The position numbers were made by a program, and so were the translations under genes. From NCBI GenBank assembly GCA_905187815.1, contig CAJJJM010000003.1:63575-127574 (forward strand): 64,000 bases of DNA. Direction: 5' to 3'. Under the pieces are notes generated by a model. That model was not told the origin of the DNA. It saw nothing but the letters and a program-made list of their open reading frames with translations, and ran no database searches. Of this stretch, positions 1 through 64,000 are shown piece by piece. Source of the stretch: an uncultured Methanomassiliicoccaceae archaeon. GTDB lineage: Archaea > Thermoplasmatota > Thermoplasmata > Methanomassiliicoccales > Methanomethylophilaceae. The stretch's first letter is position 1, and each line of letters starts with the position of its first letter.

Positions 1-1556
1 TGGGTCTCAACGTGGCAGCCGACCCGATGATGACCCTGGCATATGCCGGGGTCACAGGCGGCATGCTCATCCTCACGGCCGACGATCCCTCGGCTCACAG
101 CTCGCAGAACGAGCAGGACAACCGCTACTATTCCCAGCTCGGCCTCCTGCCGATGGTGGAGCCGTCCACTCCCGCCGAGGCCAAGGACATGGTCAAGGCG
201 GCCTACGCCATCTCGTCGGAGACTTCGCTGCCCGTCCTCTTCAGGACCACCACCAGGGTCAACCACGCCCGCGGCGTGGTGGAGCTCGGGGACCTCGGCG
301 AGCCCAAGGGGAAGGGGCATTTCGAGAAGGACGTCGTGAGGTTCGTCAACATCCCCGCCCACGCCAGGGTCAACAGGAAGAGGCTGCTCGAGCAGATGAG
401 GAAGGCTTCCGAGCTCTCCGAGTCCTCGCCCCTGAACTTCGTGGAGGGCGACGGGGACGTGGGGATAATCACGTCTGGCGTATCGTACACCTATGTCAGG
501 GAGTTCGTCAAGGGCGCCAGCATCCTCAAGCTGGGATTCACCAACCCCCTTCCAGAGAACAAGATCGCCGAGTTCGTCAAGGGCAAGAGGTACGTCATCG
601 TAGTCGAGGAGCTCGAGCCCTTCCTTGAGGACCAGGTCCTCAGGATCTGCGCCCAGAGGTCCATATCCGTGCCCGTCTACGGTAAGAGGACGGGTCACCT
701 TCCGTACGCTTGGGAATACAACCCCAGGACTCTCGAGGGCATCTCGGAGCTGGCCGACGTCCAGACGTTCAGGGAGTCCATGCCGGTCTCTCAGGTCAAG
801 CTCCCCGGAAGGCCCCCGACGCTCTGCGCCGGCTGCCCCCACAGGGGGATGTATGCCGCGACCAAGAAGGCCGTCGGCTCCAAGGATGTCATCTACTGCT
901 CCGACATCGGATGCTACACCCTCGGTGTGGCTCCGCCGTTCCAGACCGCGGACTTCATCATATGCATGGGTGGGGGAGCCGGCGCCGCAGGAGGTTTCGC
1001 CGCCGCCACCGACCAGACGCCCATCGCGTTCATCGGGGACTCCACGTTCTTCCACGCGGGGGTCCCGGCTCTCGTGAATGCGCTGTTCAACGATCACAAG
1101 ATCATCATGGTCATCCTCGACAACCGCACCACGGCGATGACCGGTCACCAGCCCAATCCGGGCACAGGCAGGGAGTTCGGAGGCATCGTCACCGAGCCCA
1201 TCGACATCGAGAAGCTCGTACGCGGAATCGGTGTGAAGTACGTCGAGGAGGTCAATCCCTACGACGTCAAGGCCGCCACCAAGGCCATGAAGGGCGCTCT
1301 CGAACACGACGGCGTGGCCGTCATCATATCCAAGTGCCCTTGCCCCCTGGAGCTCAAGAAGCGCAGGATGCTGGAGGCCAAGAGGTGCGAGGTCGACCAG
1401 TCCAAGTGCATCCAGTGCTACACATGCCTGAAGATGATCGCCTGTCCCGCTCTGATCAAGAGGGGCGACTCCGTCGAGACGGATCCGACGCAGTGCATCG
1501 GGTGCGGCATGTGTGCCAACGTGTGCCCCAAGGGCGCAATAGAGGTGAGGAGATGA
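1..1556 (+). CDS. iorA: indolepyruvate:ferredoxin oxidoreductase alpha subunit (IorA), 5'-truncated by window edge
   Basis: 514-aa ORF with TPP-binding region and two 4Fe-4S ferredoxin motifs (CIQCYTC...CP, CIGCGMCANVCP); stop overlaps start of next gene (ATGA). Confidence 0.85.
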   Translation, partial: GLNVAADPMMTLAYAGVTGGMLILTADDPSAHSSQNEQDNRYYSQLGLLPMVEPSTPAEAKDMVKAAYAISSETSLPVLFRTTTRVNHARGVVELGDLGEPKGKGHFEKDVVRFVNIPAHARVNRKRLLEQMRKASELSESSPLNFVEGDGDVGIITSGVSYTYVREFVKGASILKLGFTNPLPENKIAEFVKGKRYVIVVEELEPFLEDQVLRICAQRSISVPVYGKRTGHLPYAWEYNPRTLEGISELADVQTFRESMPVSQVKLPGRPPTLCAGCPHRGMYAATKKAVGSKDVIYCSDIGCYTLGVAPPFQTADFIICMGGGAGAAGGFAAATDQTPIAFIGDSTFFHAGVPALVNALFNDHKIIMVILDNRTTAMTGHQPNPGTGREFGGIVTEPIDIEKLVRGIGVKYVEEVNPYDVKAATKAMKGALEHDGVAVIISKCPCPLELKKRRMLEAKRCEVDQSKCIQCYTCLKMIACPALIKRGDSVETDPTQCIGCGMCANVCPKGAIEVRR

Positions 1557-2161
1557 AGTACACCATCCAGATCGTCGGAGTCGGAGGGCAGGGCGTCCTG
1601 CTCGCATCCATGGTCCTTGGCAACGCCGCCATGAACAGGGGATACAAGGTCGCCATGAGCGAGGTCCACGGAATGGCCCAGAGGGGAGGGAGCGTCCTGT
1701 CGACCGTCCGTTTCGGCGACGAAGTCATCAGCCCTCTGGAGGCCGACGGCTGCGCGGACCTCATCATGGGGTTCGAGCCCACCGAGACCGTCAGGAACCT
1801 TCCGCTCGGGAACAGGGACACCCTCGTCCTGATGAACCTCGACCCGGTGTTCCCGTCAATGGTCGCCGCAGGTTTCGAGAAGTATCCCGAGATCGACGAC
1901 CTCATCGCATCGGTCACCGACGTCAATCCCAACCTGGTGACCCTTGACGCCACCAAGCTGGCGATCGAGGCCGGCAAGGCCGTCGCCGCGAACGCTGTGA
2001 TGATCGGCGCCGTCGCCGCGATGAAGGGCTTCCCTCTGATGAAGGACGACCTCCTGGAGGCGCTCAAGGCCCAGGTCCCGGAGAAGTTCCTGGAGCTCAA
2101 CGTCAAGGCCTTCGAGCTCGGCTACAACGCCGTGAGGAACCGAGGGCGATCGGCCCTTTGA
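1553..2161 (+). CDS. iorB: indolepyruvate oxidoreductase beta subunit (IorB)
   Basis: ATG at 1553 overlapping iorA stop; ~200 aa; MKYTIQIVGVGGQGV N-terminus typical of IorB/pyruvate-ferredoxin oxidoreductase gamma-like subunits. Confidence 0.85.
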   Translation: MKYTIQIVGVGGQGVLLASMVLGNAAMNRGYKVAMSEVHGMAQRGGSVLSTVRFGDEVISPLEADGCADLIMGFEPTETVRNLPLGNRDTLVLMNLDPVFPSMVAAGFEKYPEIDDLIASVTDVNPNLVTLDATKLAIEAGKAVAANAVMIGAVAAMKGFPLMKDDLLEALKAQVPEKFLELNVKAFELGYNAVRNRGRSAL

Positions 2162-2169
2162 AAACATCC

Positions 2170-2189
2170 GCCCGGGGGATCCCCCGGGC
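2170..2189. terminator. perfect inverted repeat gcccggggg-at-cccccgggc between convergent iorB and pncB
   Basis: 9-bp arms read directly from sequence, located between two convergent stop codons; candidate bidirectional terminator hairpin. Confidence 0.45.
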
Positions 2190-2261
2190 ACTTCAGATTA
2201 AACTTGGGTCGCCGTATTGTCTAACCCAGGGTGCACGGACATCCATTCACCACTCCGAGGC

Positions 2262-3716
2262 TCAGTTGAAGTCGTCTGCCTTCCTGAGCAGGTCCATCTT
2301 GAACTCGTAGTACGTGGGGCTCATGTCCATGTGGTGGATGTGGGGGTTCTCGAACCTCTGCTCCTCCTGCCAGATCTCCTCCCTGAGCTGCCTGTCCACA
2401 TACTCCCTTATTTCCTTCAGGTCCCTCGGCTCGGCTACGCGCCTTCCGTCCCTGATGACGGGGCGGAGGAGCTCCCTGCAGGTGCAGTCCACGAGGCGGA
2501 TGTCCTTCCATGGTTTGACCGGGTCCACCACCCTGTACGGCTCGCTGAGGTCGACCGTCTCGCCCTCGAGGGCGATCAGGTCGCAGACCGCGTGCCCGGT
2601 GGTGTCGTATACACGGTACACCTTCTTCCTGCCCGGATTGGTGATCTTCTCCACAGCCTCCGAGACCTTGATCGTCGGACGGACGACACCCCTCTTCTCA
2701 ATGGCCGCGATCTTGTACACGGCCCCGAAGACCGGGTCGCTCTTGGCGGTGATCAGCCTCTCGCCGACCCCGAAGGCGTCTATCTTGGCGCCCTGGTCTA
2801 TGATCGATGTTATCGAGTACTCGTCGAGGCTGTTGGAAGCGATGATCCTGCAGTCCTCGAGTCCTGCCACGTCGAGCATCCTGCGGACTTCCTTCGTGAG
2901 GTAGGCGAGGTCGCCGGAATCCAGACGAACGCCCTTCAGGCGCTTGCCCATTGGCTCGAGGATCTCTTTCGCACATCTTATGGCGTTGGGGGTTCCGGAT
3001 CTCAGTACATCGTACGTGTCGATCAGCAGGACGGTGTCGTCCGGATAGATCTCGGCATACTTCCTGAACGCCTCGTACTCGGAGTCGAAGTACATCACCC
3101 AGCTGTGGGCCATGGTCCCGCTGACGGGTATCCCGAACATCTGCCCCGCGAGGACGGTGGCGGTTCCGACCACCCCTCCGATGTACGCCGCTCTCGCACC
3201 GTAGACGGCGGCGTCCATGTTGTGGGCCCTGCGGGCGCCGAAGTCCGACACCGCCCTTCCCTGGGCCGCCCTGACGATGCGCCTTGCCTTTGTAGCGATG
3301 AGCGACTGATGATTGACGAGGGCCAGTATCGCAGTCTCCGCCAGCTGTGCATCGATCATGGGTGCCGTGACGGTGATGATGGGCTCGTTGGGGTAGATGA
3401 TGGTGCCCTCGTCCATGGCGTACACATCGCCCTTGAAGCGATAGGTGCGCAGGTACTCCAGGAACCTCTCGTCGAACATCCCGAGGGAGCGGAAGTACTC
3501 AATGTCCTCATCCTCGAAATGCATGTGCTCGATGAAGTCCACGACCTGCTCCAGCCCTGCGAAAATTGCGTATCCGCCGTTGTCAGGGACCTTGCGGAAG
3601 AACACGTCGAACGTAGCTCTGTCATGTCCGCAGGCCTCATGCAGGTATCCGTTGGACATCGTCATCTCATACAGGTCCATCATCATGGACAGGTTACGCT
3701 CGTCGAACATGCTCAT
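2262..3716 (-). CDS. pncB: nicotinate phosphoribosyltransferase
   Basis: ~485 aa from ATG at 3716 (MSMFDERNLSMMMDLYEM...); full-length similarity pattern to NAPRTase family (pncB). Confidence 0.85.
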   Translation of the reverse strand: MSMFDERNLSMMMDLYEMTMSNGYLHEACGHDRATFDVFFRKVPDNGGYAIFAGLEQVVDFIEHMHFEDEDIEYFRSLGMFDERFLEYLRTYRFKGDVYAMDEGTIIYPNEPIITVTAPMIDAQLAETAILALVNHQSLIATKARRIVRAAQGRAVSDFGARRAHNMDAAVYGARAAYIGGVVGTATVLAGQMFGIPVSGTMAHSWVMYFDSEYEAFRKYAEIYPDDTVLLIDTYDVLRSGTPNAIRCAKEILEPMGKRLKGVRLDSGDLAYLTKEVRRMLDVAGLEDCRIIASNSLDEYSITSIIDQGAKIDAFGVGERLITAKSDPVFGAVYKIAAIEKRGVVRPTIKVSEAVEKITNPGRKKVYRVYDTTGHAVCDLIALEGETVDLSEPYRVVDPVKPWKDIRLVDCTCRELLRPVIRDGRRVAEPRDLKEIREYVDRQLREEIWQEEQRFENPHIHHMDMSPTYYEFKMDLLRKADDFN

Positions 3717-4015
3717 TTCGTCACCCCGATGATTCGGATTCCATCGCAACATCCCGCGACGTTCTCTTTTGAACGTCGATGCGCAATGTGCGGTTCTCCA
3801 ATCCACGGGGCGAATGCACGCTTCTCGTACATGATTGCTTTGTCATCCGGTGGGTGCACGGATTGCAGGGGCCGATGCGTCAGAACATACATGTGACTAT
3901 AAAGGCCGTGTCGAGCAAGAAGCCGTCTTTCGGACAGGCCGATCGGCCTGCTGAGGAAACATAGATTGCAGGAGGGCGGCGCCCTCCTGCTGGGGGAGAA
4001 AAGCGTGATTTGTGA

Positions 4016-4720
4016 TTAGGCGCTGATGAGGGTCTCGATCGGGTACTTCTCCTTCCTGGAGGAGTCCCTTGTGGACTTGACCGGCCTCTGCCTGGAGACC
4101 TCGTTGACGAATGTCTCCTCGACTGCCGCCACGCAGTCCATGACATGCCTCATGATGCTCCTGTTGACCTCACTGAATGCGCGGTCCATCGTGAGGTCGG
4201 GCATTCTGGCGAGGACCAGATCGTTGTCGACGAGTATCGTGTGCTCGCATACGGACCTGATGTGCCTGTAGCCCTCCTTTGCGATCTCCTTGCGCCTTCC
4301 CTCGAAAGAGAAGGGGCTGATCGCGACCGCGAACGTGAGGATGCCCTGAGACCTGGCGGCATCGATGACGACCGACGCCGCTCCGGTGCCGGTTCCGCCT
4401 CCGAGTCCTGCGATCACGAAGACGACATCGTGTCCGGAAAGTGCCTGCCTGATCTCCTCCTTGTGGATATCGGCGCACTTCTTCCCGATTACAGCGTCCC
4501 CGTGGGCTCCCTCACCCTTCAGGACCTCCTTGCAGATGTAGATCTTCGTGTCCGCATCGGTTGCATGGAGTCCATCCTTGTCGGTGTTGATTGCAATGGT
4601 GTCCACTGCGCAGAGCGAGTCGCTGAAAGCGCTGACGACGTTGCATCCCGCACCGCCAACGCCGACGACCGCGATACGCGGTTCGACTGCGATCTCTATG
4701 TCGTTTCCAGTCATGTGCAT
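4016..4720 (-). CDS. short FtsZ/tubulin-like GTPase (GTPase domain only)
   Basis: Tubulin/FtsZ signature GGGTGTG (AGLGGGTGTGAAS), N-terminal GVGGAG motif, LVDNDLV helix-7-like segment; only ~234 aa, lacks FtsZ C-terminal domain. Confidence 0.65.
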   Translation of the reverse strand: MHMTGNDIEIAVEPRIAVVGVGGAGCNVVSAFSDSLCAVDTIAINTDKDGLHATDADTKIYICKEVLKGEGAHGDAVIGKKCADIHKEEIRQALSGHDVVFVIAGLGGGTGTGAASVVIDAARSQGILTFAVAISPFSFEGRRKEIAKEGYRHIRSVCEHTILVDNDLVLARMPDLTMDRAFSEVNRSIMRHVMDCVAAVEETFVNEVSRQRPVKSTRDSSRKEKYPIETLISA

Positions 4721-4828
4721 CACCCGTTGCTTCAACTTTCCGTGTAAAGCGTTTGAATAGCATCCGGCGGCCTCGGCTTTCACCGTTCCCATCCGGCCGA
4801 CGGATGCGATTTCCCATCCCTTTTCTCT

Positions 4829-5197
4829 TCACTTGAGTGCAGCGTTGCGCTGAGCGGTTCTGAAGGAGTCGCTGAGCGCCTCCTCCTCGATCGTCTTCGG
4901 GACGATCTTCTCGAGCACGCACCTGCGGATGAACTCCTCCTCGTTCAGGCATATTCCGCGCTGAACGAGCTGGTTAAGCGCATCCATGTGCAGGTCGCTG
5001 AGGCGGACGAAGATCCCGCCTTCCGAGGGCACCTGTCCGGCAGGAGAGTCGTATGTCTCCATGTACCTCTTGATGGCCTCGCGGATGAACACCGACTTGT
5101 TCTCGAGATCGCGCTCACCCATGAAGTCCTCCAGTGCCTGGAGCTCCTCGGTTCCCATCCTGAGGGTGATCTTGATTCCGTCGTCGGTCATGTCCAT
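4829..5197 (-). CDS. tandem ribbon-helix-helix (CopG/NikR-like) domain protein
   Basis: Two RHH-like beta-alpha-alpha segments (IKITLRMGTEELQALEDF; VRLSDLHMDALNQLVQRG...EEEFIRR); directly upstream of ftsZ-like gene on same strand. Confidence 0.5.
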   Translation of the reverse strand: MDMTDDGIKITLRMGTEELQALEDFMGERDLENKSVFIREAIKRYMETYDSPAGQVPSEGGIFVRLSDLHMDALNQLVQRGICLNEEEFIRRCVLEKIVPKTIEEEALSDSFRTAQRNAALK

Positions 5198-5600
5198 CCA
5201 AACCTTTTGCAAGAGAGAGTTATTCCCATCCCTTCCCGCTTGCAGATGAGATTATGTCTTACGTGATATTTAAAGATTGTCGGACAAAAGTAAGACAAAC
5301 GTCTGACGGCGATTTCAGCACCGGAATGATAGAATTCCAGCACAATCCCACCGTCACAGGGTCCCGGCAATCCGCACAGGATCGTCATGGTCCCTGTCTT
5401 CGTTACGGAATAGGTCTGATTCACTAGATAAACCCTGTTGTCTTCCAGGACGTCGGACGGCGTCATACGTGTCCGTCGGACCTGTTTGTCTTACATGTCC
5501 GACACGTCATACGGCAGTGTCCGACACCCACCCCGTCGATTCCCTATAACAGAGTTTTTATCGGATTCCCTTATACGCGCACACGTTAAAAGGGATCCAA

Positions 5601-8486
5601 ATGGCCAACGACTACGGAACAATGGAAGCCAAATGGCAGGCCCGCTGGGCCGAGGCCGGTCTGGACAGATCCGAGAGGGACGAGTCCAAGCCCAAGTTCA
5701 TGATCATCTTCGCATACCCCGGTGTGACGGGATACCTGCATGTCGGTCACCTCCGCGGCTACACCTATGTGGACGCGATCAACAGGTACAAGCGCATGAC
5801 AGGATACAATGTGCTCTTCCCTGTGGGCACCCATGCCACTGGTAACGGTGGGATCTCACTCTTCAACAGGATCTCCCGCGGCGATGAGGCCACCATCGAC
5901 TACCTCAAGAGGAACGGCTGCACAGACGAGGAGCTCGCGTCCCTCAAGGATCCGATGTCCGTCGTCGAGTTCTTCAACAAGGTCTATGTCAACGATTACT
6001 GGAAGAGGTTCGGCTTCCTCGCCGACTGGAGGAGGTTCACATGCACCCTCTATCCCGACTACGGCAAGTTCATCCAGTGGCAGTTCAGGAAGCTCCATGA
6101 CGCCGGGCTGCTGATCCAGAAGCCGTACTATGCCCCCGCCTGCCCCAGCTGCGGGCCCGTCGCGGTCGATCCCTCCGAGACGGACATCTCCAAGGGCGGA
6201 AGGGCGGAGACTCAGGAGTACACCCTCCTGAAGTTCAGGCACGGCGACGAGTTCCTCATCGCCGCCACCCTCAGGCCCGAGACCGTGTACGGCCAGGTGT
6301 GCTTCTGGGTCAACCCCGAGGTCGAATACAGGAGGATAAGGAAGGACGGTGAGGTCTGGATCGTCTCCCCGCAGGCGTCCGAGAAGCTGCAGCTCCAGAA
6401 GGACGGCATCGAGGAGATCGGAACGATCCCCGGAGCCGAGATGATCGGATGGATGTGCGAGGCTCCCATGATCCACAGGGAGATCCCCGTGTTCCCCGCC
6501 ACGTTCTGCGACCCCGACGTGGGTACCGGCCTCGTCACCTCAGTCCCGTCGGACGCTCCAGACGACTGGATCTCCCTCGAGGCTGTGAAGAAGGATCCCG
6601 CCCTCAAGGACAGGTACGGACTCTCGCAGGAGCTCATCGATTCGGTGGTGCCCATATCCATCATCGAGATGAAGGGCTATGGGGACTTCCCCGCGAAGGA
6701 CATGATCGACAAGCTGGGCATCAAGCAGCCCGGCGACCCCAAGCTGGTCGAGGCCAAGAAGCAGGTCTACAAGGACGGCTACCACATGGGCCGCATGAAG
6801 GCGGTCTGCGGCGAGTACGCCGGACTCCGCGTCGAGGAGGCCAAGGACAAGATGCGCCAGGCGATGATTGACGCAGGGGAGGCCGAGCCTTTCTACGACC
6901 TCACCGAGGAGGTCGTGTGCAGGTGCGGACGCAGGGTCCACATCAGGAGGATCGACGACCAGTGGTTCATCAACTACGCCGACAAGGATCTGACCGAGAG
7001 GACCTCCGAGCACTGCAGGACCATGGACATCAACCCGCCGGAGTACGCGGACAACGTCCACGGGGTCCTCGACTGGTTCAGGGAGAGGGCATGCGTCAGG
7101 CTGGGCAACTGGCTCGGCACCAGGTTCCCGTACGACGACAAGTGGATCATCGAGGCCATCTCGGACTCCACCCTGTACCCCATCTACTACACAATATCGC
7201 TTTACGCCAACTCCCATCAGATCGAGCCCGAGCAGATGACCGAGGAGTTCTTCGACTACGTGCTCCTCGGCAAGGGTGTGCCCTCCGACGTCGCAGCGTC
7301 CACCGGCATCGCCCAGGACCTCATCGAGAGGATGAGGGCGGACGTGTTGTACTGGTACCCCCTGGACATCAACCTCGGTGGAAAGGAGCACATGACAGTC
7401 CACTTCCCCGCGTTCCTGTTCAACCACGTGGCCATCCTCCCCCAGGAGATGTGGCCCCGCGGCATCACCGTCAACTGGTACATCACCGGGAAGAACAGCG
7501 ACAAGATCTCCAAGTCCAAGGGAGGTGCGCAGCCCATCCCAGGTGCCGCAGCCAAGTTCGGCGTCGATGCGATGAGGCTGTACTATGCCCATGTCGCATC
7601 CATGTTCGTGGATGTCGAGTGGAGCGAGGACACAGTGATGACCTACAGGCAGAGGGTCGACAGGATCTTCGGGGCCGTCCAGGACCTCATCGCATCTGAG
7701 TCCGATTCCCCCAAGGGCGAGATGGACGCATGGCTCATGTCCAGGTTCAACACGCATCTAAACGAGATCAGGGCCGCGATGGAGAAGTACGACCTCAGGC
7801 AGATGACCACCACGGTCTACTTCGACATGTACAACGACATCAAGTGGTACTCCAGAAGGGGAGGCAGCAACGCCGAGACCATCCGCGCAGCCCTGAAGAT
7901 CTGGATCCAGGCCATGATGCCCGTCACCCCCCACACTGCCGAGGAGCTGTGGGAGTCGGCCGGGTTCGAGGGCCTCGTCTCCGCATGCCAGCTGCCGGAC
8001 GCCGATCCCGAGGCGATCTCCGCCTCGTCCGAGTACGGAGAGAACCTCATCCGCGACGTGATGTCCGACATCACCGAGATCAGGAAGATCGCGAAGATGG
8101 AGCCCACCAGGATCGTCTTCTACACCTCCGCCGAGTGGAAGAGGGAGGTCATGAGGAAGGGTGCGGCGATGCTCGCCGAGGGCGGCCTCACCGTCCCGGC
8201 GCTCACAAAGGCCTGCATGTCCGACGAATCCATAAAGAGGAACGGCAAGGCCGCGCAGGAGCTGGCCAAGAAGGTCGCCATCGAGTTCTCCAGGTCCTCC
8301 CCGGAGTCCAAGAGGCCGCTGTACGAGACCGACGAGTTCTTGCTGCTCTCTTCTGCCAAGGGATTCCTGGCCGAGGAGACCGGACTCGAGGTGGAGGTGC
8401 TCTCCGCCGATGCCGAGGGCGTCTACGACCCGCAGAACAAGGCCAGGGCCGCCGCGCCCGGAAGGCCCGCCATCCTGCTGGAGTGA
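5601..8486 (+). CDS. leuS: leucyl-tRNA synthetase, archaeal type
   Basis: 961 aa; HIGH motif (HVGH), KMSKS motif (KISKSKG), class I aaRS architecture with editing domain. Confidence 0.95.
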   Translation: MANDYGTMEAKWQARWAEAGLDRSERDESKPKFMIIFAYPGVTGYLHVGHLRGYTYVDAINRYKRMTGYNVLFPVGTHATGNGGISLFNRISRGDEATIDYLKRNGCTDEELASLKDPMSVVEFFNKVYVNDYWKRFGFLADWRRFTCTLYPDYGKFIQWQFRKLHDAGLLIQKPYYAPACPSCGPVAVDPSETDISKGGRAETQEYTLLKFRHGDEFLIAATLRPETVYGQVCFWVNPEVEYRRIRKDGEVWIVSPQASEKLQLQKDGIEEIGTIPGAEMIGWMCEAPMIHREIPVFPATFCDPDVGTGLVTSVPSDAPDDWISLEAVKKDPALKDRYGLSQELIDSVVPISIIEMKGYGDFPAKDMIDKLGIKQPGDPKLVEAKKQVYKDGYHMGRMKAVCGEYAGLRVEEAKDKMRQAMIDAGEAEPFYDLTEEVVCRCGRRVHIRRIDDQWFINYADKDLTERTSEHCRTMDINPPEYADNVHGVLDWFRERACVRLGNWLGTRFPYDDKWIIEAISDSTLYPIYYTISLYANSHQIEPEQMTEEFFDYVLLGKGVPSDVAASTGIAQDLIERMRADVLYWYPLDINLGGKEHMTVHFPAFLFNHVAILPQEMWPRGITVNWYITGKNSDKISKSKGGAQPIPGAAAKFGVDAMRLYYAHVASMFVDVEWSEDTVMTYRQRVDRIFGAVQDLIASESDSPKGEMDAWLMSRFNTHLNEIRAAMEKYDLRQMTTTVYFDMYNDIKWYSRRGGSNAETIRAALKIWIQAMMPVTPHTAEELWESAGFEGLVSACQLPDADPEAISASSEYGENLIRDVMSDITEIRKIAKMEPTRIVFYTSAEWKREVMRKGAAMLAEGGLTVPALTKACMSDESIKRNGKAAQELAKKVAIEFSRSSPESKRPLYETDEFLLLSSAKGFLAEETGLEVEVLSADAEGVYDPQNKARAAAPGRPAILLE

Positions 8487-8490
8487 TCCT

Positions 8491-8946
8491 GTGTTCATAG
8501 ACCTGGCAAGGAGCAGGAAGACCTGCAGGACCTTCAAGGAGGAGCCCCTGACCGAGGAGGAGATGGGGCTCATCATGGAGGCGGGCCGTCTGGCCCCCTC
8601 ATCCAGGAAGCTGGACGACGTGCGCCTGGTCCCTGTAAGGGACGTCTCCCTCATCAGGAGGCTGGCGCTGTGCAAGCCCTCCTCCACCACGCCCCTCGAG
8701 ACGGCGACCTTCGCCGTCATCGTGGCCGCAGACCCCAGGGTATGCGACGTATGGATCGAGGACGCGTCCATCGCCACCATAATGATCCAACTGGAGGCGG
8801 AGGACCTGGGTCTGGGAAGCTGTTGGGTGCAGGTCAGGCTCAGGGACTCGGATTCCGGCACTGCGGAGGAGTTCGTCATCCGTGAGGCGGGACTGGACCC
8901 GGAGTGGAAGGTCCTGTCCATAGTGGCGATCGGCAGGAAGGCATGA
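8491..8946 (+). CDS. nitroreductase family protein
   Basis: GTG start 5 nt after leuS stop; ~150 aa nitroreductase-fold sequence (RKTCRTFKEEPL..., LGLGSCWV). Confidence 0.65.
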   Translation: MFIDLARSRKTCRTFKEEPLTEEEMGLIMEAGRLAPSSRKLDDVRLVPVRDVSLIRRLALCKPSSTTPLETATFAVIVAADPRVCDVWIEDASIATIMIQLEAEDLGLGSCWVQVRLRDSDSGTAEEFVIREAGLDPEWKVLSIVAIGRKA

Positions 8947-9461
8947 ACGGTCTGGAGCTGCTGCCCCTGGACCCCTCCGTCGAGGATGAGGCCAGGGAGC
9001 TCTACCTCTCCGCCTTCCCGGAGCGCGAGCGCATACCGTTCGACACGCTCCTACGGATGGCGGAGGGTCCAGACTGCAGGTTCCTCTGGATGTCCGTGGA
9101 CGGGAGGTTCTCAGGCCTCGTCTATCTGGTGGAGTCGGAGCGTCTGGTCTTCCTCCTGTATCTGGCGGTTTCCCCCGGGTCCCGCTGCTCCGGATTGGGC
9201 TCGGACGCGGTGTGGCTCGTCAAGTGCGGATGCGGGGGAAGGAGGCTCTTCCTGAACATAGAGCCCACGGACGAGCCCGCCGAGAACATCGGCCAGAGGC
9301 TCCGCAGGACCCGTTTCTACGAGCGCAACGGCTTCTCACCACAGTGCAACTACAACACGCCGGACGGCGTCAGGTACATGCTTCTGAGCTGGGGCGGACC
9401 GGTGACGCCGGAGGAGGCCACCGACTTCTACGGGTCGCATATGTCCCTGATCTCGGAGTAA
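8943..9461 (+). CDS. GNAT family N-acetyltransferase
   Basis: ATG overlapping previous stop (ATGA); ~172 aa with GNAT core (LAVSPGSRCSGLGS..., RFYERNGF). Confidence 0.7.
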   Translation: MNGLELLPLDPSVEDEARELYLSAFPERERIPFDTLLRMAEGPDCRFLWMSVDGRFSGLVYLVESERLVFLLYLAVSPGSRCSGLGSDAVWLVKCGCGGRRLFLNIEPTDEPAENIGQRLRRTRFYERNGFSPQCNYNTPDGVRYMLLSWGGPVTPEEATDFYGSHMSLISE

Positions 9462-9524
9462 ACAACGTTAAATCCTATCCATGCGATGTCGTCCCGCCGT
9501 GTCCGACGCGGAGGGGATAATCAC

Positions 9525-9989
9525 ATGATCAAGACGACATTCGACATCGGGGAAGTGGCTGACGCGGTATCGTTCTGGATACCCGGTTTCCGTTGCGGTG
9601 ATGCCACGCAGAACGTCTCCGCCGGCGATCATGCGGAGTACAGACTCAGATGCACCCGCAACGAGCTCATAGACGATTTCGAAGTCGCGGTGGAGGCGGT
9701 CTCCGACACGGAGGCCAGGGTGACGGTCACAGGCATGGACGGCAGATCGGCCGAGAGGACTATGCCGCTGGGGGACGACGGGGCGCTCGGATCCATACAC
9801 GGGCCGATGGTGCCGATGGCCGTCGAGGAGCTTCCGACCAGGGATGGCGGCAGGGAGTACACCGTGAGCATGTTCTCCGGGAAGAGGTCCGGGATGGCAT
9901 GGGTGAGGGACGGTGTCGCCTATAGGACGATCCACGACCATGGCGGGTACAGGCTCTGCTTCGATCTCGAGGGGAGCTTCCTTCACTGA
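9525..9989 (+). CDS. hypothetical protein
   Basis: ORF with GAGGGG RBS-like element upstream of ATG at 9525; codon usage consistent with neighbours; no recognisable domain. Confidence 0.45.
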   Translation: MIKTTFDIGEVADAVSFWIPGFRCGDATQNVSAGDHAEYRLRCTRNELIDDFEVAVEAVSDTEARVTVTGMDGRSAERTMPLGDDGALGSIHGPMVPMAVEELPTRDGGREYTVSMFSGKRSGMAWVRDGVAYRTIHDHGGYRLCFDLEGSFLH

Positions 9990-10232
9990 TCGATCAGAGC
10001 AATCCTCCCCATGTACAGTGGGAGGTGGACGATGGTCTCTCCCCTTCATTGGGTGACGTCGATTAAAATAGCTGTATGAACACCGCTTTTCATCATCCTT
10101 CGAGAGTCCGCCTTATGCTTCAAGCCTCAGCCAATCTTTGAGATTCCCTGGTGTTGAATATAAATAATCACGAATCCGTGTTTTATTTTCTCTAATTAAT
10201 ACACGAATCCGCGATTTGTCGAGAGGAGTGAA

Positions 10233-10775
10233 TCATTCCCATCTCCTGTACAGCCCGTGGTCCACGCCTATCTGGTCCAGGCATCTGCCGACGACGATGT
10301 CCACGATGTCCTCGACGGTCTTGGGTCTGGGATAGAATCCGGGATTCGCATCGACGATCCTCACGCCGAGCCTCGCCAGCTTTAGCTCGTTCTCCAGCAT
10401 GATGGCGCTCTTGGGGGTCTCCCTCACCAGGAGGATCAGCTTCCTGTCCTCCTTGATGCAGACGCTCACCGCTCTCGAGATCAGCGTGTCGGCGATGCCG
10501 TTGGCGAACTTGGCGACGGACGATTCGCTGCAGGGGGCGACGAACATCGCGTCGTACCTGAAGCTTCCAGAGGCGATGGAGGCGAACATCTGGTCGTCGT
10601 CGAAGACCTGGTCGGCCATGGCCTCCACCTGCTCAACGGTGTAGTCGGTCTCCGCCGGGATTATCTCCCTCGCGGTCCTGGAGATGACCAGGATCCTCTC
10701 GCCCTCCAGCTCCTGGAGCAGCCTGATCCCGTAGATGGCGCCCGATGCGCCCGTGATGGCGACGACGTATCTCAC
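10233..10775 (-). CDS. ubiX: flavin prenyltransferase UbiX (Pad1 family)
   Basis: 180 aa; MRYVVAITGASGAIYGIRLL N-terminus and overall flavoprotein (UbiX/Pad1) pattern. Confidence 0.85.
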   Translation of the reverse strand: MRYVVAITGASGAIYGIRLLQELEGERILVISRTAREIIPAETDYTVEQVEAMADQVFDDDQMFASIASGSFRYDAMFVAPCSESSVAKFANGIADTLISRAVSVCIKEDRKLILLVRETPKSAIMLENELKLARLGVRIVDANPGFYPRPKTVEDIVDIVVGRCLDQIGVDHGLYRRWE

Positions 10776-10883
10776 AGGTCGTATTATCGTGAATCGGTAG
10801 AAAATGGTTCGGATGGAAATGACTTGGGATGAATCTCACGTACGTGATTAAGTATGTTTTTTTATGTCATCACTGTAGATTAC

Positions 10884-11122
10884 AATTGATACCTACCTAC
10901 AACATAACAAATGCTCGTGAGAATCTGTACGCCATCGCCGATGACGTTCTGAACAACGAGCTGGTCACGATCACCACCAAGAATGGCAATCTCGTCGTGA
11001 TGTCCGAGGAGGACTGGGAAGGTGTTCTGGAGACCCTCTATCTCATGAGCGATCCGGAATTCGATGAGGACGTCAGGGAAGGACTGATCATGTCCATCTC
11101 GGAACGCGAGGCATGGAATTGA
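10884..11122 (+). CDS. yefM: YefM/Phd family antitoxin (start uncertain; ORF open from 10829)
   Basis: Core TNARENLYAIADDVLNNELVTITTKNGNLVVMSEEDWEGVLETLYL typical of YefM; 3' end overlaps toxin gene by 10 nt. Confidence 0.7.
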
Positions 11123-11415
11123 CCTACAAGATCACGTTCTCAAGGAAAGCTTCGAAAGTTTACCGGGAACTGGAGCGTCAGGGGTACAAGGACAAAGTCG
11201 ATTCCATACTTGCGGAGCTATCAATCGATCCCATCTCTCTGCCATCCAAGAGATTGAAAGGACGTTATTCCCACCTCTACTCGCGCAGATTGAATGCCGT
11301 GGACAGAATCGTCTACTCCATCGAGGAGCAGGGGGCGGAAGGATACGACGGCGTGGTCAACGTCCTGAGGATGCGCACCCACTACGACGGCATTCTTCCG
11401 GCATTCATTTTCTGA
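11113..11415 (+). CDS. yoeB: YoeB/Txe family toxin (RelE superfamily)
   Basis: 100 aa; MELTYKITFSRKASKVY...RIVYSIEE...VLRMRTHY pattern of YoeB/Txe mRNA interferases; translationally coupled to antitoxin. Confidence 0.75.
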   Translation: MELTYKITFSRKASKVYRELERQGYKDKVDSILAELSIDPISLPSKRLKGRYSHLYSRRLNAVDRIVYSIEEQGAEGYDGVVNVLRMRTHYDGILPAFIF

Positions 11416-11464
11416 TCCCGAGGCTCCGGAATTCGGACCGGCGTTCTGCACGAATGTCGTGCCA

Positions 11465-12481
11465 TCAGTCCATCGCTGAGTTGATGGCGATCTCGGCGAT
11501 GTCCATCGAGTACTCGGCGACCCTCTTGACGCTTCCGGAGATGAGCTCGGCCGCCATTGCGGTCTTCTCGTCCACAGTGCCGTCCAGGTCCCCGATCTCC
11601 TTCGACCTCTCGACCAGCTTCTCGCCGCGCTCGATGCACTTGTTGGCGGTCTCCATGTTCCTGTTGGACCATGTCCCGACAGAATCGGTGAACAGGATGA
11701 CGACGTCCCTTCCCGTGGACAGGATCCTGTCGTCGACCTCCGTGGGCTTCGCCTCTATGATCGGCTTGAGGTTGGATGCCAGGAGCACTGCGTGGTCCCC
11801 GATCCTCTCGATGGACCTGCTGACGCTTCCGCAGCGTGTGATCTCGCAGAGGTCCATGCCCATCCTGCGGGAGATGGTGATGTCCTTCTGGTGGATGTTC
11901 ACCTGGCGTGAGATGAGCCAGTCCAGCCTGTCGACCTCCCTGTCCCTGTCGCTCATACCGTCGATGATCTTCGGGTCCTTCTGCTCGAGGGCGTCGAGGA
12001 CGTCGTTGAGCATGTTCCTGACGAGGACCTTCATCCTCTCGACGGACTTGGCGGGTTTGATCTCGCCCTGGTCCATCAGGTCCTTGATGACGATGCTGTT
12101 CTCGCTCTCCTCGAGGATCTCCAAACCTATGGCGGTCTGGGTGAACGAGGATGCGGTGCTCGCGACCATGCTCGAGAGCTCCCCGTCGGAACGGAGCTCG
12201 ATCACGTCATGGCCGGCGATGTACGCGCCGACGAGCTGCCTGTAGAGGTAGTCGCGGTCGGTGATGCCGTCAGCATCGATGATCTTGGTGGACCCGGCGA
12301 TGGCCGCCTGCTCTCCACCAGGATAGATCACCATGCTCCCGTCGGGCTGCGGCTGGAGCCCGACAGTGTCATTCTTCTTTAGGCCAACGGAGTCGGCCCA
12401 GTCTTTCGGGAGTGTGATCATGAATGATGATCCGCCGGTAATCTGTATCCTTCTTAGGTCCACGGAGGATTGATGCACCAT
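11465..12481 (-). CDS. archaeal phosphate-uptake regulator: SpoVT/AbrB domain fused to PhoU domains
   Basis: N-terminal AbrB-like swapped hairpin (IQITGGSSFMITLPKDWA) followed by two PhoU-like repeats; divergent from pst operon across an AT-rich spacer. Confidence 0.8.
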   Translation of the reverse strand: MVHQSSVDLRRIQITGGSSFMITLPKDWADSVGLKKNDTVGLQPQPDGSMVIYPGGEQAAIAGSTKIIDADGITDRDYLYRQLVGAYIAGHDVIELRSDGELSSMVASTASSFTQTAIGLEILEESENSIVIKDLMDQGEIKPAKSVERMKVLVRNMLNDVLDALEQKDPKIIDGMSDRDREVDRLDWLISRQVNIHQKDITISRRMGMDLCEITRCGSVSRSIERIGDHAVLLASNLKPIIEAKPTEVDDRILSTGRDVVILFTDSVGTWSNRNMETANKCIERGEKLVERSKEIGDLDGTVDEKTAMAAELISGSVKRVAEYSMDIAEIAINSAMD

Positions 12482-12795
12482 AGGGATATAAAGATAATTT
12501 CAGTATTATATATGTATCTATATGTAATATATAGAATGTCGAAACCGATGATTTGCATCAGTGATCTGCTGTCTTTCTTTGTACTATATTATTAAGAAAA
12601 CCATGAATAATGATACCCATGAGTTGGATGCATCGGCGTTGAAAAACGGTGGCCAAATAATGTATCCAACAGGTTTTGTTAATCATATTTTATGTATGAT
12701 TATATAGTAAATATATATCTATGGATAAATGCATATAATATTTCGAGTAACTATATACACAGTACCAGAATACACAGAATTCGAGGTGTGATACC
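12482..12795. promoter_or_regulatory. AT-rich divergent promoter region between phoU-like regulator and pstS
   Basis: 314-bp strongly AT-rich spacer (tatatatgtatctatatgtaatatatagaatg...) in otherwise GC-rich DNA; flanked by divergently transcribed phosphate regulon genes. Confidence 0.5.
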
Positions 12796-13635
12796 TTGGA
12801 TAACAAAGTAATCGCAGGAATTGTGGTTGTTATCATCGTCATCGCTGCCGTCGGAGTGTACTTCGGTACACAGGGCGGAGACGACGAGAGTGACAAGCCC
12901 ACACTCGTTATCACCGGTTCTACCACCGTCAACCCCATCATGATGCTGGTTGCCGAGGAGTACGACGGTGCTACCCTCCAGATTTCCGCTAGCGGATCTG
13001 GACAGGGTGCAAGCGACTGTATCAACGGAACAAACGACATCGGAATGCTTTCCAGGGATCTGACCCAGGCTGAGCTGGATGCAGGACTCGTCGCAGAGAC
13101 AATCGCCTACGACGCCGTCGCCGTCATCGTCGATGAGGATGCTGGAGTCTCCAATCTGACTCTCGAGCAGATCGCCAAGATCTATGCTGGAGAGATCACC
13201 AACTGGAACCAGGTCGATGGAAATGACCTTGAGATCCGTCCTATCGTCCGTGAGGATGGATCTGGAACCAGGGATTGCTTCAATGAAGCTCTTGCCACTG
13301 TCTACGATGTCGACTATGACACCATTATGGCCGGATACAACTCCACCAACTCCAACGGAACCATGGCAAACACCGTGTCCTCCACAACTGGAGCCATCGG
13401 ATATGTCGGTCTCAGCTACCTCTCCGGACTCGGAGACGGTGTCGTCGAGATCTCTGTCGACGGTGTCAAGGCTTCCGTCGAGACCACTCTGGACGAATCC
13501 TACGAGATCACCAGGTCTCTGATCCTTGTCACCAACGGTGAGCCCGATGCAGACGAGAAGGCTCTGCTCGACTACATGCTCTCCGAGGCAGGACAGGCTT
13601 TCGTCGAGGAAGAGGGATACGTCCCCGTCATCTGA
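12796..13635 (+). CDS. pstS: phosphate ABC transporter substrate-binding protein
   Basis: 279 aa, N-terminal TM/signal anchor, PstS family core (TGSTTVNPIM..., SGSGQG, DGSGTR). Confidence 0.9.
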   Translation: MDNKVIAGIVVVIIVIAAVGVYFGTQGGDDESDKPTLVITGSTTVNPIMMLVAEEYDGATLQISASGSGQGASDCINGTNDIGMLSRDLTQAELDAGLVAETIAYDAVAVIVDEDAGVSNLTLEQIAKIYAGEITNWNQVDGNDLEIRPIVREDGSGTRDCFNEALATVYDVDYDTIMAGYNSTNSNGTMANTVSSTTGAIGYVGLSYLSGLGDGVVEISVDGVKASVETTLDESYEITRSLILVTNGEPDADEKALLDYMLSEAGQAFVEEEGYVPVI

Positions 13636-13647
13636 GAGGGATCCTGA

Positions 13648-15669
13648 ATGTCCCTGCTCAAAACGACTCCTGTCGCTGTCGGAGCTGACGGCGGTGCTAC
13701 AAAACCCGTCAAGAAGCTCAAAGACAACGACAGGGTCGTCAAACACATTCTCACGGCGCTGGCACTCGTGTCAGTCGCCATAATTTTCTTCATAATCGTC
13801 TTCACTCTCTACAACAGCTGGGATGCCATTACCGAGATAGGTATCCTGGATTTCGTCTTTGGAACGTCTTGGGTGCCTGGACAGGAGAAGTTCGGTGCAG
13901 CAGCACTCATCATAGGCACTATTCTCGTCACTATAGGCTCGATGGTAATATGCATCCCGCTGGGAGTTGCCTCGGCCATCTTCCTTTCCGAAATTGCATC
14001 CAATAGGACCAGGAACATCCTTAAGCCGATCTGCGAAGTGTTCGCAGGAATCCCCAGTGTCATATTCGGATTCATCGGAATCATGGTGTTCGTTCCTCTG
14101 CTGGTCGATGTGTTCCCGAATCAGGCATCTGGTGCATGCTGGCTTGCTGCTTCGTTCGTGCTCGGAATTATGGCACTGCCTACCGTCATGTCTGTTTCGG
14201 ACGATGCTCTCAAGGCTGTCCCCCAGTCCTATCGCGAGGCATCTCTAGCAATGGGTGCCACTAAATGGGAGACAATTCGCAAAGTGGTTTTCCCTGCAGC
14301 GATCTCCGGAGTTTCGGCAGCTATCATCCTTGGAATCGGAAGGGCAATGGGAGAGACCATGGCAGTGATCATGGTCGCAGGTAATGCTGCTGTCATCCCC
14401 GATCCGTTCTATAACATATTCTCCACTATCCGTACGATAACTGCGTCCATCGCATTGGAGATGCCTGACATCGAGATCGGTAGTGTCCACTACTCCTCGC
14501 TGTTCCTGCTCGCTCTGATCCTGATGGTCTTCGTGGTTGCAATCAATCTTCTGGCTAGATATGTGATCGATTCTAACAAGAGGAAGATGGGAATCTCGTC
14601 CGGAAAGAAAAAGAGGTTCGACCCCGAGAAGTATATCCCGGACAACGTGAAGGAACTCTGGACCGTTCACAAGAACATGATATTCAAGATTGCAATAATC
14701 GTGGTGTTCTTCGTGTTCATAGCTCTGATGCTGTCCCTCTTCATGGATATGGCCATTGCCGTCTGTTTCTCGGCCGTCATCATGGCTGCGTACGTCGCTC
14801 TGACGTACTTCACATCCAGAAGGTCCAATCCTCGTGTCGTGGAGAAGGCATCGTTCCTGGGACTGACCGCCGCAGTCGTGGTCATCCTCGCGATCCTTGT
14901 CTTTATGATTTACTATATCGTGGTCAACGGAGCCCCCGCCATATCATGGGAGTTCCTGACCGAGGCCCCGAGTCGTGGAGGTAGGGAGGGAGGAATCGCT
15001 CCTGCCATCCTGGGTACGATCGAACTCATCATAGGTACAGCCATCATTGCATTGCCTCTAGGCGTCGTCACCGGTATCTGGCTCGGACTGTACTCCTCCA
15101 AGGGAAAGGTCACTACCCTTGTCAGGAATGCGATAGACGCTCTGAACGGAACACCTTCCATCGTGTTCGGTCTGTTCGGAATGGCAGTCTTCGTCGTGAT
15201 GGCCGGATGGGGATTCTCGCTCCTTGCTGGATGCCTCACTCTGGCTTTCATGATCCTGCCGGTCATCATCAGAACGACGGAGGAGGCAGTGATCGCGGTT
15301 CCCCACGATCTGCTGGAGGCATCCATGGCTATGGGTGCCAGCAAATGGCAGTCTATCTACAAAGTCATCCTTCCGGCAGCAATGGGCGGAATCATGACAG
15401 GATCCATCCTCGGTCTTGGACGTGCAGCTGGTGAGACCGCGCCGATCATGTTCACGGCAACCACCGCATTCGTTGCGACAACGCACGTCAGCGGACTGAT
15501 GGACCCCGTGATGGCGCTGCCCTATCACCTCTATTATCTGGCAATGGAGGTTCCCAACTCCACCGAAGCCCAGTTCGGAACCGCACTCGTACTGCTGATC
15601 ATGGTGCTGATCATGTTCGGTCTCGCATCCGTCGTCAGGTACAGGTATTCAAAGAATCTCAAGTGGTAA
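13648..15669 (+). CDS. pstCA: fused phosphate ABC transporter permease PstC-PstA
   Basis: Single 673-aa ORF containing two ABC permease modules (PstC-like N-half, PstA-like C-half) joined by a Lys-rich linker. Confidence 0.85.
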
Positions 15670-15671
15670 AA

Positions 15672-16439
15672 ATGACAGAGAATGACAATCTCGCCATGAA
15701 CGTCAAAGGTCTCGACCTCTGGTATGGCGAAAAGCAGGCGTTGTTCAAAGTTGACATGCCTGTGAAGCGCAACTGCATCACTGCGCTAATCGGACCGTCC
15801 GGATGCGGAAAGTCCACCCTGCTGAGGACACTCAACAGGATGAACGACCTAGTCGACGGATGCCGCGTCGAGGGTGAGATCACCTTCGACGGAAAGAACA
15901 TCTTCGCTCCGGACGCGAACGTGCTGGAGATCAGGAAGAGGGTAGGTATGATCTTCCAGAAGCCCAACCCGTTCCCGATGACCATCAAGGACAACATCAC
16001 CTACGGGCCGAAGCTCCACGGGATCACAAACCGCCAGGAGCTGGACACCATAGTGGAGGAGTCCCTGCGCAAGGCGGCCCTCTGGGACGAGGTCAAGGAC
16101 CGTCTCGGATCGTTCGCCATGGCACTCTCGGGAGGACAGCAGCAGAGGCTGTGCATCGCCAGGGCCATCTCGGTCAACCCCGAGGTCCTGCTGATGGACG
16201 AGCCCACTTCCGCGCTCGATCCCATCGCCACCTCCAAGATCGAGGAGCTGGCCATCGAGCTCAAGAAGGACTACACGGTCGCCATCGTCACCCACAACAT
16301 GCAGCAGGCGTCGCGTATCAGCGACTACACCGGCTTCATGTATCTTGGCAAGATGATCGAGTTCGGAGAGACCGAGCCTCTGTTCAACAAACCCAAGGAA
16401 GAGATGACCGAGAGATATCTCACAGGAAGGTTCGGATGA
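15672..16439 (+). CDS. pstB: phosphate ABC transporter ATP-binding protein
   Basis: Walker [10 protein letters not shown], signature LSGGQQQR, Walker [12 protein letters not shown]. Confidence 0.9.
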
Positions 16440-16443
16440 TAAC

Positions 16444-17091
16444 ATGCAGAGATTCCTAGACGACATAGAAGCGCTGGTCAACGAGACTGTCGACATGGGT
16501 AACCTGGCGTCCGAGATGATCGAGAAGTCCGTCCAGGCCATCGTCGACGGCAACGTCGAGCTGGCGGATGAGGTCATCGACGATTTCGCGAGGATCGACC
16601 GCTACGACAACGAGATCGAGGAGGCGGCCATCAGGATCCTCACGATCTACCAGCCCACCGCGGTGGACACCAGGACGGTCGCCACCATCCTGAAGTCCAT
16701 CACCTACATGGAAAGGATCGGAAAGTACAGCTACAACATCGCCACTGCCACCAAGTATCTGAGCGAGAAGCCGATGTTCGAGCCTGTCCACCTGATCCAG
16801 CCCTTCGGAGAGGTCGCGGTTCGCATGGTGAAGCTCGTGACCAAGGCCTTCGAGGAGAAGTCGGTCGACGACCTGGACAAGATCTCGGAGATGGACGACT
16901 ACCTCGACAAGACCATGCGCGAGGACCTGATCAAGATCATCGACTTCATCAACGAGAACGAGCAGAGTGCCGATGTGTGCACCTACTACATCTCGGTGAT
17001 CAAGTATCTCGAGAGGGTCGGGGACCACGCCTGCAAGATGGCCGAGAAGGTCAACTTCATGGTCACCGGGATGCGCGCCCGCATCGAGTGA
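16444..17091 (+). CDS. phoU: phosphate transport system regulator PhoU
   Basis: 215 aa with two PhoU repeats. Confidence 0.9.
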   Translation: MQRFLDDIEALVNETVDMGNLASEMIEKSVQAIVDGNVELADEVIDDFARIDRYDNEIEEAAIRILTIYQPTAVDTRTVATILKSITYMERIGKYSYNIATATKYLSEKPMFEPVHLIQPFGEVAVRMVKLVTKAFEEKSVDDLDKISEMDDYLDKTMREDLIKIIDFINENEQSADVCTYYISVIKYLERVGDHACKMAEKVNFMVTGMRARIE

Positions 17092-17144
17092 GATTCCCGG
17101 AAACCACTTCAAACCCTTTCCAACCCCTTTTCAAAAGTGATATT

Positions 17145-17636
17145 ATGTCGGTAAGATGCAGCAAATGCGGTTCCGAGCTCCCGGTCGAGACGACGTTTTG
17201 TCCGACCTGCGGGAACCGTCTGATTAATAGCAATCTGGGAATGACCTCTAACCTCATCCTCATCTACGGTGTCGTCGCGATCATCATAGGTCTGTTCTTC
17301 GCGGCAGGTCTGTCGGTCATCGATCAGGCATGGAACGACATCGCCGGACCAGACGGGACTTACGACGGCATCACATACGATCTGATGGTCTCGGTAGTTC
17401 AGTGGACTGCCGTCGCCTTCCTCTCCAGCGGTGTCTGCGCCGCCGTCTCCGGATTCATGTCCAGGAGGCTGGTCTATGGCAAGGTGTGCCTCATCCTATG
17501 CGTTCTGGCGAGCGTGCTTGTGTTCGCCGCCGCGATACCCGACCTTTCGATGCTGATCTTCTGCATCATCCTTTTCATCGTCGGGATGTACATGTCCTAC
17601 AGGCTGTACGCCCATCAGGATGAGTTCTGCAGTTGA
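17145..17636 (+). CDS. zinc-ribbon domain membrane protein (paralogue family member 1)
   Basis: N-terminal CxxC...CxxC zinc ribbon (CSKCGSE...CPTCGN) followed by 4 predicted TM helices. Confidence 0.6.
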   Translation: MSVRCSKCGSELPVETTFCPTCGNRLINSNLGMTSNLILIYGVVAIIIGLFFAAGLSVIDQAWNDIAGPDGTYDGITYDLMVSVVQWTAVAFLSSGVCAAVSGFMSRRLVYGKVCLILCVLASVLVFAAAIPDLSMLIFCIILFIVGMYMSYRLYAHQDEFCS

Positions 17637-17682
17637 GAAGGATAAAACGTTTAAGGCGGGGGTCACCCCGCCGATTATGTAT

Positions 17683-18234
17683 TCAGCTGGCGAAGCACTG
17701 GCTGTTGTTGTAGAGCCTTGTGGTGACGTACAGTCCGATCACGCACAGTACGATGCCGAAGACGATGGTGTTCAGCAGCCCCAGGGCCATGAACAGCGGA
17801 AGCACGGAGGCCAGTATGCAGAGCAGCATGCTTATCCTGTACCCCTCCCTCTTGCCGGTCATGAATCCGGAGACCAGGGCGCAGAGGCCGCTCAGGACCA
17901 TCGGGATCCCTATGAACATCAGGGCGGACCTTGTCTGATCCAGGGTCAGACCGTAGTATGTCCCGTCGGCGTCAGCCAGCTGTTCCCAGGTGCCGTCGAT
18001 CGTGCCGTAGGCAACGAGCACGACCGCCCCGACGATCACGGCAAGAACGCCGTAGACCATCATCAGCTTGGGGATGCTCTGGAGCGTGTCCTCCTTCTTC
18101 CATCCCGCCTTGTTCCTGTAGAAGTCGGCGGTCCTATCGTATGCGGTCCCGTCCAAGGACGCTCCGCAGGTGGGGCAGTATTCGGACCCCTCGGGGATCG
18201 CCTCCCCGCATCTGATGCAGTGTCTCTCTTCCAT
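17683..18234 (-). CDS. zinc-ribbon domain membrane protein (paralogue 2)
   Basis: CIRCGEA...CPTCGAS ribbon plus TM helices; collinear similarity to 17145-17636 and 18243-18779 products. Confidence 0.6.
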   Translation of the reverse strand: MEERHCIRCGEAIPEGSEYCPTCGASLDGTAYDRTADFYRNKAGWKKEDTLQSIPKLMMVYGVLAVIVGAVVLVAYGTIDGTWEQLADADGTYYGLTLDQTRSALMFIGIPMVLSGLCALVSGFMTGKREGYRISMLLCILASVLPLFMALGLLNTIVFGIVLCVIGLYVTTRLYNNSQCFAS

Positions 18235-18242
18235 TGTACGCC

Positions 18243-18779
18243 TCACGATGTGAACGTGGTCTTGTCACGGTAGAGCAGGAACGCGACGATCAGTCCGACG
18301 ATTATGCTGATGAAACTCAGGAACCCGTAGCTGGTGACGGCTGCGGCGATGCAGAGCACCACGGCGTAGGTCTTGGGTCCTCCCTTCCGGCAGAGCCAGT
18401 AGCTGAGGAGTGCCAGAACCCCGCTGACGAGGCAGAGCACTCCGCTGATCAGCAGCTCGGTGGCGAAGGACGGGTCCCAAGGACCGATGGTCATCCCTAT
18501 GGATTCGTACAGATCCTTCATCTCGTTGTACGCGGCCTCGTCGAACGTGAGTCCGGAGTAGGTGCCGTACAGTCCGACTATGAGCGCCAGGACGCCGTAG
18601 ATGAGGATGAACAATGAGACGTTCAGCCCGCTAGGCTGAGCGGTCGCGTAGCCCGGTGCGGGTCTGGCAGAGTGAGGGTTGGTCCTCCCGTCGACCCCTG
18701 CGCCGCACGATGGGCAGAACTCGGCGCCTGGCGGGAGCATCGCTCCGCACGAGACGCAGAAGTTGTTCTCTTCCGTCAT
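18243..18779 (-). CDS. zinc-ribbon domain membrane protein (paralogue 3)
   Basis: CVSCGAM...CPSCGAG ribbon plus TM helices; tandem with paralogue 2. Confidence 0.6.
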   Translation of the reverse strand: MTEENNFCVSCGAMLPPGAEFCPSCGAGVDGRTNPHSARPAPGYATAQPSGLNVSLFILIYGVLALIVGLYGTYSGLTFDEAAYNEMKDLYESIGMTIGPWDPSFATELLISGVLCLVSGVLALLSYWLCRKGGPKTYAVVLCIAAAVTSYGFLSFISIIVGLIVAFLLYRDKTTFTS

Positions 18780-18815
18780 GCTCCACCTCTAACACTCCGC
18801 TATTTAACTACCCTC

Positions 18816-20371
18816 TCACTGTTCGTCCGTATCGGTCGATGCGATGTCCGTCAGCCTGCAGGTGTCGATGGTCGTGATGGTGCCGATCTCCGAGAACCTG
18901 TCGAAGAGCGCATCGTACACCAGCCCGTGCTGTCCGGCGGCCTCTATTTCCGCCAGGATGGGGTAGTTGTCTCCTCCAGCCATCACGTAGTCGTTGGAGG
19001 CGACGAGGTACGTCTCGTCGGGGTCCATCTGGGATCCGTCGGCCATGATTACCGATACGATCCTCGATCCCGCCGGCTGCGAGCTGTCGTAGGTGACGGT
19101 GATGCCCGAGACCTGCAGATACCCTCCAGCCGCACCGGGCAGTCCCGCCAGTCCTCCCTCCAGCACCTCGATGAGCTGCTCCCCGGTCAGGACCTTCGTG
19201 ACGACGTAGTTCTCGAACGGGAACGATTCGTACACCATCCCTGCAGTGATGTCCCCGGGCGCTATCGGCGCGCGGATGCTGCCGCCGTTGTAGAGTGCCA
19301 CGTCCGCACCGGTCAGCCCCCTGATGGTGTCGGTCACGAAGTCCCCCAGGCCGACCTCCATTAGGCGTGACTGGGTCCTCTCGCCGGTGAGCTCGATGTC
19401 GGTGTGCCCTATGACCTCGCCCATGGTCTCATCGAACCTGGCGTGCATCTCCGCGATGACGGCATCGATCTCCGGATCCGTGTCGTCGTAGCTGTCCACG
19501 AGCTCCACTGTGTACCACTCGTCGGATGTGAGGCAGACGAGGCCGATATGCTGTAACGCATATCCGGTGCTGGCTATGAGGGTGTCCGATTCCTGAAGGG
19601 TATAATCGGATCCGACCACCTCGCCGCCGGACATGACGGTGTGGCTGTGGCCGTCGATGAAGAGGTCGATGCCATCCACCTCGGCGCAGATCTGGTCCGA
19701 GGTGATGCTCGAGCTCGGGTCGACCCCTATGTGTCCCAGTGCGACGATGCAGTCGACGTCCTCGCCCTGCAGGACCTCCACCATCTGGCGGGAGGCCTCC
19801 ACGGGGTCCGTTATGGTGATGTCGTCCAGGTATCCGGGCATGACGAGATCGAGGGTGTCCGGTGTGCAGAGCCCGAAGACCCCCAGCTGTAGCCGTCCCT
19901 CTCGATTATCCTATACGGTTCGAACACCAGCTCCCCCGTGTCCGCGTAGCACAGGTTGGCGCTTATCGTATCGAATTCAAGCTGAGCCGCGTTGTCCAGA
20001 TACGTCTCGAACCCGTAGTCGAACTCATGGTTCCCTGGGACCATGAGGTCATATCCCACCGCATTCAGTATGTCCACGGACGAGCCGCCGTGGGTGAGCA
20101 TCGTGTATCCGGTACCTTGGAACGCGTCCCCCGCGTCCAGCATGAAGACGGTGGCTCCGCGGGACTCGAGGTCACCCCTGAGCGCTGCCACCCTTGTGAA
20201 CCCGAGGTTCTCGTCATAGTACCCATGGGTGTCGTTGGTGTGTATGATGTAGACTTCGCCCGAAAGGGAGTCGTCGCCATCGTCGTTCCCAACGTAGGCG
20301 TAGGAGAACAGCAGGACGATCACGATCGCAACCGTGGCGACGGCGATGACCTTGATGTTGCTTCTCTTCAT
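18816..20371 (-). pseudogene. bifunctional metallophosphatase/5'-nucleotidase (UshA-like), frameshifted into two ORFs
   Basis: N-terminal ORF (19811-20371; signal anchor, HTNDTHG, GNHEFD metallophosphatase motifs) and C-terminal ORF (18816-19841; 5'-nucleotidase C domain) overlap; reading-frame switch maps to run ctggggg at ~19858-19864. Confidence 0.7.
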
Positions 20372-20406
20372 GATATGCGGATGCACGACGGCATTTAAGC
20401 AGGCTC

Positions 20407-21711
20407 TCAGTCCCTCATACATCCGATGGGGATCACATGTATCCCATCGGGGCGAGTGTAGGCATATCCGGTGCCGGTGATGATGGCCATGAACGAGAGC
20501 TTGTTACGCTCTTCGATGTCCACTTTCTCCTTCAGTCTCTTGAGTCCGCTGGCCGCCTTATCAACCTTGTCCGGTGACAGCTTGATTTCTATCGCTCCCC
20601 ACCTTCCATCGTTGAGATGGACGATGCAGTCCACCTCCAGGCCGGTGCTATCGCGGTATGCGTAGAGTTTCCCATTGTTAGACTGAGCATATGTCCTCAA
20701 ATCCCGGATGGCCATACACTCGAACAACAGCCCTTCGGTCTCCGGGTCGAACTCTAGGTCTCTTGCTCCTGCGCCGAGGAAGTGTGCTGCTATGGCTGGA
20801 TCGCATAGATACCTCACGTCGGACTTCCTAATCCTGGCCTTCGATCTCAGCTTGGGGCACCACGCAGGGAGGTTCTCAATCATACAGATGTCCTCAAGGG
20901 CATCCATGTAGGAGAGCATCGTGTCCATGCTCATCGCCTTACCCTCGGTCTCAAGCTCATCTAATTGGTGGTCGGATTCGTCTTTGCTGATTCCCAGGAC
21001 ATCGTTGTAGATTGCTGTATCCGAAACCGCCGTGGAGACGTTCCTGGCGAGAGACCTTAGTATGAGCTCCATCTTTCTACGGTTCCTCTTCTTTCCATCA
21101 ATAAATATGTCCGAATCGAGGATGGCCTCGCAGTAGTCTGTTATGATGTCCCCATCATTCCCGGAGAATACCGCATCCGGCCATCCTCCGCGGACGATCA
21201 ATCTGGCGATGTCGGACGCAGTGTGAGGTGATATCCCAGACACGCTCCCCTCAGTGAACAATCTGCCTAAGGAGACCTCTCCGCTTGAATCACCTGATTC
21301 GTAAAGGCTGAGTGTTCTCATGACGACCTTGGCTATGCGTCCCGCACCGGAATGTTGTCTGATGGCGGGCCTGTAGGTTGTGGATCCGGTGAGTATGTAG
21401 AGTCCTTTGGCATGTCTTCTGTCTACGGAGTACCTGACAGCGTCCCAGAGTCCAGGTTCCATCTGCCATTCATCGATGAGACGGGGATTTTCTCCCTCCA
21501 GTAGAAGGGACATGTGGAGGCTTGCTATCTCGTGATAGCGTTTTGAGTTGTCTGGGTCCTGCATATAGATGGCACTCTTGCAGAACTGTTCGGCGGTCGT
21601 CGTCTTGCCGCACCATTTCGGTCCGATGATCACGACTGCTCCGAACAGCCGCAGTTTCTCGGCTATTATGCTATCTACAAGTCTCGATTTGTACTCATAC
21701 TCAAGTTGCAC
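20407..21711 (-). CDS. AAA family ATPase with DUF4143 C-terminal domain (AAA_14-type)
   Basis: Walker A GPKWCGKTT, 434 aa; gene has visibly lower GC than neighbours; GTG start. Confidence 0.8.
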   Translation of the reverse strand: MQLEYEYKSRLVDSIIAEKLRLFGAVVIIGPKWCGKTTTAEQFCKSAIYMQDPDNSKRYHEIASLHMSLLLEGENPRLIDEWQMEPGLWDAVRYSVDRRHAKGLYILTGSTTYRPAIRQHSGAGRIAKVVMRTLSLYESGDSSGEVSLGRLFTEGSVSGISPHTASDIARLIVRGGWPDAVFSGNDGDIITDYCEAILDSDIFIDGKKRNRRKMELILRSLARNVSTAVSDTAIYNDVLGISKDESDHQLDELETEGKAMSMDTMLSYMDALEDICMIENLPAWCPKLRSKARIRKSDVRYLCDPAIAAHFLGAGARDLEFDPETEGLLFECMAIRDLRTYAQSNNGKLYAYRDSTGLEVDCIVHLNDGRWGAIEIKLSPDKVDKAASGLKRLKEKVDIEERNKLSFMAIITGTGYAYTRPDGIHVIPIGCMRD

Positions 21712-21740
21712 AGTGGTTACATAGAATAAGATGTAATTAA

Positions 21741-21830
21741 TTCATTCCCATATTTGCACATGGATTCATTCCAATATTTGCACATGGATTCATTCCAATA
21801 TTTGCACATGGATTCATTCTCTGTTGTGCA
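21741..21830. repeat. 24-bp tandem direct repeat, ~3.5 copies (ttcattccaatatttgcacatgga)
   Basis: Copies at 21741, 21765, 21789 and partial at 21813, read directly from sequence; AT-rich; immediately upstream of the DUF4143 ATPase start. Confidence 0.8.
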
Positions 21831-22164
21831 TATTCTTTCTTTCAATCTCCCAAAGTGTAGGTTACCGTCGACATGCTATCATTCTCAGATCCACACACGA
21901 GATTACGTATCAGCAACTGAACTGTTTTATATCGCAGATGAATCCCCGCAAGCACGGAGTTCAGATGCCGTCAATGATGGCAACTGCCGTGGAGGGTTTT
22001 TCACCCTCAGGCCGCATGGGTGCGAGAGCAGGACGTGCGGAGGCCGAATCCCCTGTGGGATCAGTTCTCATAGTTCTCATTTCTAGCAACGCTTATATAT
22101 CACCTCCATATACCAACGCCCGTGATTGCCCATCGTTTCGACGAAGGGCGATGCGAGGTATCAA

Positions 22165-22594
22165 TATGGTAACCGTCTACGACGTCCCTGCCGAGCAGCT
22201 CATACTCAAGACGGCCCAGAAGCTCAAGGAGAACCCCAACATCGTTCCCCCTGAGTGGGCCGAGTATGTCAAGACCGGCAGGCACACAGAGAGGGGCCCC
22301 ACACAGGACGACTGGTGGTACACTAGGGCCGCCTCCATCATGAGGAAACTGTACGTTAAGGGACCGATGGGATCCTCCAGGCTCGCCGCCGAGTACGGCG
22401 GATTCGCCGACAAGGGATCCATGCCCAACAGGGCAGTCAAGGGAAGCCGCAACATCGCCAGGAAGTGCATGATGCAGCTCGAGGCGGCCGGCTATCTGGT
22501 CTCCAAGGACAAAGAGGGCCGTGCTATCAGCCCCGCGGGACAGTCCCTTCTGGACAACACCGCCAAAGAGGTCTACGACGAGATGAGGGCCTGA
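22165..22594 (+). CDS. rps19e: 30S ribosomal protein S19e
   Basis: MVTVYDVPAEQLILKTAQKLKENPNIVPPEWAEYVKTG... classic eS19 N-terminus; 143 aa. Confidence 0.9.
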
Positions 22595-22606
22595 GGAGGA
22601 ATCGGC

Positions 22607-22936
22607 ATGGAAGATCCCGAATTGGAGGCAATCAGACAGAGGAGGATGGCCGAGCTCCAGCAGCAGGCCCAGAACCAGGCGGCTCAGGAGGAGCAGGCCA
22701 AGAGGATGGAGATGCAGAAGCAGAACGCCCTCAGGCAGATCCTCACCACCGAGGCCAGGCAGAGACTGGCCAACATCAGGCTCGCCAATCCGCACATGGC
22801 GGACACTGTCGAGATGCAGCTCATCCAGCTCGCCCAGAGCGGCAGGATTCAGGGAATCATCGATGACACCATGCTGAGGAACATCCTTGCGCAGATCACC
22901 CCCCAGCAGAGGGAGATCACCATAGAGAGGAGATAA
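22607..22936 (+). CDS. DNA-binding protein (PDCD5/TFAR19-like, archaeal)
   Basis: 109 aa, Gln/Glu-rich helical protein in conserved archaeal position between S19e and L39e. Confidence 0.75.
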
Positions 22937-22938
22937 TC

Positions 22939-23094
22939 ATGTCAAGCACAAAGGCCCCCGCAATGAAACAGAGGCTGAACAAGAAGGTCAACCAGAACCG
23001 CCGTGTCCCGGCCTGGGTCATGCTCAGGACCAACAGGCAGTTCCTCCGCCACCCCAAGAGAAGGTCGTGGCGCATGTCCAAACTGAAGGAGTGA
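22939..23094 (+). CDS. rpl39e: 50S ribosomal protein L39e
   Basis: 51-aa ORF not in supplied track ([51 protein letters not shown]); conserved position upstream of L31e. Confidence 0.8.
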
Positions 23095-23099
23095 TTCGG

Positions 23100-23363
23100 A
23101 TGGCAGACGAAATCGAGAGAATCATGGTCATCCCGCTCAGGGCCGCTAAGCAGGCACCCCGCACCCGCAGGGCCAAGCGCGCCATCAAAGAGGTCAGGGA
23201 GATCGTCATGAGGCACATGAAGGTCGATGCCGAGCACGTCTGGATCGACGCCAGTGTCAACGAGAAGGTCTGGGAGAACGGAATCCGCAACCCGCCCTCC
23301 AAGATCACCGTGAAAGCAGTCAAGTTCGACGACGGCCTCGTAGAGGTCTCGCTGGCTGAGTGA
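23100..23363 (+). CDS. rpl31e: 50S ribosomal protein L31e
   Basis: 87 aa; MADEIERIMVIPLR...KVWENGIRNPPSKITV typical eL31. Confidence 0.85.
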   Translation: MADEIERIMVIPLRAAKQAPRTRRAKRAIKEVREIVMRHMKVDAEHVWIDASVNEKVWENGIRNPPSKITVKAVKFDDGLVEVSLAE

Positions 23364-23367
23364 TACG

Positions 23368-24030
23368 ATGATGAGGTTCTCTCGCCACTCGGGCAACCCC
23401 AACATCGGAGTCTTCGCCGCGGCGAACGAGAGCCTCGCCTTCACCTCCGCCGACGCCTCCCCGGAGTTCGTAAGGGCTCTCGAGGAGGCGCTCGGCGTTC
23501 AAACCATTAAAACGACCGTCGCCGGGGCCCATGTCATCGGCTCCCTGATGGTCATGAACTCCAACTGCGCCGTCGTCTCCGGTCTCACCGAGGAGAGGGA
23601 GGTCGAGGTGATCCAGGAGCACATCCCGGGCTACAGGCTCGACGACGCCCTCAACGCGGCCGGTAACAACATCCTCGTCAACGACCACGGAGCCATCGTC
23701 AGTCCCGAGTACGGGCGCGAGGTGGCCGGACCGCTCTCCGACGCCCTCGGGGTGGAGGTCGTGTTCTCGTCGATCGCCGGCTGCAACACTGTCGGATCGG
23801 TGTGCAGGGCCAACAACAAGGGCTGCGTATGCCACATGGACACCTCCGACGAGGAGGTCCAGCTCATCAAGGACGTTCTCAAGGTCCAGGAGGTCGTCAG
23901 GACCTCAGTCAACCACGGTTCCCGCATGGTTGGCGCCGGCGTGGTAGCCAACTCCAAGGGTGCAGTCGTGGGGGACGAGACCACTCCCATCGAGATGGGG
24001 AAGATCGAGGACGGGCTCCTGCTCTACTGA
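23368..24030 (+). CDS. eif6: translation initiation factor 6 (aIF6)
   Basis: 220 aa; pentameric repeat pattern of eIF6 (RFSRHSGNPNIGVFAAANES...). Confidence 0.9.
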   Translation: MMRFSRHSGNPNIGVFAAANESLAFTSADASPEFVRALEEALGVQTIKTTVAGAHVIGSLMVMNSNCAVVSGLTEEREVEVIQEHIPGYRLDDALNAAGNNILVNDHGAIVSPEYGREVAGPLSDALGVEVVFSSIAGCNTVGSVCRANNKGCVCHMDTSDEEVQLIKDVLKVQEVVRTSVNHGSRMVGAGVVANSKGAVVGDETTPIEMGKIEDGLLLY

Positions 24031-24080
24031 GCGGTCCCGCCTCCAATTTTTTCTCACATTCCCTGTCGGCAGGACGGGCG

Positions 24081-24725
24081 TCAGCGGTCGAAGACCCAGC
24101 ATTCCTTCATCATCCCGTCGATGTCCTCGCGGGTGACGTCGATCTCGTTGCCGATGTAGTCGACGGCCTCCTCGGGGATCATGTCAAGGAAGTCGTCCAG
24201 AGGCGAGATGGGGATCGAGAGTCCGCCCACACGGTAGTGCATCGGGACTATGATGTTGGGATTGACCAGCTCGATGAACCTCCTCACCTCGGACAGGGGC
24301 AAGGTGAACGTCTCGCCGACAGGGACGAAGAGCATGTCCACATCCTGGATCTTGGCGATGACGTCGTCATCGGGTATGCATCCCATGTCGCCGCAGTGGC
24401 AGACGGACACTCCGTCCATCTCGAAGTAGTACATTGTGTTGGGACCGCGCTCCGAGCCTCCGACCGCGTCGTGGCATGAATGGAGCCCCTGGACGGTCAG
24501 TCCCTTGATGTTGAACATCCCTTCGCGTCCGAGGACATCGTCGTGTTTTCCCCTGACCACGCGGACGGCGTTGTGGTCGTAGTGGTTGTGGGTCATCAGG
24601 ACGATGTCCGCAGACACCGCCGGCGGTTTGATGCCGATGGAGCGTCCATCGTGGGGATCGATGACCACCGTCAGCCGGGAGTCTCCGAACTCGAAGCAAG
24701 AATGACCGTGCCATCTGACCCTCAT
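24081..24725 (-). CDS. MBL-fold metallo-hydrolase
   Basis: ~214 aa from ATG at 24725 (MRVRWHGHSCFEF...), HxHxDH motif (THNHYDHN). Confidence 0.75.
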   Translation of the reverse strand: MRVRWHGHSCFEFGDSRLTVVIDPHDGRSIGIKPPAVSADIVLMTHNHYDHNAVRVVRGKHDDVLGREGMFNIKGLTVQGLHSCHDAVGGSERGPNTMYYFEMDGVSVCHCGDMGCIPDDDVIAKIQDVDMLFVPVGETFTLPLSEVRRFIELVNPNIIVPMHYRVGGLSIPISPLDDFLDMIPEEAVDYIGNEIDVTREDIDGMMKECWVFDR

Positions 24726-24842
24726 GCCGCCGATATCGAGGGCACTTGTATAAAAAATTGTTAGTTTGAGCCCGCTCCATGGACGGTCTCGCCCGGGTCC
24801 GGACAGCGAAGGATGATATGTAGGTTGGGCGATACACCCGGT

Positions 24843-25970
24843 ATGAAGAAGACTCTGGTCCTGGTCGTGGACAGGGATGACGACTTCGGCGTCAAGGGGA
24901 AGGTCAACACCCCGGTCATAGGCGTTCAGAACTGCCTCGATGCGGCCACAGCCTTCGGAATCGCTGATCCGGAGGATTCGGACCTCAACGCGCTTTTCGC
25001 CGCGGTCAGCGTCTGTCTCGAGATCCAGGAGGACGGCCACGAGGCCGATGTGGCGCTCATATGCGGTGACGAGAAGGTCGGTCACCGTTCCGACCTGGCC
25101 CTAGTCGCTCAGCTCGAGGAGGTCCTCGACGAGATCGAACCAGACAGCGTCGTCCTGGTCGGGGACGGGGCGGAGGACGAGTACATCTACCCGATCATCT
25201 CGTCACGCGCGCACGTCGACTCCGTCAGGAAGGTGTACGTCAAGCAGGCGCCTGGGATCGAGGGGTCCTTCTACATCATCACCAAGATGCTCTCGGACCC
25301 GGGCAAGAGGAAGAGGTTCCTCGTCCCCCTGGGGTTCATAATAATCCTGTTGTCGCTGTTCTTCATCATGCCGACCATCATGGTCTACGTGCAGGACCAT
25401 GACATCAACACCCTGGCGGGCATGTCCGGAAGCTTGGCGTTCTTCTTCATCGGCCTGGTGCTTATCCTGTACGGATACAACGTGGCCGAACGCTACGAGG
25501 AGTTCAGGAAGAACCTCATAGCATCCCTGGCCGGCGACACCACGCGCTTCATATTCCTATGCATATCGCTTAGCATCATCCTCGTGATGGGTGTCTGGAA
25601 CTACCTGGAGGTCGGCAACCTCTACATCACCAGCATCATGCAGTGGGCGCTCTACTACGTGACGTCCATGGTATGGCCTGTCATAGTCGCCCTCATGGTC
25701 TACATCATAGGGTCCGCGATCCAGGACTACCAGTCCCAGGGCACCATCAAGCTCAGCCTGATCTTCAGCAGCACCGGTCTCATGAGCCTCGGTCTCGTCG
25801 CCATCGGGATCCTGGACATGGTCTCCTTCTTCGGAGGCCTCTCTTCATCCTTCGAGCTGGCCCTCGGCGAGATCGTCGGCGGTGTCGTCCTGTCCATTCT
25901 CAGTTCGTTCGTGAAGGGCCGCATGAAGCCAGCCAAACCGCCGGAGGCGCAGACCGATGGAGTGGCCTGA
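24843..25970 (+). CDS. DUF373 family archaeal membrane protein
   Basis: N-terminal MKKTLVLVVDRDDDFG soluble domain followed by multiple TM helices; archaea-specific family. Confidence 0.7.
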   Translation: MKKTLVLVVDRDDDFGVKGKVNTPVIGVQNCLDAATAFGIADPEDSDLNALFAAVSVCLEIQEDGHEADVALICGDEKVGHRSDLALVAQLEEVLDEIEPDSVVLVGDGAEDEYIYPIISSRAHVDSVRKVYVKQAPGIEGSFYIITKMLSDPGKRKRFLVPLGFIIILLSLFFIMPTIMVYVQDHDINTLAGMSGSLAFFFIGLVLILYGYNVAERYEEFRKNLIASLAGDTTRFIFLCISLSIILVMGVWNYLEVGNLYITSIMQWALYYVTSMVWPVIVALMVYIIGSAIQDYQSQGTIKLSLIFSSTGLMSLGLVAIGILDMVSFFGGLSSSFELALGEIVGGVVLSILSSFVKGRMKPAKPPEAQTDGVA

Positions 25971-26625
25971 GTGGGAGCCCGTCTACCTGGAGATCCTCTC
26001 CGACATGGGGTACGACCGTCTCGAGGACGAATCCTGCGTCAGGGTGCTCAAGGCGGTGACTCTGAACTCCGACCTCATCACCGAAGACGAGGCCGCCGGA
26101 TATTTCGGCGAGACCGCAACCGTGTTCGGAGACGCACCGTGCCTCGAGTCTGACATCTCGGACCTTCCGCCGGAGGGCACCCTCATCTCCTCCGGCTCCG
26201 CGGTCCACAGGCTCCTCGACCTGGGGATCGTCCCGGAGGTCGTGGTCACGGACCTCGACGGGGACATAGGCGCACAGCTCGAGGCGAGCTCCGGCGGCGC
26301 CCTCACATTCATCCACGCCCACGGTGACAACCAGGACCTGGTCAGGACCTATGCGGGCTCATTCAAGGGGCCGGTGATCCTCACCACCCAGTCCCGTCCG
26401 GAGAACACGGTGTTCGACTTCGGCGGATTCACCGACGGCGACAGGGCAGTATGCATCGCGCAGAGCTTCGGTGCCAGGCGCGTGATCCTCGAGGGGTTCG
26501 ATTTCGACGACCCCAATCCGAAGGCCGGTTCGGATATGTTCGTCAAGCTCAGGAAGCTCTTCTGGGCGAGGAGGATCATCGGAATGCTCGGGAATCGTTT
26601 GGAACTGATATCACCGAGGGTCTGA
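25957..26625 (+). CDS. mptE: 6-hydroxymethyl-7,8-dihydropterin pyrophosphokinase, archaeal MptE-like (DUF115)
   Basis: 222 aa matching archaeal MptE/DUF115 pattern (VVVTDLDGD..., FIHAHGDN, RVILEGFDFDD). Confidence 0.65.
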   Translation: MEWPEWEPVYLEILSDMGYDRLEDESCVRVLKAVTLNSDLITEDEAAGYFGETATVFGDAPCLESDISDLPPEGTLISSGSAVHRLLDLGIVPEVVVTDLDGDIGAQLEASSGGALTFIHAHGDNQDLVRTYAGSFKGPVILTTQSRPENTVFDFGGFTDGDRAVCIAQSFGARRVILEGFDFDDPNPKAGSDMFVKLRKLFWARRIIGMLGNRLELISPRV

Positions 26626-26675
26626 CGGGTCCACATTTATAGGAGAAGCAATTACCGACGTCCGAGGGACCCCGG

Positions 26676-28283
26676 ATGGATCTAGCGTATCTGATTCTCA
26701 TAGTTCTGGCAGTCATCTACGTTCCCATCTGGGTATGGGTCTGGCGCAAGCCCGAGCAGGCGGAGAGGTACCATCTCTGCAAATACGGCCCCTGCATCAT
26801 GATCAAGACCCGTCTCGGCTTCAAGACCATGGACCGCCTGTGCAAGTACACGCGGTTCTGGAGGGCGTTCGGCTTCTTCTCGAAGCTGGTCTCCGCCGTG
26901 CTGTTCCTCCTGATGATGTACATGCTGGTCGTCGCCATCATCGCCGTCCCGAGCAGGATGGCCAGCGGATCCTCGATCGGCATAGAGTACGCCCTGGCGA
27001 TCCCCGGCCTCAACCCGATGCTGCCCCTCGTATACGGCGTCATAGCCCTCGTCGTCGCCATGGTCGTCCACGAGCTCGGCCACGGCATTCAGGCCCGCGC
27101 CAACGGCGCCCGCGTCGACTCCTCCGGGCTCCTGTACGGGGTCGTCCCACTGGGTGCGTTCGTCGAACCCAACGAGGAGGACATGAAGAAGAAGTCCCGC
27201 AGGGCGCAGATGGACATGTACACCGCGGGCATCTCGGTGAACACCGTCGTCGCCATCCTGTGCTTCGCACTCCTGGTGGGATGCTGCGGGACCCTCTCGT
27301 CCGATTATGAGGACGACGCGGGGGTTTATTACATGGACGACGGCTCTCCGGCATACCTCGCCGGCATACCGGCCTCGGCCATCATCACCGGCGTCAGCGA
27401 GTCCACTGTCTACGACCCCTCCGACCCGTCGACCATCCAGTCCGTCGGGACGTCGGTCGTCGACGGCTCCGTGTCTCTGGACGCCGATGTTGACCCGCTT
27501 CACTACTATTATGTGCAGTACGTCTACAACGACGAGACGTACGTCACGGAAGAACCCATCCAGATGGGCGTCTACGTCCGCTCCCTGACCTCGGGGGGAC
27601 CGGCGGACCAGGCGGGGATCGAGAACGGCGAGTTCATCTATTCTATTGTGATAGGCGAGGACGAGCACACCGTCGGCTCCATATCCGAGTTCAGGCAGGT
27701 CATGGACGCCACGTCCCCCGGCCAGACCGTCAAGGTGGGCATCGTCCAGACCGTCGCATATGGCAGCGTCTACGACCCCTCCGTCCAGCACGTCACGGTG
27801 ACCCTGGGCGACAACGGCAGCAGGAGCCTCCTGGGCGTGACAATGTCGACATCAGGCATGACGTTCACGACGCCCGGCATCCTGCTGGACCGCGCCATGA
27901 ATCCGTTCTACGGCGCCGACTCGGCATACTCGTACTTCACATCCATATTCAGCTACCTGTCCGGACCCTTCAACGGCATGGATCCGATCTCGGACGAGGT
28001 CCAGTGGTGGTACGACGCACCGATGGGCGAAGTGATGTGGTTCATCATCACCCTGCTGTACTGGCTGTTCTGGTTGAACATCCTCCTGGCGATCTCCAAC
28101 GCCCTTCCGGCCTATCCGTTCGACGGAGGATTCATATTCGCCGGAGGCGTCAGCTGGCTGTGCGAGAAGCTGGGGGTGCGCGACGAGGAGCGCCGCAACC
28201 GCATAACAGAAAGCGTCTCGGGCAGCGTGTCGACAGTGGTTCTGTTCATGTTCATGATAGTGGTGCTGTCGTTCCTGATGTGA
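26676..28283 (+). CDS. site-2 protease (M50 family) with PDZ domain
   Basis: HELGH zinc-binding motif in TM helix, central PDZ-like segment (GGPADQAGIENGEFI), C-terminal TM helices with LDGG motif. Confidence 0.8.
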   Translation: MDLAYLILIVLAVIYVPIWVWVWRKPEQAERYHLCKYGPCIMIKTRLGFKTMDRLCKYTRFWRAFGFFSKLVSAVLFLLMMYMLVVAIIAVPSRMASGSSIGIEYALAIPGLNPMLPLVYGVIALVVAMVVHELGHGIQARANGARVDSSGLLYGVVPLGAFVEPNEEDMKKKSRRAQMDMYTAGISVNTVVAILCFALLVGCCGTLSSDYEDDAGVYYMDDGSPAYLAGIPASAIITGVSESTVYDPSDPSTIQSVGTSVVDGSVSLDADVDPLHYYYVQYVYNDETYVTEEPIQMGVYVRSLTSGGPADQAGIENGEFIYSIVIGEDEHTVGSISEFRQVMDATSPGQTVKVGIVQTVAYGSVYDPSVQHVTVTLGDNGSRSLLGVTMSTSGMTFTTPGILLDRAMNPFYGADSAYSYFTSIFSYLSGPFNGMDPISDEVQWWYDAPMGEVMWFIITLLYWLFWLNILLAISNALPAYPFDGGFIFAGGVSWLCEKLGVRDEERRNRITESVSGSVSTVVLFMFMIVVLSFLM

Positions 28284-28292
28284 TCGCGTGAG

Positions 28293-29246
28293 GTGAGGAA
28301 GATGATGGAGATATTCGAGATGCAGGACGGCAAGCCCGTGAGGACCGACTCGATAAAGGACGACGTCTGGATAAACCTCGTCAATCCCACCACGGAGGAG
28401 ATAGACCAGGTCCAGGCCGCGCTCCAGATCGACCGCGAGGCCCTCACTGCCGCTCTGGACGACGAGGAGGGATCCAGGACGGAGGTGTCCCAGGAGTACA
28501 CCCTGATCCTGATCGACGCCCCTGCCAGGGAGTGGAGGAACAACCGCGAGGAGTTCACCACATACCCCCTGTCCATCACAATCACAGACCGCGCCGTCGT
28601 CACCGTCTCTCTGCTGGAGCTGTTCGCGATAACGAACATCACGGTGGGTAAGAACAAGAACATCAACACGGTGAACGTGTCTAACAGGGCCCGCTTCGTG
28701 CTTCAGATCCTGTTCCGCGTGGCGATGAACTACCAGGCAGATCTCAAGTACATCGAGGTCAAGAGGATGGCCATCGAGGAGTCCATCAGGAAGGCCACCC
28801 GCAGGGACGACCTTTTCGAGCTCCACGAGCTGGAGTCCAACCTGGTCTACTTCAAGACCAGTCTCAGCGTGAACAGCTCGGTCATCGGCAGGATCGGGAG
28901 GATGTCCTTCTTCATGTCCAGCCCTGAGGACCGCGATCTGATGGACGACGTGATCATCGAGACCAACCAGGCCCTGGAGATGACCACGACATACAGCCAG
29001 ATAATCAAGGGTACCAGGCAGCTGGTGGAAGCGGACCTCAACAACTCGCTCTCGACCATCATGAAGTTCCTGACCTCGATCACCCTCATCATAGCCATAC
29101 CGACGCTGGTCGCAAGCTTCTACGGTATGAACGTCACCCTCCCGGGCGATGACTACCCTTATACGTACATCGTGCTTCTGGGCGTCATGGCCGTCATATG
29201 CATCGTCGCTATCTGGCGTCTGCAGAAGCGTGGCATGTGGCGTTGA
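28293..29246 (+). CDS. corA: magnesium/cobalt transporter CorA
   Basis: YGMNV (GMN) motif before the final TM helix, two C-terminal TM segments. Confidence 0.85.
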   Translation: MRKMMEIFEMQDGKPVRTDSIKDDVWINLVNPTTEEIDQVQAALQIDREALTAALDDEEGSRTEVSQEYTLILIDAPAREWRNNREEFTTYPLSITITDRAVVTVSLLELFAITNITVGKNKNINTVNVSNRARFVLQILFRVAMNYQADLKYIEVKRMAIEESIRKATRRDDLFELHELESNLVYFKTSLSVNSSVIGRIGRMSFFMSSPEDRDLMDDVIIETNQALEMTTTYSQIIKGTRQLVEADLNNSLSTIMKFLTSITLIIAIPTLVASFYGMNVTLPGDDYPYTYIVLLGVMAVICIVAIWRLQKRGMWR

Positions 29247-29258
29247 CGGAGCGATAGA

Positions 29259-30245
29259 ATGTCGATAGAGAAGATTGCAGAGGCGATTCGCAGCTACCCC
29301 GGTGTCACCAGGAAGCATGCCATCCACAAGATCGTGGATCTGCTCCCGACACAGGCTTTCCCACAGGTCGTGGCGGCCGAGGGGGAGGATGCGGCGGCTA
29401 TCGACGTCGGCGACCAGTACATCCTCTTCGCCGCTGACGGCATCATGGAATCCCTGGTGAACACGAACCCCTACTACGCCGGCTACTTCGCCGTCCTCGT
29501 CAACGTCAACGACATAGCGGCCATGGGCGGAAGGCCCCTGGGGATGGTCGACGTTATGTCCATCGTCCACGGGGAGGTCTGCAGGGAGATCATCCGCGGT
29601 ATGAAGGAGGGCATCCGCAAGTTCAACGTCCCCATCGTGGGCGGACACGTTCATCCCGACTGCCACTACAACGCCATCGACATCTCCATCGTCGGCAGGG
29701 TCGCCAAGGACGCGCTCCTCAGGAGCAGCACCGCCGAACCCGGGGACGACATCGTCTTCGTCGTGGACATCGACGGTTTCTATCCCGACGACCTCCCGTA
29801 CGCGTTCGTCACAACCGTCGACAAATCCGACGAGGTCGTCCGCGCCCAGATGGAGGCTGCCGCCGTCGTCGGTGACAGGCATCTGGCCCATTCCTGCAAG
29901 GACATGAGCAACCCCGGCAGCATCGGGACGCTCGGTATGATGCTCGAATCCTCCTCCGTCGGAGCACTGGTCGATGTCACCAAGATCCCGCGCCCCGAGG
30001 GAGTCGACGAGGTGAAATGGTACCTCTCCTACCAGGGATGCGGATTCTGCTTCGCCTGCTCCCCCGAGAACTCCCAGGAGATCATAGACATCTTCAAGGA
30101 AGTCGGATGCGAGGGCGCAGTCGTCGGAAAGGTCGACGATACCAGGCAGATGAAGATCACGGACGGGAAGGACACGGCGGTCCTCTTCGATTTCGAGAGC
30201 GAGATCATCACCGGATGCAGGCCCAAGGAGAACAGAAGTGCCTGA
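29259..30245 (+). CDS. AIR synthase-related (PurM-like) protein
   Basis: 328 aa with PurM-like N- and C-domains (AAIDVGD..., VGGHVH). Confidence 0.65.
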   Translation: MSIEKIAEAIRSYPGVTRKHAIHKIVDLLPTQAFPQVVAAEGEDAAAIDVGDQYILFAADGIMESLVNTNPYYAGYFAVLVNVNDIAAMGGRPLGMVDVMSIVHGEVCREIIRGMKEGIRKFNVPIVGGHVHPDCHYNAIDISIVGRVAKDALLRSSTAEPGDDIVFVVDIDGFYPDDLPYAFVTTVDKSDEVVRAQMEAAAVVGDRHLAHSCKDMSNPGSIGTLGMMLESSSVGALVDVTKIPRPEGVDEVKWYLSYQGCGFCFACSPENSQEIIDIFKEVGCEGAVVGKVDDTRQMKITDGKDTAVLFDFESEIITGCRPKENRSA

Positions 30246-30742
30246 CCGCAGGGGTTGACCTCACATCCCGCCTCAAGTTGACCATTTCGCTTCTCGACTC
30301 TGCGACCCCATAAACGTCAGTAGTTCGAGGTGAGGCTGCTCCCGTCAGGACCTGACCCGGTTCCCCCGATTGATGTGTGAACTGCGACCCTCCGGTCGCC
30401 TTCTTCACAAACACCGACTCTACAGGACAAAGTTTCATCGTTGCTAGATGGGCTTGAGTGTTCAGCGGGGCCGTCCCCTGCTGTCGCCCCCGCGTATTGA
30501 CGATTTCGGGTGTAGGGCACGCCAAGCGCCCCGGCCAAGCCAGACAAGGGGCTGATTGTCCCTCTGTTTATAATACCTTGCTCTCTTGGGTCGGGAAAAC
30601 GGCGAAACAACCCGCATGCCTGCCTAGGTGTCCTGACATTCGTAGCAGCCTCTCCGGTACATGCGTTTGGAGAATCATTATATACGATTTCCATGATGTG
30701 GACGTATCCGTGCTACGTGTTAGCACGCCACTTGGTGAGAAG

Positions 30743-30874
30743 ATGGATTTCTTCGGACTGACAGACCCCTGGATAATCGGAGGATACGTGGGAAGCTTCC
30801 TTTGCGTCGCATTCTGCATAGTCTACGGTTTCCTGAAGGGCAGGCAAGAGGAGGATGAGGACGATGGCGAGTGA
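30743..30874 (+). CDS. small single-TM protein, candidate accessory subunit of the downstream symporter
   Basis: 43-aa ORF (MDFFGLTDPWIIGGYVGSFLCVAFCIVYGFLKGRQEEDEDDGE) overlapping the symporter start; one hydrophobic helix then acidic tail. Confidence 0.4.
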   Translation: MDFFGLTDPWIIGGYVGSFLCVAFCIVYGFLKGRQEEDEDDGE

Positions 30875-32519
30875 GGGAGTAGATCTCGTGGTCTTCGGGA
30901 CGATGACTGTCGTGTTCCTGATCGTCACGCTCGTCCTGGGATGGTACGGCTACAAGAACACACGCAACAACGAGGAGTTCCTCCTGGGCCGCAACAAGGC
31001 AGGCCCTGTGATCATCGCGCTCTCATACGGTGCGACATTCCTCTCGGCCTCCGCGGTCATCGGGTTCGGCGGACAGGCCGCTGTCCACGGGATGTCGGTC
31101 ATGTGGCTCTGCTTCCTGAACCTCTTCGTGGGATTGATCGTCGCGTTCCTCATCTTCGGAGGACCGACCCGCAGGAAGGGCAGGGCCCTCGGTGCTTCCA
31201 CCTACGCCGATCTTCTCGGGAAGATCTTCAAGTCGAAGGGGATCAGGGCGTTCACAGCCATCCTCATCATCGTGATGATGCCCATCTACGCGGCCGCCGT
31301 CCTCAAGGGTGGTGTCAATTCCCTGGCGGTCATCACAGGCCTCACCGAGTACTACGACTACATACTCATAGCGCTCGCCGTGATCGTCGCCGTATACGTG
31401 GTCTACGGCGGTATCATCGCCGTCATGTACAACGACGCCTTCCAGGCAGCCATCATGTTCATCGGGATGGTGGTCATCCTGGTGGTCACATACTCCTACT
31501 TCGGGGGTGTCACAGCGGGCAACTCTGCTCTCGACGGCCTCTGGGACCAGTCAATCGTGGACATCGGGAACATCGGGGTCCAGGACGGATTCAACGGCTG
31601 GACATCGTTCTCCGACTTCGGCTCCAAGGAGTGGCTGACAGTCGTCACCACATTCCTGCTCGGAGTGGGCATCGGCGCCCTCACGCAGCCCCAGCTCGCC
31701 GTCAGGTTCATGTCCGCCAAGAACGACAGGGACCTGAACAAGTCCCTCATCGTCGGATCCGTGTTCATGCTGGCCATCGTCGGCTCCGCATACACAGTCG
31801 GTGCGCTCAGCAACGTCTACTTCATGGACCACTACGGCATGACGGCGTTCGAGTACATCTCCCAGATGGGCCTCGGAACCGACTTCATCATACCCGAGTA
31901 CATCCTGGAGCTGTTCAGCACGATCTCGTTCGGTGACATCTTCGTGTCGCTGTTCCTGCTCTCCCTGGTCTGCGCTGCCATCTCCACCATCAGCGCGCTC
32001 CTCCACACGATCGGTGCCGCAGGCGGCTACGACCTCTACACTCTCTGGAAGAACAAGAAGGGGCACATGACCGGAGACTCCCAGTCGGTCAACCTGAACC
32101 GTGTCGTCATAGTCCTGGTGATGGTGCTGACCGTCGTCTACTGCTACATGATGCCCAACGACATCATCGCGAAGGCCACGTCCGTGTTCATGGGCATCAC
32201 CGCAGCCGCGCTGCTTCCCGCCTACTTCCACGGACTCTACTCAAAGAACCCCTGCAGGAAGGCAGCCATCACCAGCATGGTCGTGGGGACCGTGGTGTAC
32301 CTGTTCTTCGCGCTGTTCATCAACAGCGGGACGAGCATATTCCTGCCCATCTGCGAGCTGTTGACCGGACAGAGCGTCCTGTTCCCCGACAGCATCCTCG
32401 CCAGCACCGACGCGCTGGTCATCGCCCTTCCCGCATCGATCATAGCGATGGTCATCGCCCTCGTGTACTTCAGGCATATCGAGGGACAGGAGCCGGTTGC
32501 GGAATCCGAATCGGCTTGA
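30855..32519 (+). CDS. sodium:solute symporter family (SSS) transporter
   Basis: ~551 aa, 13-14 TM helices, SSS family pattern; alternative start at 30864 preceded by GGAGGA. Confidence 0.85.
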   Translation: MRTMASEGVDLVVFGTMTVVFLIVTLVLGWYGYKNTRNNEEFLLGRNKAGPVIIALSYGATFLSASAVIGFGGQAAVHGMSVMWLCFLNLFVGLIVAFLIFGGPTRRKGRALGASTYADLLGKIFKSKGIRAFTAILIIVMMPIYAAAVLKGGVNSLAVITGLTEYYDYILIALAVIVAVYVVYGGIIAVMYNDAFQAAIMFIGMVVILVVTYSYFGGVTAGNSALDGLWDQSIVDIGNIGVQDGFNGWTSFSDFGSKEWLTVVTTFLLGVGIGALTQPQLAVRFMSAKNDRDLNKSLIVGSVFMLAIVGSAYTVGALSNVYFMDHYGMTAFEYISQMGLGTDFIIPEYILELFSTISFGDIFVSLFLLSLVCAAISTISALLHTIGAAGGYDLYTLWKNKKGHMTGDSQSVNLNRVVIVLVMVLTVVYCYMMPNDIIAKATSVFMGITAAALLPAYFHGLYSKNPCRKAAITSMVVGTVVYLFFALFINSGTSIFLPICELLTGQSVLFPDSILASTDALVIALPASIIAMVIALVYFRHIEGQEPVAESESA

Positions 32520-32825
32520 ATACTAGCTATTAGGATTTGAATTCAAACCATTTATACAAACCATTTACCCTCTTTTTTCACACAGACCGTATGAAAAACA
32601 TGTGGATACATACATCCAGGTTTACATCCAACACTATTTAAATATGATGGAAATTTGCATTGTTAAGAGGGCATTGTATATCTAGATTTCCATAGAATTG
32701 CAACATTCTATTGTATTTAATTCGATTTTGATAGACTTTTATTTATACTACTTTAATATTTTTAATCATAGGTTTCGAGTTTGATGACTGATATTATTCA
32801 TCGAGACCAATCCGGGAGAAGTAAT

Positions 32826-33119
32826 ATGGCAAAAAAGGACAACTCTGATGGGGTCACGGCTTTCGAGGAGAAGCACATGATCTCTATGCTCATGTTTCTC
32901 GGGGCCAACGGCCCGAGCAGGAAGATCGACATCTACGAGGGTGTATCCTCCAACCCCAGGATGCCTGACAAGCTCAACCACCTCGAGGAGATCGGACTTG
33001 TCACGCAGGAGATGGACGTGGTCACCCGTTCCACGATCGTCACCCTCACGCCGGCGGGTGAACAGGTTGCCAGCCTCTTCGTCGCCATAGACAAGTGCAT
33101 AAAGGGAATCCAGAGATGA
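32826..33119 (+). CDS. small winged-helix-like putative transcription regulator
   Basis: 97-aa ORF after a ~300-bp AT-rich region; predicted HTH (RKIDIYEGVSSNP...LNHLEEIGLVTQE). Confidence 0.45.
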   Translation: MAKKDNSDGVTAFEEKHMISMLMFLGANGPSRKIDIYEGVSSNPRMPDKLNHLEEIGLVTQEMDVVTRSTIVTLTPAGEQVASLFVAIDKCIKGIQR

Positions 33120-33153
33120 AACGAGGGGCCTGGGGATTAAGTACCTCCTCGGC

Positions 33154-33969
33154 ATGGCGCAATCCATGGATAAGGCGCTCGAGTTGAGGGACGTCTCTGT
33201 TGTCAGGGGCGGCAAGTACATCCTCAGGTCCATCGATCTTGACATATCCAAGGGCGAGAACGTTGCGGTCATAGGCCCCAACGGCTCAGGCAAAACCACA
33301 CTCATTAAGCTTCTACGCGGAGAGATCCATCCGTACTACGATGAGGAGCATCCTGCCACGATGAGGATCTTCGGTATGGAGAGATGGAACCTCTTCGACC
33401 TCCGCAGCCGCATGGGCGTAGTCTCCATGGACCTGCAGAGCATGTTCCGTCCGGACACTCGCGTCCACGAGGTCATATGCTCGGGCTTCTTCAACAGCCT
33501 GGACGTATTCAGGAACCACACGGTCACCGACGACATGGTCAGGGCCGTCTACGAGGCTGCGCTCATGATGGGCATCGAGGACATCCTCGACCGCCCGATA
33601 GAGAACCTCTCTCTGGGTGAGATGAGGAGGGCCCTCATCGCCAGGGCCATGGTCACCAAGCCCGACCTGCTGGTGCTTGACGAGCCCATGACGGGCCTGG
33701 ACATAGTGATGAAATCGAAGTTCCGCTCCATGTTCGACATCCTCATCGAAAGAGGTGTCAGCATAGTCATGATCACCCATGAGCTCACAGACATCCCCGC
33801 TTCAGTCAGACGTGTGGTCATGGTCAAGGACGGGCGCATCTTCGCTGACGGTGACAAGGGGGAGCTGCTCACCGATTCGAAGGTGTCGGAGCTTTACGGC
33901 GAAAGTATAAAGGTGGAGAGTCAGAATGGAATCTACCGTATGCGTCTCGCCGACGATGTGATCCAATGA
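33154..33969 (+). CDS. ABC transporter ATP-binding protein (orphan, no adjacent permease)
   Basis: Walker A GPNGSGKTT, signature LSLGEMRR, Walker B LLVLDEPMTGLD. Confidence 0.85.
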   Translation: MAQSMDKALELRDVSVVRGGKYILRSIDLDISKGENVAVIGPNGSGKTTLIKLLRGEIHPYYDEEHPATMRIFGMERWNLFDLRSRMGVVSMDLQSMFRPDTRVHEVICSGFFNSLDVFRNHTVTDDMVRAVYEAALMMGIEDILDRPIENLSLGEMRRALIARAMVTKPDLLVLDEPMTGLDIVMKSKFRSMFDILIERGVSIVMITHELTDIPASVRRVVMVKDGRIFADGDKGELLTDSKVSELYGESIKVESQNGIYRMRLADDVIQ

Positions 33970-34436
33970 AGTACATATGTCACGACTGCGGGTACGAGAT
34001 ACCCGATGGCATGGATTTCTGTCCGCGCTGTGGATGTGTGAAGGACAAATCCACCCCTGTGGACGACCAGACAGGCATGCCTCTGGGCATCTGTCCGCAT
34101 TGCGGGGCATCCACCAACCCCGGCGATGCGTTCTGCGGTTCATGCGGGTCCCCTCTGCCCGAGGTCAGGATGATGGTCCCGAAGATGAGGAAGAACGGCA
34201 TGATCGCGATAATACTGGCCATGTTCCCGGGATTCTTCAACGTCTTCGGGTTCGGTCACCTCGTCCTCAAGGACTGGTCGAAAGGGGCCATGTTCCTGGC
34301 GATGTCCGTGATACTGTTCTACATCAACGGCGGATTCATACCGACGACGATGCTGATGTCGATACTGTCCATCGCGGTGTACTTCTACCAATGCATGGAT
34401 CTCATAAGGGTCGTATACTCTCCGGAGGTCCACTGA
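33966..34436 (+). CDS. double zinc-ribbon membrane protein (paralogue family member 4)
   Basis: CHDCGYE...CPRCGC and CPHCGAS...CGSCGS ribbons followed by TM helices. Confidence 0.6.
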   Translation: MKYICHDCGYEIPDGMDFCPRCGCVKDKSTPVDDQTGMPLGICPHCGASTNPGDAFCGSCGSPLPEVRMMVPKMRKNGMIAIILAMFPGFFNVFGFGHLVLKDWSKGAMFLAMSVILFYINGGFIPTTMLMSILSIAVYFYQCMDLIRVVYSPEVH

Positions 34437-35920
34437 TGGACTGGACCGAGAAGTACCGTCCGCAGACTCTCGATCAGGTCATAGGCAACCCGACCGCCGT
34501 CAACAGCCTCAGGGCATGGGCCAGGAGCTGGGAGAAGGGGACTCCGGAGGTGAGGGTGGCGATCCTGAGGGGTCCGCCCGGAGTTGGGAAGACGACCTCC
34601 GCCGAGGCCCTGGCCAGGGAGATGGGCTGGAGCATCGTCGAGATGAACGCCTCGGACCAGCGTACGGGCAAAGCGATCGAGGACGTGGCCCTGAGGGGTT
34701 CGATGTTCGAGACCTTCGCCGACGACGGATCCTTCACGAGGTCGTCGGAGGGCGGCCGCAAGCTCATCGTACTGGACGAGGCCGACAACTTCTACGGCAA
34801 CAGCGACAAGGGCGCCATCCCTGTGGTCAACGCACTCATAAAGGGGACGGCCCAGCCGGTCATCCTGATCGTCAACGACTTCTACGAGCTCAGCAGGAAG
34901 AGCTCCGCCGTCAACGACAGCACCCTGCAGATCACGTTCAAGAAGCCGCAGGCCTCGACCATCGCCAAGGCGCTATACAGGATCGCAGACGCCGAGGGCG
35001 TCGAGGTCGACCCAGAGGCGATGGAGCGCATCGCGATGAACGCCAACGGGGATATGCGCGCAGCCGTCAGGAACCTGGAGTCCCTGGCGCTCGGCCAGGA
35101 CTCCGTCACCCTGGAGATGACCGAAGACCTCTCTCCGAGGGACACGCGCTCCGACATCTACGATCTGATGAAGGCCGTGTTCCTGAGTGGGGACCCGTCG
35201 GAGGCCCGCAGGAAGGGCATGGAGGTCGACGAGGATCCGGGTATGGTCCTCATGTGGATTGACGAGAACATGCCCACGGAATGCACTGACACAGGGGATC
35301 TGATCAGGGGCTACGAGAAGCTCTCAAGGGCAGACATATTCATGAGCAGGGTCTATCGCAGGCAGTACTACCGTTTCTGGTCCTATGCCAAGGACATGAT
35401 GACCTTCGGGGTCTGCGCGTCCAAGCGCTCCAAGTCCCGTCCGGGGACCAGGATCAACTTCCCAGCGTACCTGGGCCGCATGTCCCGCAGCAAGAAGGTC
35501 CGCATGGTCAGGGACTCCATCTCGCTCAAGCTCGCCGGGCACCTGCACACCACCACACGCAGGGTCCAGAACGACGTCGTCCCCTACGTCAGGACAATGA
35601 TGTCCAACGATGCGGAGCTCCGTCTCCACCTGGCCGACGAGCTGGACCTCGATGCCGACGAGCTGGCGATGCTGATGGCCAAGAAGGCGGATTCGGCCGC
35701 CGTCAAGTCCGTCTTCAAGGAGGTCGAGGCCCTCCGTCAGGCGAGGATATCCGCCGCCGTGCCGAAGGTCGTGGAGAGGGTCAGCATTGACGCCCCTCCC
35801 GCCGCCCCTCCGAAAGCATCAAAAGCCGATACGCCTGTCGAGGCGAAGGTCGAAGCAAAGCCGAAGGCCAGGACCCAGAAGGCGTCCGCCAAGGGCCAGA
35901 GGAGCCTCTTCGACTTCTGA
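34436..35920 (+). CDS. rfcL: replication factor C large subunit
   Basis: MDWTEKYRPQTLDQVIGN..., Walker A GPPGVGKTT, DEAD-like LIVLDEADN; Ala/Lys-rich C-terminal tail. Confidence 0.9.
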   Translation: MDWTEKYRPQTLDQVIGNPTAVNSLRAWARSWEKGTPEVRVAILRGPPGVGKTTSAEALAREMGWSIVEMNASDQRTGKAIEDVALRGSMFETFADDGSFTRSSEGGRKLIVLDEADNFYGNSDKGAIPVVNALIKGTAQPVILIVNDFYELSRKSSAVNDSTLQITFKKPQASTIAKALYRIADAEGVEVDPEAMERIAMNANGDMRAAVRNLESLALGQDSVTLEMTEDLSPRDTRSDIYDLMKAVFLSGDPSEARRKGMEVDEDPGMVLMWIDENMPTECTDTGDLIRGYEKLSRADIFMSRVYRRQYYRFWSYAKDMMTFGVCASKRSKSRPGTRINFPAYLGRMSRSKKVRMVRDSISLKLAGHLHTTTRRVQNDVVPYVRTMMSNDAELRLHLADELDLDADELAMLMAKKADSAAVKSVFKEVEALRQARISAAVPKVVERVSIDAPPAAPPKASKADTPVEAKVEAKPKARTQKASAKGQRSLFDF

Positions 35921-35924
35921 TAAC

Positions 35925-36872
35925 ATGGACCAGGCATACCGCGACCAGCTGATCAAGCAGCAGTACAGGCTGTACAAGGACCATTCGGCCGTAAAGCTCT
36001 GTCATTGGATGAAGGAGAGCATGCTCCGCGGGAGATGCTGCTACAAGCAGGACTTCTACGGGATAGACTCCCACAGATGTCTACAGATGACGCCCGCCCT
36101 CAACGAGTGCAGCCATCAGTGCACATTCTGCTGGAGGGTCCAGGACAAGGACTTCCAGGTGGACGACTGGGCCGAGCCGAAGGAGATGCTGGACGCCCTG
36201 ATCGAGGGCCAGAGGAAGCTTGTGTCCGGATTCAAGGGAGATCCACGGTGCGACCTCAAGCGCTACGAGGAGGCCAGGAATCCCAACCAGGTTGCGATCT
36301 CGCTCGCAGGGGAGCCGATAACGTACCCTTATCTGTCTGAGTTCATCAGGGAGTGTCACAGGCGCAACATGACCACGTTCATGGTTACCAACGGCACCTA
36401 CCCGGATAAGCTTGAGGCCCTCGACACCCTGCCCATGCAGCTCTACGTCACTGTCGCGGCTCCTAACGAGGAGGTCTACAGACAGGTGTGCAGACCAAAG
36501 GTCCCCGACGGATGGCAGCGCCTGATGAGGACCCTCGAGATGATGCCGTCGCTCGACACCCGCACCGTCGTCCGTCATACGCTGGTCAAGGACGTGAACT
36601 TCGGTTGGGTGGACGACTATGCCAGGCTTGACAGGATCGCCGATCCGGACCTGGTCGAGCCCAAGGGATACGTCTTCGTCGGAAGTTCGAGGAACCGCCT
36701 CTCTATCTCATGCATGCCGTCGTTCGCCGAGATCAGGGACTTCTCCCAGCAGCTGGGATCCCGCATCGGTATGGAGCTGATCAAGGAACGTGAGGACAGC
36801 CGCGTGGTCCTGCTGGGTCATCCAGGCGAGGAGACCGATGTCCGCAAGCTCTACGGGATGCCGAAGGACTGA
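35925..36872 (+). CDS. taw1: tRNA 4-demethylwyosine synthase (TYW1/Taw1), radical SAM
   Basis: CSHQCTFCW radical-SAM cysteine triad and Taw1-type flanking sequence. Confidence 0.8.
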   Translation: MDQAYRDQLIKQQYRLYKDHSAVKLCHWMKESMLRGRCCYKQDFYGIDSHRCLQMTPALNECSHQCTFCWRVQDKDFQVDDWAEPKEMLDALIEGQRKLVSGFKGDPRCDLKRYEEARNPNQVAISLAGEPITYPYLSEFIRECHRRNMTTFMVTNGTYPDKLEALDTLPMQLYVTVAAPNEEVYRQVCRPKVPDGWQRLMRTLEMMPSLDTRTVVRHTLVKDVNFGWVDDYARLDRIADPDLVEPKGYVFVGSSRNRLSISCMPSFAEIRDFSQQLGSRIGMELIKEREDSRVVLLGHPGEETDVRKLYGMPKD

Positions 36873-36934
36873 TCGGGAAACCGCTGGAACATTCGTCGTC
36901 CGGCGTATGGAGAAGAGGGGTCTCCCCCTCGAGT

Positions 36935-37213
36935 TTAAAAGCTGAGCGTGTTCGTGTAGAACAGGTAGGCGAGTACGACTATGTGCAGGACTAGGAACAC
37001 GTAGACGAGCTTGAACTTCAGCTTCCTCGTCTTGTGCCTGGCGTACTTCATCCCGGCGACCGCGCCCCACGGTCCGATGAGGGCCGCTATCAGCAGGGTC
37101 GACTCCTTGGTGCGCCACTGGTCGTTCTTGGCCTTGTGCTTGTCCCAGACGTACATCGCGAACGCGATCACGTTCAGGATGACATAGACGATCAGGAACA
37201 GGGTCGCGTCCAT
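36935..37213 (-). CDS. DUF1294 family small membrane protein
   Basis: 92 aa, two TM helices, YVWDKHKAK...DQWRTKES motif characteristic of DUF1294. Confidence 0.6.
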   Translation of the reverse strand: MDATLFLIVYVILNVIAFAMYVWDKHKAKNDQWRTKESTLLIAALIGPWGAVAGMKYARHKTRKLKFKLVYVFLVLHIVVLAYLFYTNTLSF

Positions 37214-37215
37214 GT

Positions 37216-37620
37216 TCACAGCTCTGCGATGAAGTCGTCGACGGCCTTCGGGAAACCGGCCTCGTTCATCTCGTCGGCCTTCTTGTTGAAGTACACGGCC
37301 TTCTGGATGCCGAGCTGCTCCGCGACCGCGTCGCGCTGCTTGTCTCCCTTCTCCCCGTTGTACATGCAGTCGATGAAGAGGAACAGCCTCTTCTGGACGA
37401 GTGAGTCCTTGTTCTTCTCGATGTACTCCACCAGGGGCTTGTAGGGTTTGCCTGCGTGGATTCCGGTGCCGAAGACGATGGTGTCGTACTCGGTGGTGTT
37501 GATCATGGTGATCTCCTTGAGGTTGAAGATGTCGGCACCGATCTTCCTGGCGATGTACTCGGCGAATTTCTTGGTGTTCTTCGTCATTCCGGTTGCGTAG
37601 ATGACTGCGGTTTTTCCCAT
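37216..37620 (-). CDS. flavodoxin family protein
   Basis: 134 aa, MGKTAVIYATGMTKNTKKFAEY... FMN-binding loop pattern. Confidence 0.8.
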   Translation of the reverse strand: MGKTAVIYATGMTKNTKKFAEYIARKIGADIFNLKEITMINTTEYDTIVFGTGIHAGKPYKPLVEYIEKNKDSLVQKRLFLFIDCMYNGEKGDKQRDAVAEQLGIQKAVYFNKKADEMNEAGFPKAVDDFIAEL

Positions 37621-37823
37621 CCATATCCCTTCCGAAGGTCCCGAGCCTGTCGGTCGTCGTTCAGACGGCTGCTCGGTTCCCGGTGAGACCAGTAATGGTT
37701 CCTGGATTCAAAAATATTATAGAAGGTTGGTCGACGGCTCGGGGTGCTGGTCTTCGGAACTGCTTCGGAGAGGCCGATGCAGTCTGTGGATGATATTAAA
37801 TATCCTAATGATATCAAAAAGTC

Positions 37824-38240
37824 ATGAACCCCCAGTCGGCCCGCTACAACTGCTCCATCGATGCCGCAATGTCGGTCATCGAGGGGAGATGGAAGGGGAC
37901 CATCATCTGCATGCTGGCGAATGACGGCACGCTGCGTTTCTCCGAGTTGCAGAGGAAGATCGGAGAGATCACATCCAGGATCCTGTCCAAACAGCTCAAG
38001 GAGCTCGAGGCGGACGGCATGATCACGCGTCACGTCATCCCTGACGGCAAGGTGAAGGTGGAGTACGCCCTCACGGAGAAGGGGAAGTCGATCATCCCGG
38101 TCCTAGCCTCCCTCGCCGAGTGGGGCGCGATGCATCAGTGCATCCAGGTCATAGTCCCGGGCAGGGACGCCGTGTCACAGCTCTGCGACCTTGACCGCAA
38201 CACGTCTCGTACGAGGTCCGTCGAACTCACAGAGGAATAA
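37824..38240 (+). CDS. HxlR family transcriptional regulator
   Basis: CSIDAAMSVIEGRWKGTIICML...LRFSELQRKIGEITSRILSKQLKELEADGMITR winged-helix HxlR signature; divergent from flavodoxin. Confidence 0.85.
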   Translation: MNPQSARYNCSIDAAMSVIEGRWKGTIICMLANDGTLRFSELQRKIGEITSRILSKQLKELEADGMITRHVIPDGKVKVEYALTEKGKSIIPVLASLAEWGAMHQCIQVIVPGRDAVSQLCDLDRNTSRTRSVELTEE

Positions 38241-38579
38241 CCCCTGCCAGGTCCCCAGGACAAGGTCTCCGTCGGAGACTATGACGGTCTGCGACGGCCC
38301 GACGCACGACGTCCTCAGATGGGAGTGGGAGTTGCCCTCCGCATGCCTGTAGTCGTCCCTCTCGGGGAAGGCCCTCGAGAGGCCTGCGATCATGTCGGTC
38401 TTCACATCCGGGTCCGCGTTCTCGTTTATGGTGATGCCTGCGGTGGTGTGCAACGAGAAAACCACGCACAGGCCGTCCCTGACCCCGCTTCCCCTGACGA
38501 CATCCCTCACTGCAGAGGTGATGTCGAGGATGTCCTGGCTGCCGCGCGTCCTGACCTCTATGGTACTGAAGCCGCCCAT
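38175..38579 (-). CDS. YjbQ family secondary thiamine-phosphate synthase (UPF0047)
   Basis: 134 aa from ATG at 38579; LHTTAGITINENADPDV and GTWQGLFLCEFDGPRTR motifs. Confidence 0.8.
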   Translation of the reverse strand: MGGFSTIEVRTRGSQDILDITSAVRDVVRGSGVRDGLCVVFSLHTTAGITINENADPDVKTDMIAGLSRAFPERDDYRHAEGNSHSHLRTSCVGPSQTVIVSDGDLVLGTWQGLFLCEFDGPRTRRVAVKVAEL

Positions 38580-38624
38580 AATATCGGGACGGCATCCACC
38601 CAATCATATATCTCTTAGACCATA

Positions 38625-39590
38625 ATGGAGGATGAGAACATGGCATACAGGATCGTCACCATCGACTCCGACAGGACGGCAGAGCTTCGGGAACGCTGCT
38701 CCGGCATGAACTTCTACACCTCAAAGGCGGACATCAACGGCATATGCGTGCAGCTCTACACGGAGAACCGCGATTACATGAACATGTGGCAGGACAACTT
38801 CTACCACATGTCCGATTCGGTCAGATCCCATGCCAGGATCTACTGCCTGGATGACCCGTCCACCGACCTCCACGCCGAGTACGACATCTCCTCGTTCACC
38901 ATGTTCCTGTTCAACTTCGACTACTACGGATGGATCAAGAGCATTGCCCTAGGCATGGCAGGGAACATCCTGGAGGACGGTCACGGGATCTTCTCCGTGC
39001 ACGGGGCCGCACTGGACATCGACGGAGCGGGGGTCACCCTCATCGCCCCGTCCAAGACCGGGAAGACCACGCAGTCCTGGGGTCTCCTGAGGATGGAGAA
39101 CGCCCATCTCATCTCCGACGACTGGTACTTCGTGTCCTTCGGGACTGGGAGGCCCTCGGTCGAGGGATCCGAGAAGAACTGCTACATAGACGCCGACATC
39201 GGCGACGTGTGGGAGGAGTACAAGCCCCTGGTCCAGGAGGTCAGGTTCGACAACAAGGGCCGCGGCATCGGCAACGTCAGATGGGTAGCCGGGGAGGGTT
39301 CCGTGATACACAGCACCTCCATGCGCTACGTCTTCCTGCTGAAGCGTGACGCCTCCGACGACAGGGCGGTCTACCGCATGTCCGCGGAGGAGGCCCTGGA
39401 GTACCTCTCCAGGGAGGGATTCTGCAACCCCCACCAGCTGGTCTGCGACATCAGGAGGAGCAACCTCAGGAGGGAGTTCTTCTCCAGGTATCTCGGCGAG
39501 TGCGAGGTCTACATGGTCAACACCACATGCACCGCGGAGGAGACCCAGGAGAACATCCGTGGCGTCCTGTCAAGGAGGTGCGGGATATGA
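38625..39590 (+). CDS. HPr-kinase C-terminal-domain-like P-loop protein (uncharacterised kinase)
   Basis: GVTLIAPSKTGKTTQSWGLL...LISDD resembles HprK/PEPCK-like P-loop and downstream Asp pair. Confidence 0.55.
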   Translation: MEDENMAYRIVTIDSDRTAELRERCSGMNFYTSKADINGICVQLYTENRDYMNMWQDNFYHMSDSVRSHARIYCLDDPSTDLHAEYDISSFTMFLFNFDYYGWIKSIALGMAGNILEDGHGIFSVHGAALDIDGAGVTLIAPSKTGKTTQSWGLLRMENAHLISDDWYFVSFGTGRPSVEGSEKNCYIDADIGDVWEEYKPLVQEVRFDNKGRGIGNVRWVAGEGSVIHSTSMRYVFLLKRDASDDRAVYRMSAEEALEYLSREGFCNPHQLVCDIRRSNLRREFFSRYLGECEVYMVNTTCTAEETQENIRGVLSRRCGI

Positions 39591-40567
39591 AGCTGGACCT
39601 GTCGGGCGGAGCCGGGAAGGGGGAGTCACGTGCCGGCGGCACCAAGGCCAAGCTCGACGGGATGAAGGACTCCATCAAATCCAAAGCATCATCCACGTCA
39701 AAGGGCCTAGACCCGAAGTTCAAGAAGATCAGACCCTCGCTCGTCGAGCACAGGCACGACATGACCGTCCTTTGGTGGTCGATCCTCATCATCCTGGTGT
39801 CTAGCCTCGTGCTGTTCCTGATCGTGGTCCTCCTGAACGATGTCTGGACGTTGGGCGACTACATCAACAACATCTTCTGCAACAACATCGCCCTGCTGAT
39901 CGTCATCATATTCCTCGACACAGTGGTCAACAGCAACAAGGGCAGTCGCAAGAAGAGGGATGAGGCCCGCCGTATCCTGAGGTACAACAACCTCATCCAA
40001 CCGGACATCGACCTCTACCTCGTCAGGAAGAACATGGTCATAACACCCAACGGGAAGACCGTCAGAAAGTTCCAGGTCGATTCAAACTTCAAGGTCAGCG
40101 ACATGCGTGACATGTACACCCCTTCTGAACTCGTCTCCGATGTCGGCATCTCAAAAATCAAGAGGTACGGCCACTACCAGGAGGTCCTCAGGCACGATTT
40201 CTCCAAGCTCGTTGAGAATGTGGATTTCGCATACTACCCAGAGATCGCCGAGGCGGCGATGAAGTACCTCAACGCAACATCTTACGGCGAGGCGGCGCTC
40301 GAGGCCGTCATAGGATACGAGGACTCGCGCGCCGGCACCAAGTCCATGAGGCTCATGGTCACAGGCATGATCAGGGACGAACCGGACAACGGCAGCTTCA
40401 TGCAGGCAAACCCCACGATGAAGAACGTCTACCTGGTCCATCAGATGATCAACGACCAGGAGAAGGCCGTCTCGGACTACATCAGGCTCGTCAGGGCCCT
40501 GGAGGATGCCGATCCCGCCGAGAGGCGCAAGAGGTCCAAGCGCGCATCCGATGAGGATTACGAGTGA
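39587..40567 (+). CDS. hypothetical membrane-anchored protein
   Basis: ATG overlapping previous stop; Lys/Ser-rich N-terminus, two TM helices, ~230-aa soluble domain, basic/acidic C-terminal tail. Confidence 0.5.
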   Translation: MKLDLSGGAGKGESRAGGTKAKLDGMKDSIKSKASSTSKGLDPKFKKIRPSLVEHRHDMTVLWWSILIILVSSLVLFLIVVLLNDVWTLGDYINNIFCNNIALLIVIIFLDTVVNSNKGSRKKRDEARRILRYNNLIQPDIDLYLVRKNMVITPNGKTVRKFQVDSNFKVSDMRDMYTPSELVSDVGISKIKRYGHYQEVLRHDFSKLVENVDFAYYPEIAEAAMKYLNATSYGEAALEAVIGYEDSRAGTKSMRLMVTGMIRDEPDNGSFMQANPTMKNVYLVHQMINDQEKAVSDYIRLVRALEDADPAERRKRSKRASDEDYE

Positions 40568-41262
40568 CGGTACCGGTGCGGTACCGGCGAGTCCACGTAC
40601 ATGGAATCCTCCGTCACGACGCAGTCGTACACGAGGACCCCGACACCCATCTCCTCGGCCCTCTCCATCTCCCGACCGAACTCGGGGTGCGTCTCGTAGT
40701 CCGGGACGAACACGTGCATCCCCTTCATCTGGACGACCAGGGCCAGGTAGGCTTCGTATCCCTCCTCGACACATCTCTCCAGGCCCCTCAGGTGCTTGAG
40801 TCCGCGTTCCGTGGGGGCGTCCGGGAACATGCAGACCCCGTCGAACTCCCTGGTCACCCCCTTGACCTCGACGAAGATCCTCCGGCCCTCTGATTCGATG
40901 TAGAAATCGAACCTCGAGTCCCCGTGGCTGTATTCCGGATGAACGGCAGGCGTTCCGCCGAAGATTCCGGATTCGGCGATGAACTCCCCGAACGCCTTGT
41001 TGGGGGACTGGGAGTCGATGTTGATCAGGTTCCCGCCCTTGTACGCCGCGATGAGGTCGTAGCGGGTCTTCCTGGAAGGGTTGCAGGAATCCTCGAGGAC
41101 GACCTGCGTCCCAGGAACCAGGATCTCCCTGCATCTCCCTGTGTTCTTCACATGGACGGTCTCCTCCTTGCCTTCCACCAGGACCTTGGCGATGAACCTG
41201 TTCGGTCTCGAGACGAAAGTCCCTCTGACCGTTTTTCCGTATCTCACGCTCGCCCATAGCAT
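40558..41262 (-). CDS. sfsA: sugar fermentation stimulation protein SfsA
   Basis: 234 aa with SfsA family N-terminal OB-like and C-terminal nuclease-like pattern (RPNRFIAKV..., FVEVKGV). Confidence 0.85.
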   Translation of the reverse strand: MLWASVRYGKTVRGTFVSRPNRFIAKVLVEGKEETVHVKNTGRCREILVPGTQVVLEDSCNPSRKTRYDLIAAYKGGNLINIDSQSPNKAFGEFIAESGIFGGTPAVHPEYSHGDSRFDFYIESEGRRIFVEVKGVTREFDGVCMFPDAPTERGLKHLRGLERCVEEGYEAYLALVVQMKGMHVFVPDYETHPEFGREMERAEEMGVGVLVYDCVVTEDSMYVDSPVPHRYRHS

Positions 41263-41295
41263 CCTTCATATTACTGTTGTCCGTAACAGGGGCCC

Positions 41296-41955
41296 ATGAG
41301 CGGATTCAGGACGTACGAGAGGGACCCAGACAACCCGAAGGGCTTCAGGATAGCCAGCCTCGACGAGATCCCTCCGGACGAGATATACGTCCTGGACACC
41401 GAGACGACCGGTCTCGAGGGTGCGCCGAAGGACCTGGTGGTGGACGTGGGCATCTGTCGCGTCTCCCTTCGCCGGGGCACCGTAGAGGATGTCTACTCCT
41501 CCGTTCTGGGATACGACGTGGATTCGTGGGATGACTATCACCGCAACGCATGGATATTCGAGAACACGGACATGACCCTCGAGATGGTCGCCGAAGCACC
41601 TCCGGCGATGGATGTCATCGAGGACGTGCGCAGGATCCTCAGGAACAAGACGGTCACAGCCTACAACGTCGCCTACGACATGGACAAGTTCCTGTTCAGG
41701 GATCCTTGGGACATGAAGGGGGAGTTCACCCTCTGCAACGATATCATGCTCGCCGCAACGCCCGTGTGCAAGGTCCCCAGCGAGTACTACGGAAGGAAGT
41801 ACAGGTTCCCGAAGCTCGATGTGGCCTACTCCAAGATCGTGGAGGGCGATCCCGCTGGCATCCACGGGACCCAGAACCATCGTGCTCTTTCCGATGCGCA
41901 GATGGCGTCGTACGTCATGATACAGATGTTCAGGGACGACAACTACGAGCCGTGA
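41296..41955 (+). CDS. DEDDh 3'-5' exonuclease (DnaQ-like)
   Basis: Exo I YVLDTETTGL, Exo II YNVAYDMDKF, Exo III HRALSDA motifs all intact. Confidence 0.8.
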   Translation: MSGFRTYERDPDNPKGFRIASLDEIPPDEIYVLDTETTGLEGAPKDLVVDVGICRVSLRRGTVEDVYSSVLGYDVDSWDDYHRNAWIFENTDMTLEMVAEAPPAMDVIEDVRRILRNKTVTAYNVAYDMDKFLFRDPWDMKGEFTLCNDIMLAATPVCKVPSEYYGRKYRFPKLDVAYSKIVEGDPAGIHGTQNHRALSDAQMASYVMIQMFRDDNYEP

Positions 41956-41956
41956 A

Positions 41957-44515
41957 TCACTCGTCCTCGATCACATCGCCTTTGGTGTACTCCTCCTGGA
42001 GTCTCTGCATGTAGACGGCCTCGAACCTGTCCACGGCGTGCTTGAACACGTTCTTCTTGAGGACGAACAGCTCTGCGAAGAACCAGACCGCCACGATTCC
42101 GATCAGCAGAACATAAGCTTCTGTAGGGAAGAGCACGAGTTCGACCAGGTCAACCGCGACTATGGGGAAGTACGCGTACATCGCGAATATCACCAGGAAG
42201 ACGAAGATCACCAGCGCGATCGGGATGATGCTCTTGTTGGTCCTTCCGTCAGCGGACAGGAACTTGAACCTGGGACAGACGAGCAGCATCTGGAGTATCC
42301 CTGCGGTGCTCACGAAGAACAGCATCGCCGACCTGGCGACGATCTCGTCCACATTCACCGCACCAGCACCCCAGCTGTACTTATCGAGGAGGGCGTCCAC
42401 GCTGTCCAGGCCTGCGATGTCCGCCATATGCTGCCAGTCGATAACCAGGATCCCGTTGGAGCTCATCATCCAGAACCCTGCGTAGACGGCAAGCCCCACG
42501 CCCGCGATCATGATGGCGGACGGGACGCAGAACCGCAGCACGTCTGGAAGGATCAGGTTCTTGTTGTCGTCCGGTTTGGCGAAGATGGTCATGAAGAACG
42601 CCATGATGGTCACGGAGACGAACGCGTAGTACGTGTTCTGGATGGGGATCATCGGTAGATAGCCGATGAAGACGTAGATGGCGATGAACATTATCGCCAG
42701 GGCGATGTTCCTGGTGAGGTAGATCTTCAGGATGTCCCTCATGCCTGACACCGTTCTCCGTCCCTCCACGAGGGCCTTCGGCAGAGCTGAGAAGTTGTCG
42801 TTCACAAGGACCATGTCCGCCACACCGCGGGCAGCCCCGGAACCGCTTTCCAGCGCCACACCGACCTGTGCGGTCTTCAGGGATTTGACGTCGTTCACAC
42901 CGTCCCCGATCATGGCGACGTATCTGCCGTTCTTCTTGAGGGCCTCGATGACCGCCTGCTTGTTCTCGGGTTTCATCCTTCCGAATATGTTGGTCTCGAG
43001 GACGGTCCTCTCGAAGGTCTCGGGATCCATCGCGTCGAGTTCGGGGCCCGATACTATCTTCCTCTCGCCGGGGATGTCGGCGATGGAGAACAGGGCATCC
43101 ACAGTCACGGGGTCGTCTCCGGAGATGACCTTGAGGTCCATGCCGTTGTCGAGGAACACCTGGATGGTGTCGCGGCAGTCGGGTCTGACCTCGTCGCGGA
43201 TCGAGATGACCGCTACAGGTCTCAGATCGTGGATCAGGGGCTGGCCGGAGTCGTCGTGGAGCGGCCCGTCATCGCCCAGGCACAGGAGGACTGTCCTGAG
43301 CCCCTTCCTGGATTCGGTGTCGATTATCGATTCCACGTCCTCGTCGGTGCGGCAGTGCCCTCCGAGGGCGCTCCAGGCGCCTACGTACATGGTGTAGGTG
43401 CGGTCCCCGTCCCTCGCCCTAACGGCGCTGAACTTCCTCTCGGAGGAGAACTGGATCTCTTCGACGAGTTCCGCGTCAGCCTCCCCGTAGTGCTCCTGGA
43501 CGGCGACCATGGTTCTGTTCTTGCTTCCGGTGAGCGTCGAGAAGACAGATGCATAGCGCGCCACCTCTTCCGCGGGCACGAAGTCCCTCTCGGACTCATA
43601 CCTGAGCTTGTTGGTTGTAATGGTCCCGGTCTTGTCCATGCAAACCGTGTTCACATGGCTTATGGACTCGACAGAGCTGGCCCTCTGCAGGAGGACGCCG
43701 GAATCGGCCATCCTCGCTGCCGCGATCATGTATGTGAGCGTTATCAGGAGGAACAGTGCGATCGGGACCACGTCGAGGCACAGGACGAATACCTCGAGGG
43801 TCTGTCCGAGGTCCTCGTGTGTGATGAAGATTGATTTGAAGATGGTGATGATGAAGAGAATCGCCGCGATGAGCATCAGGATGTTCGTGATGGTCTGGGT
43901 CTCCATCTGCAGCGGCGTCTTCTTCGATGTGAACTTCCTGGCGCTCTTGAGCATCTGGGAGGCGTAGGCGTCGTTGCCCACGGCGGTGACCTTGTAGTAC
44001 GTCTCACCTGTGACGCAGACGGACCCGGAGTACACTGGGTCACCCTCGTGCTTCCTGACGGTGCTGGACTCACCTGTGAGTAGGGATTCGTCCATCTCCG
44101 TGGACCTGCATCTGACGACCACGCCGTCGACGAGCGCCTGTTCGCCGGCGCGTATGACGATGAGGTCGTCCACGACGATGTCTGACTGGTCGATCTCGAT
44201 CTCCTTGCCGTCGCGGATGACCGAGACCTTCGGTCTCACGAGGAGGGATATCTTGTCCAGCTTGCGCTTGGCGCGCATCTCCTGGATCGTGGAGATCAGG
44301 ATGTTTGCGATGATGATGCCGGTGGCCGATACGGCACTGACGACCTCGTCGCAGACAACAAGGAGTATTCCGATGATGAACAGGACGACATTGAACGGTG
44401 TGAAGGTGTTCTTCACGAAGATGTCGGTGTATGTCCTGCTGGTGCGCACATCGGCGTCGTTCGCAAGCCCCTTCGCTTTGCGCTCGGAGACCTCTGCGCT
44501 CGTCAGTCCGTCCAT
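41957..44515 (-). CDS. cation-translocating P-type ATPase
   Basis: 852 aa; DKTGTIT phosphorylation motif, TGES, GDGVNDV hinge motif, 8-10 TM helices. Confidence 0.9.
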   Translation of the reverse strand: MDGLTSAEVSERKAKGLANDADVRTSRTYTDIFVKNTFTPFNVVLFIIGILLVVCDEVVSAVSATGIIIANILISTIQEMRAKRKLDKISLLVRPKVSVIRDGKEIEIDQSDIVVDDLIVIRAGEQALVDGVVVRCRSTEMDESLLTGESSTVRKHEGDPVYSGSVCVTGETYYKVTAVGNDAYASQMLKSARKFTSKKTPLQMETQTITNILMLIAAILFIITIFKSIFITHEDLGQTLEVFVLCLDVVPIALFLLITLTYMIAAARMADSGVLLQRASSVESISHVNTVCMDKTGTITTNKLRYESERDFVPAEEVARYASVFSTLTGSKNRTMVAVQEHYGEADAELVEEIQFSSERKFSAVRARDGDRTYTMYVGAWSALGGHCRTDEDVESIIDTESRKGLRTVLLCLGDDGPLHDDSGQPLIHDLRPVAVISIRDEVRPDCRDTIQVFLDNGMDLKVISGDDPVTVDALFSIADIPGERKIVSGPELDAMDPETFERTVLETNIFGRMKPENKQAVIEALKKNGRYVAMIGDGVNDVKSLKTAQVGVALESGSGAARGVADMVLVNDNFSALPKALVEGRRTVSGMRDILKIYLTRNIALAIMFIAIYVFIGYLPMIPIQNTYYAFVSVTIMAFFMTIFAKPDDNKNLILPDVLRFCVPSAIMIAGVGLAVYAGFWMMSSNGILVIDWQHMADIAGLDSVDALLDKYSWGAGAVNVDEIVARSAMLFFVSTAGILQMLLVCPRFKFLSADGRTNKSIIPIALVIFVFLVIFAMYAYFPIVAVDLVELVLFPTEAYVLLIGIVAVWFFAELFVLKKNVFKHAVDRFEAVYMQRLQEEYTKGDVIEDE

Positions 44516-44673
44516 GTTCGGACCTTGGTATCAACATATATGAACATTGTGAAGGACGGCATGAAATCGGCTGAACAATCGGCACCCAAGCTGCCGCTGG
44601 GATGTATGGGAAACGGCCCCATGCCCCATCTCGGCGCAACCACTAATATAGAGCGCGGGCCCATCGGTGCGCG

Positions 44674-47508
44674 ATGAAGCCGAGCCTCGTGGTATGCGGC
44701 GGTTGCCGGTCCGTTCTTCTCGACAGCTCGGGCGGGATCAGCTGCTCCGTTTGCGGAAGGTCACTGACGCCGGGGATCGTCCATCCGGGGGCCGTCCTAT
44801 GGGGTGGCGCTGCATATCCTCTTGAGGACCTGATGACGTCCGACAGGGAATCTGCGTCTGAACTCATGGCGGCAATGGACTCCCAGGAGTTCCGGAGGGC
44901 CGCCAGAATCCTCGACGACGGGATCCTCGACGGCACCATAAATATCCAGGATGCCGGCTTCCTTGTAGCCGGGTGGTTCCTCCTGTCCGTCATGAGAGGA
45001 GATGGGGTGGACGGGAAATTCGTCCCTGTCCTATCCATTGGTCACGGCCCATCGGTTTCCCTGGCCGTGTTCAGATCTCTGACCGCAAACAGGGATCAGA
45101 TGGATACAGGACAGCGGATAGCGGCTCTGGATTCCATCTGGTCGACATCAGTAGAAACGATCCCCTCGGAGCACAACCTTCCCGCATCTCTCGTGATAAT
45201 GTCCATTTCGAACGACATCATGGGGGAGATCGCCGAAGGGCTCTCCGGTGTGGATCAGGACATTCTCCGGAAGAGGCGCGGGTTCCTCGGCATGTTCGAC
45301 AGCATCGTCAGCCCCATCGTATCGCAGCTCTTCCTACCCTACCTAGATGAGGCGATCGGTTTCTGGAGGAGGGCGGACGCCGGGATCGATGGGCTCTTCA
45401 GGGATTCTATGGAGGCGTATCTGGAAGGAGATCCCGCCAGGTCAGGTGACCTAGCAAAAGGGTTCGTCATCCGCTACCTGTCGATGGACCGCTGCCGTGA
45501 TATCCTCGCGAGCAATGGCGACGTATCCGGTTGCACGGACTTCCTCACGACGGTGATCACCGATCAATCCGGAGCAATCGTTCGCGATTTGGAGGGTTCG
45601 TGTTCGGGGGAGCCATGGTGGCCCGTAGTAGTCGGAGCCGTCGGAAGACTGGGGGAGGACGTCTTCGACGTGCGTGCGGAGCTGACCGGTATCCTCGAGG
45701 CTCATCCCGACAAGGATGCCGAGATACGCAAGTGCATATGCTCTGAAGCTGTCCAATGGCTGAGGGGGCTCATCGCCTCAGGAGGCGTATACGATGGCGA
45801 GATCGATGGGATCTATGATCTCTTCCCCTGCGTCGACCCCGAAGGTCCCAATGACAGGAGCTATGTCCTTCTCCAGATGATCTTCCTATGCGGGAACGAG
45901 TCGGCCGCTGTGGATGACGCATCCGGAGCCAAGACCCTCTTCAGAACGGTGGTGTCCCTCACATGCGGTTCCCTCTCCGCGTCAAGCTCCCTCATGGGCA
46001 TCCGCTCCGCCGCTTCCGCAGCGGCATTCGTCCTGTTCGAACTGGGCCGTCGCTTCCGCGATCCGTCTGGAGATCGCGACCCGATGATGCTGGTCGCCCG
46101 TTTCCTGTCCGATACCTCCCTGCTCCTTGAGGAGCATCTCTCGGATATGGGCGGGGAGGTGGCGGATCTCAGGATGGCGATGAGGTACAAGGTCGGTGCC
46201 CTTTCCCGTCCACATCCGGATGCTGGGGAAATCCTCGGGGAGTTCTACGAGGCGGCAGTGCTCAGAGCGATATCGGCGGAGGAGCTCGAGGGTGAGTTCG
46301 CAGGGAGGATGGAGTCGTTCGTCGAACTCCTGACCGAACCCGTATCGGATCCGTTTCCCGAGGATATGTGCGATGGCGGGCCGTCAGATTGCGACACTGT
46401 CTGTGAGACGACCGATTCGGTCTCCCCGCTCAGCATCGCCTGCTTGCTATCCGATCCCGTCTATGCGGTCCATGGGAGCACCTCCGAATCAGTGCCGATG
46501 TTGTTCATCATCGGGTGCGATGCATGCGGCTGCAGGACGCTTGTGAGCACAGGTTCCGTTGACAACCGGTGCGGCCGTTGCGGAAAACGCATAGATCTCT
46601 CGGGTGAACATCTCGAAAGGATAAAGGCACTGAGGGAGAGATCCATCGACGCTGCAGACCGGGCAAGGAAGGATCTTTCAGAAGGTCGTTTACGGGACGC
46701 CGTATCGGAATGCTACAGGACAATGGATGACGATCCGATGTGCTGGCATTGCGCCCTCGTCTCAGGGATGGCCAACATGTCCGCAGGCTCGAACAGCGAC
46801 GCATTCCTGGATTGGACCCGTGCCCTGCTGGGCCTCCGTCCCCTCGGCAGAGACGAGTTCGACGAATTCTACGTCAGTGTCCTTGGACAGATTCACAGGT
46901 CGATCCGCTCCGGGATCGCCTCGGACGGGACGGTCCCGGCCATGATCACATTACCGGATTTCGCCCTTGTTCTGAGAAGGCACTTCCCGGACATGATGTC
47001 GGGGCGCGACCTCATCGACGACCTGCTGGCTATGCTCTCCGAAGACATCGGATGCTGCGGTTCCATCAACGAGCTACGGGTTCTTTTGCAGGAGATGTCC
47101 CAGATCGTGCTGTACAAGCATTACTGCACGACGGACATCAGGGAGCACATCAGGGGATGCGCGATCATGATCGTGGCCGCAGAGAAGGCGGACGAGTGCA
47201 TAGGGTCCATAGAGGCACCATCAGCTTCGAAGGCAGCGTTTTCAGCGTCGACGGAGACGCTGCGCTCCATGTACTCGGCCATCCAGAAGTCCCTGAGTGA
47301 CGGAATCGAGGGGATGTCCGATGAGCATGTCGACAAGATAGCCGGATCATGGGGCTATCCAGACTACTACGCCTTGGCCGATATGTTCGTGGGCTCCTGC
47401 CTGGACTGCTTGGATCTCGTCCGCCGTGGCAAGGGGATGACGCCCGATGCCATGAGGCGGGTGGAGGAGTGCGTCAGGATCTACCTGGGAGGGCCGACCT
47501 CCTTCTGA
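44674..47508 (+). CDS. large hypothetical protein with multiple zinc-ribbon-like Cys clusters
   Basis: 944-aa ORF; N-terminal CGGC...CSVCG and central CDACGC...CGRCGK cysteine pairs; no other recognisable domain; GC and codon usage like host. Confidence 0.55.
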   Translation: MKPSLVVCGGCRSVLLDSSGGISCSVCGRSLTPGIVHPGAVLWGGAAYPLEDLMTSDRESASELMAAMDSQEFRRAARILDDGILDGTINIQDAGFLVAGWFLLSVMRGDGVDGKFVPVLSIGHGPSVSLAVFRSLTANRDQMDTGQRIAALDSIWSTSVETIPSEHNLPASLVIMSISNDIMGEIAEGLSGVDQDILRKRRGFLGMFDSIVSPIVSQLFLPYLDEAIGFWRRADAGIDGLFRDSMEAYLEGDPARSGDLAKGFVIRYLSMDRCRDILASNGDVSGCTDFLTTVITDQSGAIVRDLEGSCSGEPWWPVVVGAVGRLGEDVFDVRAELTGILEAHPDKDAEIRKCICSEAVQWLRGLIASGGVYDGEIDGIYDLFPCVDPEGPNDRSYVLLQMIFLCGNESAAVDDASGAKTLFRTVVSLTCGSLSASSSLMGIRSAASAAAFVLFELGRRFRDPSGDRDPMMLVARFLSDTSLLLEEHLSDMGGEVADLRMAMRYKVGALSRPHPDAGEILGEFYEAAVLRAISAEELEGEFAGRMESFVELLTEPVSDPFPEDMCDGGPSDCDTVCETTDSVSPLSIACLLSDPVYAVHGSTSESVPMLFIIGCDACGCRTLVSTGSVDNRCGRCGKRIDLSGEHLERIKALRERSIDAADRARKDLSEGRLRDAVSECYRTMDDDPMCWHCALVSGMANMSAGSNSDAFLDWTRALLGLRPLGRDEFDEFYVSVLGQIHRSIRSGIASDGTVPAMITLPDFALVLRRHFPDMMSGRDLIDDLLAMLSEDIGCCGSINELRVLLQEMSQIVLYKHYCTTDIREHIRGCAIMIVAAEKADECIGSIEAPSASKAAFSASTETLRSMYSAIQKSLSDGIEGMSDEHVDKIAGSWGYPDYYALADMFVGSCLDCLDLVRRGKGMTPDAMRRVEECVRIYLGGPTSF

Positions 47509-50386
47509 TCTCATCGGTCAGCGTCCCTCCGGTGAGCGGTTCGAACCTCTTCGTGCGGCCCAAGGATACATAGTCGATGAAGCAGACTGCTCTGCGTTTG
47601 TAATACAGGGATGCGGCCTCGGCGTATACCGAGAGCTGGAACATGTATTCCTGTTCGAAACGGTCCGAGACATCGGTCTTGTAGTCATGGACCTCCACCC
47701 TGTCAGGATACACCGCGAGGAGGTCTATCCTGCCGCTCAGGACGATTCCGCAGTCCGGCACCGGAAGAGTGCAGTCGAGCTCCGCGAAAAGCAGGTCCGC
47801 GTCCCTGCAGCCGTCGATGATCCTGCGGATCATCTCCATCTCGGGGAAGTCGTCGTTGACGAGCCAGCCCTCCTTCACCGCCTGAGCCGCTTCGTGGACC
47901 CTCTCGCCGTACTCCTTGCCCTTCCCCGGGACCTCGTCCGCCTCCGACATCCCTCCGAGGCCGTCATCCTGTGAGAATCCCATTAGGGTGTGAACCCCGA
48001 CCTTCTTGGTACGGACCCGGTAGCCGGTCACATCCGGCCTGGGGACCGTCAGGGGATCCTTGCCGTGTTCCCTGGGAGGACATTCCGGAATGGTCGCGTA
48101 CTCCTCGTTCGAGAGCATCTTCATGAACTTCGACGGTTTGTCTCCGCAGATCAGGGTCTCGTACTGCCTCGCCCTGGACATGGCAACGAACATCAGCCTG
48201 CGCTCCTCGCTGTAGTCCGTATCCTTGGAGGCCTTCGCCAGCTTCGTCCTCCAGGATGTGCAGATCTTGGAGTAGTCCCCGAAGCGGCCCACCTCCTGCG
48301 AGCATCTGACGCCCAGCTCGGAATCGAATGAGAACGACTCCCCCCTTCCGCTCTCGATCAGGGGCATCGTCTTGGAGTCCATGTAGGGGATGATGACCGC
48401 CTCGAACTCCAGACCCTTGGATTTGTGCATCGTCATGATCGTGACTGCGTTGGAGTCGATGGAGTTCTCCACCGGATACAGGGTCCTGTCAGCGATCCCG
48501 TCCTCGATTATGCGGATCAGGTCGGAGATGGTCAGGAGCGAGTCGCGGTGTGCGGCGGAAAGGGTGGTGATGATGGCCTGGGTGATCTCGTTGTTGAGGC
48601 CGTAGAACGAGTAGATCGATGTGAGCAGCTCGGTGATCCTGCGGGTCTTCTTCCTGAGCTCCTTGCGCTGGTTCAGAATCTCGAACGGGACCATGTTGCG
48701 GTCCCCGCGGATGCGTATGCATTCTGAGAGCGAATAGCCGAGGTCGGCGAGTATGGGCATGCACCCCCACGGGTCGTCGTCGTTGCTGATGTACCTGAGC
48801 CAGGCGAGGGCCAGCTTCCCCTCTCTGGTGGACATGATCTCCATGTCCCCCTGCATGAAGGCAGGGATGCCCGCCTCCTTCAGCCTCTCCAGGACGGTCC
48901 TGCAGCTGTTCGTCTTGCGGCACAGGACCGCTATGTCCCCGTAGCCCATGGGCCTGGCGGAGTCGCCGGAATGGACGGTGTACCTGCCGGAGTCCACGTA
49001 GTCGCGGATGCATCTGACCACCTCTTCGGCCTCCTCGTCCGCGGAACCGCACTGGACGTAGCGTATGTCGGTGTCGCCGTCCGGGATGTCCGTCCTCCCG
49101 GCCTCGAGCGGCTGGGCCTTCTCGACGTCCTCCTGGCGGATGGAGCCGTCCTCGTTGGTGGCTTTAAGCGACAGGCAGCGGAAGGCCTCGTCCACAATCC
49201 GTCTGGATGACCTGTAGTTGACGTTGAGCGCTATCTCGGAGACCTCGGGTATTCCCACGGCAACTCTCCTCTCGCCCTCGTTCAGGAACGACCTGAGCGC
49301 CCTCGCCCTGTCCCCGAACATGGTGATGTTCTCGATCGAGACGTATCTGAAGCCGTAGATCCCCTGCTTCCAATCACCGACGACGCACAGGTTGGGCTCC
49401 CTGAGTATCATGAGGGCGATCATGAGCTGGCTGGCGTTGGTGTCCTGGAACTCATCGATCATCACGTATCTGTAGGAGTTCCTGGCCCTGACCTCCGGGT
49501 CGCCGTAGAGAAGGGAGAACGCGAGCATCGCGCTGATGCCGAATGTGAGGCGGTCCTCGGTGATGCTCCTCCTGATGTACTGATGGTAGATGTCGTGGAC
49601 GAGCCTGAGCATATCCGTCCTAGTGGGGTCTTCGGCCGCCTCGGCGAGACGCTGGGGATCGACGGTCCCTCCGACCACCGTAGGGAGATCGCATGCGTTG
49701 TTCACGTCCAGCTTCAATATGGGATCGGCCATAGCGGACGCCCCTCCTCTCTTGCCAGGGACGTTCCGGGACTCCATCATGCGGAGCGTCTCTTCGACGT
49801 CTCCCATGAGGATCCTGTCGGAATCCATGCCGAACCAGCCCCTCTTCATCGGGTAGACCCCGCGGGACATCAGGTTGTTTATCAGTTTCAGCAGCCCGTC
49901 GGGATTCTGGCTGGCTATGGATTCCCAGTCTCCGTAGTCCCCGAGGCGGTCGTGCAGGAACCTGTCGAGGAACATCCTGAAGTGCTCCTTGTTCAGAGAC
50001 TCGTTGCTGGAGATGGTCGCTCCGCGGGTGAGCCTCTCATCTATCCCGAACATCCTCCCGGCATCCTCGGGGGAATCCATGATGACGGAAAGGCAGAACG
50101 CGTCGAACGTCTTCGCCTGGACCATCCTGGATTTGGATTCGAGCTCCGGATGCAGCGCCAGCTCCCCCTTGATGCGCTCCTCCATCTCGTTGGCGGCGTT
50201 GTTGGTGAAGGTCAGGAGCAGGACCTCCCGCGGGTCGACGTCGGGTCTGGATATCAGGTTCACGTATCTGCTCACGATCGTATGGGTCTTCCCCGTCCCA
50301 GGGCCGGCGTCGACGAGGACCATCCCGTCCAGGGTCTCGGCGATCATCCTCTGGCGGTCGTTCAGGCCGTCATTCATCGTCCTCAC
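47474..50386 (-). CDS. UvrD-family helicase fused to C-terminal RecB-type PD-(D/E)xK nuclease (AddA-like)
   Basis: Walker A AGPGTGKTH, DEFQD Walker B, VNYRSS motif, helicase motif VI; C-terminal GRIDLL...EVHDYKTD nuclease motif. Confidence 0.8.
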   Translation of the reverse strand: MRTMNDGLNDRQRMIAETLDGMVLVDAGPGTGKTHTIVSRYVNLISRPDVDPREVLLLTFTNNAANEMEERIKGELALHPELESKSRMVQAKTFDAFCLSVIMDSPEDAGRMFGIDERLTRGATISSNESLNKEHFRMFLDRFLHDRLGDYGDWESIASQNPDGLLKLINNLMSRGVYPMKRGWFGMDSDRILMGDVEETLRMMESRNVPGKRGGASAMADPILKLDVNNACDLPTVVGGTVDPQRLAEAAEDPTRTDMLRLVHDIYHQYIRRSITEDRLTFGISAMLAFSLLYGDPEVRARNSYRYVMIDEFQDTNASQLMIALMILREPNLCVVGDWKQGIYGFRYVSIENITMFGDRARALRSFLNEGERRVAVGIPEVSEIALNVNYRSSRRIVDEAFRCLSLKATNEDGSIRQEDVEKAQPLEAGRTDIPDGDTDIRYVQCGSADEEAEEVVRCIRDYVDSGRYTVHSGDSARPMGYGDIAVLCRKTNSCRTVLERLKEAGIPAFMQGDMEIMSTREGKLALAWLRYISNDDDPWGCMPILADLGYSLSECIRIRGDRNMVPFEILNQRKELRKKTRRITELLTSIYSFYGLNNEITQAIITTLSAAHRDSLLTISDLIRIIEDGIADRTLYPVENSIDSNAVTIMTMHKSKGLEFEAVIIPYMDSKTMPLIESGRGESFSFDSELGVRCSQEVGRFGDYSKICTSWRTKLAKASKDTDYSEERRLMFVAMSRARQYETLICGDKPSKFMKMLSNEEYATIPECPPREHGKDPLTVPRPDVTGYRVRTKKVGVHTLMGFSQDDGLGGMSEADEVPGKGKEYGERVHEAAQAVKEGWLVNDDFPEMEMIRRIIDGCRDADLLFAELDCTLPVPDCGIVLSGRIDLLAVYPDRVEVHDYKTDVSDRFEQEYMFQLSVYAEAASLYYKRRAVCFIDYVSLGRTKRFEPLTGGTLTDEIRRRSALPGRS

Positions 50387-53024
50387 CCCCTTCGACTTCG
50401 ATGACGTCCCTTGTGCATGCCTCGAAGTAATCGCATTTCCTGCAGTCCACCTTCGGCATGGCCTCGAAATCGGTCAGGGACTTCTCCACCGCCTGCGAAT
50501 GCATGGCGTCGACCATCTCCAGGAACGCGTCCAACACTTCCGATGGGACCTCGACGGACCCCGTGGTGACGACCATCCCGTCCATTATGTGACTGGCCAG
50601 CTTCCCTATCGCCACCGACGCGTCTTTCTCCGCGTTGTTCCCGGTCAGGCCGACGTTCTCGACGACGGCGTTCACTACCGCAGGATCGTTCCTCCACCCC
50701 GATGGGTCCCCAGATGCTGTCCCGGCGACAGCGTCTATGATCGTCTCCGCGTGTTCCCTCATGTCTTTCTTGAGTTCTTCCCGGAGATCATCGAGGAGCG
50801 CACGGCTTCCGGCTATGCATCCGTTCGTGCCTCCGTCCACAACGGAGACCGTGCGTATGTTGCGTCTGATGTCGAAATCAGGGTCGGACGACTCGACGTC
50901 ATGGTCCATCACATAGAACAGGTCGAACCTGCCGGAGAACCCCGGCACGGTCTCGGATGCTATGGCCAGGTAGAGGAGCGGCTGGAACTCGTAGTATTTG
51001 GCACCGGAGTCAGGGGTCATGGATGCGCCGATATTCTTGCCTTCGAGGCCCTTCCCTGTCTTGTAGTCCGTTATGACACCGTCCCACAGGAGGTCGAACT
51101 CCCCGTGGATCTCATGGGCAGTCGACTGATGGTCGGTCTCGCAGGAGGTGCTCGACGTCTCGAGTCCGAGGAGCTCTATGAACCTGTTGGGATGCTTCTT
51201 CCTGGAGTTGGAAGCGTCCAGGGTCGCTCTGACCCCGCGCAGGTCTATGTAGCGCATGATGTTGCGCATGGCCTGCCTGACCGCATCGGAATCGAACTCC
51301 TCCATCGTGGGGGATGACAGTCCAGAATAGCGGTCGGAGATCATGTTCACGAAGCTGTCGATGCCCATGCGTCTGACCTCGTCCCCGTGGCATGCGTACA
51401 GCTCCGCGAACGAGTGGATGAGGGTCCCGAACTCGATTACCTTCTTCTCCTCGGAAGGCAGGAGGGCGTTGAACATGTACCTGCGCGGACAGGAGTAGTA
51501 CGCGTCGAAGGATGTCTTTGAGAACTTCCTCTTGAAGGTCTCCACGCCGTCGATGATCATCTCGCCGCGCTTCCTTCCGGCAGGCGTCTCGTCGGAGAGC
51601 CATCTTCCGCGGACCAGGGGGGCTATGTCAGAGAACCTCTCGCACTTCCTTTTCAGGATCTGGTCGAAGAACAGGCAGGGTCTCGCATCATCCCCGCGCT
51701 TGGTGGTGTTGACGATGTATATCCGCCTCTCCCCCTGCTGGATCAGGGCTGAGAATCTGAGGGCGTTCTTCTCGGACTCGGACTCCGGATCGATGTACCT
51801 CCTGCCGACAGCCGGGACGTTCCAGTCCTGCTCCATGCCCAGGAAGATGACGACGGGCCTGTCCACGTACACGGAGTTGTGGCAGTCCGCCAGGAGCACC
51901 CCTGTGCGCTCCTTCTCCGGGATCTCCTCGTTGTGCTTCAGCTCCTTGACGTTGTCCACTGCGTACCTGAGCTCCGACAGCCTGTCGGGCGTGACGGTCT
52001 TGTCCAGCATGCCCAGGCTCTTCAGGACGGTCCCGACCCTTGACTTGCCGGTGGGGTCGCAAATGGCGTCCATCACCTCCTCGAAGGTCATCCCGTCGTA
52101 GAACGCGCGTTGCATTATCCCTCTGAGGCGGTGCTCGCCGGGAACCATGTCCTCGTCCTCGTCGATCTTGGATAGGAGGAATCCTTCCCTCCCCGGCCTG
52201 AAGTACTCCTTGTACCCGGTGAACAGCTCCTTCACCTGCCCCACGCGCACGGTCTCGAAGTCCATGGCGTGGGCAAGGAACCCGATGTAGTCCCTGATGG
52301 GTGTGAGGTCCCTGACGGAGAGGCTGTTCACGAAGGGGAGGTCCCTGCGGTAGAGGGCAGCCCTGACGGCGTCGGCTATCGGGGAGGAGGCGTTCATGAC
52401 TATGGCGAAGTCGGAGGGGCTCTCGGGATCGACCAGGTCCGCGGCGTGCTCCGCCAGCTGGCGGTCGTTCCCGACCTGGTGGAAGCACTCTATCTCGAAG
52501 TCCCCCGGCTTGACGATCTCTATCACATCGTGCTCCAGTGGCGTGAAGTGCTTGTCCAGGTCGTCGAACAGCTCGGGTCCGATGATGGCGACCCTCTTGC
52601 CCTCGAGTATCTCAGGGGTCTTCACCGCGGGGTCGAAGTCCCCCATGGCCTTCTCCCTCGTGGGCAGGTCGCGGTATGCGTCATAGACCCTGCGGGAACG
52701 GGCAGTCGTGAGATTGGCCCTGACCTCCCTGGTGTACCTCCGGATCTCCCTGAAGTTCAAAATCTCGCTGTAGACGTACTTGAAGTCCAGCTCCGTGTCC
52801 TCAGCGACCTTCGCGACCAGCTCCAGGTCGTTCATCTCGTAGTCCTGCAGGATCCCGTGGGAGAGCAACCCAGCGAGATGGCGCGGCGTGATAGCGAAGA
52901 CCCCCATGCGCACCGTGTCGATCCTGGCGTTCAGGGCCGTCTCCAGCGCGGCGTCGTTGGTGATGACGAGGTCGTAGCCGCGGACCTCCTCGTATAGCTC
53001 GTCGATGGACTTCAGGAGCTGCAT
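50370..53024 (-). CDS. AddB-like subunit: degenerate helicase-like N-region plus Fe-S PD-(D/E)xK nuclease domain
   Basis: 884 aa, no Walker A; C-terminal nuclease motifs (FGTLIHSF, GEFDLLWDG...DYKTG) bracketed by Cys (YYSCP ... CRKCDYFEAC) as in AddB/Cas4-type Fe-S nucleases; start overlaps addA-like stop. Confidence 0.7.
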   Translation of the reverse strand: MQLLKSIDELYEEVRGYDLVITNDAALETALNARIDTVRMGVFAITPRHLAGLLSHGILQDYEMNDLELVAKVAEDTELDFKYVYSEILNFREIRRYTREVRANLTTARSRRVYDAYRDLPTREKAMGDFDPAVKTPEILEGKRVAIIGPELFDDLDKHFTPLEHDVIEIVKPGDFEIECFHQVGNDRQLAEHAADLVDPESPSDFAIVMNASSPIADAVRAALYRRDLPFVNSLSVRDLTPIRDYIGFLAHAMDFETVRVGQVKELFTGYKEYFRPGREGFLLSKIDEDEDMVPGEHRLRGIMQRAFYDGMTFEEVMDAICDPTGKSRVGTVLKSLGMLDKTVTPDRLSELRYAVDNVKELKHNEEIPEKERTGVLLADCHNSVYVDRPVVIFLGMEQDWNVPAVGRRYIDPESESEKNALRFSALIQQGERRIYIVNTTKRGDDARPCLFFDQILKRKCERFSDIAPLVRGRWLSDETPAGRKRGEMIIDGVETFKRKFSKTSFDAYYSCPRRYMFNALLPSEEKKVIEFGTLIHSFAELYACHGDEVRRMGIDSFVNMISDRYSGLSSPTMEEFDSDAVRQAMRNIMRYIDLRGVRATLDASNSRKKHPNRFIELLGLETSSTSCETDHQSTAHEIHGEFDLLWDGVITDYKTGKGLEGKNIGASMTPDSGAKYYEFQPLLYLAIASETVPGFSGRFDLFYVMDHDVESSDPDFDIRRNIRTVSVVDGGTNGCIAGSRALLDDLREELKKDMREHAETIIDAVAGTASGDPSGWRNDPAVVNAVVENVGLTGNNAEKDASVAIGKLASHIMDGMVVTTGSVEVPSEVLDAFLEMVDAMHSQAVEKSLTDFEAMPKVDCRKCDYFEACTRDVIEVEGGEDDE

Positions 53025-53092
53025 GCCAGGTGGAAGCGCTGAGCCTATTCATAGGTTGTTTGAGACCTTAATATAGAAAATCGGACCATCCG

Positions 53093-53650
53093 GTGTCCAT
53101 GGACGATGTGTACGTTGTCGAGATAGCGACCACAGGACCCAAGGGGATCCCCAAGGACACGGTGGCGGAGGTCGCCGTATGCAGGATGCTCGCCGACGGG
53201 AGCGACTTCGACACCGTCTACGATTGTCTAATATCCATGGACCCGAGGGACATAGGAAAGGAGGGGCTGGACTATCTGACCGGGAACTACGGCATCCAGC
53301 CCGAGGAGCTGTACGCCGGGGAGGACCGCGACAGGGTGGTGTCGGACCTCCAGAAGGCAGTGTTCGGGAAGGAATGCACCTCGTACAACGTGGGGGCAGT
53401 GTTCGGGAAGTACCTAAGCTACGAGCCCTGGGACTGCACCGGGGAGCTGACCCTCCTCCCATCCATATCCATGAGGCTTGACCCGGACCTGAAGGGGCCC
53501 CCCGAGAGGGAGCACGAACTGATCAGGGCCGCCTACGAGAAGCTCTGTCCAGGAGATCCCGCTTGCGTGGGAGACGGGCGCAGGGCCGTTCACCTGGCTC
53601 AGATGGCGGTGTCGGTTCTCATGAGGCTCCGCCGCGACGGCTGGTTCTGA
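53093..53650 (+). CDS. catalytically degenerate paralogue of the DnaQ-like exonuclease
   Basis: Collinear with 41296-41955 product but Exo I DTE replaced by EIA, Exo II YDMD replaced by AVFG, Exo III HRALSDA replaced by RRAVHLA. Confidence 0.55.
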   Translation: MSMDDVYVVEIATTGPKGIPKDTVAEVAVCRMLADGSDFDTVYDCLISMDPRDIGKEGLDYLTGNYGIQPEELYAGEDRDRVVSDLQKAVFGKECTSYNVGAVFGKYLSYEPWDCTGELTLLPSISMRLDPDLKGPPEREHELIRAAYEKLCPGDPACVGDGRRAVHLAQMAVSVLMRLRRDGWF

Positions 53651-53652
53651 GG

Positions 53653-54066
53653 TCAGAACATCCTGACGAAGACGTTGTCCATCAGGATCATCGCGGCGCA
53701 TCCGAGGTACATCAGCACATAGATGATCCAGCAGGGCACGGCGATGAAGATCGAGAACACTCCGAGCGTCAGGAACACGGCCAGGATGAAGAATAGCGCA
53801 CCGAACAGCAGCGCCAGGTACCCCCTCTTCTGTCTGGGGTTCCTGTAGATAAGTCCGAGGCCGAGTATGCCGAAAAGCCCCGGTATGAGCGTGAGGACGA
53901 GAGCCAGCTTCTTGCTGTAGCTCCTTCCCTTCTCGTTCCTGGGCCTCTGGTCCCTCTCCTTGCGGACCGGCTCCGGCTCCACCGGGATCTTCTTGTAGCA
54001 CTTTGGACAGGTCAGACTGTTGCTGGGGACGAGTTCCCCGCAGTACGGGCAACGCCTCTCCGCCAT
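53653..54066 (-). CDS. zinc-ribbon membrane protein (paralogue family member 5)
   Basis: CPYCGEL...CPKCYKK ribbon then 3 TM helices. Confidence 0.6.
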   Translation of the reverse strand: MAERRCPYCGELVPSNSLTCPKCYKKIPVEPEPVRKERDQRPRNEKGRSYSKKLALVLTLIPGLFGILGLGLIYRNPRQKRGYLALLFGALFFILAVFLTLGVFSIFIAVPCWIIYVLMYLGCAAMILMDNVFVRMF

Positions 54067-54070
54067 CCGG

Positions 54071-54499
54071 TCACCCCTTGAGGACGAACGCGGTGTTCGT
54101 AGCAGAGGCTACCAGCTTCCCCTCCTCCGAGAGAACGCGGACCTCGTACATCTCCAGCGACCTGGACCTGTTGACCGGTGTGCATATGGCCCTGAGCCTG
54201 CCCTGGGCGGGCCTGTAGTAGTTGATGCTGGAGCTGGATCCTGTGCACGGGTGGGCTATGTTGCAGAGGATGGCGAACGTGTGGTCCACAAGGCCGTAGA
54301 TCGCGGCGCCATGGCCGCGACCCATGCTGTTCATGAGATCTGGACGCAGCTCCATCTCGCAGACGGCCTCATCCTTCGATATCGAGACGATCTCGATGCC
54401 CATCATCCGGGCGAAAGGCGCGTTGTACATGTCCATGACGTTGTCCGCATACTGTTTCACGTCGTCGGACATCCTATTGAGGAGTTCGTCCCTGTCCAT
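54071..54499 (-). CDS. PaaI-family hotdog-fold thioesterase
   Basis: 142 aa; MGIEIVSISKDEAVCEMEL...GRGHGAAIYGLVD pattern. Confidence 0.75.
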   Translation of the reverse strand: MDRDELLNRMSDDVKQYADNVMDMYNAPFARMMGIEIVSISKDEAVCEMELRPDLMNSMGRGHGAAIYGLVDHTFAILCNIAHPCTGSSSSINYYRPAQGRLRAICTPVNRSRSLEMYEVRVLSEEGKLVASATNTAFVLKG

Positions 54500-54667
54500 G
54501 CGGGGTCTAACGTAGGGGTTGTATTAAGACTTTAATCGAATCCATGCCTGATGCTCGGAATTTCTTGGAAAGTATTCCGGAAACGTCAGAAAACATCCAT
54601 TCTGTTCATTTTGAACGATAACAATTTATCGAAAATCATTAAATAAACAATCGTCGTTTCTCCTATC

Positions 54668-55189
54668 ATGGGATGCAGCGAGGACAGTCTACGTACCACC
54701 TGCGGCGCCGGCTATCTGATCATGGGGGCGCTCACCATATTCTCGACGCTCCTCACATTGGGAGGCCTTCTCGTCGCCGCCGTCCTACTGTTCTCGCCGT
54801 CCGATGCGATGGTCGAGGTAGTCATGACAGACCTGAACGGCGTCATCCCGGGCGCCACCGTGGATGAGACGGTCGTGTCCGTGGTGCTCTGCACACTTCT
54901 GACCATGGTGCTCGCAGCCTCGTTCTACACGATCGGCCATGTGCTCAGAAGGGTCAGTGTCGGGGACCCTGCCGTTCACGGCAGCTTCTCCCGCATAAGG
55001 GGGATGGCGGTCGTGGCCGCCGCCATGTGCGTCCCCTACCTGGTGTTCCGCCTAGCCTATTATGGGAACATCGGCCCTTTGGCAGAGGCGGCGGCAGCCT
55101 GCGTGCCCTTCATGGTCCTGGCCGTTGCCATACACTGCGCCTACATCCTGCTCCGTCGCAGGGTTCCATCTCCGGCTGACGGGTCGTAG
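54668..55189 (+). CDS. hypothetical integral membrane protein
   Basis: 173 aa, 4-5 hydrophobic helices, no conserved motif recognised. Confidence 0.4.
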   Translation: MGCSEDSLRTTCGAGYLIMGALTIFSTLLTLGGLLVAAVLLFSPSDAMVEVVMTDLNGVIPGATVDETVVSVVLCTLLTMVLAASFYTIGHVLRRVSVGDPAVHGSFSRIRGMAVVAAAMCVPYLVFRLAYYGNIGPLAEAAAACVPFMVLAVAIHCAYILLRRRVPSPADGS

Positions 55190-55250
55190 GCGGGGTGTTC
55201 GGTTCCTCTGAGGCACAACCTTCGAATACGTCCCGGGATATGGGTCCGAC

Positions 55251-56582
55251 ATGGCGGAGACCGTCACGGTTACACAGCTGAACTCCCGTGTCAAGACCAT
55301 CCTCGGGAACTCCCCAGCTGTCAGGGACATCTGGGTCAACGGGGAGATCTCCAACCTGAAGAGATACCCCTCGGGCCATTATTACTTCACGCTCAAAGAC
55401 CCGGGCAGCGAGATACGCTCCGTGATGTTCGCCCACAGCCGCCAGAGGATCGATTTCGAGCCCAAGGAGAACATGAAGGTCTCCGCATTCGGATCCGTGG
55501 ACATGTACGTCCAGAGGGGAGCGTACCAGTTCGTCGTCGAGAGCATGAGGCCAGCGGGGGTCGGCGACCTGTACCTGGCTTTCGAGGCTCTGAAGAAGAA
55601 GCTGGAGGCAGAGGGTCTTTTCGAGCAGTCACGGAAGAGGAGCCTTCCCCGGTACCCGAGGACTATAGGGGTCGTAACCTCCGAGAAAGGCGCCGTCATA
55701 CACGATATCATCACCACATCCGCATCCCGCTTCCCAGCCGACATCATACTCGCTCCGGCTCTGGTCCAGGGGGAGGGCGCCGCGGATTCCATCGTCGCCG
55801 GGATCAGGCTCCTGAACAGGATCGGCGTGGACGTCATCATCGTCGGCAGGGGCGGCGGGTCCCTCGAGGACCTCTGGGCGTTCAACGAGGAGCCGGTGGC
55901 ACGTGCCATCGTCGCCTCCGAGGCGCCTGTGGTCTCCGCCGTGGGGCATGAGACGGACTTCACCATCGCGGACTTCGTCGCCGATGTCAGGGCGCCCACT
56001 CCGACCGGTGCCGCCGCCATCATCCTGAGGGACAGGACCGAGATAATGAACCAGGTCGTGACGGACATGGCCAGGGCCTCACGCGCCCTCTCCGGTTCGC
56101 TGGACCGCATGAGGCACAGGTTCGAGGTTCTCGACGCACGGCTCTCCCCGGAGAAGGCGCTCGATGACCTCAGCATGAAGTCGATGGCCCTTGACGACCT
56201 GATGAACCGGTCGCAGAACGCCCTGAACGGGAAGGTTGGCGACATGAGACGCAGATACGAGGTCGTGAACGCCAAGCTGTCGCCGGTCGCCGGCCTATCC
56301 CGCATCGATGTCCTCAGGGGGCGCGTGGACAGCCTCTGCTCCCGTGCGGAGTCAGCCACCGTCAGAAGGATGGAGGGATCAGGAGCCAGACTGGAGTCGC
56401 TGTCAGGCAGATTGGACTCCCTCAACCCGATGAACGTGCTCTCGAGGGGATACGGGATGGTGACCGTGGACGGCACGGCCATAACGTCCGTGGACGACAT
56501 CGAGGTCGGCGGGATGGTGAGGATCCATCTGAGGGACGGCTCAGCGGCCGCCCAGATCAAGGAGAAGGAGAAAGATGACTGA
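55251..56582 (+). CDS. xseA: exodeoxyribonuclease VII large subunit
   Basis: N-terminal OB fold (VTQLNSRVKTILG...VWVNGEISNL) and catalytic core (GRGGGSLEDLWAFNEE), C-terminal coiled-coil. Confidence 0.9.
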   Translation: MAETVTVTQLNSRVKTILGNSPAVRDIWVNGEISNLKRYPSGHYYFTLKDPGSEIRSVMFAHSRQRIDFEPKENMKVSAFGSVDMYVQRGAYQFVVESMRPAGVGDLYLAFEALKKKLEAEGLFEQSRKRSLPRYPRTIGVVTSEKGAVIHDIITTSASRFPADIILAPALVQGEGAADSIVAGIRLLNRIGVDVIIVGRGGGSLEDLWAFNEEPVARAIVASEAPVVSAVGHETDFTIADFVADVRAPTPTGAAAIILRDRTEIMNQVVTDMARASRALSGSLDRMRHRFEVLDARLSPEKALDDLSMKSMALDDLMNRSQNALNGKVGDMRRRYEVVNAKLSPVAGLSRIDVLRGRVDSLCSRAESATVRRMEGSGARLESLSGRLDSLNPMNVLSRGYGMVTVDGTAITSVDDIEVGGMVRIHLRDGSAAAQIKEKEKDD

Positions 56583-56817
56583 TTATGAGAACGTGGATGA
56601 GATGAGCTTCGAAGAGAGCATCGACGCCCTCGAGGGCCTGGTCAAGAGGCTCGAGGACGGCGGCATCGACCTAGACGAGAGCCTGAGGATCTACGAGCAG
56701 GCGGTCGCCCTCAGGGACCACTGCAAGAGGATACTCGAGGACGGAGAGCGCAGGATAAAGAAGATCATGGAGACGGCCGACGGCACGGTCAGGGAAGAGG
56801 GGTTCGACCTCGACTGA
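56575..56817 (+). CDS. xseB: exodeoxyribonuclease VII small subunit
   Basis: 80 aa; FEESIDALEGLVKRLEDG...LDESLRIYEQAVAL canonical XseB; overlaps xseA end. Confidence 0.85.
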   Translation: MTDYENVDEMSFEESIDALEGLVKRLEDGGIDLDESLRIYEQAVALRDHCKRILEDGERRIKKIMETADGTVREEGFDLD

Positions 56818-57676
56818 CGATGTCCCAGAGGGTCACGCCCTTCTCGGATGCCCATGATGCGGTGTCCCTGTAAAGATCGGTCTTCACGAAGCACTGGTCC
56901 GAGAACGCGAGCCTCAGGGCTCCTCCCAGCTCGCCCTCGTTGAGCCCGCGGCTGTTGAACGAGCCGAAGTTCTTCTTCAGCGCGATCAGGAGGATGCTGA
57001 CTGTGTCGTGGCCCCTGGCCGCGTCCCACTGGTCCTCCAGATCCTGCGCTGCGTCGTCTAGCCTGGAGAGCAGGGCCTTCCTGCCCATGCGGCAGCTCTT
57101 CGAATTGAATATCACCGCATCGACCATCGCCCCGGCGTTCAGGGACAGGGTCCTCGGGTTGATGAAGCGCTCGAACTCCAGGTCCTTGAAGCTGAGGTTC
57201 AGACCCTCCCTCTGGGAGATGAACATCAGGAGGCCCAGCGGATAGCTGGCTGAGATCAGCGCATCCCTCACGGGCCCCACCGTCTCGGTGAACCTCGCAA
57301 GAAGGTCCTGGTCGGAGTACTCGTCCAACACGTCTTGGAGCGCGTTGCTCCGTATGACCATCATCTCCATGTCGCGGCAGTCGGTGTGGAAGAGTGGAGG
57401 TTTGGCCCGCTTCCCCCGGAGCCTGTCGAGGTCAGGGTCAACAATCCCTATGACCCTGCCGTCGCCCCTTTCCGACGACATCCCCTTGACCGCGTTGCGG
57501 ACGTTGTCCTTGGAATGGGCCTCGATGATGCGGACTTCGTCTTTGTCAATGAACTTCTCGAAAAGGCGCTCGTCGGTGACGCCCTCCACAATGAGGAACG
57601 TCCCCCTGAACACCGACCTCTCCATGGAGATCTGGTTGCAGATGTCGTCCGGTGTGATGTACTCACGCATCGACAT
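56789..57676 (-). CDS. DUF4435 / OLD-type TOPRIM-like nuclease protein (AriB-like)
   Basis: 295 aa; LIVEGVTDERLF (Toprim Glu) and IGIVDPDLD (DxD) motifs; immediately downstream of and overlapping an ABC-type ATPase gene. Confidence 0.65.
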   Translation of the reverse strand: MSMREYITPDDICNQISMERSVFRGTFLIVEGVTDERLFEKFIDKDEVRIIEAHSKDNVRNAVKGMSSERGDGRVIGIVDPDLDRLRGKRAKPPLFHTDCRDMEMMVIRSNALQDVLDEYSDQDLLARFTETVGPVRDALISASYPLGLLMFISQREGLNLSFKDLEFERFINPRTLSLNAGAMVDAVIFNSKSCRMGRKALLSRLDDAAQDLEDQWDAARGHDTVSILLIALKKNFGSFNSRGLNEGELGGALRLAFSDQCFVKTDLYRDTASWASEKGVTLWDIVSRGRTPLP

Positions 57677-58724
57677 GCCTCAGCTCCCTTGCGGAGTCCC
57701 ACATGTCGTGGATGACCTGCGGCGAATGGGTGGCGACGATCATCTGGATGCCCCTCACTCTGCAGATATCGCTGTAGTACCTTCCGAGCTTCTGCTGCCA
57801 GCTCACATGGAGGGATATCTCGGGTTCGTCCAGTATCACCACCGATCCGGCATCCGCGTGGAAGAGAAGAGCGAAGAACATGATCAGGATCTGCTTCTCA
57901 CCCGATGAGAGCCTCTGGATCGGGAGCGACATGCCGTTGTACATCGTGATGCCGATCTTCCCGTTCTCGGACACGGTGACGGACTTGTCGATGAAGAACT
58001 CGTTCACTATGTCCTTGAAGATGATGACGGACTCCGCCAGGGTGTAGTTCCGGTCCACGTACTCGGATATCGATGCTGTGAGAGACATGTAGCCCTCGCG
58101 GTCCTTGGCTATCTCGTACCTCGAAGGAGGGAACTTCATCCTGGGGGGCAGCTCGGGCTCGAATCCTGCGTCCTTGATGAAGTCCAGCTTGGCCTTCAGG
58201 TCCTTGGCCCAGAACTCCAGCTCCCCATCGGTGAGGTCGTCCCTGGCATGCTCCGGATGGGGCTCGAGTTCGGAGTGCTCCTTCGCGTAGCGGAACCTCT
58301 CGTACAGCTCGTGGGCGTACGCCTCCAGGGTGGGGACGATGTGCCCGTCCCTCTTCCTGTAGGCCAGTCTCTCCGGCGGTATGTAGATGGACTTGCAGAC
58401 CTCGGCCATGTCGTCTGGTGTGAGGGGCACGTCCACCTCGTTCTTCTGCATGAGGACGTTCAGCCTCCCGTCGTAGTTCTGGAGGACCATGATCGCCTCG
58501 TCCTCGAACCAGATCTCCATCCTCTCGAACGGCGTCTCGGAAAGGTACCTCATGTCGCCTTTGAGGGCGGCATACACCATGTGCATCAGGGTGCTCTTCC
58601 CCATCCCGTTAGGGGAGTGGATGAAGGTCAGTGGCCCGCACAGGTCCAGGTCGTAGTCGTATTCCGAGAACAGTTTCGTTACGTGAATGGATTCGATCAT
58701 CATGGCCGCCCTCAGGATTGCCAT
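57663..58724 (-). CDS. AAA_15/AAA_21-type ABC ATPase (AriA-like); start may be at 58703
   Basis: Walker A SPNGMGKST, inserted helical region, signature LSSGEKQ, Walker B VVILDEPEISLH, H-loop VATHSP; no transmembrane partner. Confidence 0.75.
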   Translation of the reverse strand: MAILRAAMMIESIHVTKLFSEYDYDLDLCGPLTFIHSPNGMGKSTLMHMVYAALKGDMRYLSETPFERMEIWFEDEAIMVLQNYDGRLNVLMQKNEVDVPLTPDDMAEVCKSIYIPPERLAYRKRDGHIVPTLEAYAHELYERFRYAKEHSELEPHPEHARDDLTDGELEFWAKDLKAKLDFIKDAGFEPELPPRMKFPPSRYEIAKDREGYMSLTASISEYVDRNYTLAESVIIFKDIVNEFFIDKSVTVSENGKIGITMYNGMSLPIQRLSSGEKQILIMFFALLFHADAGSVVILDEPEISLHVSWQQKLGRYYSDICRVRGIQMIVATHSPQVIHDMWDSARELRHVDA

Positions 58725-58779
58725 CTAGATATTTTGGCTTGACGCTAGGTTTATTTGAGCATCATGGTTCCATCCCCTC

Positions 58780-59613
58780 ATGGACGCGGACGCCGCATTC
58801 GCCGAGATCAGGAACGAGATAGCTCAGGGAAGGGGGGCAGAGGTCGGCCCCAGGCTGCTTGAGATAGCAGAGTCCGACAAGGACCCCATGAACCGCATCA
58901 AGTGCCTCTCGCTCCTCAAGGTCATCGACGTCTCCGGTGTGTCGAAGGAGATTCTCCGCATGCTTCTCGAGGACCTTCCCGATGACCGCGCCACCCTCGT
59001 GCAGGTCGCCGGCGCCCTCCGCGGTCTAGAGTATCCGTCCAGCGCCCTCTCCATCCTGAAGGAGATGGATCAGGACGATTCCATCATCAGGATGTCTGCC
59101 CTGTGCCTCATCGACCTGGAGGAGTACGAGGACGCCATGGCCAAGGCTGATCAGATAAGGGAGGTCACCCCGTTCGACCGCGTCATGCTCACCGAGATCA
59201 AGAGCGCCCTGGGGATGCACAACGAGGCCATCGGCATCGCGACCGAGCTCCTGGAGGAGTTCCCCCAGAACTACGAGGTCAGGAGGGCCTACGTGTCAGC
59301 GCTGATGCTCGGCGGGAAGGACAAGGAGGCAGCCAGGTACGCCAGGGCTGCCGTGAAGGACAAGACCGCGGACTCCAACGCGATAGCCGCCTACGTCCTG
59401 AGGATCGCAGGCAACTACAAGGCGGCCGCGGGATACGCCACCAGAGCCATCAACATCGACAACGGCCACATCGGGGCCATGGAGACCCTGGGGATATGCC
59501 TCGCGGACAAGGGCGAGTACGACAAGGCCCGCATCATCGCAGGGGCGATCAACGAGAAGTCCCCGGGGGACAAGGCCGCCCTCAACGTCCTCTCGTACTG
59601 CGAAGGTCACTGA
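58780..59613 (+). CDS. TPR-repeat protein
   Basis: 277 aa with repeated 34-residue helical-hairpin periodicity. Confidence 0.65.
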   Translation: MDADAAFAEIRNEIAQGRGAEVGPRLLEIAESDKDPMNRIKCLSLLKVIDVSGVSKEILRMLLEDLPDDRATLVQVAGALRGLEYPSSALSILKEMDQDDSIIRMSALCLIDLEEYEDAMAKADQIREVTPFDRVMLTEIKSALGMHNEAIGIATELLEEFPQNYEVRRAYVSALMLGGKDKEAARYARAAVKDKTADSNAIAAYVLRIAGNYKAAAGYATRAINIDNGHIGAMETLGICLADKGEYDKARIIAGAINEKSPGDKAALNVLSYCEGH

Positions 59614-59713
59614 CTCCACTCAGTCTCCCGGCCAAGCGATGGCCGTCATCCTGTAGGAATCCAACTGGGCGCTAATAGCCGATGTTCGGGGACCTATCCC
59701 CGGATCGATGGAC

Positions 59714-61300
59714 TCAGGCTCTGTCGCTTCTGCGGCGGGCCCTTCTGCTCCTGTGGTTCCTGTACTTCCTGTTCGCCATAAGATCCTTCCAGAATCCGGG
59801 GGTGAACAGGACGAGCGCCGTTACGATCTCCAGACGGCCGACCCACATCATGATCATGAGGACGATCTTGAGGGAATCCTGCAGCTCGGCGAAGTTGCCG
59901 GTGGGCCCGAAGTTCCCGAATCCCATGCCTCCGTTGGAGATCGACGAGATTGCGAGCCCGACGGAGTCGATGATGTCGATCTCCGCCCCGTTTACCGTGG
60001 GCTGGGTGATCCCGATCATAAGGATGAGGATCGTCCCGACGATGATGGATACAACGAACAGAAGGAAGATCGTGAGCGTGGACTGGACGGTGCTGTTGTC
60101 TACGCTGGCCCCGTCCATCTTGACGTCGTAGACGGCGTTGGGGTGGACGACCTTACCGAAGTTGTTCTTCAGGAACTCGTAGATGATCCTCAGCCTGCTG
60201 AACTTGATTCCTCCGCTGGTGGATCCGGAGCATCCTCCGATGAGGGCGACGATCATCAGCAGGAGGGTACACTGCTCAGGATACAGGGTGAAGTCGTCGA
60301 CGTATAGTCCAGTGGTGGTGCCCAGCGACACGGTGGTGAAGAGGGCGTTCTTGAACGCCTCGTAGTGCCCCTCTAGGCCCTGGATGGGCGTGTCGCTGCC
60401 TGTGACGACGAACAGGTACACGATGACCGATATCCCGAGGAACCACCAGAGCATGGTCCTGAACTCGGAGTTCTTCCTGTACACCCCACGCTCCTTGCGG
60501 TGGATGGCGCGGTAGTGGAGGTAGAAGTTCGTGGCTCCCAGGAACATGAAGAGTATGGTAATCAGCTGGATGGCGTCGGAGTACGACATCATGCTGTCGT
60601 TGGTGCACATGAGTCCCCCGGTCGATATGGTGGTGCACATGAGGCAGAAGGCCTCGAGGGGGTCCATCCCGAATACAAGGAGGAGCACCAGGTTAATCAG
60701 GCTCAGGAGAAGGTAGGAGTAGATGAAGGACTTCGCGGCGTTCCTCATCTTCATGGAGTAGTTGGAGGAACCTGATCCGGAGAGCTCGTTGGTGAACACG
60801 TTGCGCCCGATACCGAACAGGGGCAGCATGTAGAGGAACACGATGATGATCATGATACCTCCCATCCACATGGACATGGCCCTCCAGATGAGGAGGCTCA
60901 TCGGCTGCGCCTCGACGTCGGGGATTATCGAGAGCCCGGTCGTGGTCATCCCGCTGACAGCCTCGAAGAGAGAGTCCACGAGGTCCATCCCGGAGAACAG
61001 GAACGGCAGCGCCGAGATCAGGAACATGACCAGCCAGACGAGTCCGATGAGGACCAGACCGTTCACGGTCCTGAAGGTGCTGGATTCCTTGAAGAGCATG
61101 TACTGGAGCCCGCCGGCGACCAGGAGGGGGAGGACGGGCGCCGCGAATACCCTCGCATCCTCGCCCAGGAACAGTGCGACCCCTGCGGGAACAAGCAACA
61201 GGAGGGCGAAGACGACCTCCAGGATCCCGAGGGTGCGGACGGTGGTGCTCTCCCATCTGGGACGGATGCCTATCTTGGACAGGCTCAGCTTCAGATTCAC
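59714..61300 (-). CDS. trkH: TrkH-family potassium uptake protein
   Basis: 528 aa, multiple pore-loop repeats with GxTTTG/TGG-like motifs (SGMTTTGLS, TISTGGL, SLGTTTGL, SNGGMG). Confidence 0.9.
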   Translation of the reverse strand: MNLKLSLSKIGIRPRWESTTVRTLGILEVVFALLLLVPAGVALFLGEDARVFAAPVLPLLVAGGLQYMLFKESSTFRTVNGLVLIGLVWLVMFLISALPFLFSGMDLVDSLFEAVSGMTTTGLSIIPDVEAQPMSLLIWRAMSMWMGGIMIIIVFLYMLPLFGIGRNVFTNELSGSGSSNYSMKMRNAAKSFIYSYLLLSLINLVLLLVFGMDPLEAFCLMCTTISTGGLMCTNDSMMSYSDAIQLITILFMFLGATNFYLHYRAIHRKERGVYRKNSEFRTMLWWFLGISVIVYLFVVTGSDTPIQGLEGHYEAFKNALFTTVSLGTTTGLYVDDFTLYPEQCTLLLMIVALIGGCSGSTSGGIKFSRLRIIYEFLKNNFGKVVHPNAVYDVKMDGASVDNSTVQSTLTIFLLFVVSIIVGTILILMIGITQPTVNGAEIDIIDSVGLAISSISNGGMGFGNFGPTGNFAELQDSLKIVLMIMMWVGRLEIVTALVLFTPGFWKDLMANRKYRNHRSRRARRRSDRA

Positions 61301-62643
61301 ACCTCCGGAACGGAGGATTTCCCGAACACCCTGATCAGGTCGTTCCTGCGGGTGTAGGATGTGAAGACGATGACCGAGTCCCCGTCCTGGAACCTGCTGT
61401 CCAGTCTGGGGTAGATTATGTCGGTGCCCCTCTTCACGGCGACGATCCTCACACCGTCAGGGATGTTCAGATCGCCGTAGTAGCGGTCGAGGAGCTTGGA
61501 CTGCCTGTCCACGATGTGAACGAAGTAGAACTCGTCCGGGTCGCGTGACCTCATCATCGCCATCTCGTCGGAGATGGTGCTCTTGGTGATCTCGTTGGTG
61601 ATGATCCTGTAGTACCCGATGATGGTCTCGATGCCCGTGTACTGGAAGATGTCCTCGTACTCCTTCGTGAAGTAGCGTGTGATCACCTTCCTCGAATTGT
61701 GCCTCATGGCGTTCATGCACATGAGGAGGTTTGTGTCGTCGGCATGCGAGGTAGAGATGAGTGCATCGGTGCGGAAGATGTTCTCGTTGTTCTGTACCTC
61801 CGGATCGATGAAATCGGCGCATGCGATGGCCACCCCGCTGAGGGTCCTGGCCATGTCCCTGCACTTGTTCTCGTCCTTGTCGACGATCTTCACGTTGAGC
61901 TTGTCGGCCGCGAGCATCCTCGCGAGGTTCCTGCCGACGATTGATCCGCCCAGGATGGCGAAGTTCCTGGCAGGATACTCGACGCCCATCATCTGGTTGA
62001 ACTCAGAGATGGCCTTGTCGGTGCCGAAGACGCAGATCCTGTCCCCCTGGTGGATCTCCATAGTCTCAGTCTCCGTGTGGACGACGTCATCGCGATAGAT
62101 CGCGAACACGGTGCATCCTGGAGGTATGGGGAGATGCATGACTACCTTCCCGATGATCTCATGGTGGACGTCCACCGTGAACATGGCGACGGCGACGCCC
62201 ATGTTGGCCATGTACTCGAAGTCCACGGCGTTCTCGAGGACGCACAGCTTGTACATCTTCTCCGCCGTGATCAACTCAGGGGAGATGATCGTGTCAACTC
62301 CGGGGACCCCGTCGGCCGAGGTCTGGATCATGAAGTCCGGGTCGTTGACTGAAGATACGGTGATGATGGAGGGTTTGAACCTTTTGGCCATCAGGCACAC
62401 GAACAGATTGGCGGAATCGGTGCCCAAGGTGGCGATGATCATGTCGGCCTCATGGTTCTCGATAGCGTATTTGATCGTCTTCGGATTGGTCCCGTCAGCC
62501 TTCAGAGTGGATACGTTGAGACGGCTCTTTAGGACGTTTAGTACGTTCTCGTCCTTCTCGACGACCAGGACGTCGTGGATGTTCGAGATGGTCTCAGCGG
62601 AGGCCCTACCGACCTCCCCTGCGCCGACGATGATGACCTTCAT
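61297..62643 (-). CDS. trkA: Trk system potassium uptake protein TrkA
   Basis: Two NAD-binding Rossmann repeats (MKVIIVGAGEVG..., ILGGSIVGRNL) each followed by RCK_C domains; start overlaps trkH stop. Confidence 0.9.
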   Translation of the reverse strand: MKVIIVGAGEVGRASAETISNIHDVLVVEKDENVLNVLKSRLNVSTLKADGTNPKTIKYAIENHEADMIIATLGTDSANLFVCLMAKRFKPSIITVSSVNDPDFMIQTSADGVPGVDTIISPELITAEKMYKLCVLENAVDFEYMANMGVAVAMFTVDVHHEIIGKVVMHLPIPPGCTVFAIYRDDVVHTETETMEIHQGDRICVFGTDKAISEFNQMMGVEYPARNFAILGGSIVGRNLARMLAADKLNVKIVDKDENKCRDMARTLSGVAIACADFIDPEVQNNENIFRTDALISTSHADDTNLLMCMNAMRHNSRKVITRYFTKEYEDIFQYTGIETIIGYYRIITNEITKSTISDEMAMMRSRDPDEFYFVHIVDRQSKLLDRYYGDLNIPDGVRIVAVKRGTDIIYPRLDSRFQDGDSVIVFTSYTRRNDLIRVFGKSSVPEV

Positions 62644-62868
62644 GGTTCGGCACCATGGATGGCTTAGTCGCATAAATTGGTTGCTGGCATCCATCGGTCC
62701 GATACCTATTGTCCAGGATGGATACATATGGTGAGAGCTTCAGGGTTCAGACCTTTCCTCCCAGTCCTCCTCTTTTTATAATGATTGTCGTTCGGCAATT
62801 TCATCTATATATCAATACATATCTTCCCTACAAATCCTATAAATCCCTAAGTCTTCGATACAGGGCTC

Positions 62869-64000
62869 ATGTGGAAACAAGTCAATGAAGACTTTTGGAG
62901 AGAGAACCGCGAGTCCAAGGTGGGCCAGGTGGAGGACACCGTCAGGGAGATCGTGGAGAACGTCCGCCAGAACGGGGACAAGGCCCTGAAGGAGCTGGCC
63001 AAGAAGTTCGACCACGTGGATCTGGACTCTGTCGTCGTCACGAGGGAGGAGATCGAGGCAGCGTACGAGCAGGTCTCGCCCGAGCTCGTCGAGGAGCTCG
63101 AGAACTCCGCGTACAACATCCAGCGCTTCCACGAGATGCAGATGCCCCCCGGACTCTGGCTCAGGGAGGTCGAGCCCGGAGTGACGCTCGGAGTCAAGAC
63201 GACGCCTCTCGAGAGGGTCGGCTGCTACATCCCCGGAGGACGTGCATCCTATCCCAGCACAGTCCTCATGACAATCATCCCCGCCAGGGTGGCAGGAGTC
63301 GACGAGGTCGTCATGTGCACCCCCGCACCCATCAACCCGCTCACGCTCGTCGCGGCCGACATCGCCGGCGCCGACGAGATCTACAAGACCGGCGGTGCAC
63401 AGGCCGTCGCCGCCATGGCCCTCGGAACCGAGAGCATCGAGCCCGTTCAGAAGATCGTCGGACCCGGGAATGTTTTCGTCACCGGCGCGAAGATGATGCT
63501 CAGGAACAAGGTCGAGATCGACTTCCCCGCAGGACCCTCGGAGATCGGTGTCCTGGCGGACGACTCCGCCGTACCCGAGTACCTCGCCGCGGACCTCATC
63601 GCCCAGGCCGAGCACGACCCCTCGTCCGCCAGCCTGCTCGTCACCTGTGACCCCGACCTCCCGGACAAGACATGGGCGGTCATGGAGAAGATGATCGAGA
63701 AGGCTCCCAGGAGGGAGATAATCGAGAAGGCCCTCGAGAACTCCGGATACATCATCGCCGAGGACATGGACCTCGCTGTGGAGATCATGAACGGCATCGC
63801 CCCCGAGCACCTGTCCATCCAGGTCAGGGACCCGCTCGACGTTCTCGGAAAGGTGAGGAATGGCGGATCCATCTTCGTCGGACCCTACACGCCCGTGGCC
63901 GCCGGGGACTACGCCTCCGGAACGAACCACGTCCTGCCCACCGCAGGCCACGCCATGACCAGCTCCGGTCTGAACGTCGCCCACTTCATGAAGACCTCCA
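62869..64000 (+). CDS. hisD: histidinol dehydrogenase, 3'-truncated by window edge
   Basis: Manually translated from ATG at 62869; runs to window end without stop, so absent from supplied track; MWKQVNEDFWRENRESKVGQVEDTVREIVENVRQNGDKAL...GGAQAVAAMALGTE...AGPSE... matches HisD. Confidence 0.85.
   Translation, partial: MWKQVNEDFWRENRESKVGQVEDTVREIVENVRQNGDKALKELAKKFDHVDLDSVVVTREEIEAAYEQVSPELVEELENSAYNIQRFHEMQMPPGLWLREVEPGVTLGVKTTPLERVGCYIPGGRASYPSTVLMTIIPARVAGVDEVVMCTPAPINPLTLVAADIAGADEIYKTGGAQAVAAMALGTESIEPVQKIVGPGNVFVTGAKMMLRNKVEIDFPAGPSEIGVLADDSAVPEYLAADLIAQAEHDPSSASLLVTCDPDLPDKTWAVMEKMIEKAPRREIIEKALENSGYIIAEDMDLAVEIMNGIAPEHLSIQVRDPLDVLGKVRNGGSIFVGPYTPVAAGDYASGTNHVLPTAGHAMTSSGLNVAHFMKTS

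Follow-up and report, generated by a model that had tools for sequence, protein, structure and literature searches.

Two overlapping minus-strand genes encoding an ABC-type ATPase and a DUF4435-type protein lie within the window, that is, the whole 64,000-nt stretch of chromosomal DNA from a gut methanogen analysed here (Table 1). Their longest open reading frames, 57663..58724 (353 aa) and 56789..57676 (295 aa), reproduced exactly the coordinates and sizes given in a first-pass annotation of this DNA. Clade-wide alignments place the start codons further inside both frames, at Met8/9 of the ATPase (ATG at 58703, ~346 aa) and at Met3 of the DUF4435 protein (ATG at 57670, 293 aa). Thus, the start/stop overlap that had been reported is present, but after correction of the starts it spans 8 nt (ATGCGTGA) and not 14 nt. 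This 8-nt overlap is the most frequent junction type within the clade and is probably the point of translational coupling between the genes. Every motif quoted in the first-pass annotation was found, namely GMGKST (residues 40-45), LSSGEKQ (272-278), ILDEPEISLH (297-306) and ATHSP (331-335) in the ATPase, and VEGVTDE (30-36) and VDPDLD (79-84) in the DUF4435 protein. The composition of the pair is host-like, as had been stated, with a GC content of 0.594 against 0.589 for the window.

Table 1. Positions of the gene pair, its motifs and the adjoining intergenic region in the window.
Feature	Position	Strand	Remarks
AriA-like ABC ATPase gene	57663..58703	-	~346 aa from clade-consensus Met8; longest ORF to 58724
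ATPase Walker A	58590-58607	-	
ATPase Q-loop-like YIPPER	58365-58388	-	
ATPase helical-domain apex, residues 168-203	58116..58223	-	ELEFWAKDLKAKLDFIKDAGFEPELPPRMKFPPSRY
ATPase signature	57891-57911	-	
ATPase Walker B	57807-57836	-	
ATPase H-loop	57720-57734	-	
Start/stop overlap, 8 nt	57663..57670	-	ATGCGTGA; ATPase reads D A stop, DUF4435 gene reads M R E
AriB-like DUF4435/Toprim nuclease gene	56789..57670	-	293 aa from consensus Met3; longest ORF to 57676
Nuclease catalytic E31, D35	57569-57589	-	Position of the motif
Nuclease catalytic D80, D82	57425-57442	-	
Nuclease catalytic E104	within 57365-57385	-	
Nuclease RGHD motif	57005-57019	-	
Divergent intergenic region	58704..58779	.	Common to ATPase and TPR genes
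TATA-like AAAATAT	58729-58735	-	~29 nt upstream of ATPase Met8
TTTATTT	58750-58756	+	~27 nt upstream of TPR ATG

Inspection of the divergent intergenic region against consensus elements suggests back-to-back leaderless archaeal promoters. The flanking genes are those described previously: TPR, trkH and trkA on one side and, on the other, xseA and xseB, which are convergent to the pair, with xseB overlapping the 3′ end of the DUF4435 gene by 29 nt. Repair genes are well represented in this neighborhood (Nre, XseAB and an AddAB-like PDDEXK_1 plus UvrD; XPD in the related locus L038). Among relatives, a region of ~12 genes around the pair is collinear, and no mobile or defense genes were found near the pair at this locus. 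The surroundings are therefore those of a conserved housekeeping region, not of the “defense-island singlet” originally described.

The ATPase scored above the Pfam cut-offs for AAA_21 (60.4 bits; cut-off 27) and AAA_15 (52.6 bits; cut-off 32.1), and its top PADLOC model was AriA PDLC04164 (95.5 bits, 9e-28). On the same PADLOC models, a canonical-type control pair reached 103 bits for AriA and 41 bits for AriB. A sequence search of the PDB returned AriA at 2.2e-22, and hhalign matched the protein to E. coli-type AriA from end to end (99.5% probability, E 4e-23). When its predicted structure was compared using Foldseek, the top 16 matches were all AriA (3.5e-20), followed by Rad50 (6.5e-13). 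Moreover, K43 of Walker A and E300 of Walker B, the counterparts of E. coli K39 and E393, were invariant in 78/78 species. The ATPase thus groups with AriA and not with transporters, in agreement with the first-pass annotation. An identity as an ABC transporter subunit was rejected: ABC_tran reached 24.7 bits, under its 25-bit cut-off and over the Walker A region only, the NCBIfam transporter matches all fell far under their cut-offs, and no ABC permease is adjacent. Neither protein of the pair scored above cut-off with any NCBIfam model.

For the second protein, the proposed DUF4435/Toprim assignment was borne out by Pfam DUF4435 (48.1 bits; cut-off 27) and by PADLOC, in which AriB PDLC02983 was the sole significant match (66.4 bits). 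The protein has the AriB fold with a Toprim two-metal site, and its residues E31, D35, D80, D82 and E104 align with E26, D30, D88, E90 and E122 of E. coli AriB; for the tRNA-contacting residues K60/K64 of the latter, no reliable counterparts could be mapped. The relation to AriB was established by comparison of structures and not of sequences, as neither the single sequence, a 17-sequence profile nor hhalign linked the protein to solved AriB. This failure was not counted against membership, since a genuine P2-hotspot AriB fails in the same way. Both structures were predicted as single chains, and each resembles its PARIS counterpart, AriA or AriB, far more than Rad50, OLD or small Toprim proteins.

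The published detection rule for PARIS calls for an adjacent AAA_15 (at least 32 bits) or AAA_21 (at least 27 bits) protein together with a DUF4435 protein of at least 27 bits (Rousset et al., 2022). With all three Pfam scores above these values, the pair falls under the rule, and its order (ATPase, then DUF4435, overlapping) is the PARIS order, as first noted. Hence, the pair consists of true PARIS-family (OLD class 4) relatives, an AriA-type ABC ATPase and an AriB-type DUF4435/Toprim protein. The rule already covers archaea, in which PARIS has been reported, and full-size pairs occur in Methanosarcina; the label “undescribed archaeal immune module” consequently does not hold. AbiL (AbiLi/AbiLii) and Septu (PtuA/PtuB) were also considered and set aside, because the second protein matched neither RloB nor HNH but only DUF4435/AriB, and Gabija or another class 1-2 OLD system was dismissed because ATPase and Toprim are not fused.

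The best-characterized comparator is the E. coli B185 PARIS system (PDB 8UX9, 8V45-8V49). There, AriA and AriB form an AriA6:AriB3 propeller complex, from which AriB is freed upon trigger binding to cleave tRNA; IS1 and the pore loops of AriA recognize the trigger, and IS2 assembles the hexamer. The two systems share co-oriented, overlapping genes for an ABC ATPase and then a DUF4435/Toprim nuclease, the Walker A Lys, Walker B Glu, signature and H-loop, and the five Toprim acidic positions. They differ in that E. coli AriB shows only 13-17% identity, its AriA-contacting arginines are not kept, and its genes occupy a P4 satellite hotspot rather than a chromosomal locus that is fixed across an archaeal family. 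Outside the clade, the DUF4435 relatives closest in sequence belong to full-size PARIS pairs from Methanosarcina barkeri 3, Clostridium botulinum/sporogenes, Heliophilum and uncultured organisms; they show 32-41% identity and score 220-270 bits with the clade profile. These pairs have the same gene order; however, their taxonomic distribution is patchy and their contexts are variable or defense-related (Shedu SduA, IS21, a DDE remnant, a second SMC-like ATPase).

More distant systems share single features. In OLD class 1/2 proteins (P2 Old, Thermus/Burkholderia OLD, Gabija GajA), ATPase and Toprim reside in one polypeptide, and their structural likeness to the nuclease is much weaker than that of AriB; Gabija also requires the GajB helicase, and GajA was absent from the top 25 PADLOC matches for the ATPase. 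PtuA of Septu and retron-associated PtuA-like proteins are likewise AAA_15/21 ABC ATPases with a helical insert and gave the second-best PADLOC matches (1e-22; Foldseek E ~1e-10 to 1e-12), but they score under AriA, and the Septu partner is the HNH nuclease PtuB.

Relatives of the pair were detected in 130 species genomes, the best 80 of which, without exception Methanomassiliicoccales-type, have the genes in the order TPR, ATPase-DUF4435, xseB-xseA at identities from 86% down to 45%. Among them are the named genera Methanomethylophilus, Methanoprimaticola, Methanoplasma, Methanogranum and Methanomicula, with no sign of transfer. The 80 loci were all retrieved via the pair itself and thus carry no denominator for prevalence; an independent xseA-baited metagenome sample, for which the search patterns were too generic, gave four in-clade loci, two of them informative archaeal loci that both had the pair. 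Across 81 related archaeal loci, the pair adjoins xseB in 74, the remainder being mostly contig ends. The first-pass annotation had itself held that conservation beside xseAB across related archaea would speak against its reading, and on its own terms the notion of a defense-island singlet or undescribed immune module fails. Literature searches found no earlier description of a fixed PARIS clade in Methanomassiliicoccales.

The placement typical of PARIS, which is patchy, mobile and in defense islands, was not observed: synteny puts the pair at one fixed position in 80/80 loci, and its divergence parallels that of the flanking genes. Pairwise identities of the pair correlate with those of flanking genes (r 0.77-0.93), and its mean pairwise identity of 0.54 lies between those of xseA (0.57) and trkA (0.50). 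Values of dN/dS were 0.15-0.17 for the pair (nuclease 0.17) and 0.18-0.31 for its neighbors, and are rough because dS is near saturation (~0.9). Catalytic motifs were intact in 78/78 ATPases and 81/81 nucleases, no pseudogenes of the pair occurred among ~78 species, and no clade relatives were found on 2.9 million viral contigs. The pair is therefore inherited vertically at a fixed locus. In 12-14 species, including Ca. Methanoprimaticola hominis, the ATPase stop codon has been lost. Assembly error was ruled out by the recurrence in 12-14 independent genomes, and a programmed fusion is unsupported, with no slippery site and the wrong frame; the loss is probably GC-driven (GC3 0.84 vs 0.76).

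Such core-like inheritance and housekeeping-grade constraint, set in a repair-rich neighborhood, raise the question of whether the pair is a fully exapted housekeeping module without toxin or immune logic, acting in DNA repair with XseAB and the AddAB-like proteins or, like RNase M5, in rRNA/tRNA maturation. The resemblance of the ATPase fold to the Rad50 head is in keeping with the former; RecF-RecR likewise pairs an ABC ATPase with a Toprim protein. AriA is nevertheless clearly the closer relative, and unlike Rad50-Mre11, the ATPase lacks a long coiled coil or zinc hook and its partner is not an Mre11 phosphoesterase. For the latter, the active sites of AriB and M5, both Toprim two-metal RNase sites, are described as similar in the literature, and JGI names some relatives of the DUF4435 protein “ribonuclease M5”. 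However, RNase M5 works as a monomer without an ATPase partner, the M5 model in NCBIfam gave no match, and the small Toprim proteins 2i5r and 2fcj matched the nuclease weakly (Foldseek probability 0.3-0.5). The position beside xseAB was rejected as a specific sign of functional coupling, since three lineages (L037, L038, L041) have the pair but no xseAB and 0/76 bacterial xseA loci carry such a pair; moreover, the whole ~12-gene region is collinear. Both structures are closest to AriA and AriB. The conserved overlap of the two genes and the highly conserved N-terminus of the nuclease suggest that a sequestration logic has been kept, and a pure housekeeping pair is considered unlikely.

The feature that sets the clade apart is its ATPase. 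The compactness noted at the outset is real, although E. coli AriA has 464 aa and not roughly 470. In-clade ATPases comprise 342-359 aa (265 aa in one lineage), whereas those of the full-size outgroup pairs (P0251, P0252, Methanosarcina barkeri 3, C. botulinum) comprise 440-463 aa and include a ~90-aa insert before the Q-loop that is absent from the clade; the short form coincides exactly with the fixed locus. Relative to E. coli AriA, ~118 aa are missing, among them ~41 and ~33 around the Q-loop, ~14 in the helical domain and ~20 at the C-terminus. In an alignment of low confidence in the helical region, the gaps lie on either side of the Q-loop, at the positions of the central pore loop, the radial pore loop and IS1 in E. 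coli AriA, and the IS2 equivalent seems largely kept and highly conserved. Conservation of the apex (residues 168-207) over 78 species equals that of the catalytic motifs; this part of the ATPase aligns tentatively to the IS2/oligomerization region of E. coli-type AriA. The alignment of the ATPase is nearly gap-free across the clade, with a variable loop at residues 148-167, and the N-terminus of the nuclease is highly conserved. A different trigger for the shortened ATPase, as proposed in the first-pass annotation, would fit the apparent absence of the pore-loop regions.

These data also bear on the initial proposal of an ordinary, active PARIS system that is stably inherited and protects by abortive infection, with the ATPase sensing a viral protein and the freed nuclease cutting host tRNA. 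Both proteins are bona fide family members with intact active sites in the PARIS arrangement, PARIS exists in archaea, the loop at residues 148-167 varies, and some defense systems track phylogeny closely within species, as in N. meningitidis, including PARIS. Against this stand a single syntenic locus kept across named genera at identities as low as 42-45%, rates and dN/dS like those of housekeeping neighbors, the lack of pseudogenes and of viral-contig copies, and a position outside any defense island. Furthermore, the regions that bind the trigger in E. coli appear to be absent and the remaining surfaces are strongly conserved, unlike the sensing pores of bacterial AriA, which are poorly conserved. 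Classical abortive infection by the pair is thus somewhat improbable.

Far less plausible is a selfish addiction module of toxin-antitoxin type, kept without host benefit because loss of the ATPase unleashes the nuclease. The genes are tightly coupled and the PDB depositors name AriA an “antitoxin”; such modules, however, decay by toxin inactivation in the long run, whereas here the nuclease site is intact in 81/81 species, with a dN/dS of 0.17 in small, streamlined genomes. In addition, the toxicity of E. coli AriB on its own is modest, and the pair shows no mobility.

The explanation preferred here, to which a probability of about 0.5 is assigned, is a PARIS-derived ATPase-nuclease switch that was captured once, trimmed in its ATPase and fixed as a core-like module. 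An ancestor of Methanomethylophilaceae-type methanogens would have acquired a PARIS-family module once; the ATPase would then have been shortened by the segments that bear the pore loops for trigger binding and by part of its helical inserts, after which the pair would have been passed on vertically as a single-copy, core-like unit under housekeeping-grade purifying selection. By extrapolation from E. coli PARIS, which supplies the model for complex, release, RNA target and trigger alike, an ATP-bound head-to-tail ATPase dimer may hold the nuclease inactive via the conserved N-terminal 40-50 residues of the latter, and a higher ATPase oligomer could form through the highly conserved helical apex. 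A signal would alter the state of the ATPase and release the nuclease, which would dimerize and cut RNA, most likely tRNA as AriB does, leading to translation arrest. The sensing surfaces appear to have been trimmed, and the rest shows hardly any indels and strong conservation. An invariant cue, either a signal of host stress or a feature that viruses cannot avoid, is therefore more likely than a phage anti-restriction protein that evolves fast.

Some observations sit less easily with such a switch. R28 and R31 of E. coli AriB, which contact AriA, correspond to V33 and E36 here; a switch with finely tuned stoichiometry is difficult to reconcile with stop-codon loss in the ATPase of 12-14 species; and vertical inheritance alone is compatible with an immune role.

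Defense systems are usually transient, mobile and fast-evolving, and a PARIS-family pair kept at one locus, chemically intact and under housekeeping-like constraint, across a family of host-associated methanogens constitutes a natural experiment: its fixation has yielded either long-lasting immunity directed at a cue that does not change or recruitment for a cellular role. Comparison with the full-size, mobile pairs of the outgroup singles out the parts of the ATPase that probably sense the trigger, and the clade offers a minimal AriA (~346 aa, or the 265-aa form) for structural and mechanistic work. In practice, automated surveys of defense systems will count a “PARIS” at this conserved locus for each genome of the family. 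Tentatively, and with less than even confidence, the whole family may have domesticated a PARIS-class module for a core function of the cell, in which the trimmed ATPase would no longer sense viral proteins and would instead gate a Toprim RNase when an endogenous cue arises. If so, the pair would act, for example, in stress-induced tRNA/rRNA cleavage, translational shut-down or RNA quality control, and would illustrate the exaptation of an OLD/PARIS immune system to housekeeping or regulatory tasks.

Both minus-strand reading frames reported in the first-pass annotation, for an AriA-like ABC ATPase and an AriB-like DUF4435/Toprim protein predicted to be a nuclease, are present exactly as placed (see table), together with each motif quoted there. 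The ATPase carries GMGKST (residues 40-45), LSSGEKQ (272-278), ILDEPEISLH (297-306), and ATHSP (331-335), and the DUF4435 protein carries VEGVTDE (30-36) and VDPDLD (79-84). The pair's GC content is likewise host-like, at 0.594 compared with 0.589 for the window. Judging from alignments with relatives, the real ATPase start is almost certainly Met8/9, giving about 346 aa, and that of the DUF4435 protein Met3, giving 293 aa; with these starts, the genes would share an 8-nt overlap, ATGCGTGA. A TATA-like AAAATAT lies about 29 nt upstream of ATPase Met8, a position consistent with a leaderless archaeal mRNA. At their 3' ends, xseB and the DUF4435 gene, which converge, share 29 nt (at least 8 nt in other species), leaving no space for a separate terminator.

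Features of the window and of related loci (L handles, loci fetched from other genomes); window positions unless a locus is named
Feature	Location	Strand	Description
ATPase ORF	57663..58724	-	353 aa longest ORF
DUF4435 protein ORF	56789..57676	-	295 aa longest ORF
Overlap predicted from revised starts	57663-57670		ATPase and DUF4435 genes
3' overlap	56789-56817		xseB and DUF4435 genes
TPR/HEAT-repeat protein	58780-59613	+	277 aa
Bacterial-type repair set, first part	47474-53024	-	
Bacterial-type repair set, second part	55251-56817	+	
ORF of 944 aa	44674-47508	+	between P-type ATPase and UvrD-like helicase
Archaeal signal recognition particle RNA	30239-30546	-	Rfam RF01857, 171.9 bits
AAA_14 + DUF4143 ATPase	20407-21711	-	adjoins ribosomal protein S19e
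Phosphate-transporter permease	13648-15669		BPD_transp_1
MazE/AbrB-type (SpoVT-AbrB) N-terminal domain + PhoU domain protein	11465-12481	-	
Shortened clade ATPase	L093:4029-4826	+	265 aa, natural 'minimal AriA'
Alternative TPR protein	L076:7488-8852		454 aa
Stop-loss loci	L010, L017, L020, L024, L027, L029, L030, L031, L034, L035, L041, L045		gene junction, about 10 kb into most

On all criteria that could be tested, the pair belongs to the family of PARIS, the bacterial anti-phage system of the ATPase AriA and the tRNA-cleaving nuclease AriB. Pfam scores of 60.4 (AAA_21) and 52.6 bits (AAA_15) for the ATPase and 48.1 bits (DUF4435) for its partner all exceed the cut-offs and satisfy the detection rule of the original PARIS paper (AAA_15 >= 32 or AAA_21 >= 27, plus DUF4435 >= 27). 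In PADLOC, the top ATPase match is AriA PDLC04164 (9e-28, 95.5 bits), and the sole significant match of the second protein is AriB PDLC02983 (1e-18, 66.4 bits, 1-232 of 236 positions). These scores are in range, since a positive control closely related to the canonical E. coli system (L088) reached 103 and 41 bits with the same models. The best solved relative of the ATPase in a PDB sequence search is E. coli AriA (2.2e-22), followed by retron, Septu, and UvrA ATPases at 1e-6 or weaker; hhalign against E. coli-type AriA gave 99.5% probability (E 4e-23) across residues 4-441. The DUF4435 protein has no PDB relative detectable by sequence, which says nothing against membership, because a genuine P2-hotspot AriB likewise has none. 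Both AlphaFold models are of high confidence (pLDDT 91.8 and 85.7 for the DUF4435 protein and the ATPase, respectively), and the top 16 Foldseek matches of the ATPase model are all AriA (3.5e-20), then Rad50 (6.5e-13). In a bridging alignment, E31, D35, D80, D82, and E104 correspond to the metal-binding E26, D30, D88, E90, and E122 of E. coli AriB. The earlier assignments of a Toprim/DUF4435 protein and a non-transporter ATPase thus hold.

The genomic setting does not bear out the annotation's description of the pair as a "defence-island singlet". Among close relatives of both proteins, identity declines smoothly from 100% to about 55%, the named ones being Methanomethylophilaceae or Thermoplasmata; in Ca. 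Methanoprimaticola, the protein is 66% identical and the neighbourhood the same gene for gene. With one genome scanned for each species, 130 species genomes proved to carry a relative. The 80 best of these, at 86% to 45% identity, are without exception contigs of Methanomassiliicoccales type; the genera named include Methanomethylophilus, Methanoprimaticola, Methanoplasma, Methanogranum, and Methanomicula. When synteny was scored by tblastn with the window's own neighbour genes, the ATPase lay directly upstream of the DUF4435 gene wherever the contig extended, TPR-trkH-trkA preceded the pair in most loci, and xseB-xseA was convergent downstream in 74 of 81; the remainder are mostly contig ends, with L037, L038, and L041 truly lacking xseB-xseA. 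The pair is therefore conserved beside xseB-xseA across related archaea, an arrangement that the first-pass annotation had named as counting against its own reading. Its neighbourhood (Nre, Ppx, Ppk, HisD, TrkAH, TPR, pair, XseBA, DUF4442, PDDEXK_1, UvrD) contains no integrase, transposase, tRNA, or defence gene, and none of 2.9 million viral contigs carried a clade member. The locus is no defence island, and the pair is unlike a typical defence system in its behaviour. Nine records with bacterial titles (L012, L013, L014, L017, L020, L029, L030, L031, L033; Lachnospiraceae, Bacteroidaceae, Firmicutes CAG:194, Prevotella hominis, Dialister hominis, Bacteroides ovatus, Ruminococcus, Bifidobacteriaceae) carry the archaeal synteny in full, with 59-71% identity; these 'cleanbin' entries appear to be contaminated or to bear the wrong label.

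A specific functional link between the pair and xseAB was judged probably absent on three lines of evidence: a region of about 12 genes is collinear throughout the family, L038 keeps the pair though a PNPOx-like gene and an XPD helicase replace xseAB, and in xseA-baited metagenomes the DUF4435 gene adjoins xseB in 2/2 informative archaeal loci and 0/76 bacterial xseA loci. The conserved unit is the pair itself. The nearby bacterial-type repair set comprises a 970-aa UvrD-family helicase, an 884-aa AddAB-like PDDEXK_1 nuclease with a C-terminal Cys cluster, and exonuclease VII XseA/XseB, whose XseA shares about 40% identity with hundreds of metagenomic bacterial XseA. On the other side, the TPR/HEAT gene is divergent from the pair in nearly all loci, with a 76-bp promoter region in common; in L076, which lacks it, a different TPR protein lies directly upstream on the same strand. 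The TPR/HEAT protein is a possible third partner.

The pair also evolves like its neighbours. Pairwise identities of its proteins correlate with those of xseA, trkA, trkH, and TPR (r = 0.77-0.93), as tightly as the housekeeping neighbours correlate among themselves, and mean identity is 0.54 for the pair, 0.57 for xseA, 0.50 for trkA, and 0.45 for trkH. Among the nine closest genomes, the ATPase has a dN/dS of 0.153 and the nuclease one of 0.170 (approximate, as dS is about 0.9), with 0.18 for xseA, 0.23 for TPR, and 0.30-0.31 for trkA/H. The genes stay overlapped, and both proteins keep their active sites: no catalytic motif is disrupted in any of the 78 ATPases or 81 nucleases. Such rates would suit a pure housekeeping enzyme, a reading judged unlikely. 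A selfish addiction module is very improbable.

In 12-14 species, a nuclease Arg codon has changed synonymously (CGT>CGC), which abolishes the ATPase stop codon, ATGCGTGA becoming ATGCGCGA. The ATPase reading frame, with all motifs intact, then continues for another 51-321 codons (4 codons in one exception), out of frame with the nuclease gene that it crosses. These extensions exceed the open frame of loci that keep the stop (median 126 vs 42 codons, p = 0.001). GC3 is 0.84 in these species vs 0.76, so the change is probably GC-driven.

By exhaustive profile search, the DUF4435/AriB-like family is very large, with 3,281 clusters (50% identity). The archaeal clade accounts for about 11 of them, at the top of the score ranking; beyond these, scores fall into a long continuum. 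The first representatives beyond the clade and the nearest named outgroups (Methanosarcina barkeri 3, C. botulinum/sporogenes, Heliophilum) differ from the clade in being taxonomically scattered, in having partner ATPases of 440-463 aa rather than 342-359 aa (the range in 65/78 clade species), and in their variable or defence-type contexts: by Shedu SduA and IS21, near a DDE remnant, or by another SMC-like ATPase. Farther plasmid and phage relatives occupy classic PARIS contexts, namely a Bacillus plasmid beside XerS, a Salmonella IncHI2 island, and a Yersinia P2-like phage hotspot between CI and integrase. ATPase trimming thus coincides with fixation at this locus. In one lineage, L093, with full trkA-trkH-TPR-pair-xseBA synteny, most of the helical domain of the ATPase is gone; Walker A, Walker B, signature, and H-loop motifs are still there, and the match to PDLC04164 spans the model (5-241 of 253 positions). 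IMG labels the DUF4435 relatives P0252, P0397, P0400, and P0404 (Methanosarcina included) '5S rRNA maturation endonuclease (ribonuclease M5)', probably a COG-level Toprim over-annotation.

Compared with the nearest full-size homologues, the clade ATPase is missing some 90 residues immediately ahead of the Q-loop. When it is aligned with E. coli-type AriA by hhalign, the gaps measure about 41 residues on one side of the Q-loop, about 33 on the other, about 14 within the helical domain, and about 20 at the C-terminal end. The central-pore loop (113-124), radial-pore loop (161-174), and IS1 (122-180) of E. coli AriA are proposed trigger-recognition elements, and IS2 (242-289) serves hexamer assembly. 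In a low-confidence alignment of the helical region, the gaps fall at the pore loops and IS1, and the IS2-equivalent seems largely kept. In this alignment, the latter contains the most conserved non-catalytic stretch, residues 168-207 (LEFWxKDLKAKLDFIKDAGFEPExP...FPPSRY). The clade alignment is almost free of indels over 78 species, whereas pore residues of bacterial AriA are poorly conserved. A trimmed, strongly conserved ATPase argues for an invariant cue over a rapidly evolving viral protein; an ordinary antiviral PARIS, to which the family assignment points, is doubtful on this evidence. We favour a domesticated PARIS switch, with a probability of about one half, which may still serve immunity or may have been exapted. 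By analogy with PARIS, it would be an ATP-gated sequestration switch in which a dimeric or oligomeric ATPase keeps hold of the nuclease; once released, the nuclease may dimerise and cut RNA, probably tRNA, and this cleavage would arrest translation. The N-terminal 53 residues of E. coli AriB cover the AriA ATP sites, and the N-terminus (residues 3-42) is the most conserved part of the nuclease here.

The archaeal signal recognition particle RNA marks the window as archaeal. Elsewhere, ARAGORN found no tRNA gene in the whole 64-kb window, and the 944-aa ORF has no Pfam match at E <= 1e-5. The AAA_14 + DUF4143 ATPase lies in the window's lowest-GC patch (0.486 at 21-22 kb) and could be a small inserted element. 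The AbrB-PhoU protein adjoins the phosphate-transporter permease in a lower-GC stretch.

The pair had been put forward as the best candidate for an "undescribed archaeal immune module"; for a PARIS family member this reading is not supported, because archaeal PARIS itself is not new. In the literature searched, there is no report of this clade's family-wide, syntenic, vertically inherited behaviour, of its minimal AriA, or of the coincidence of the two, and these appear to be undescribed. Genome surveys will register a PARIS 'defence system' at this conserved locus for all members of the family.
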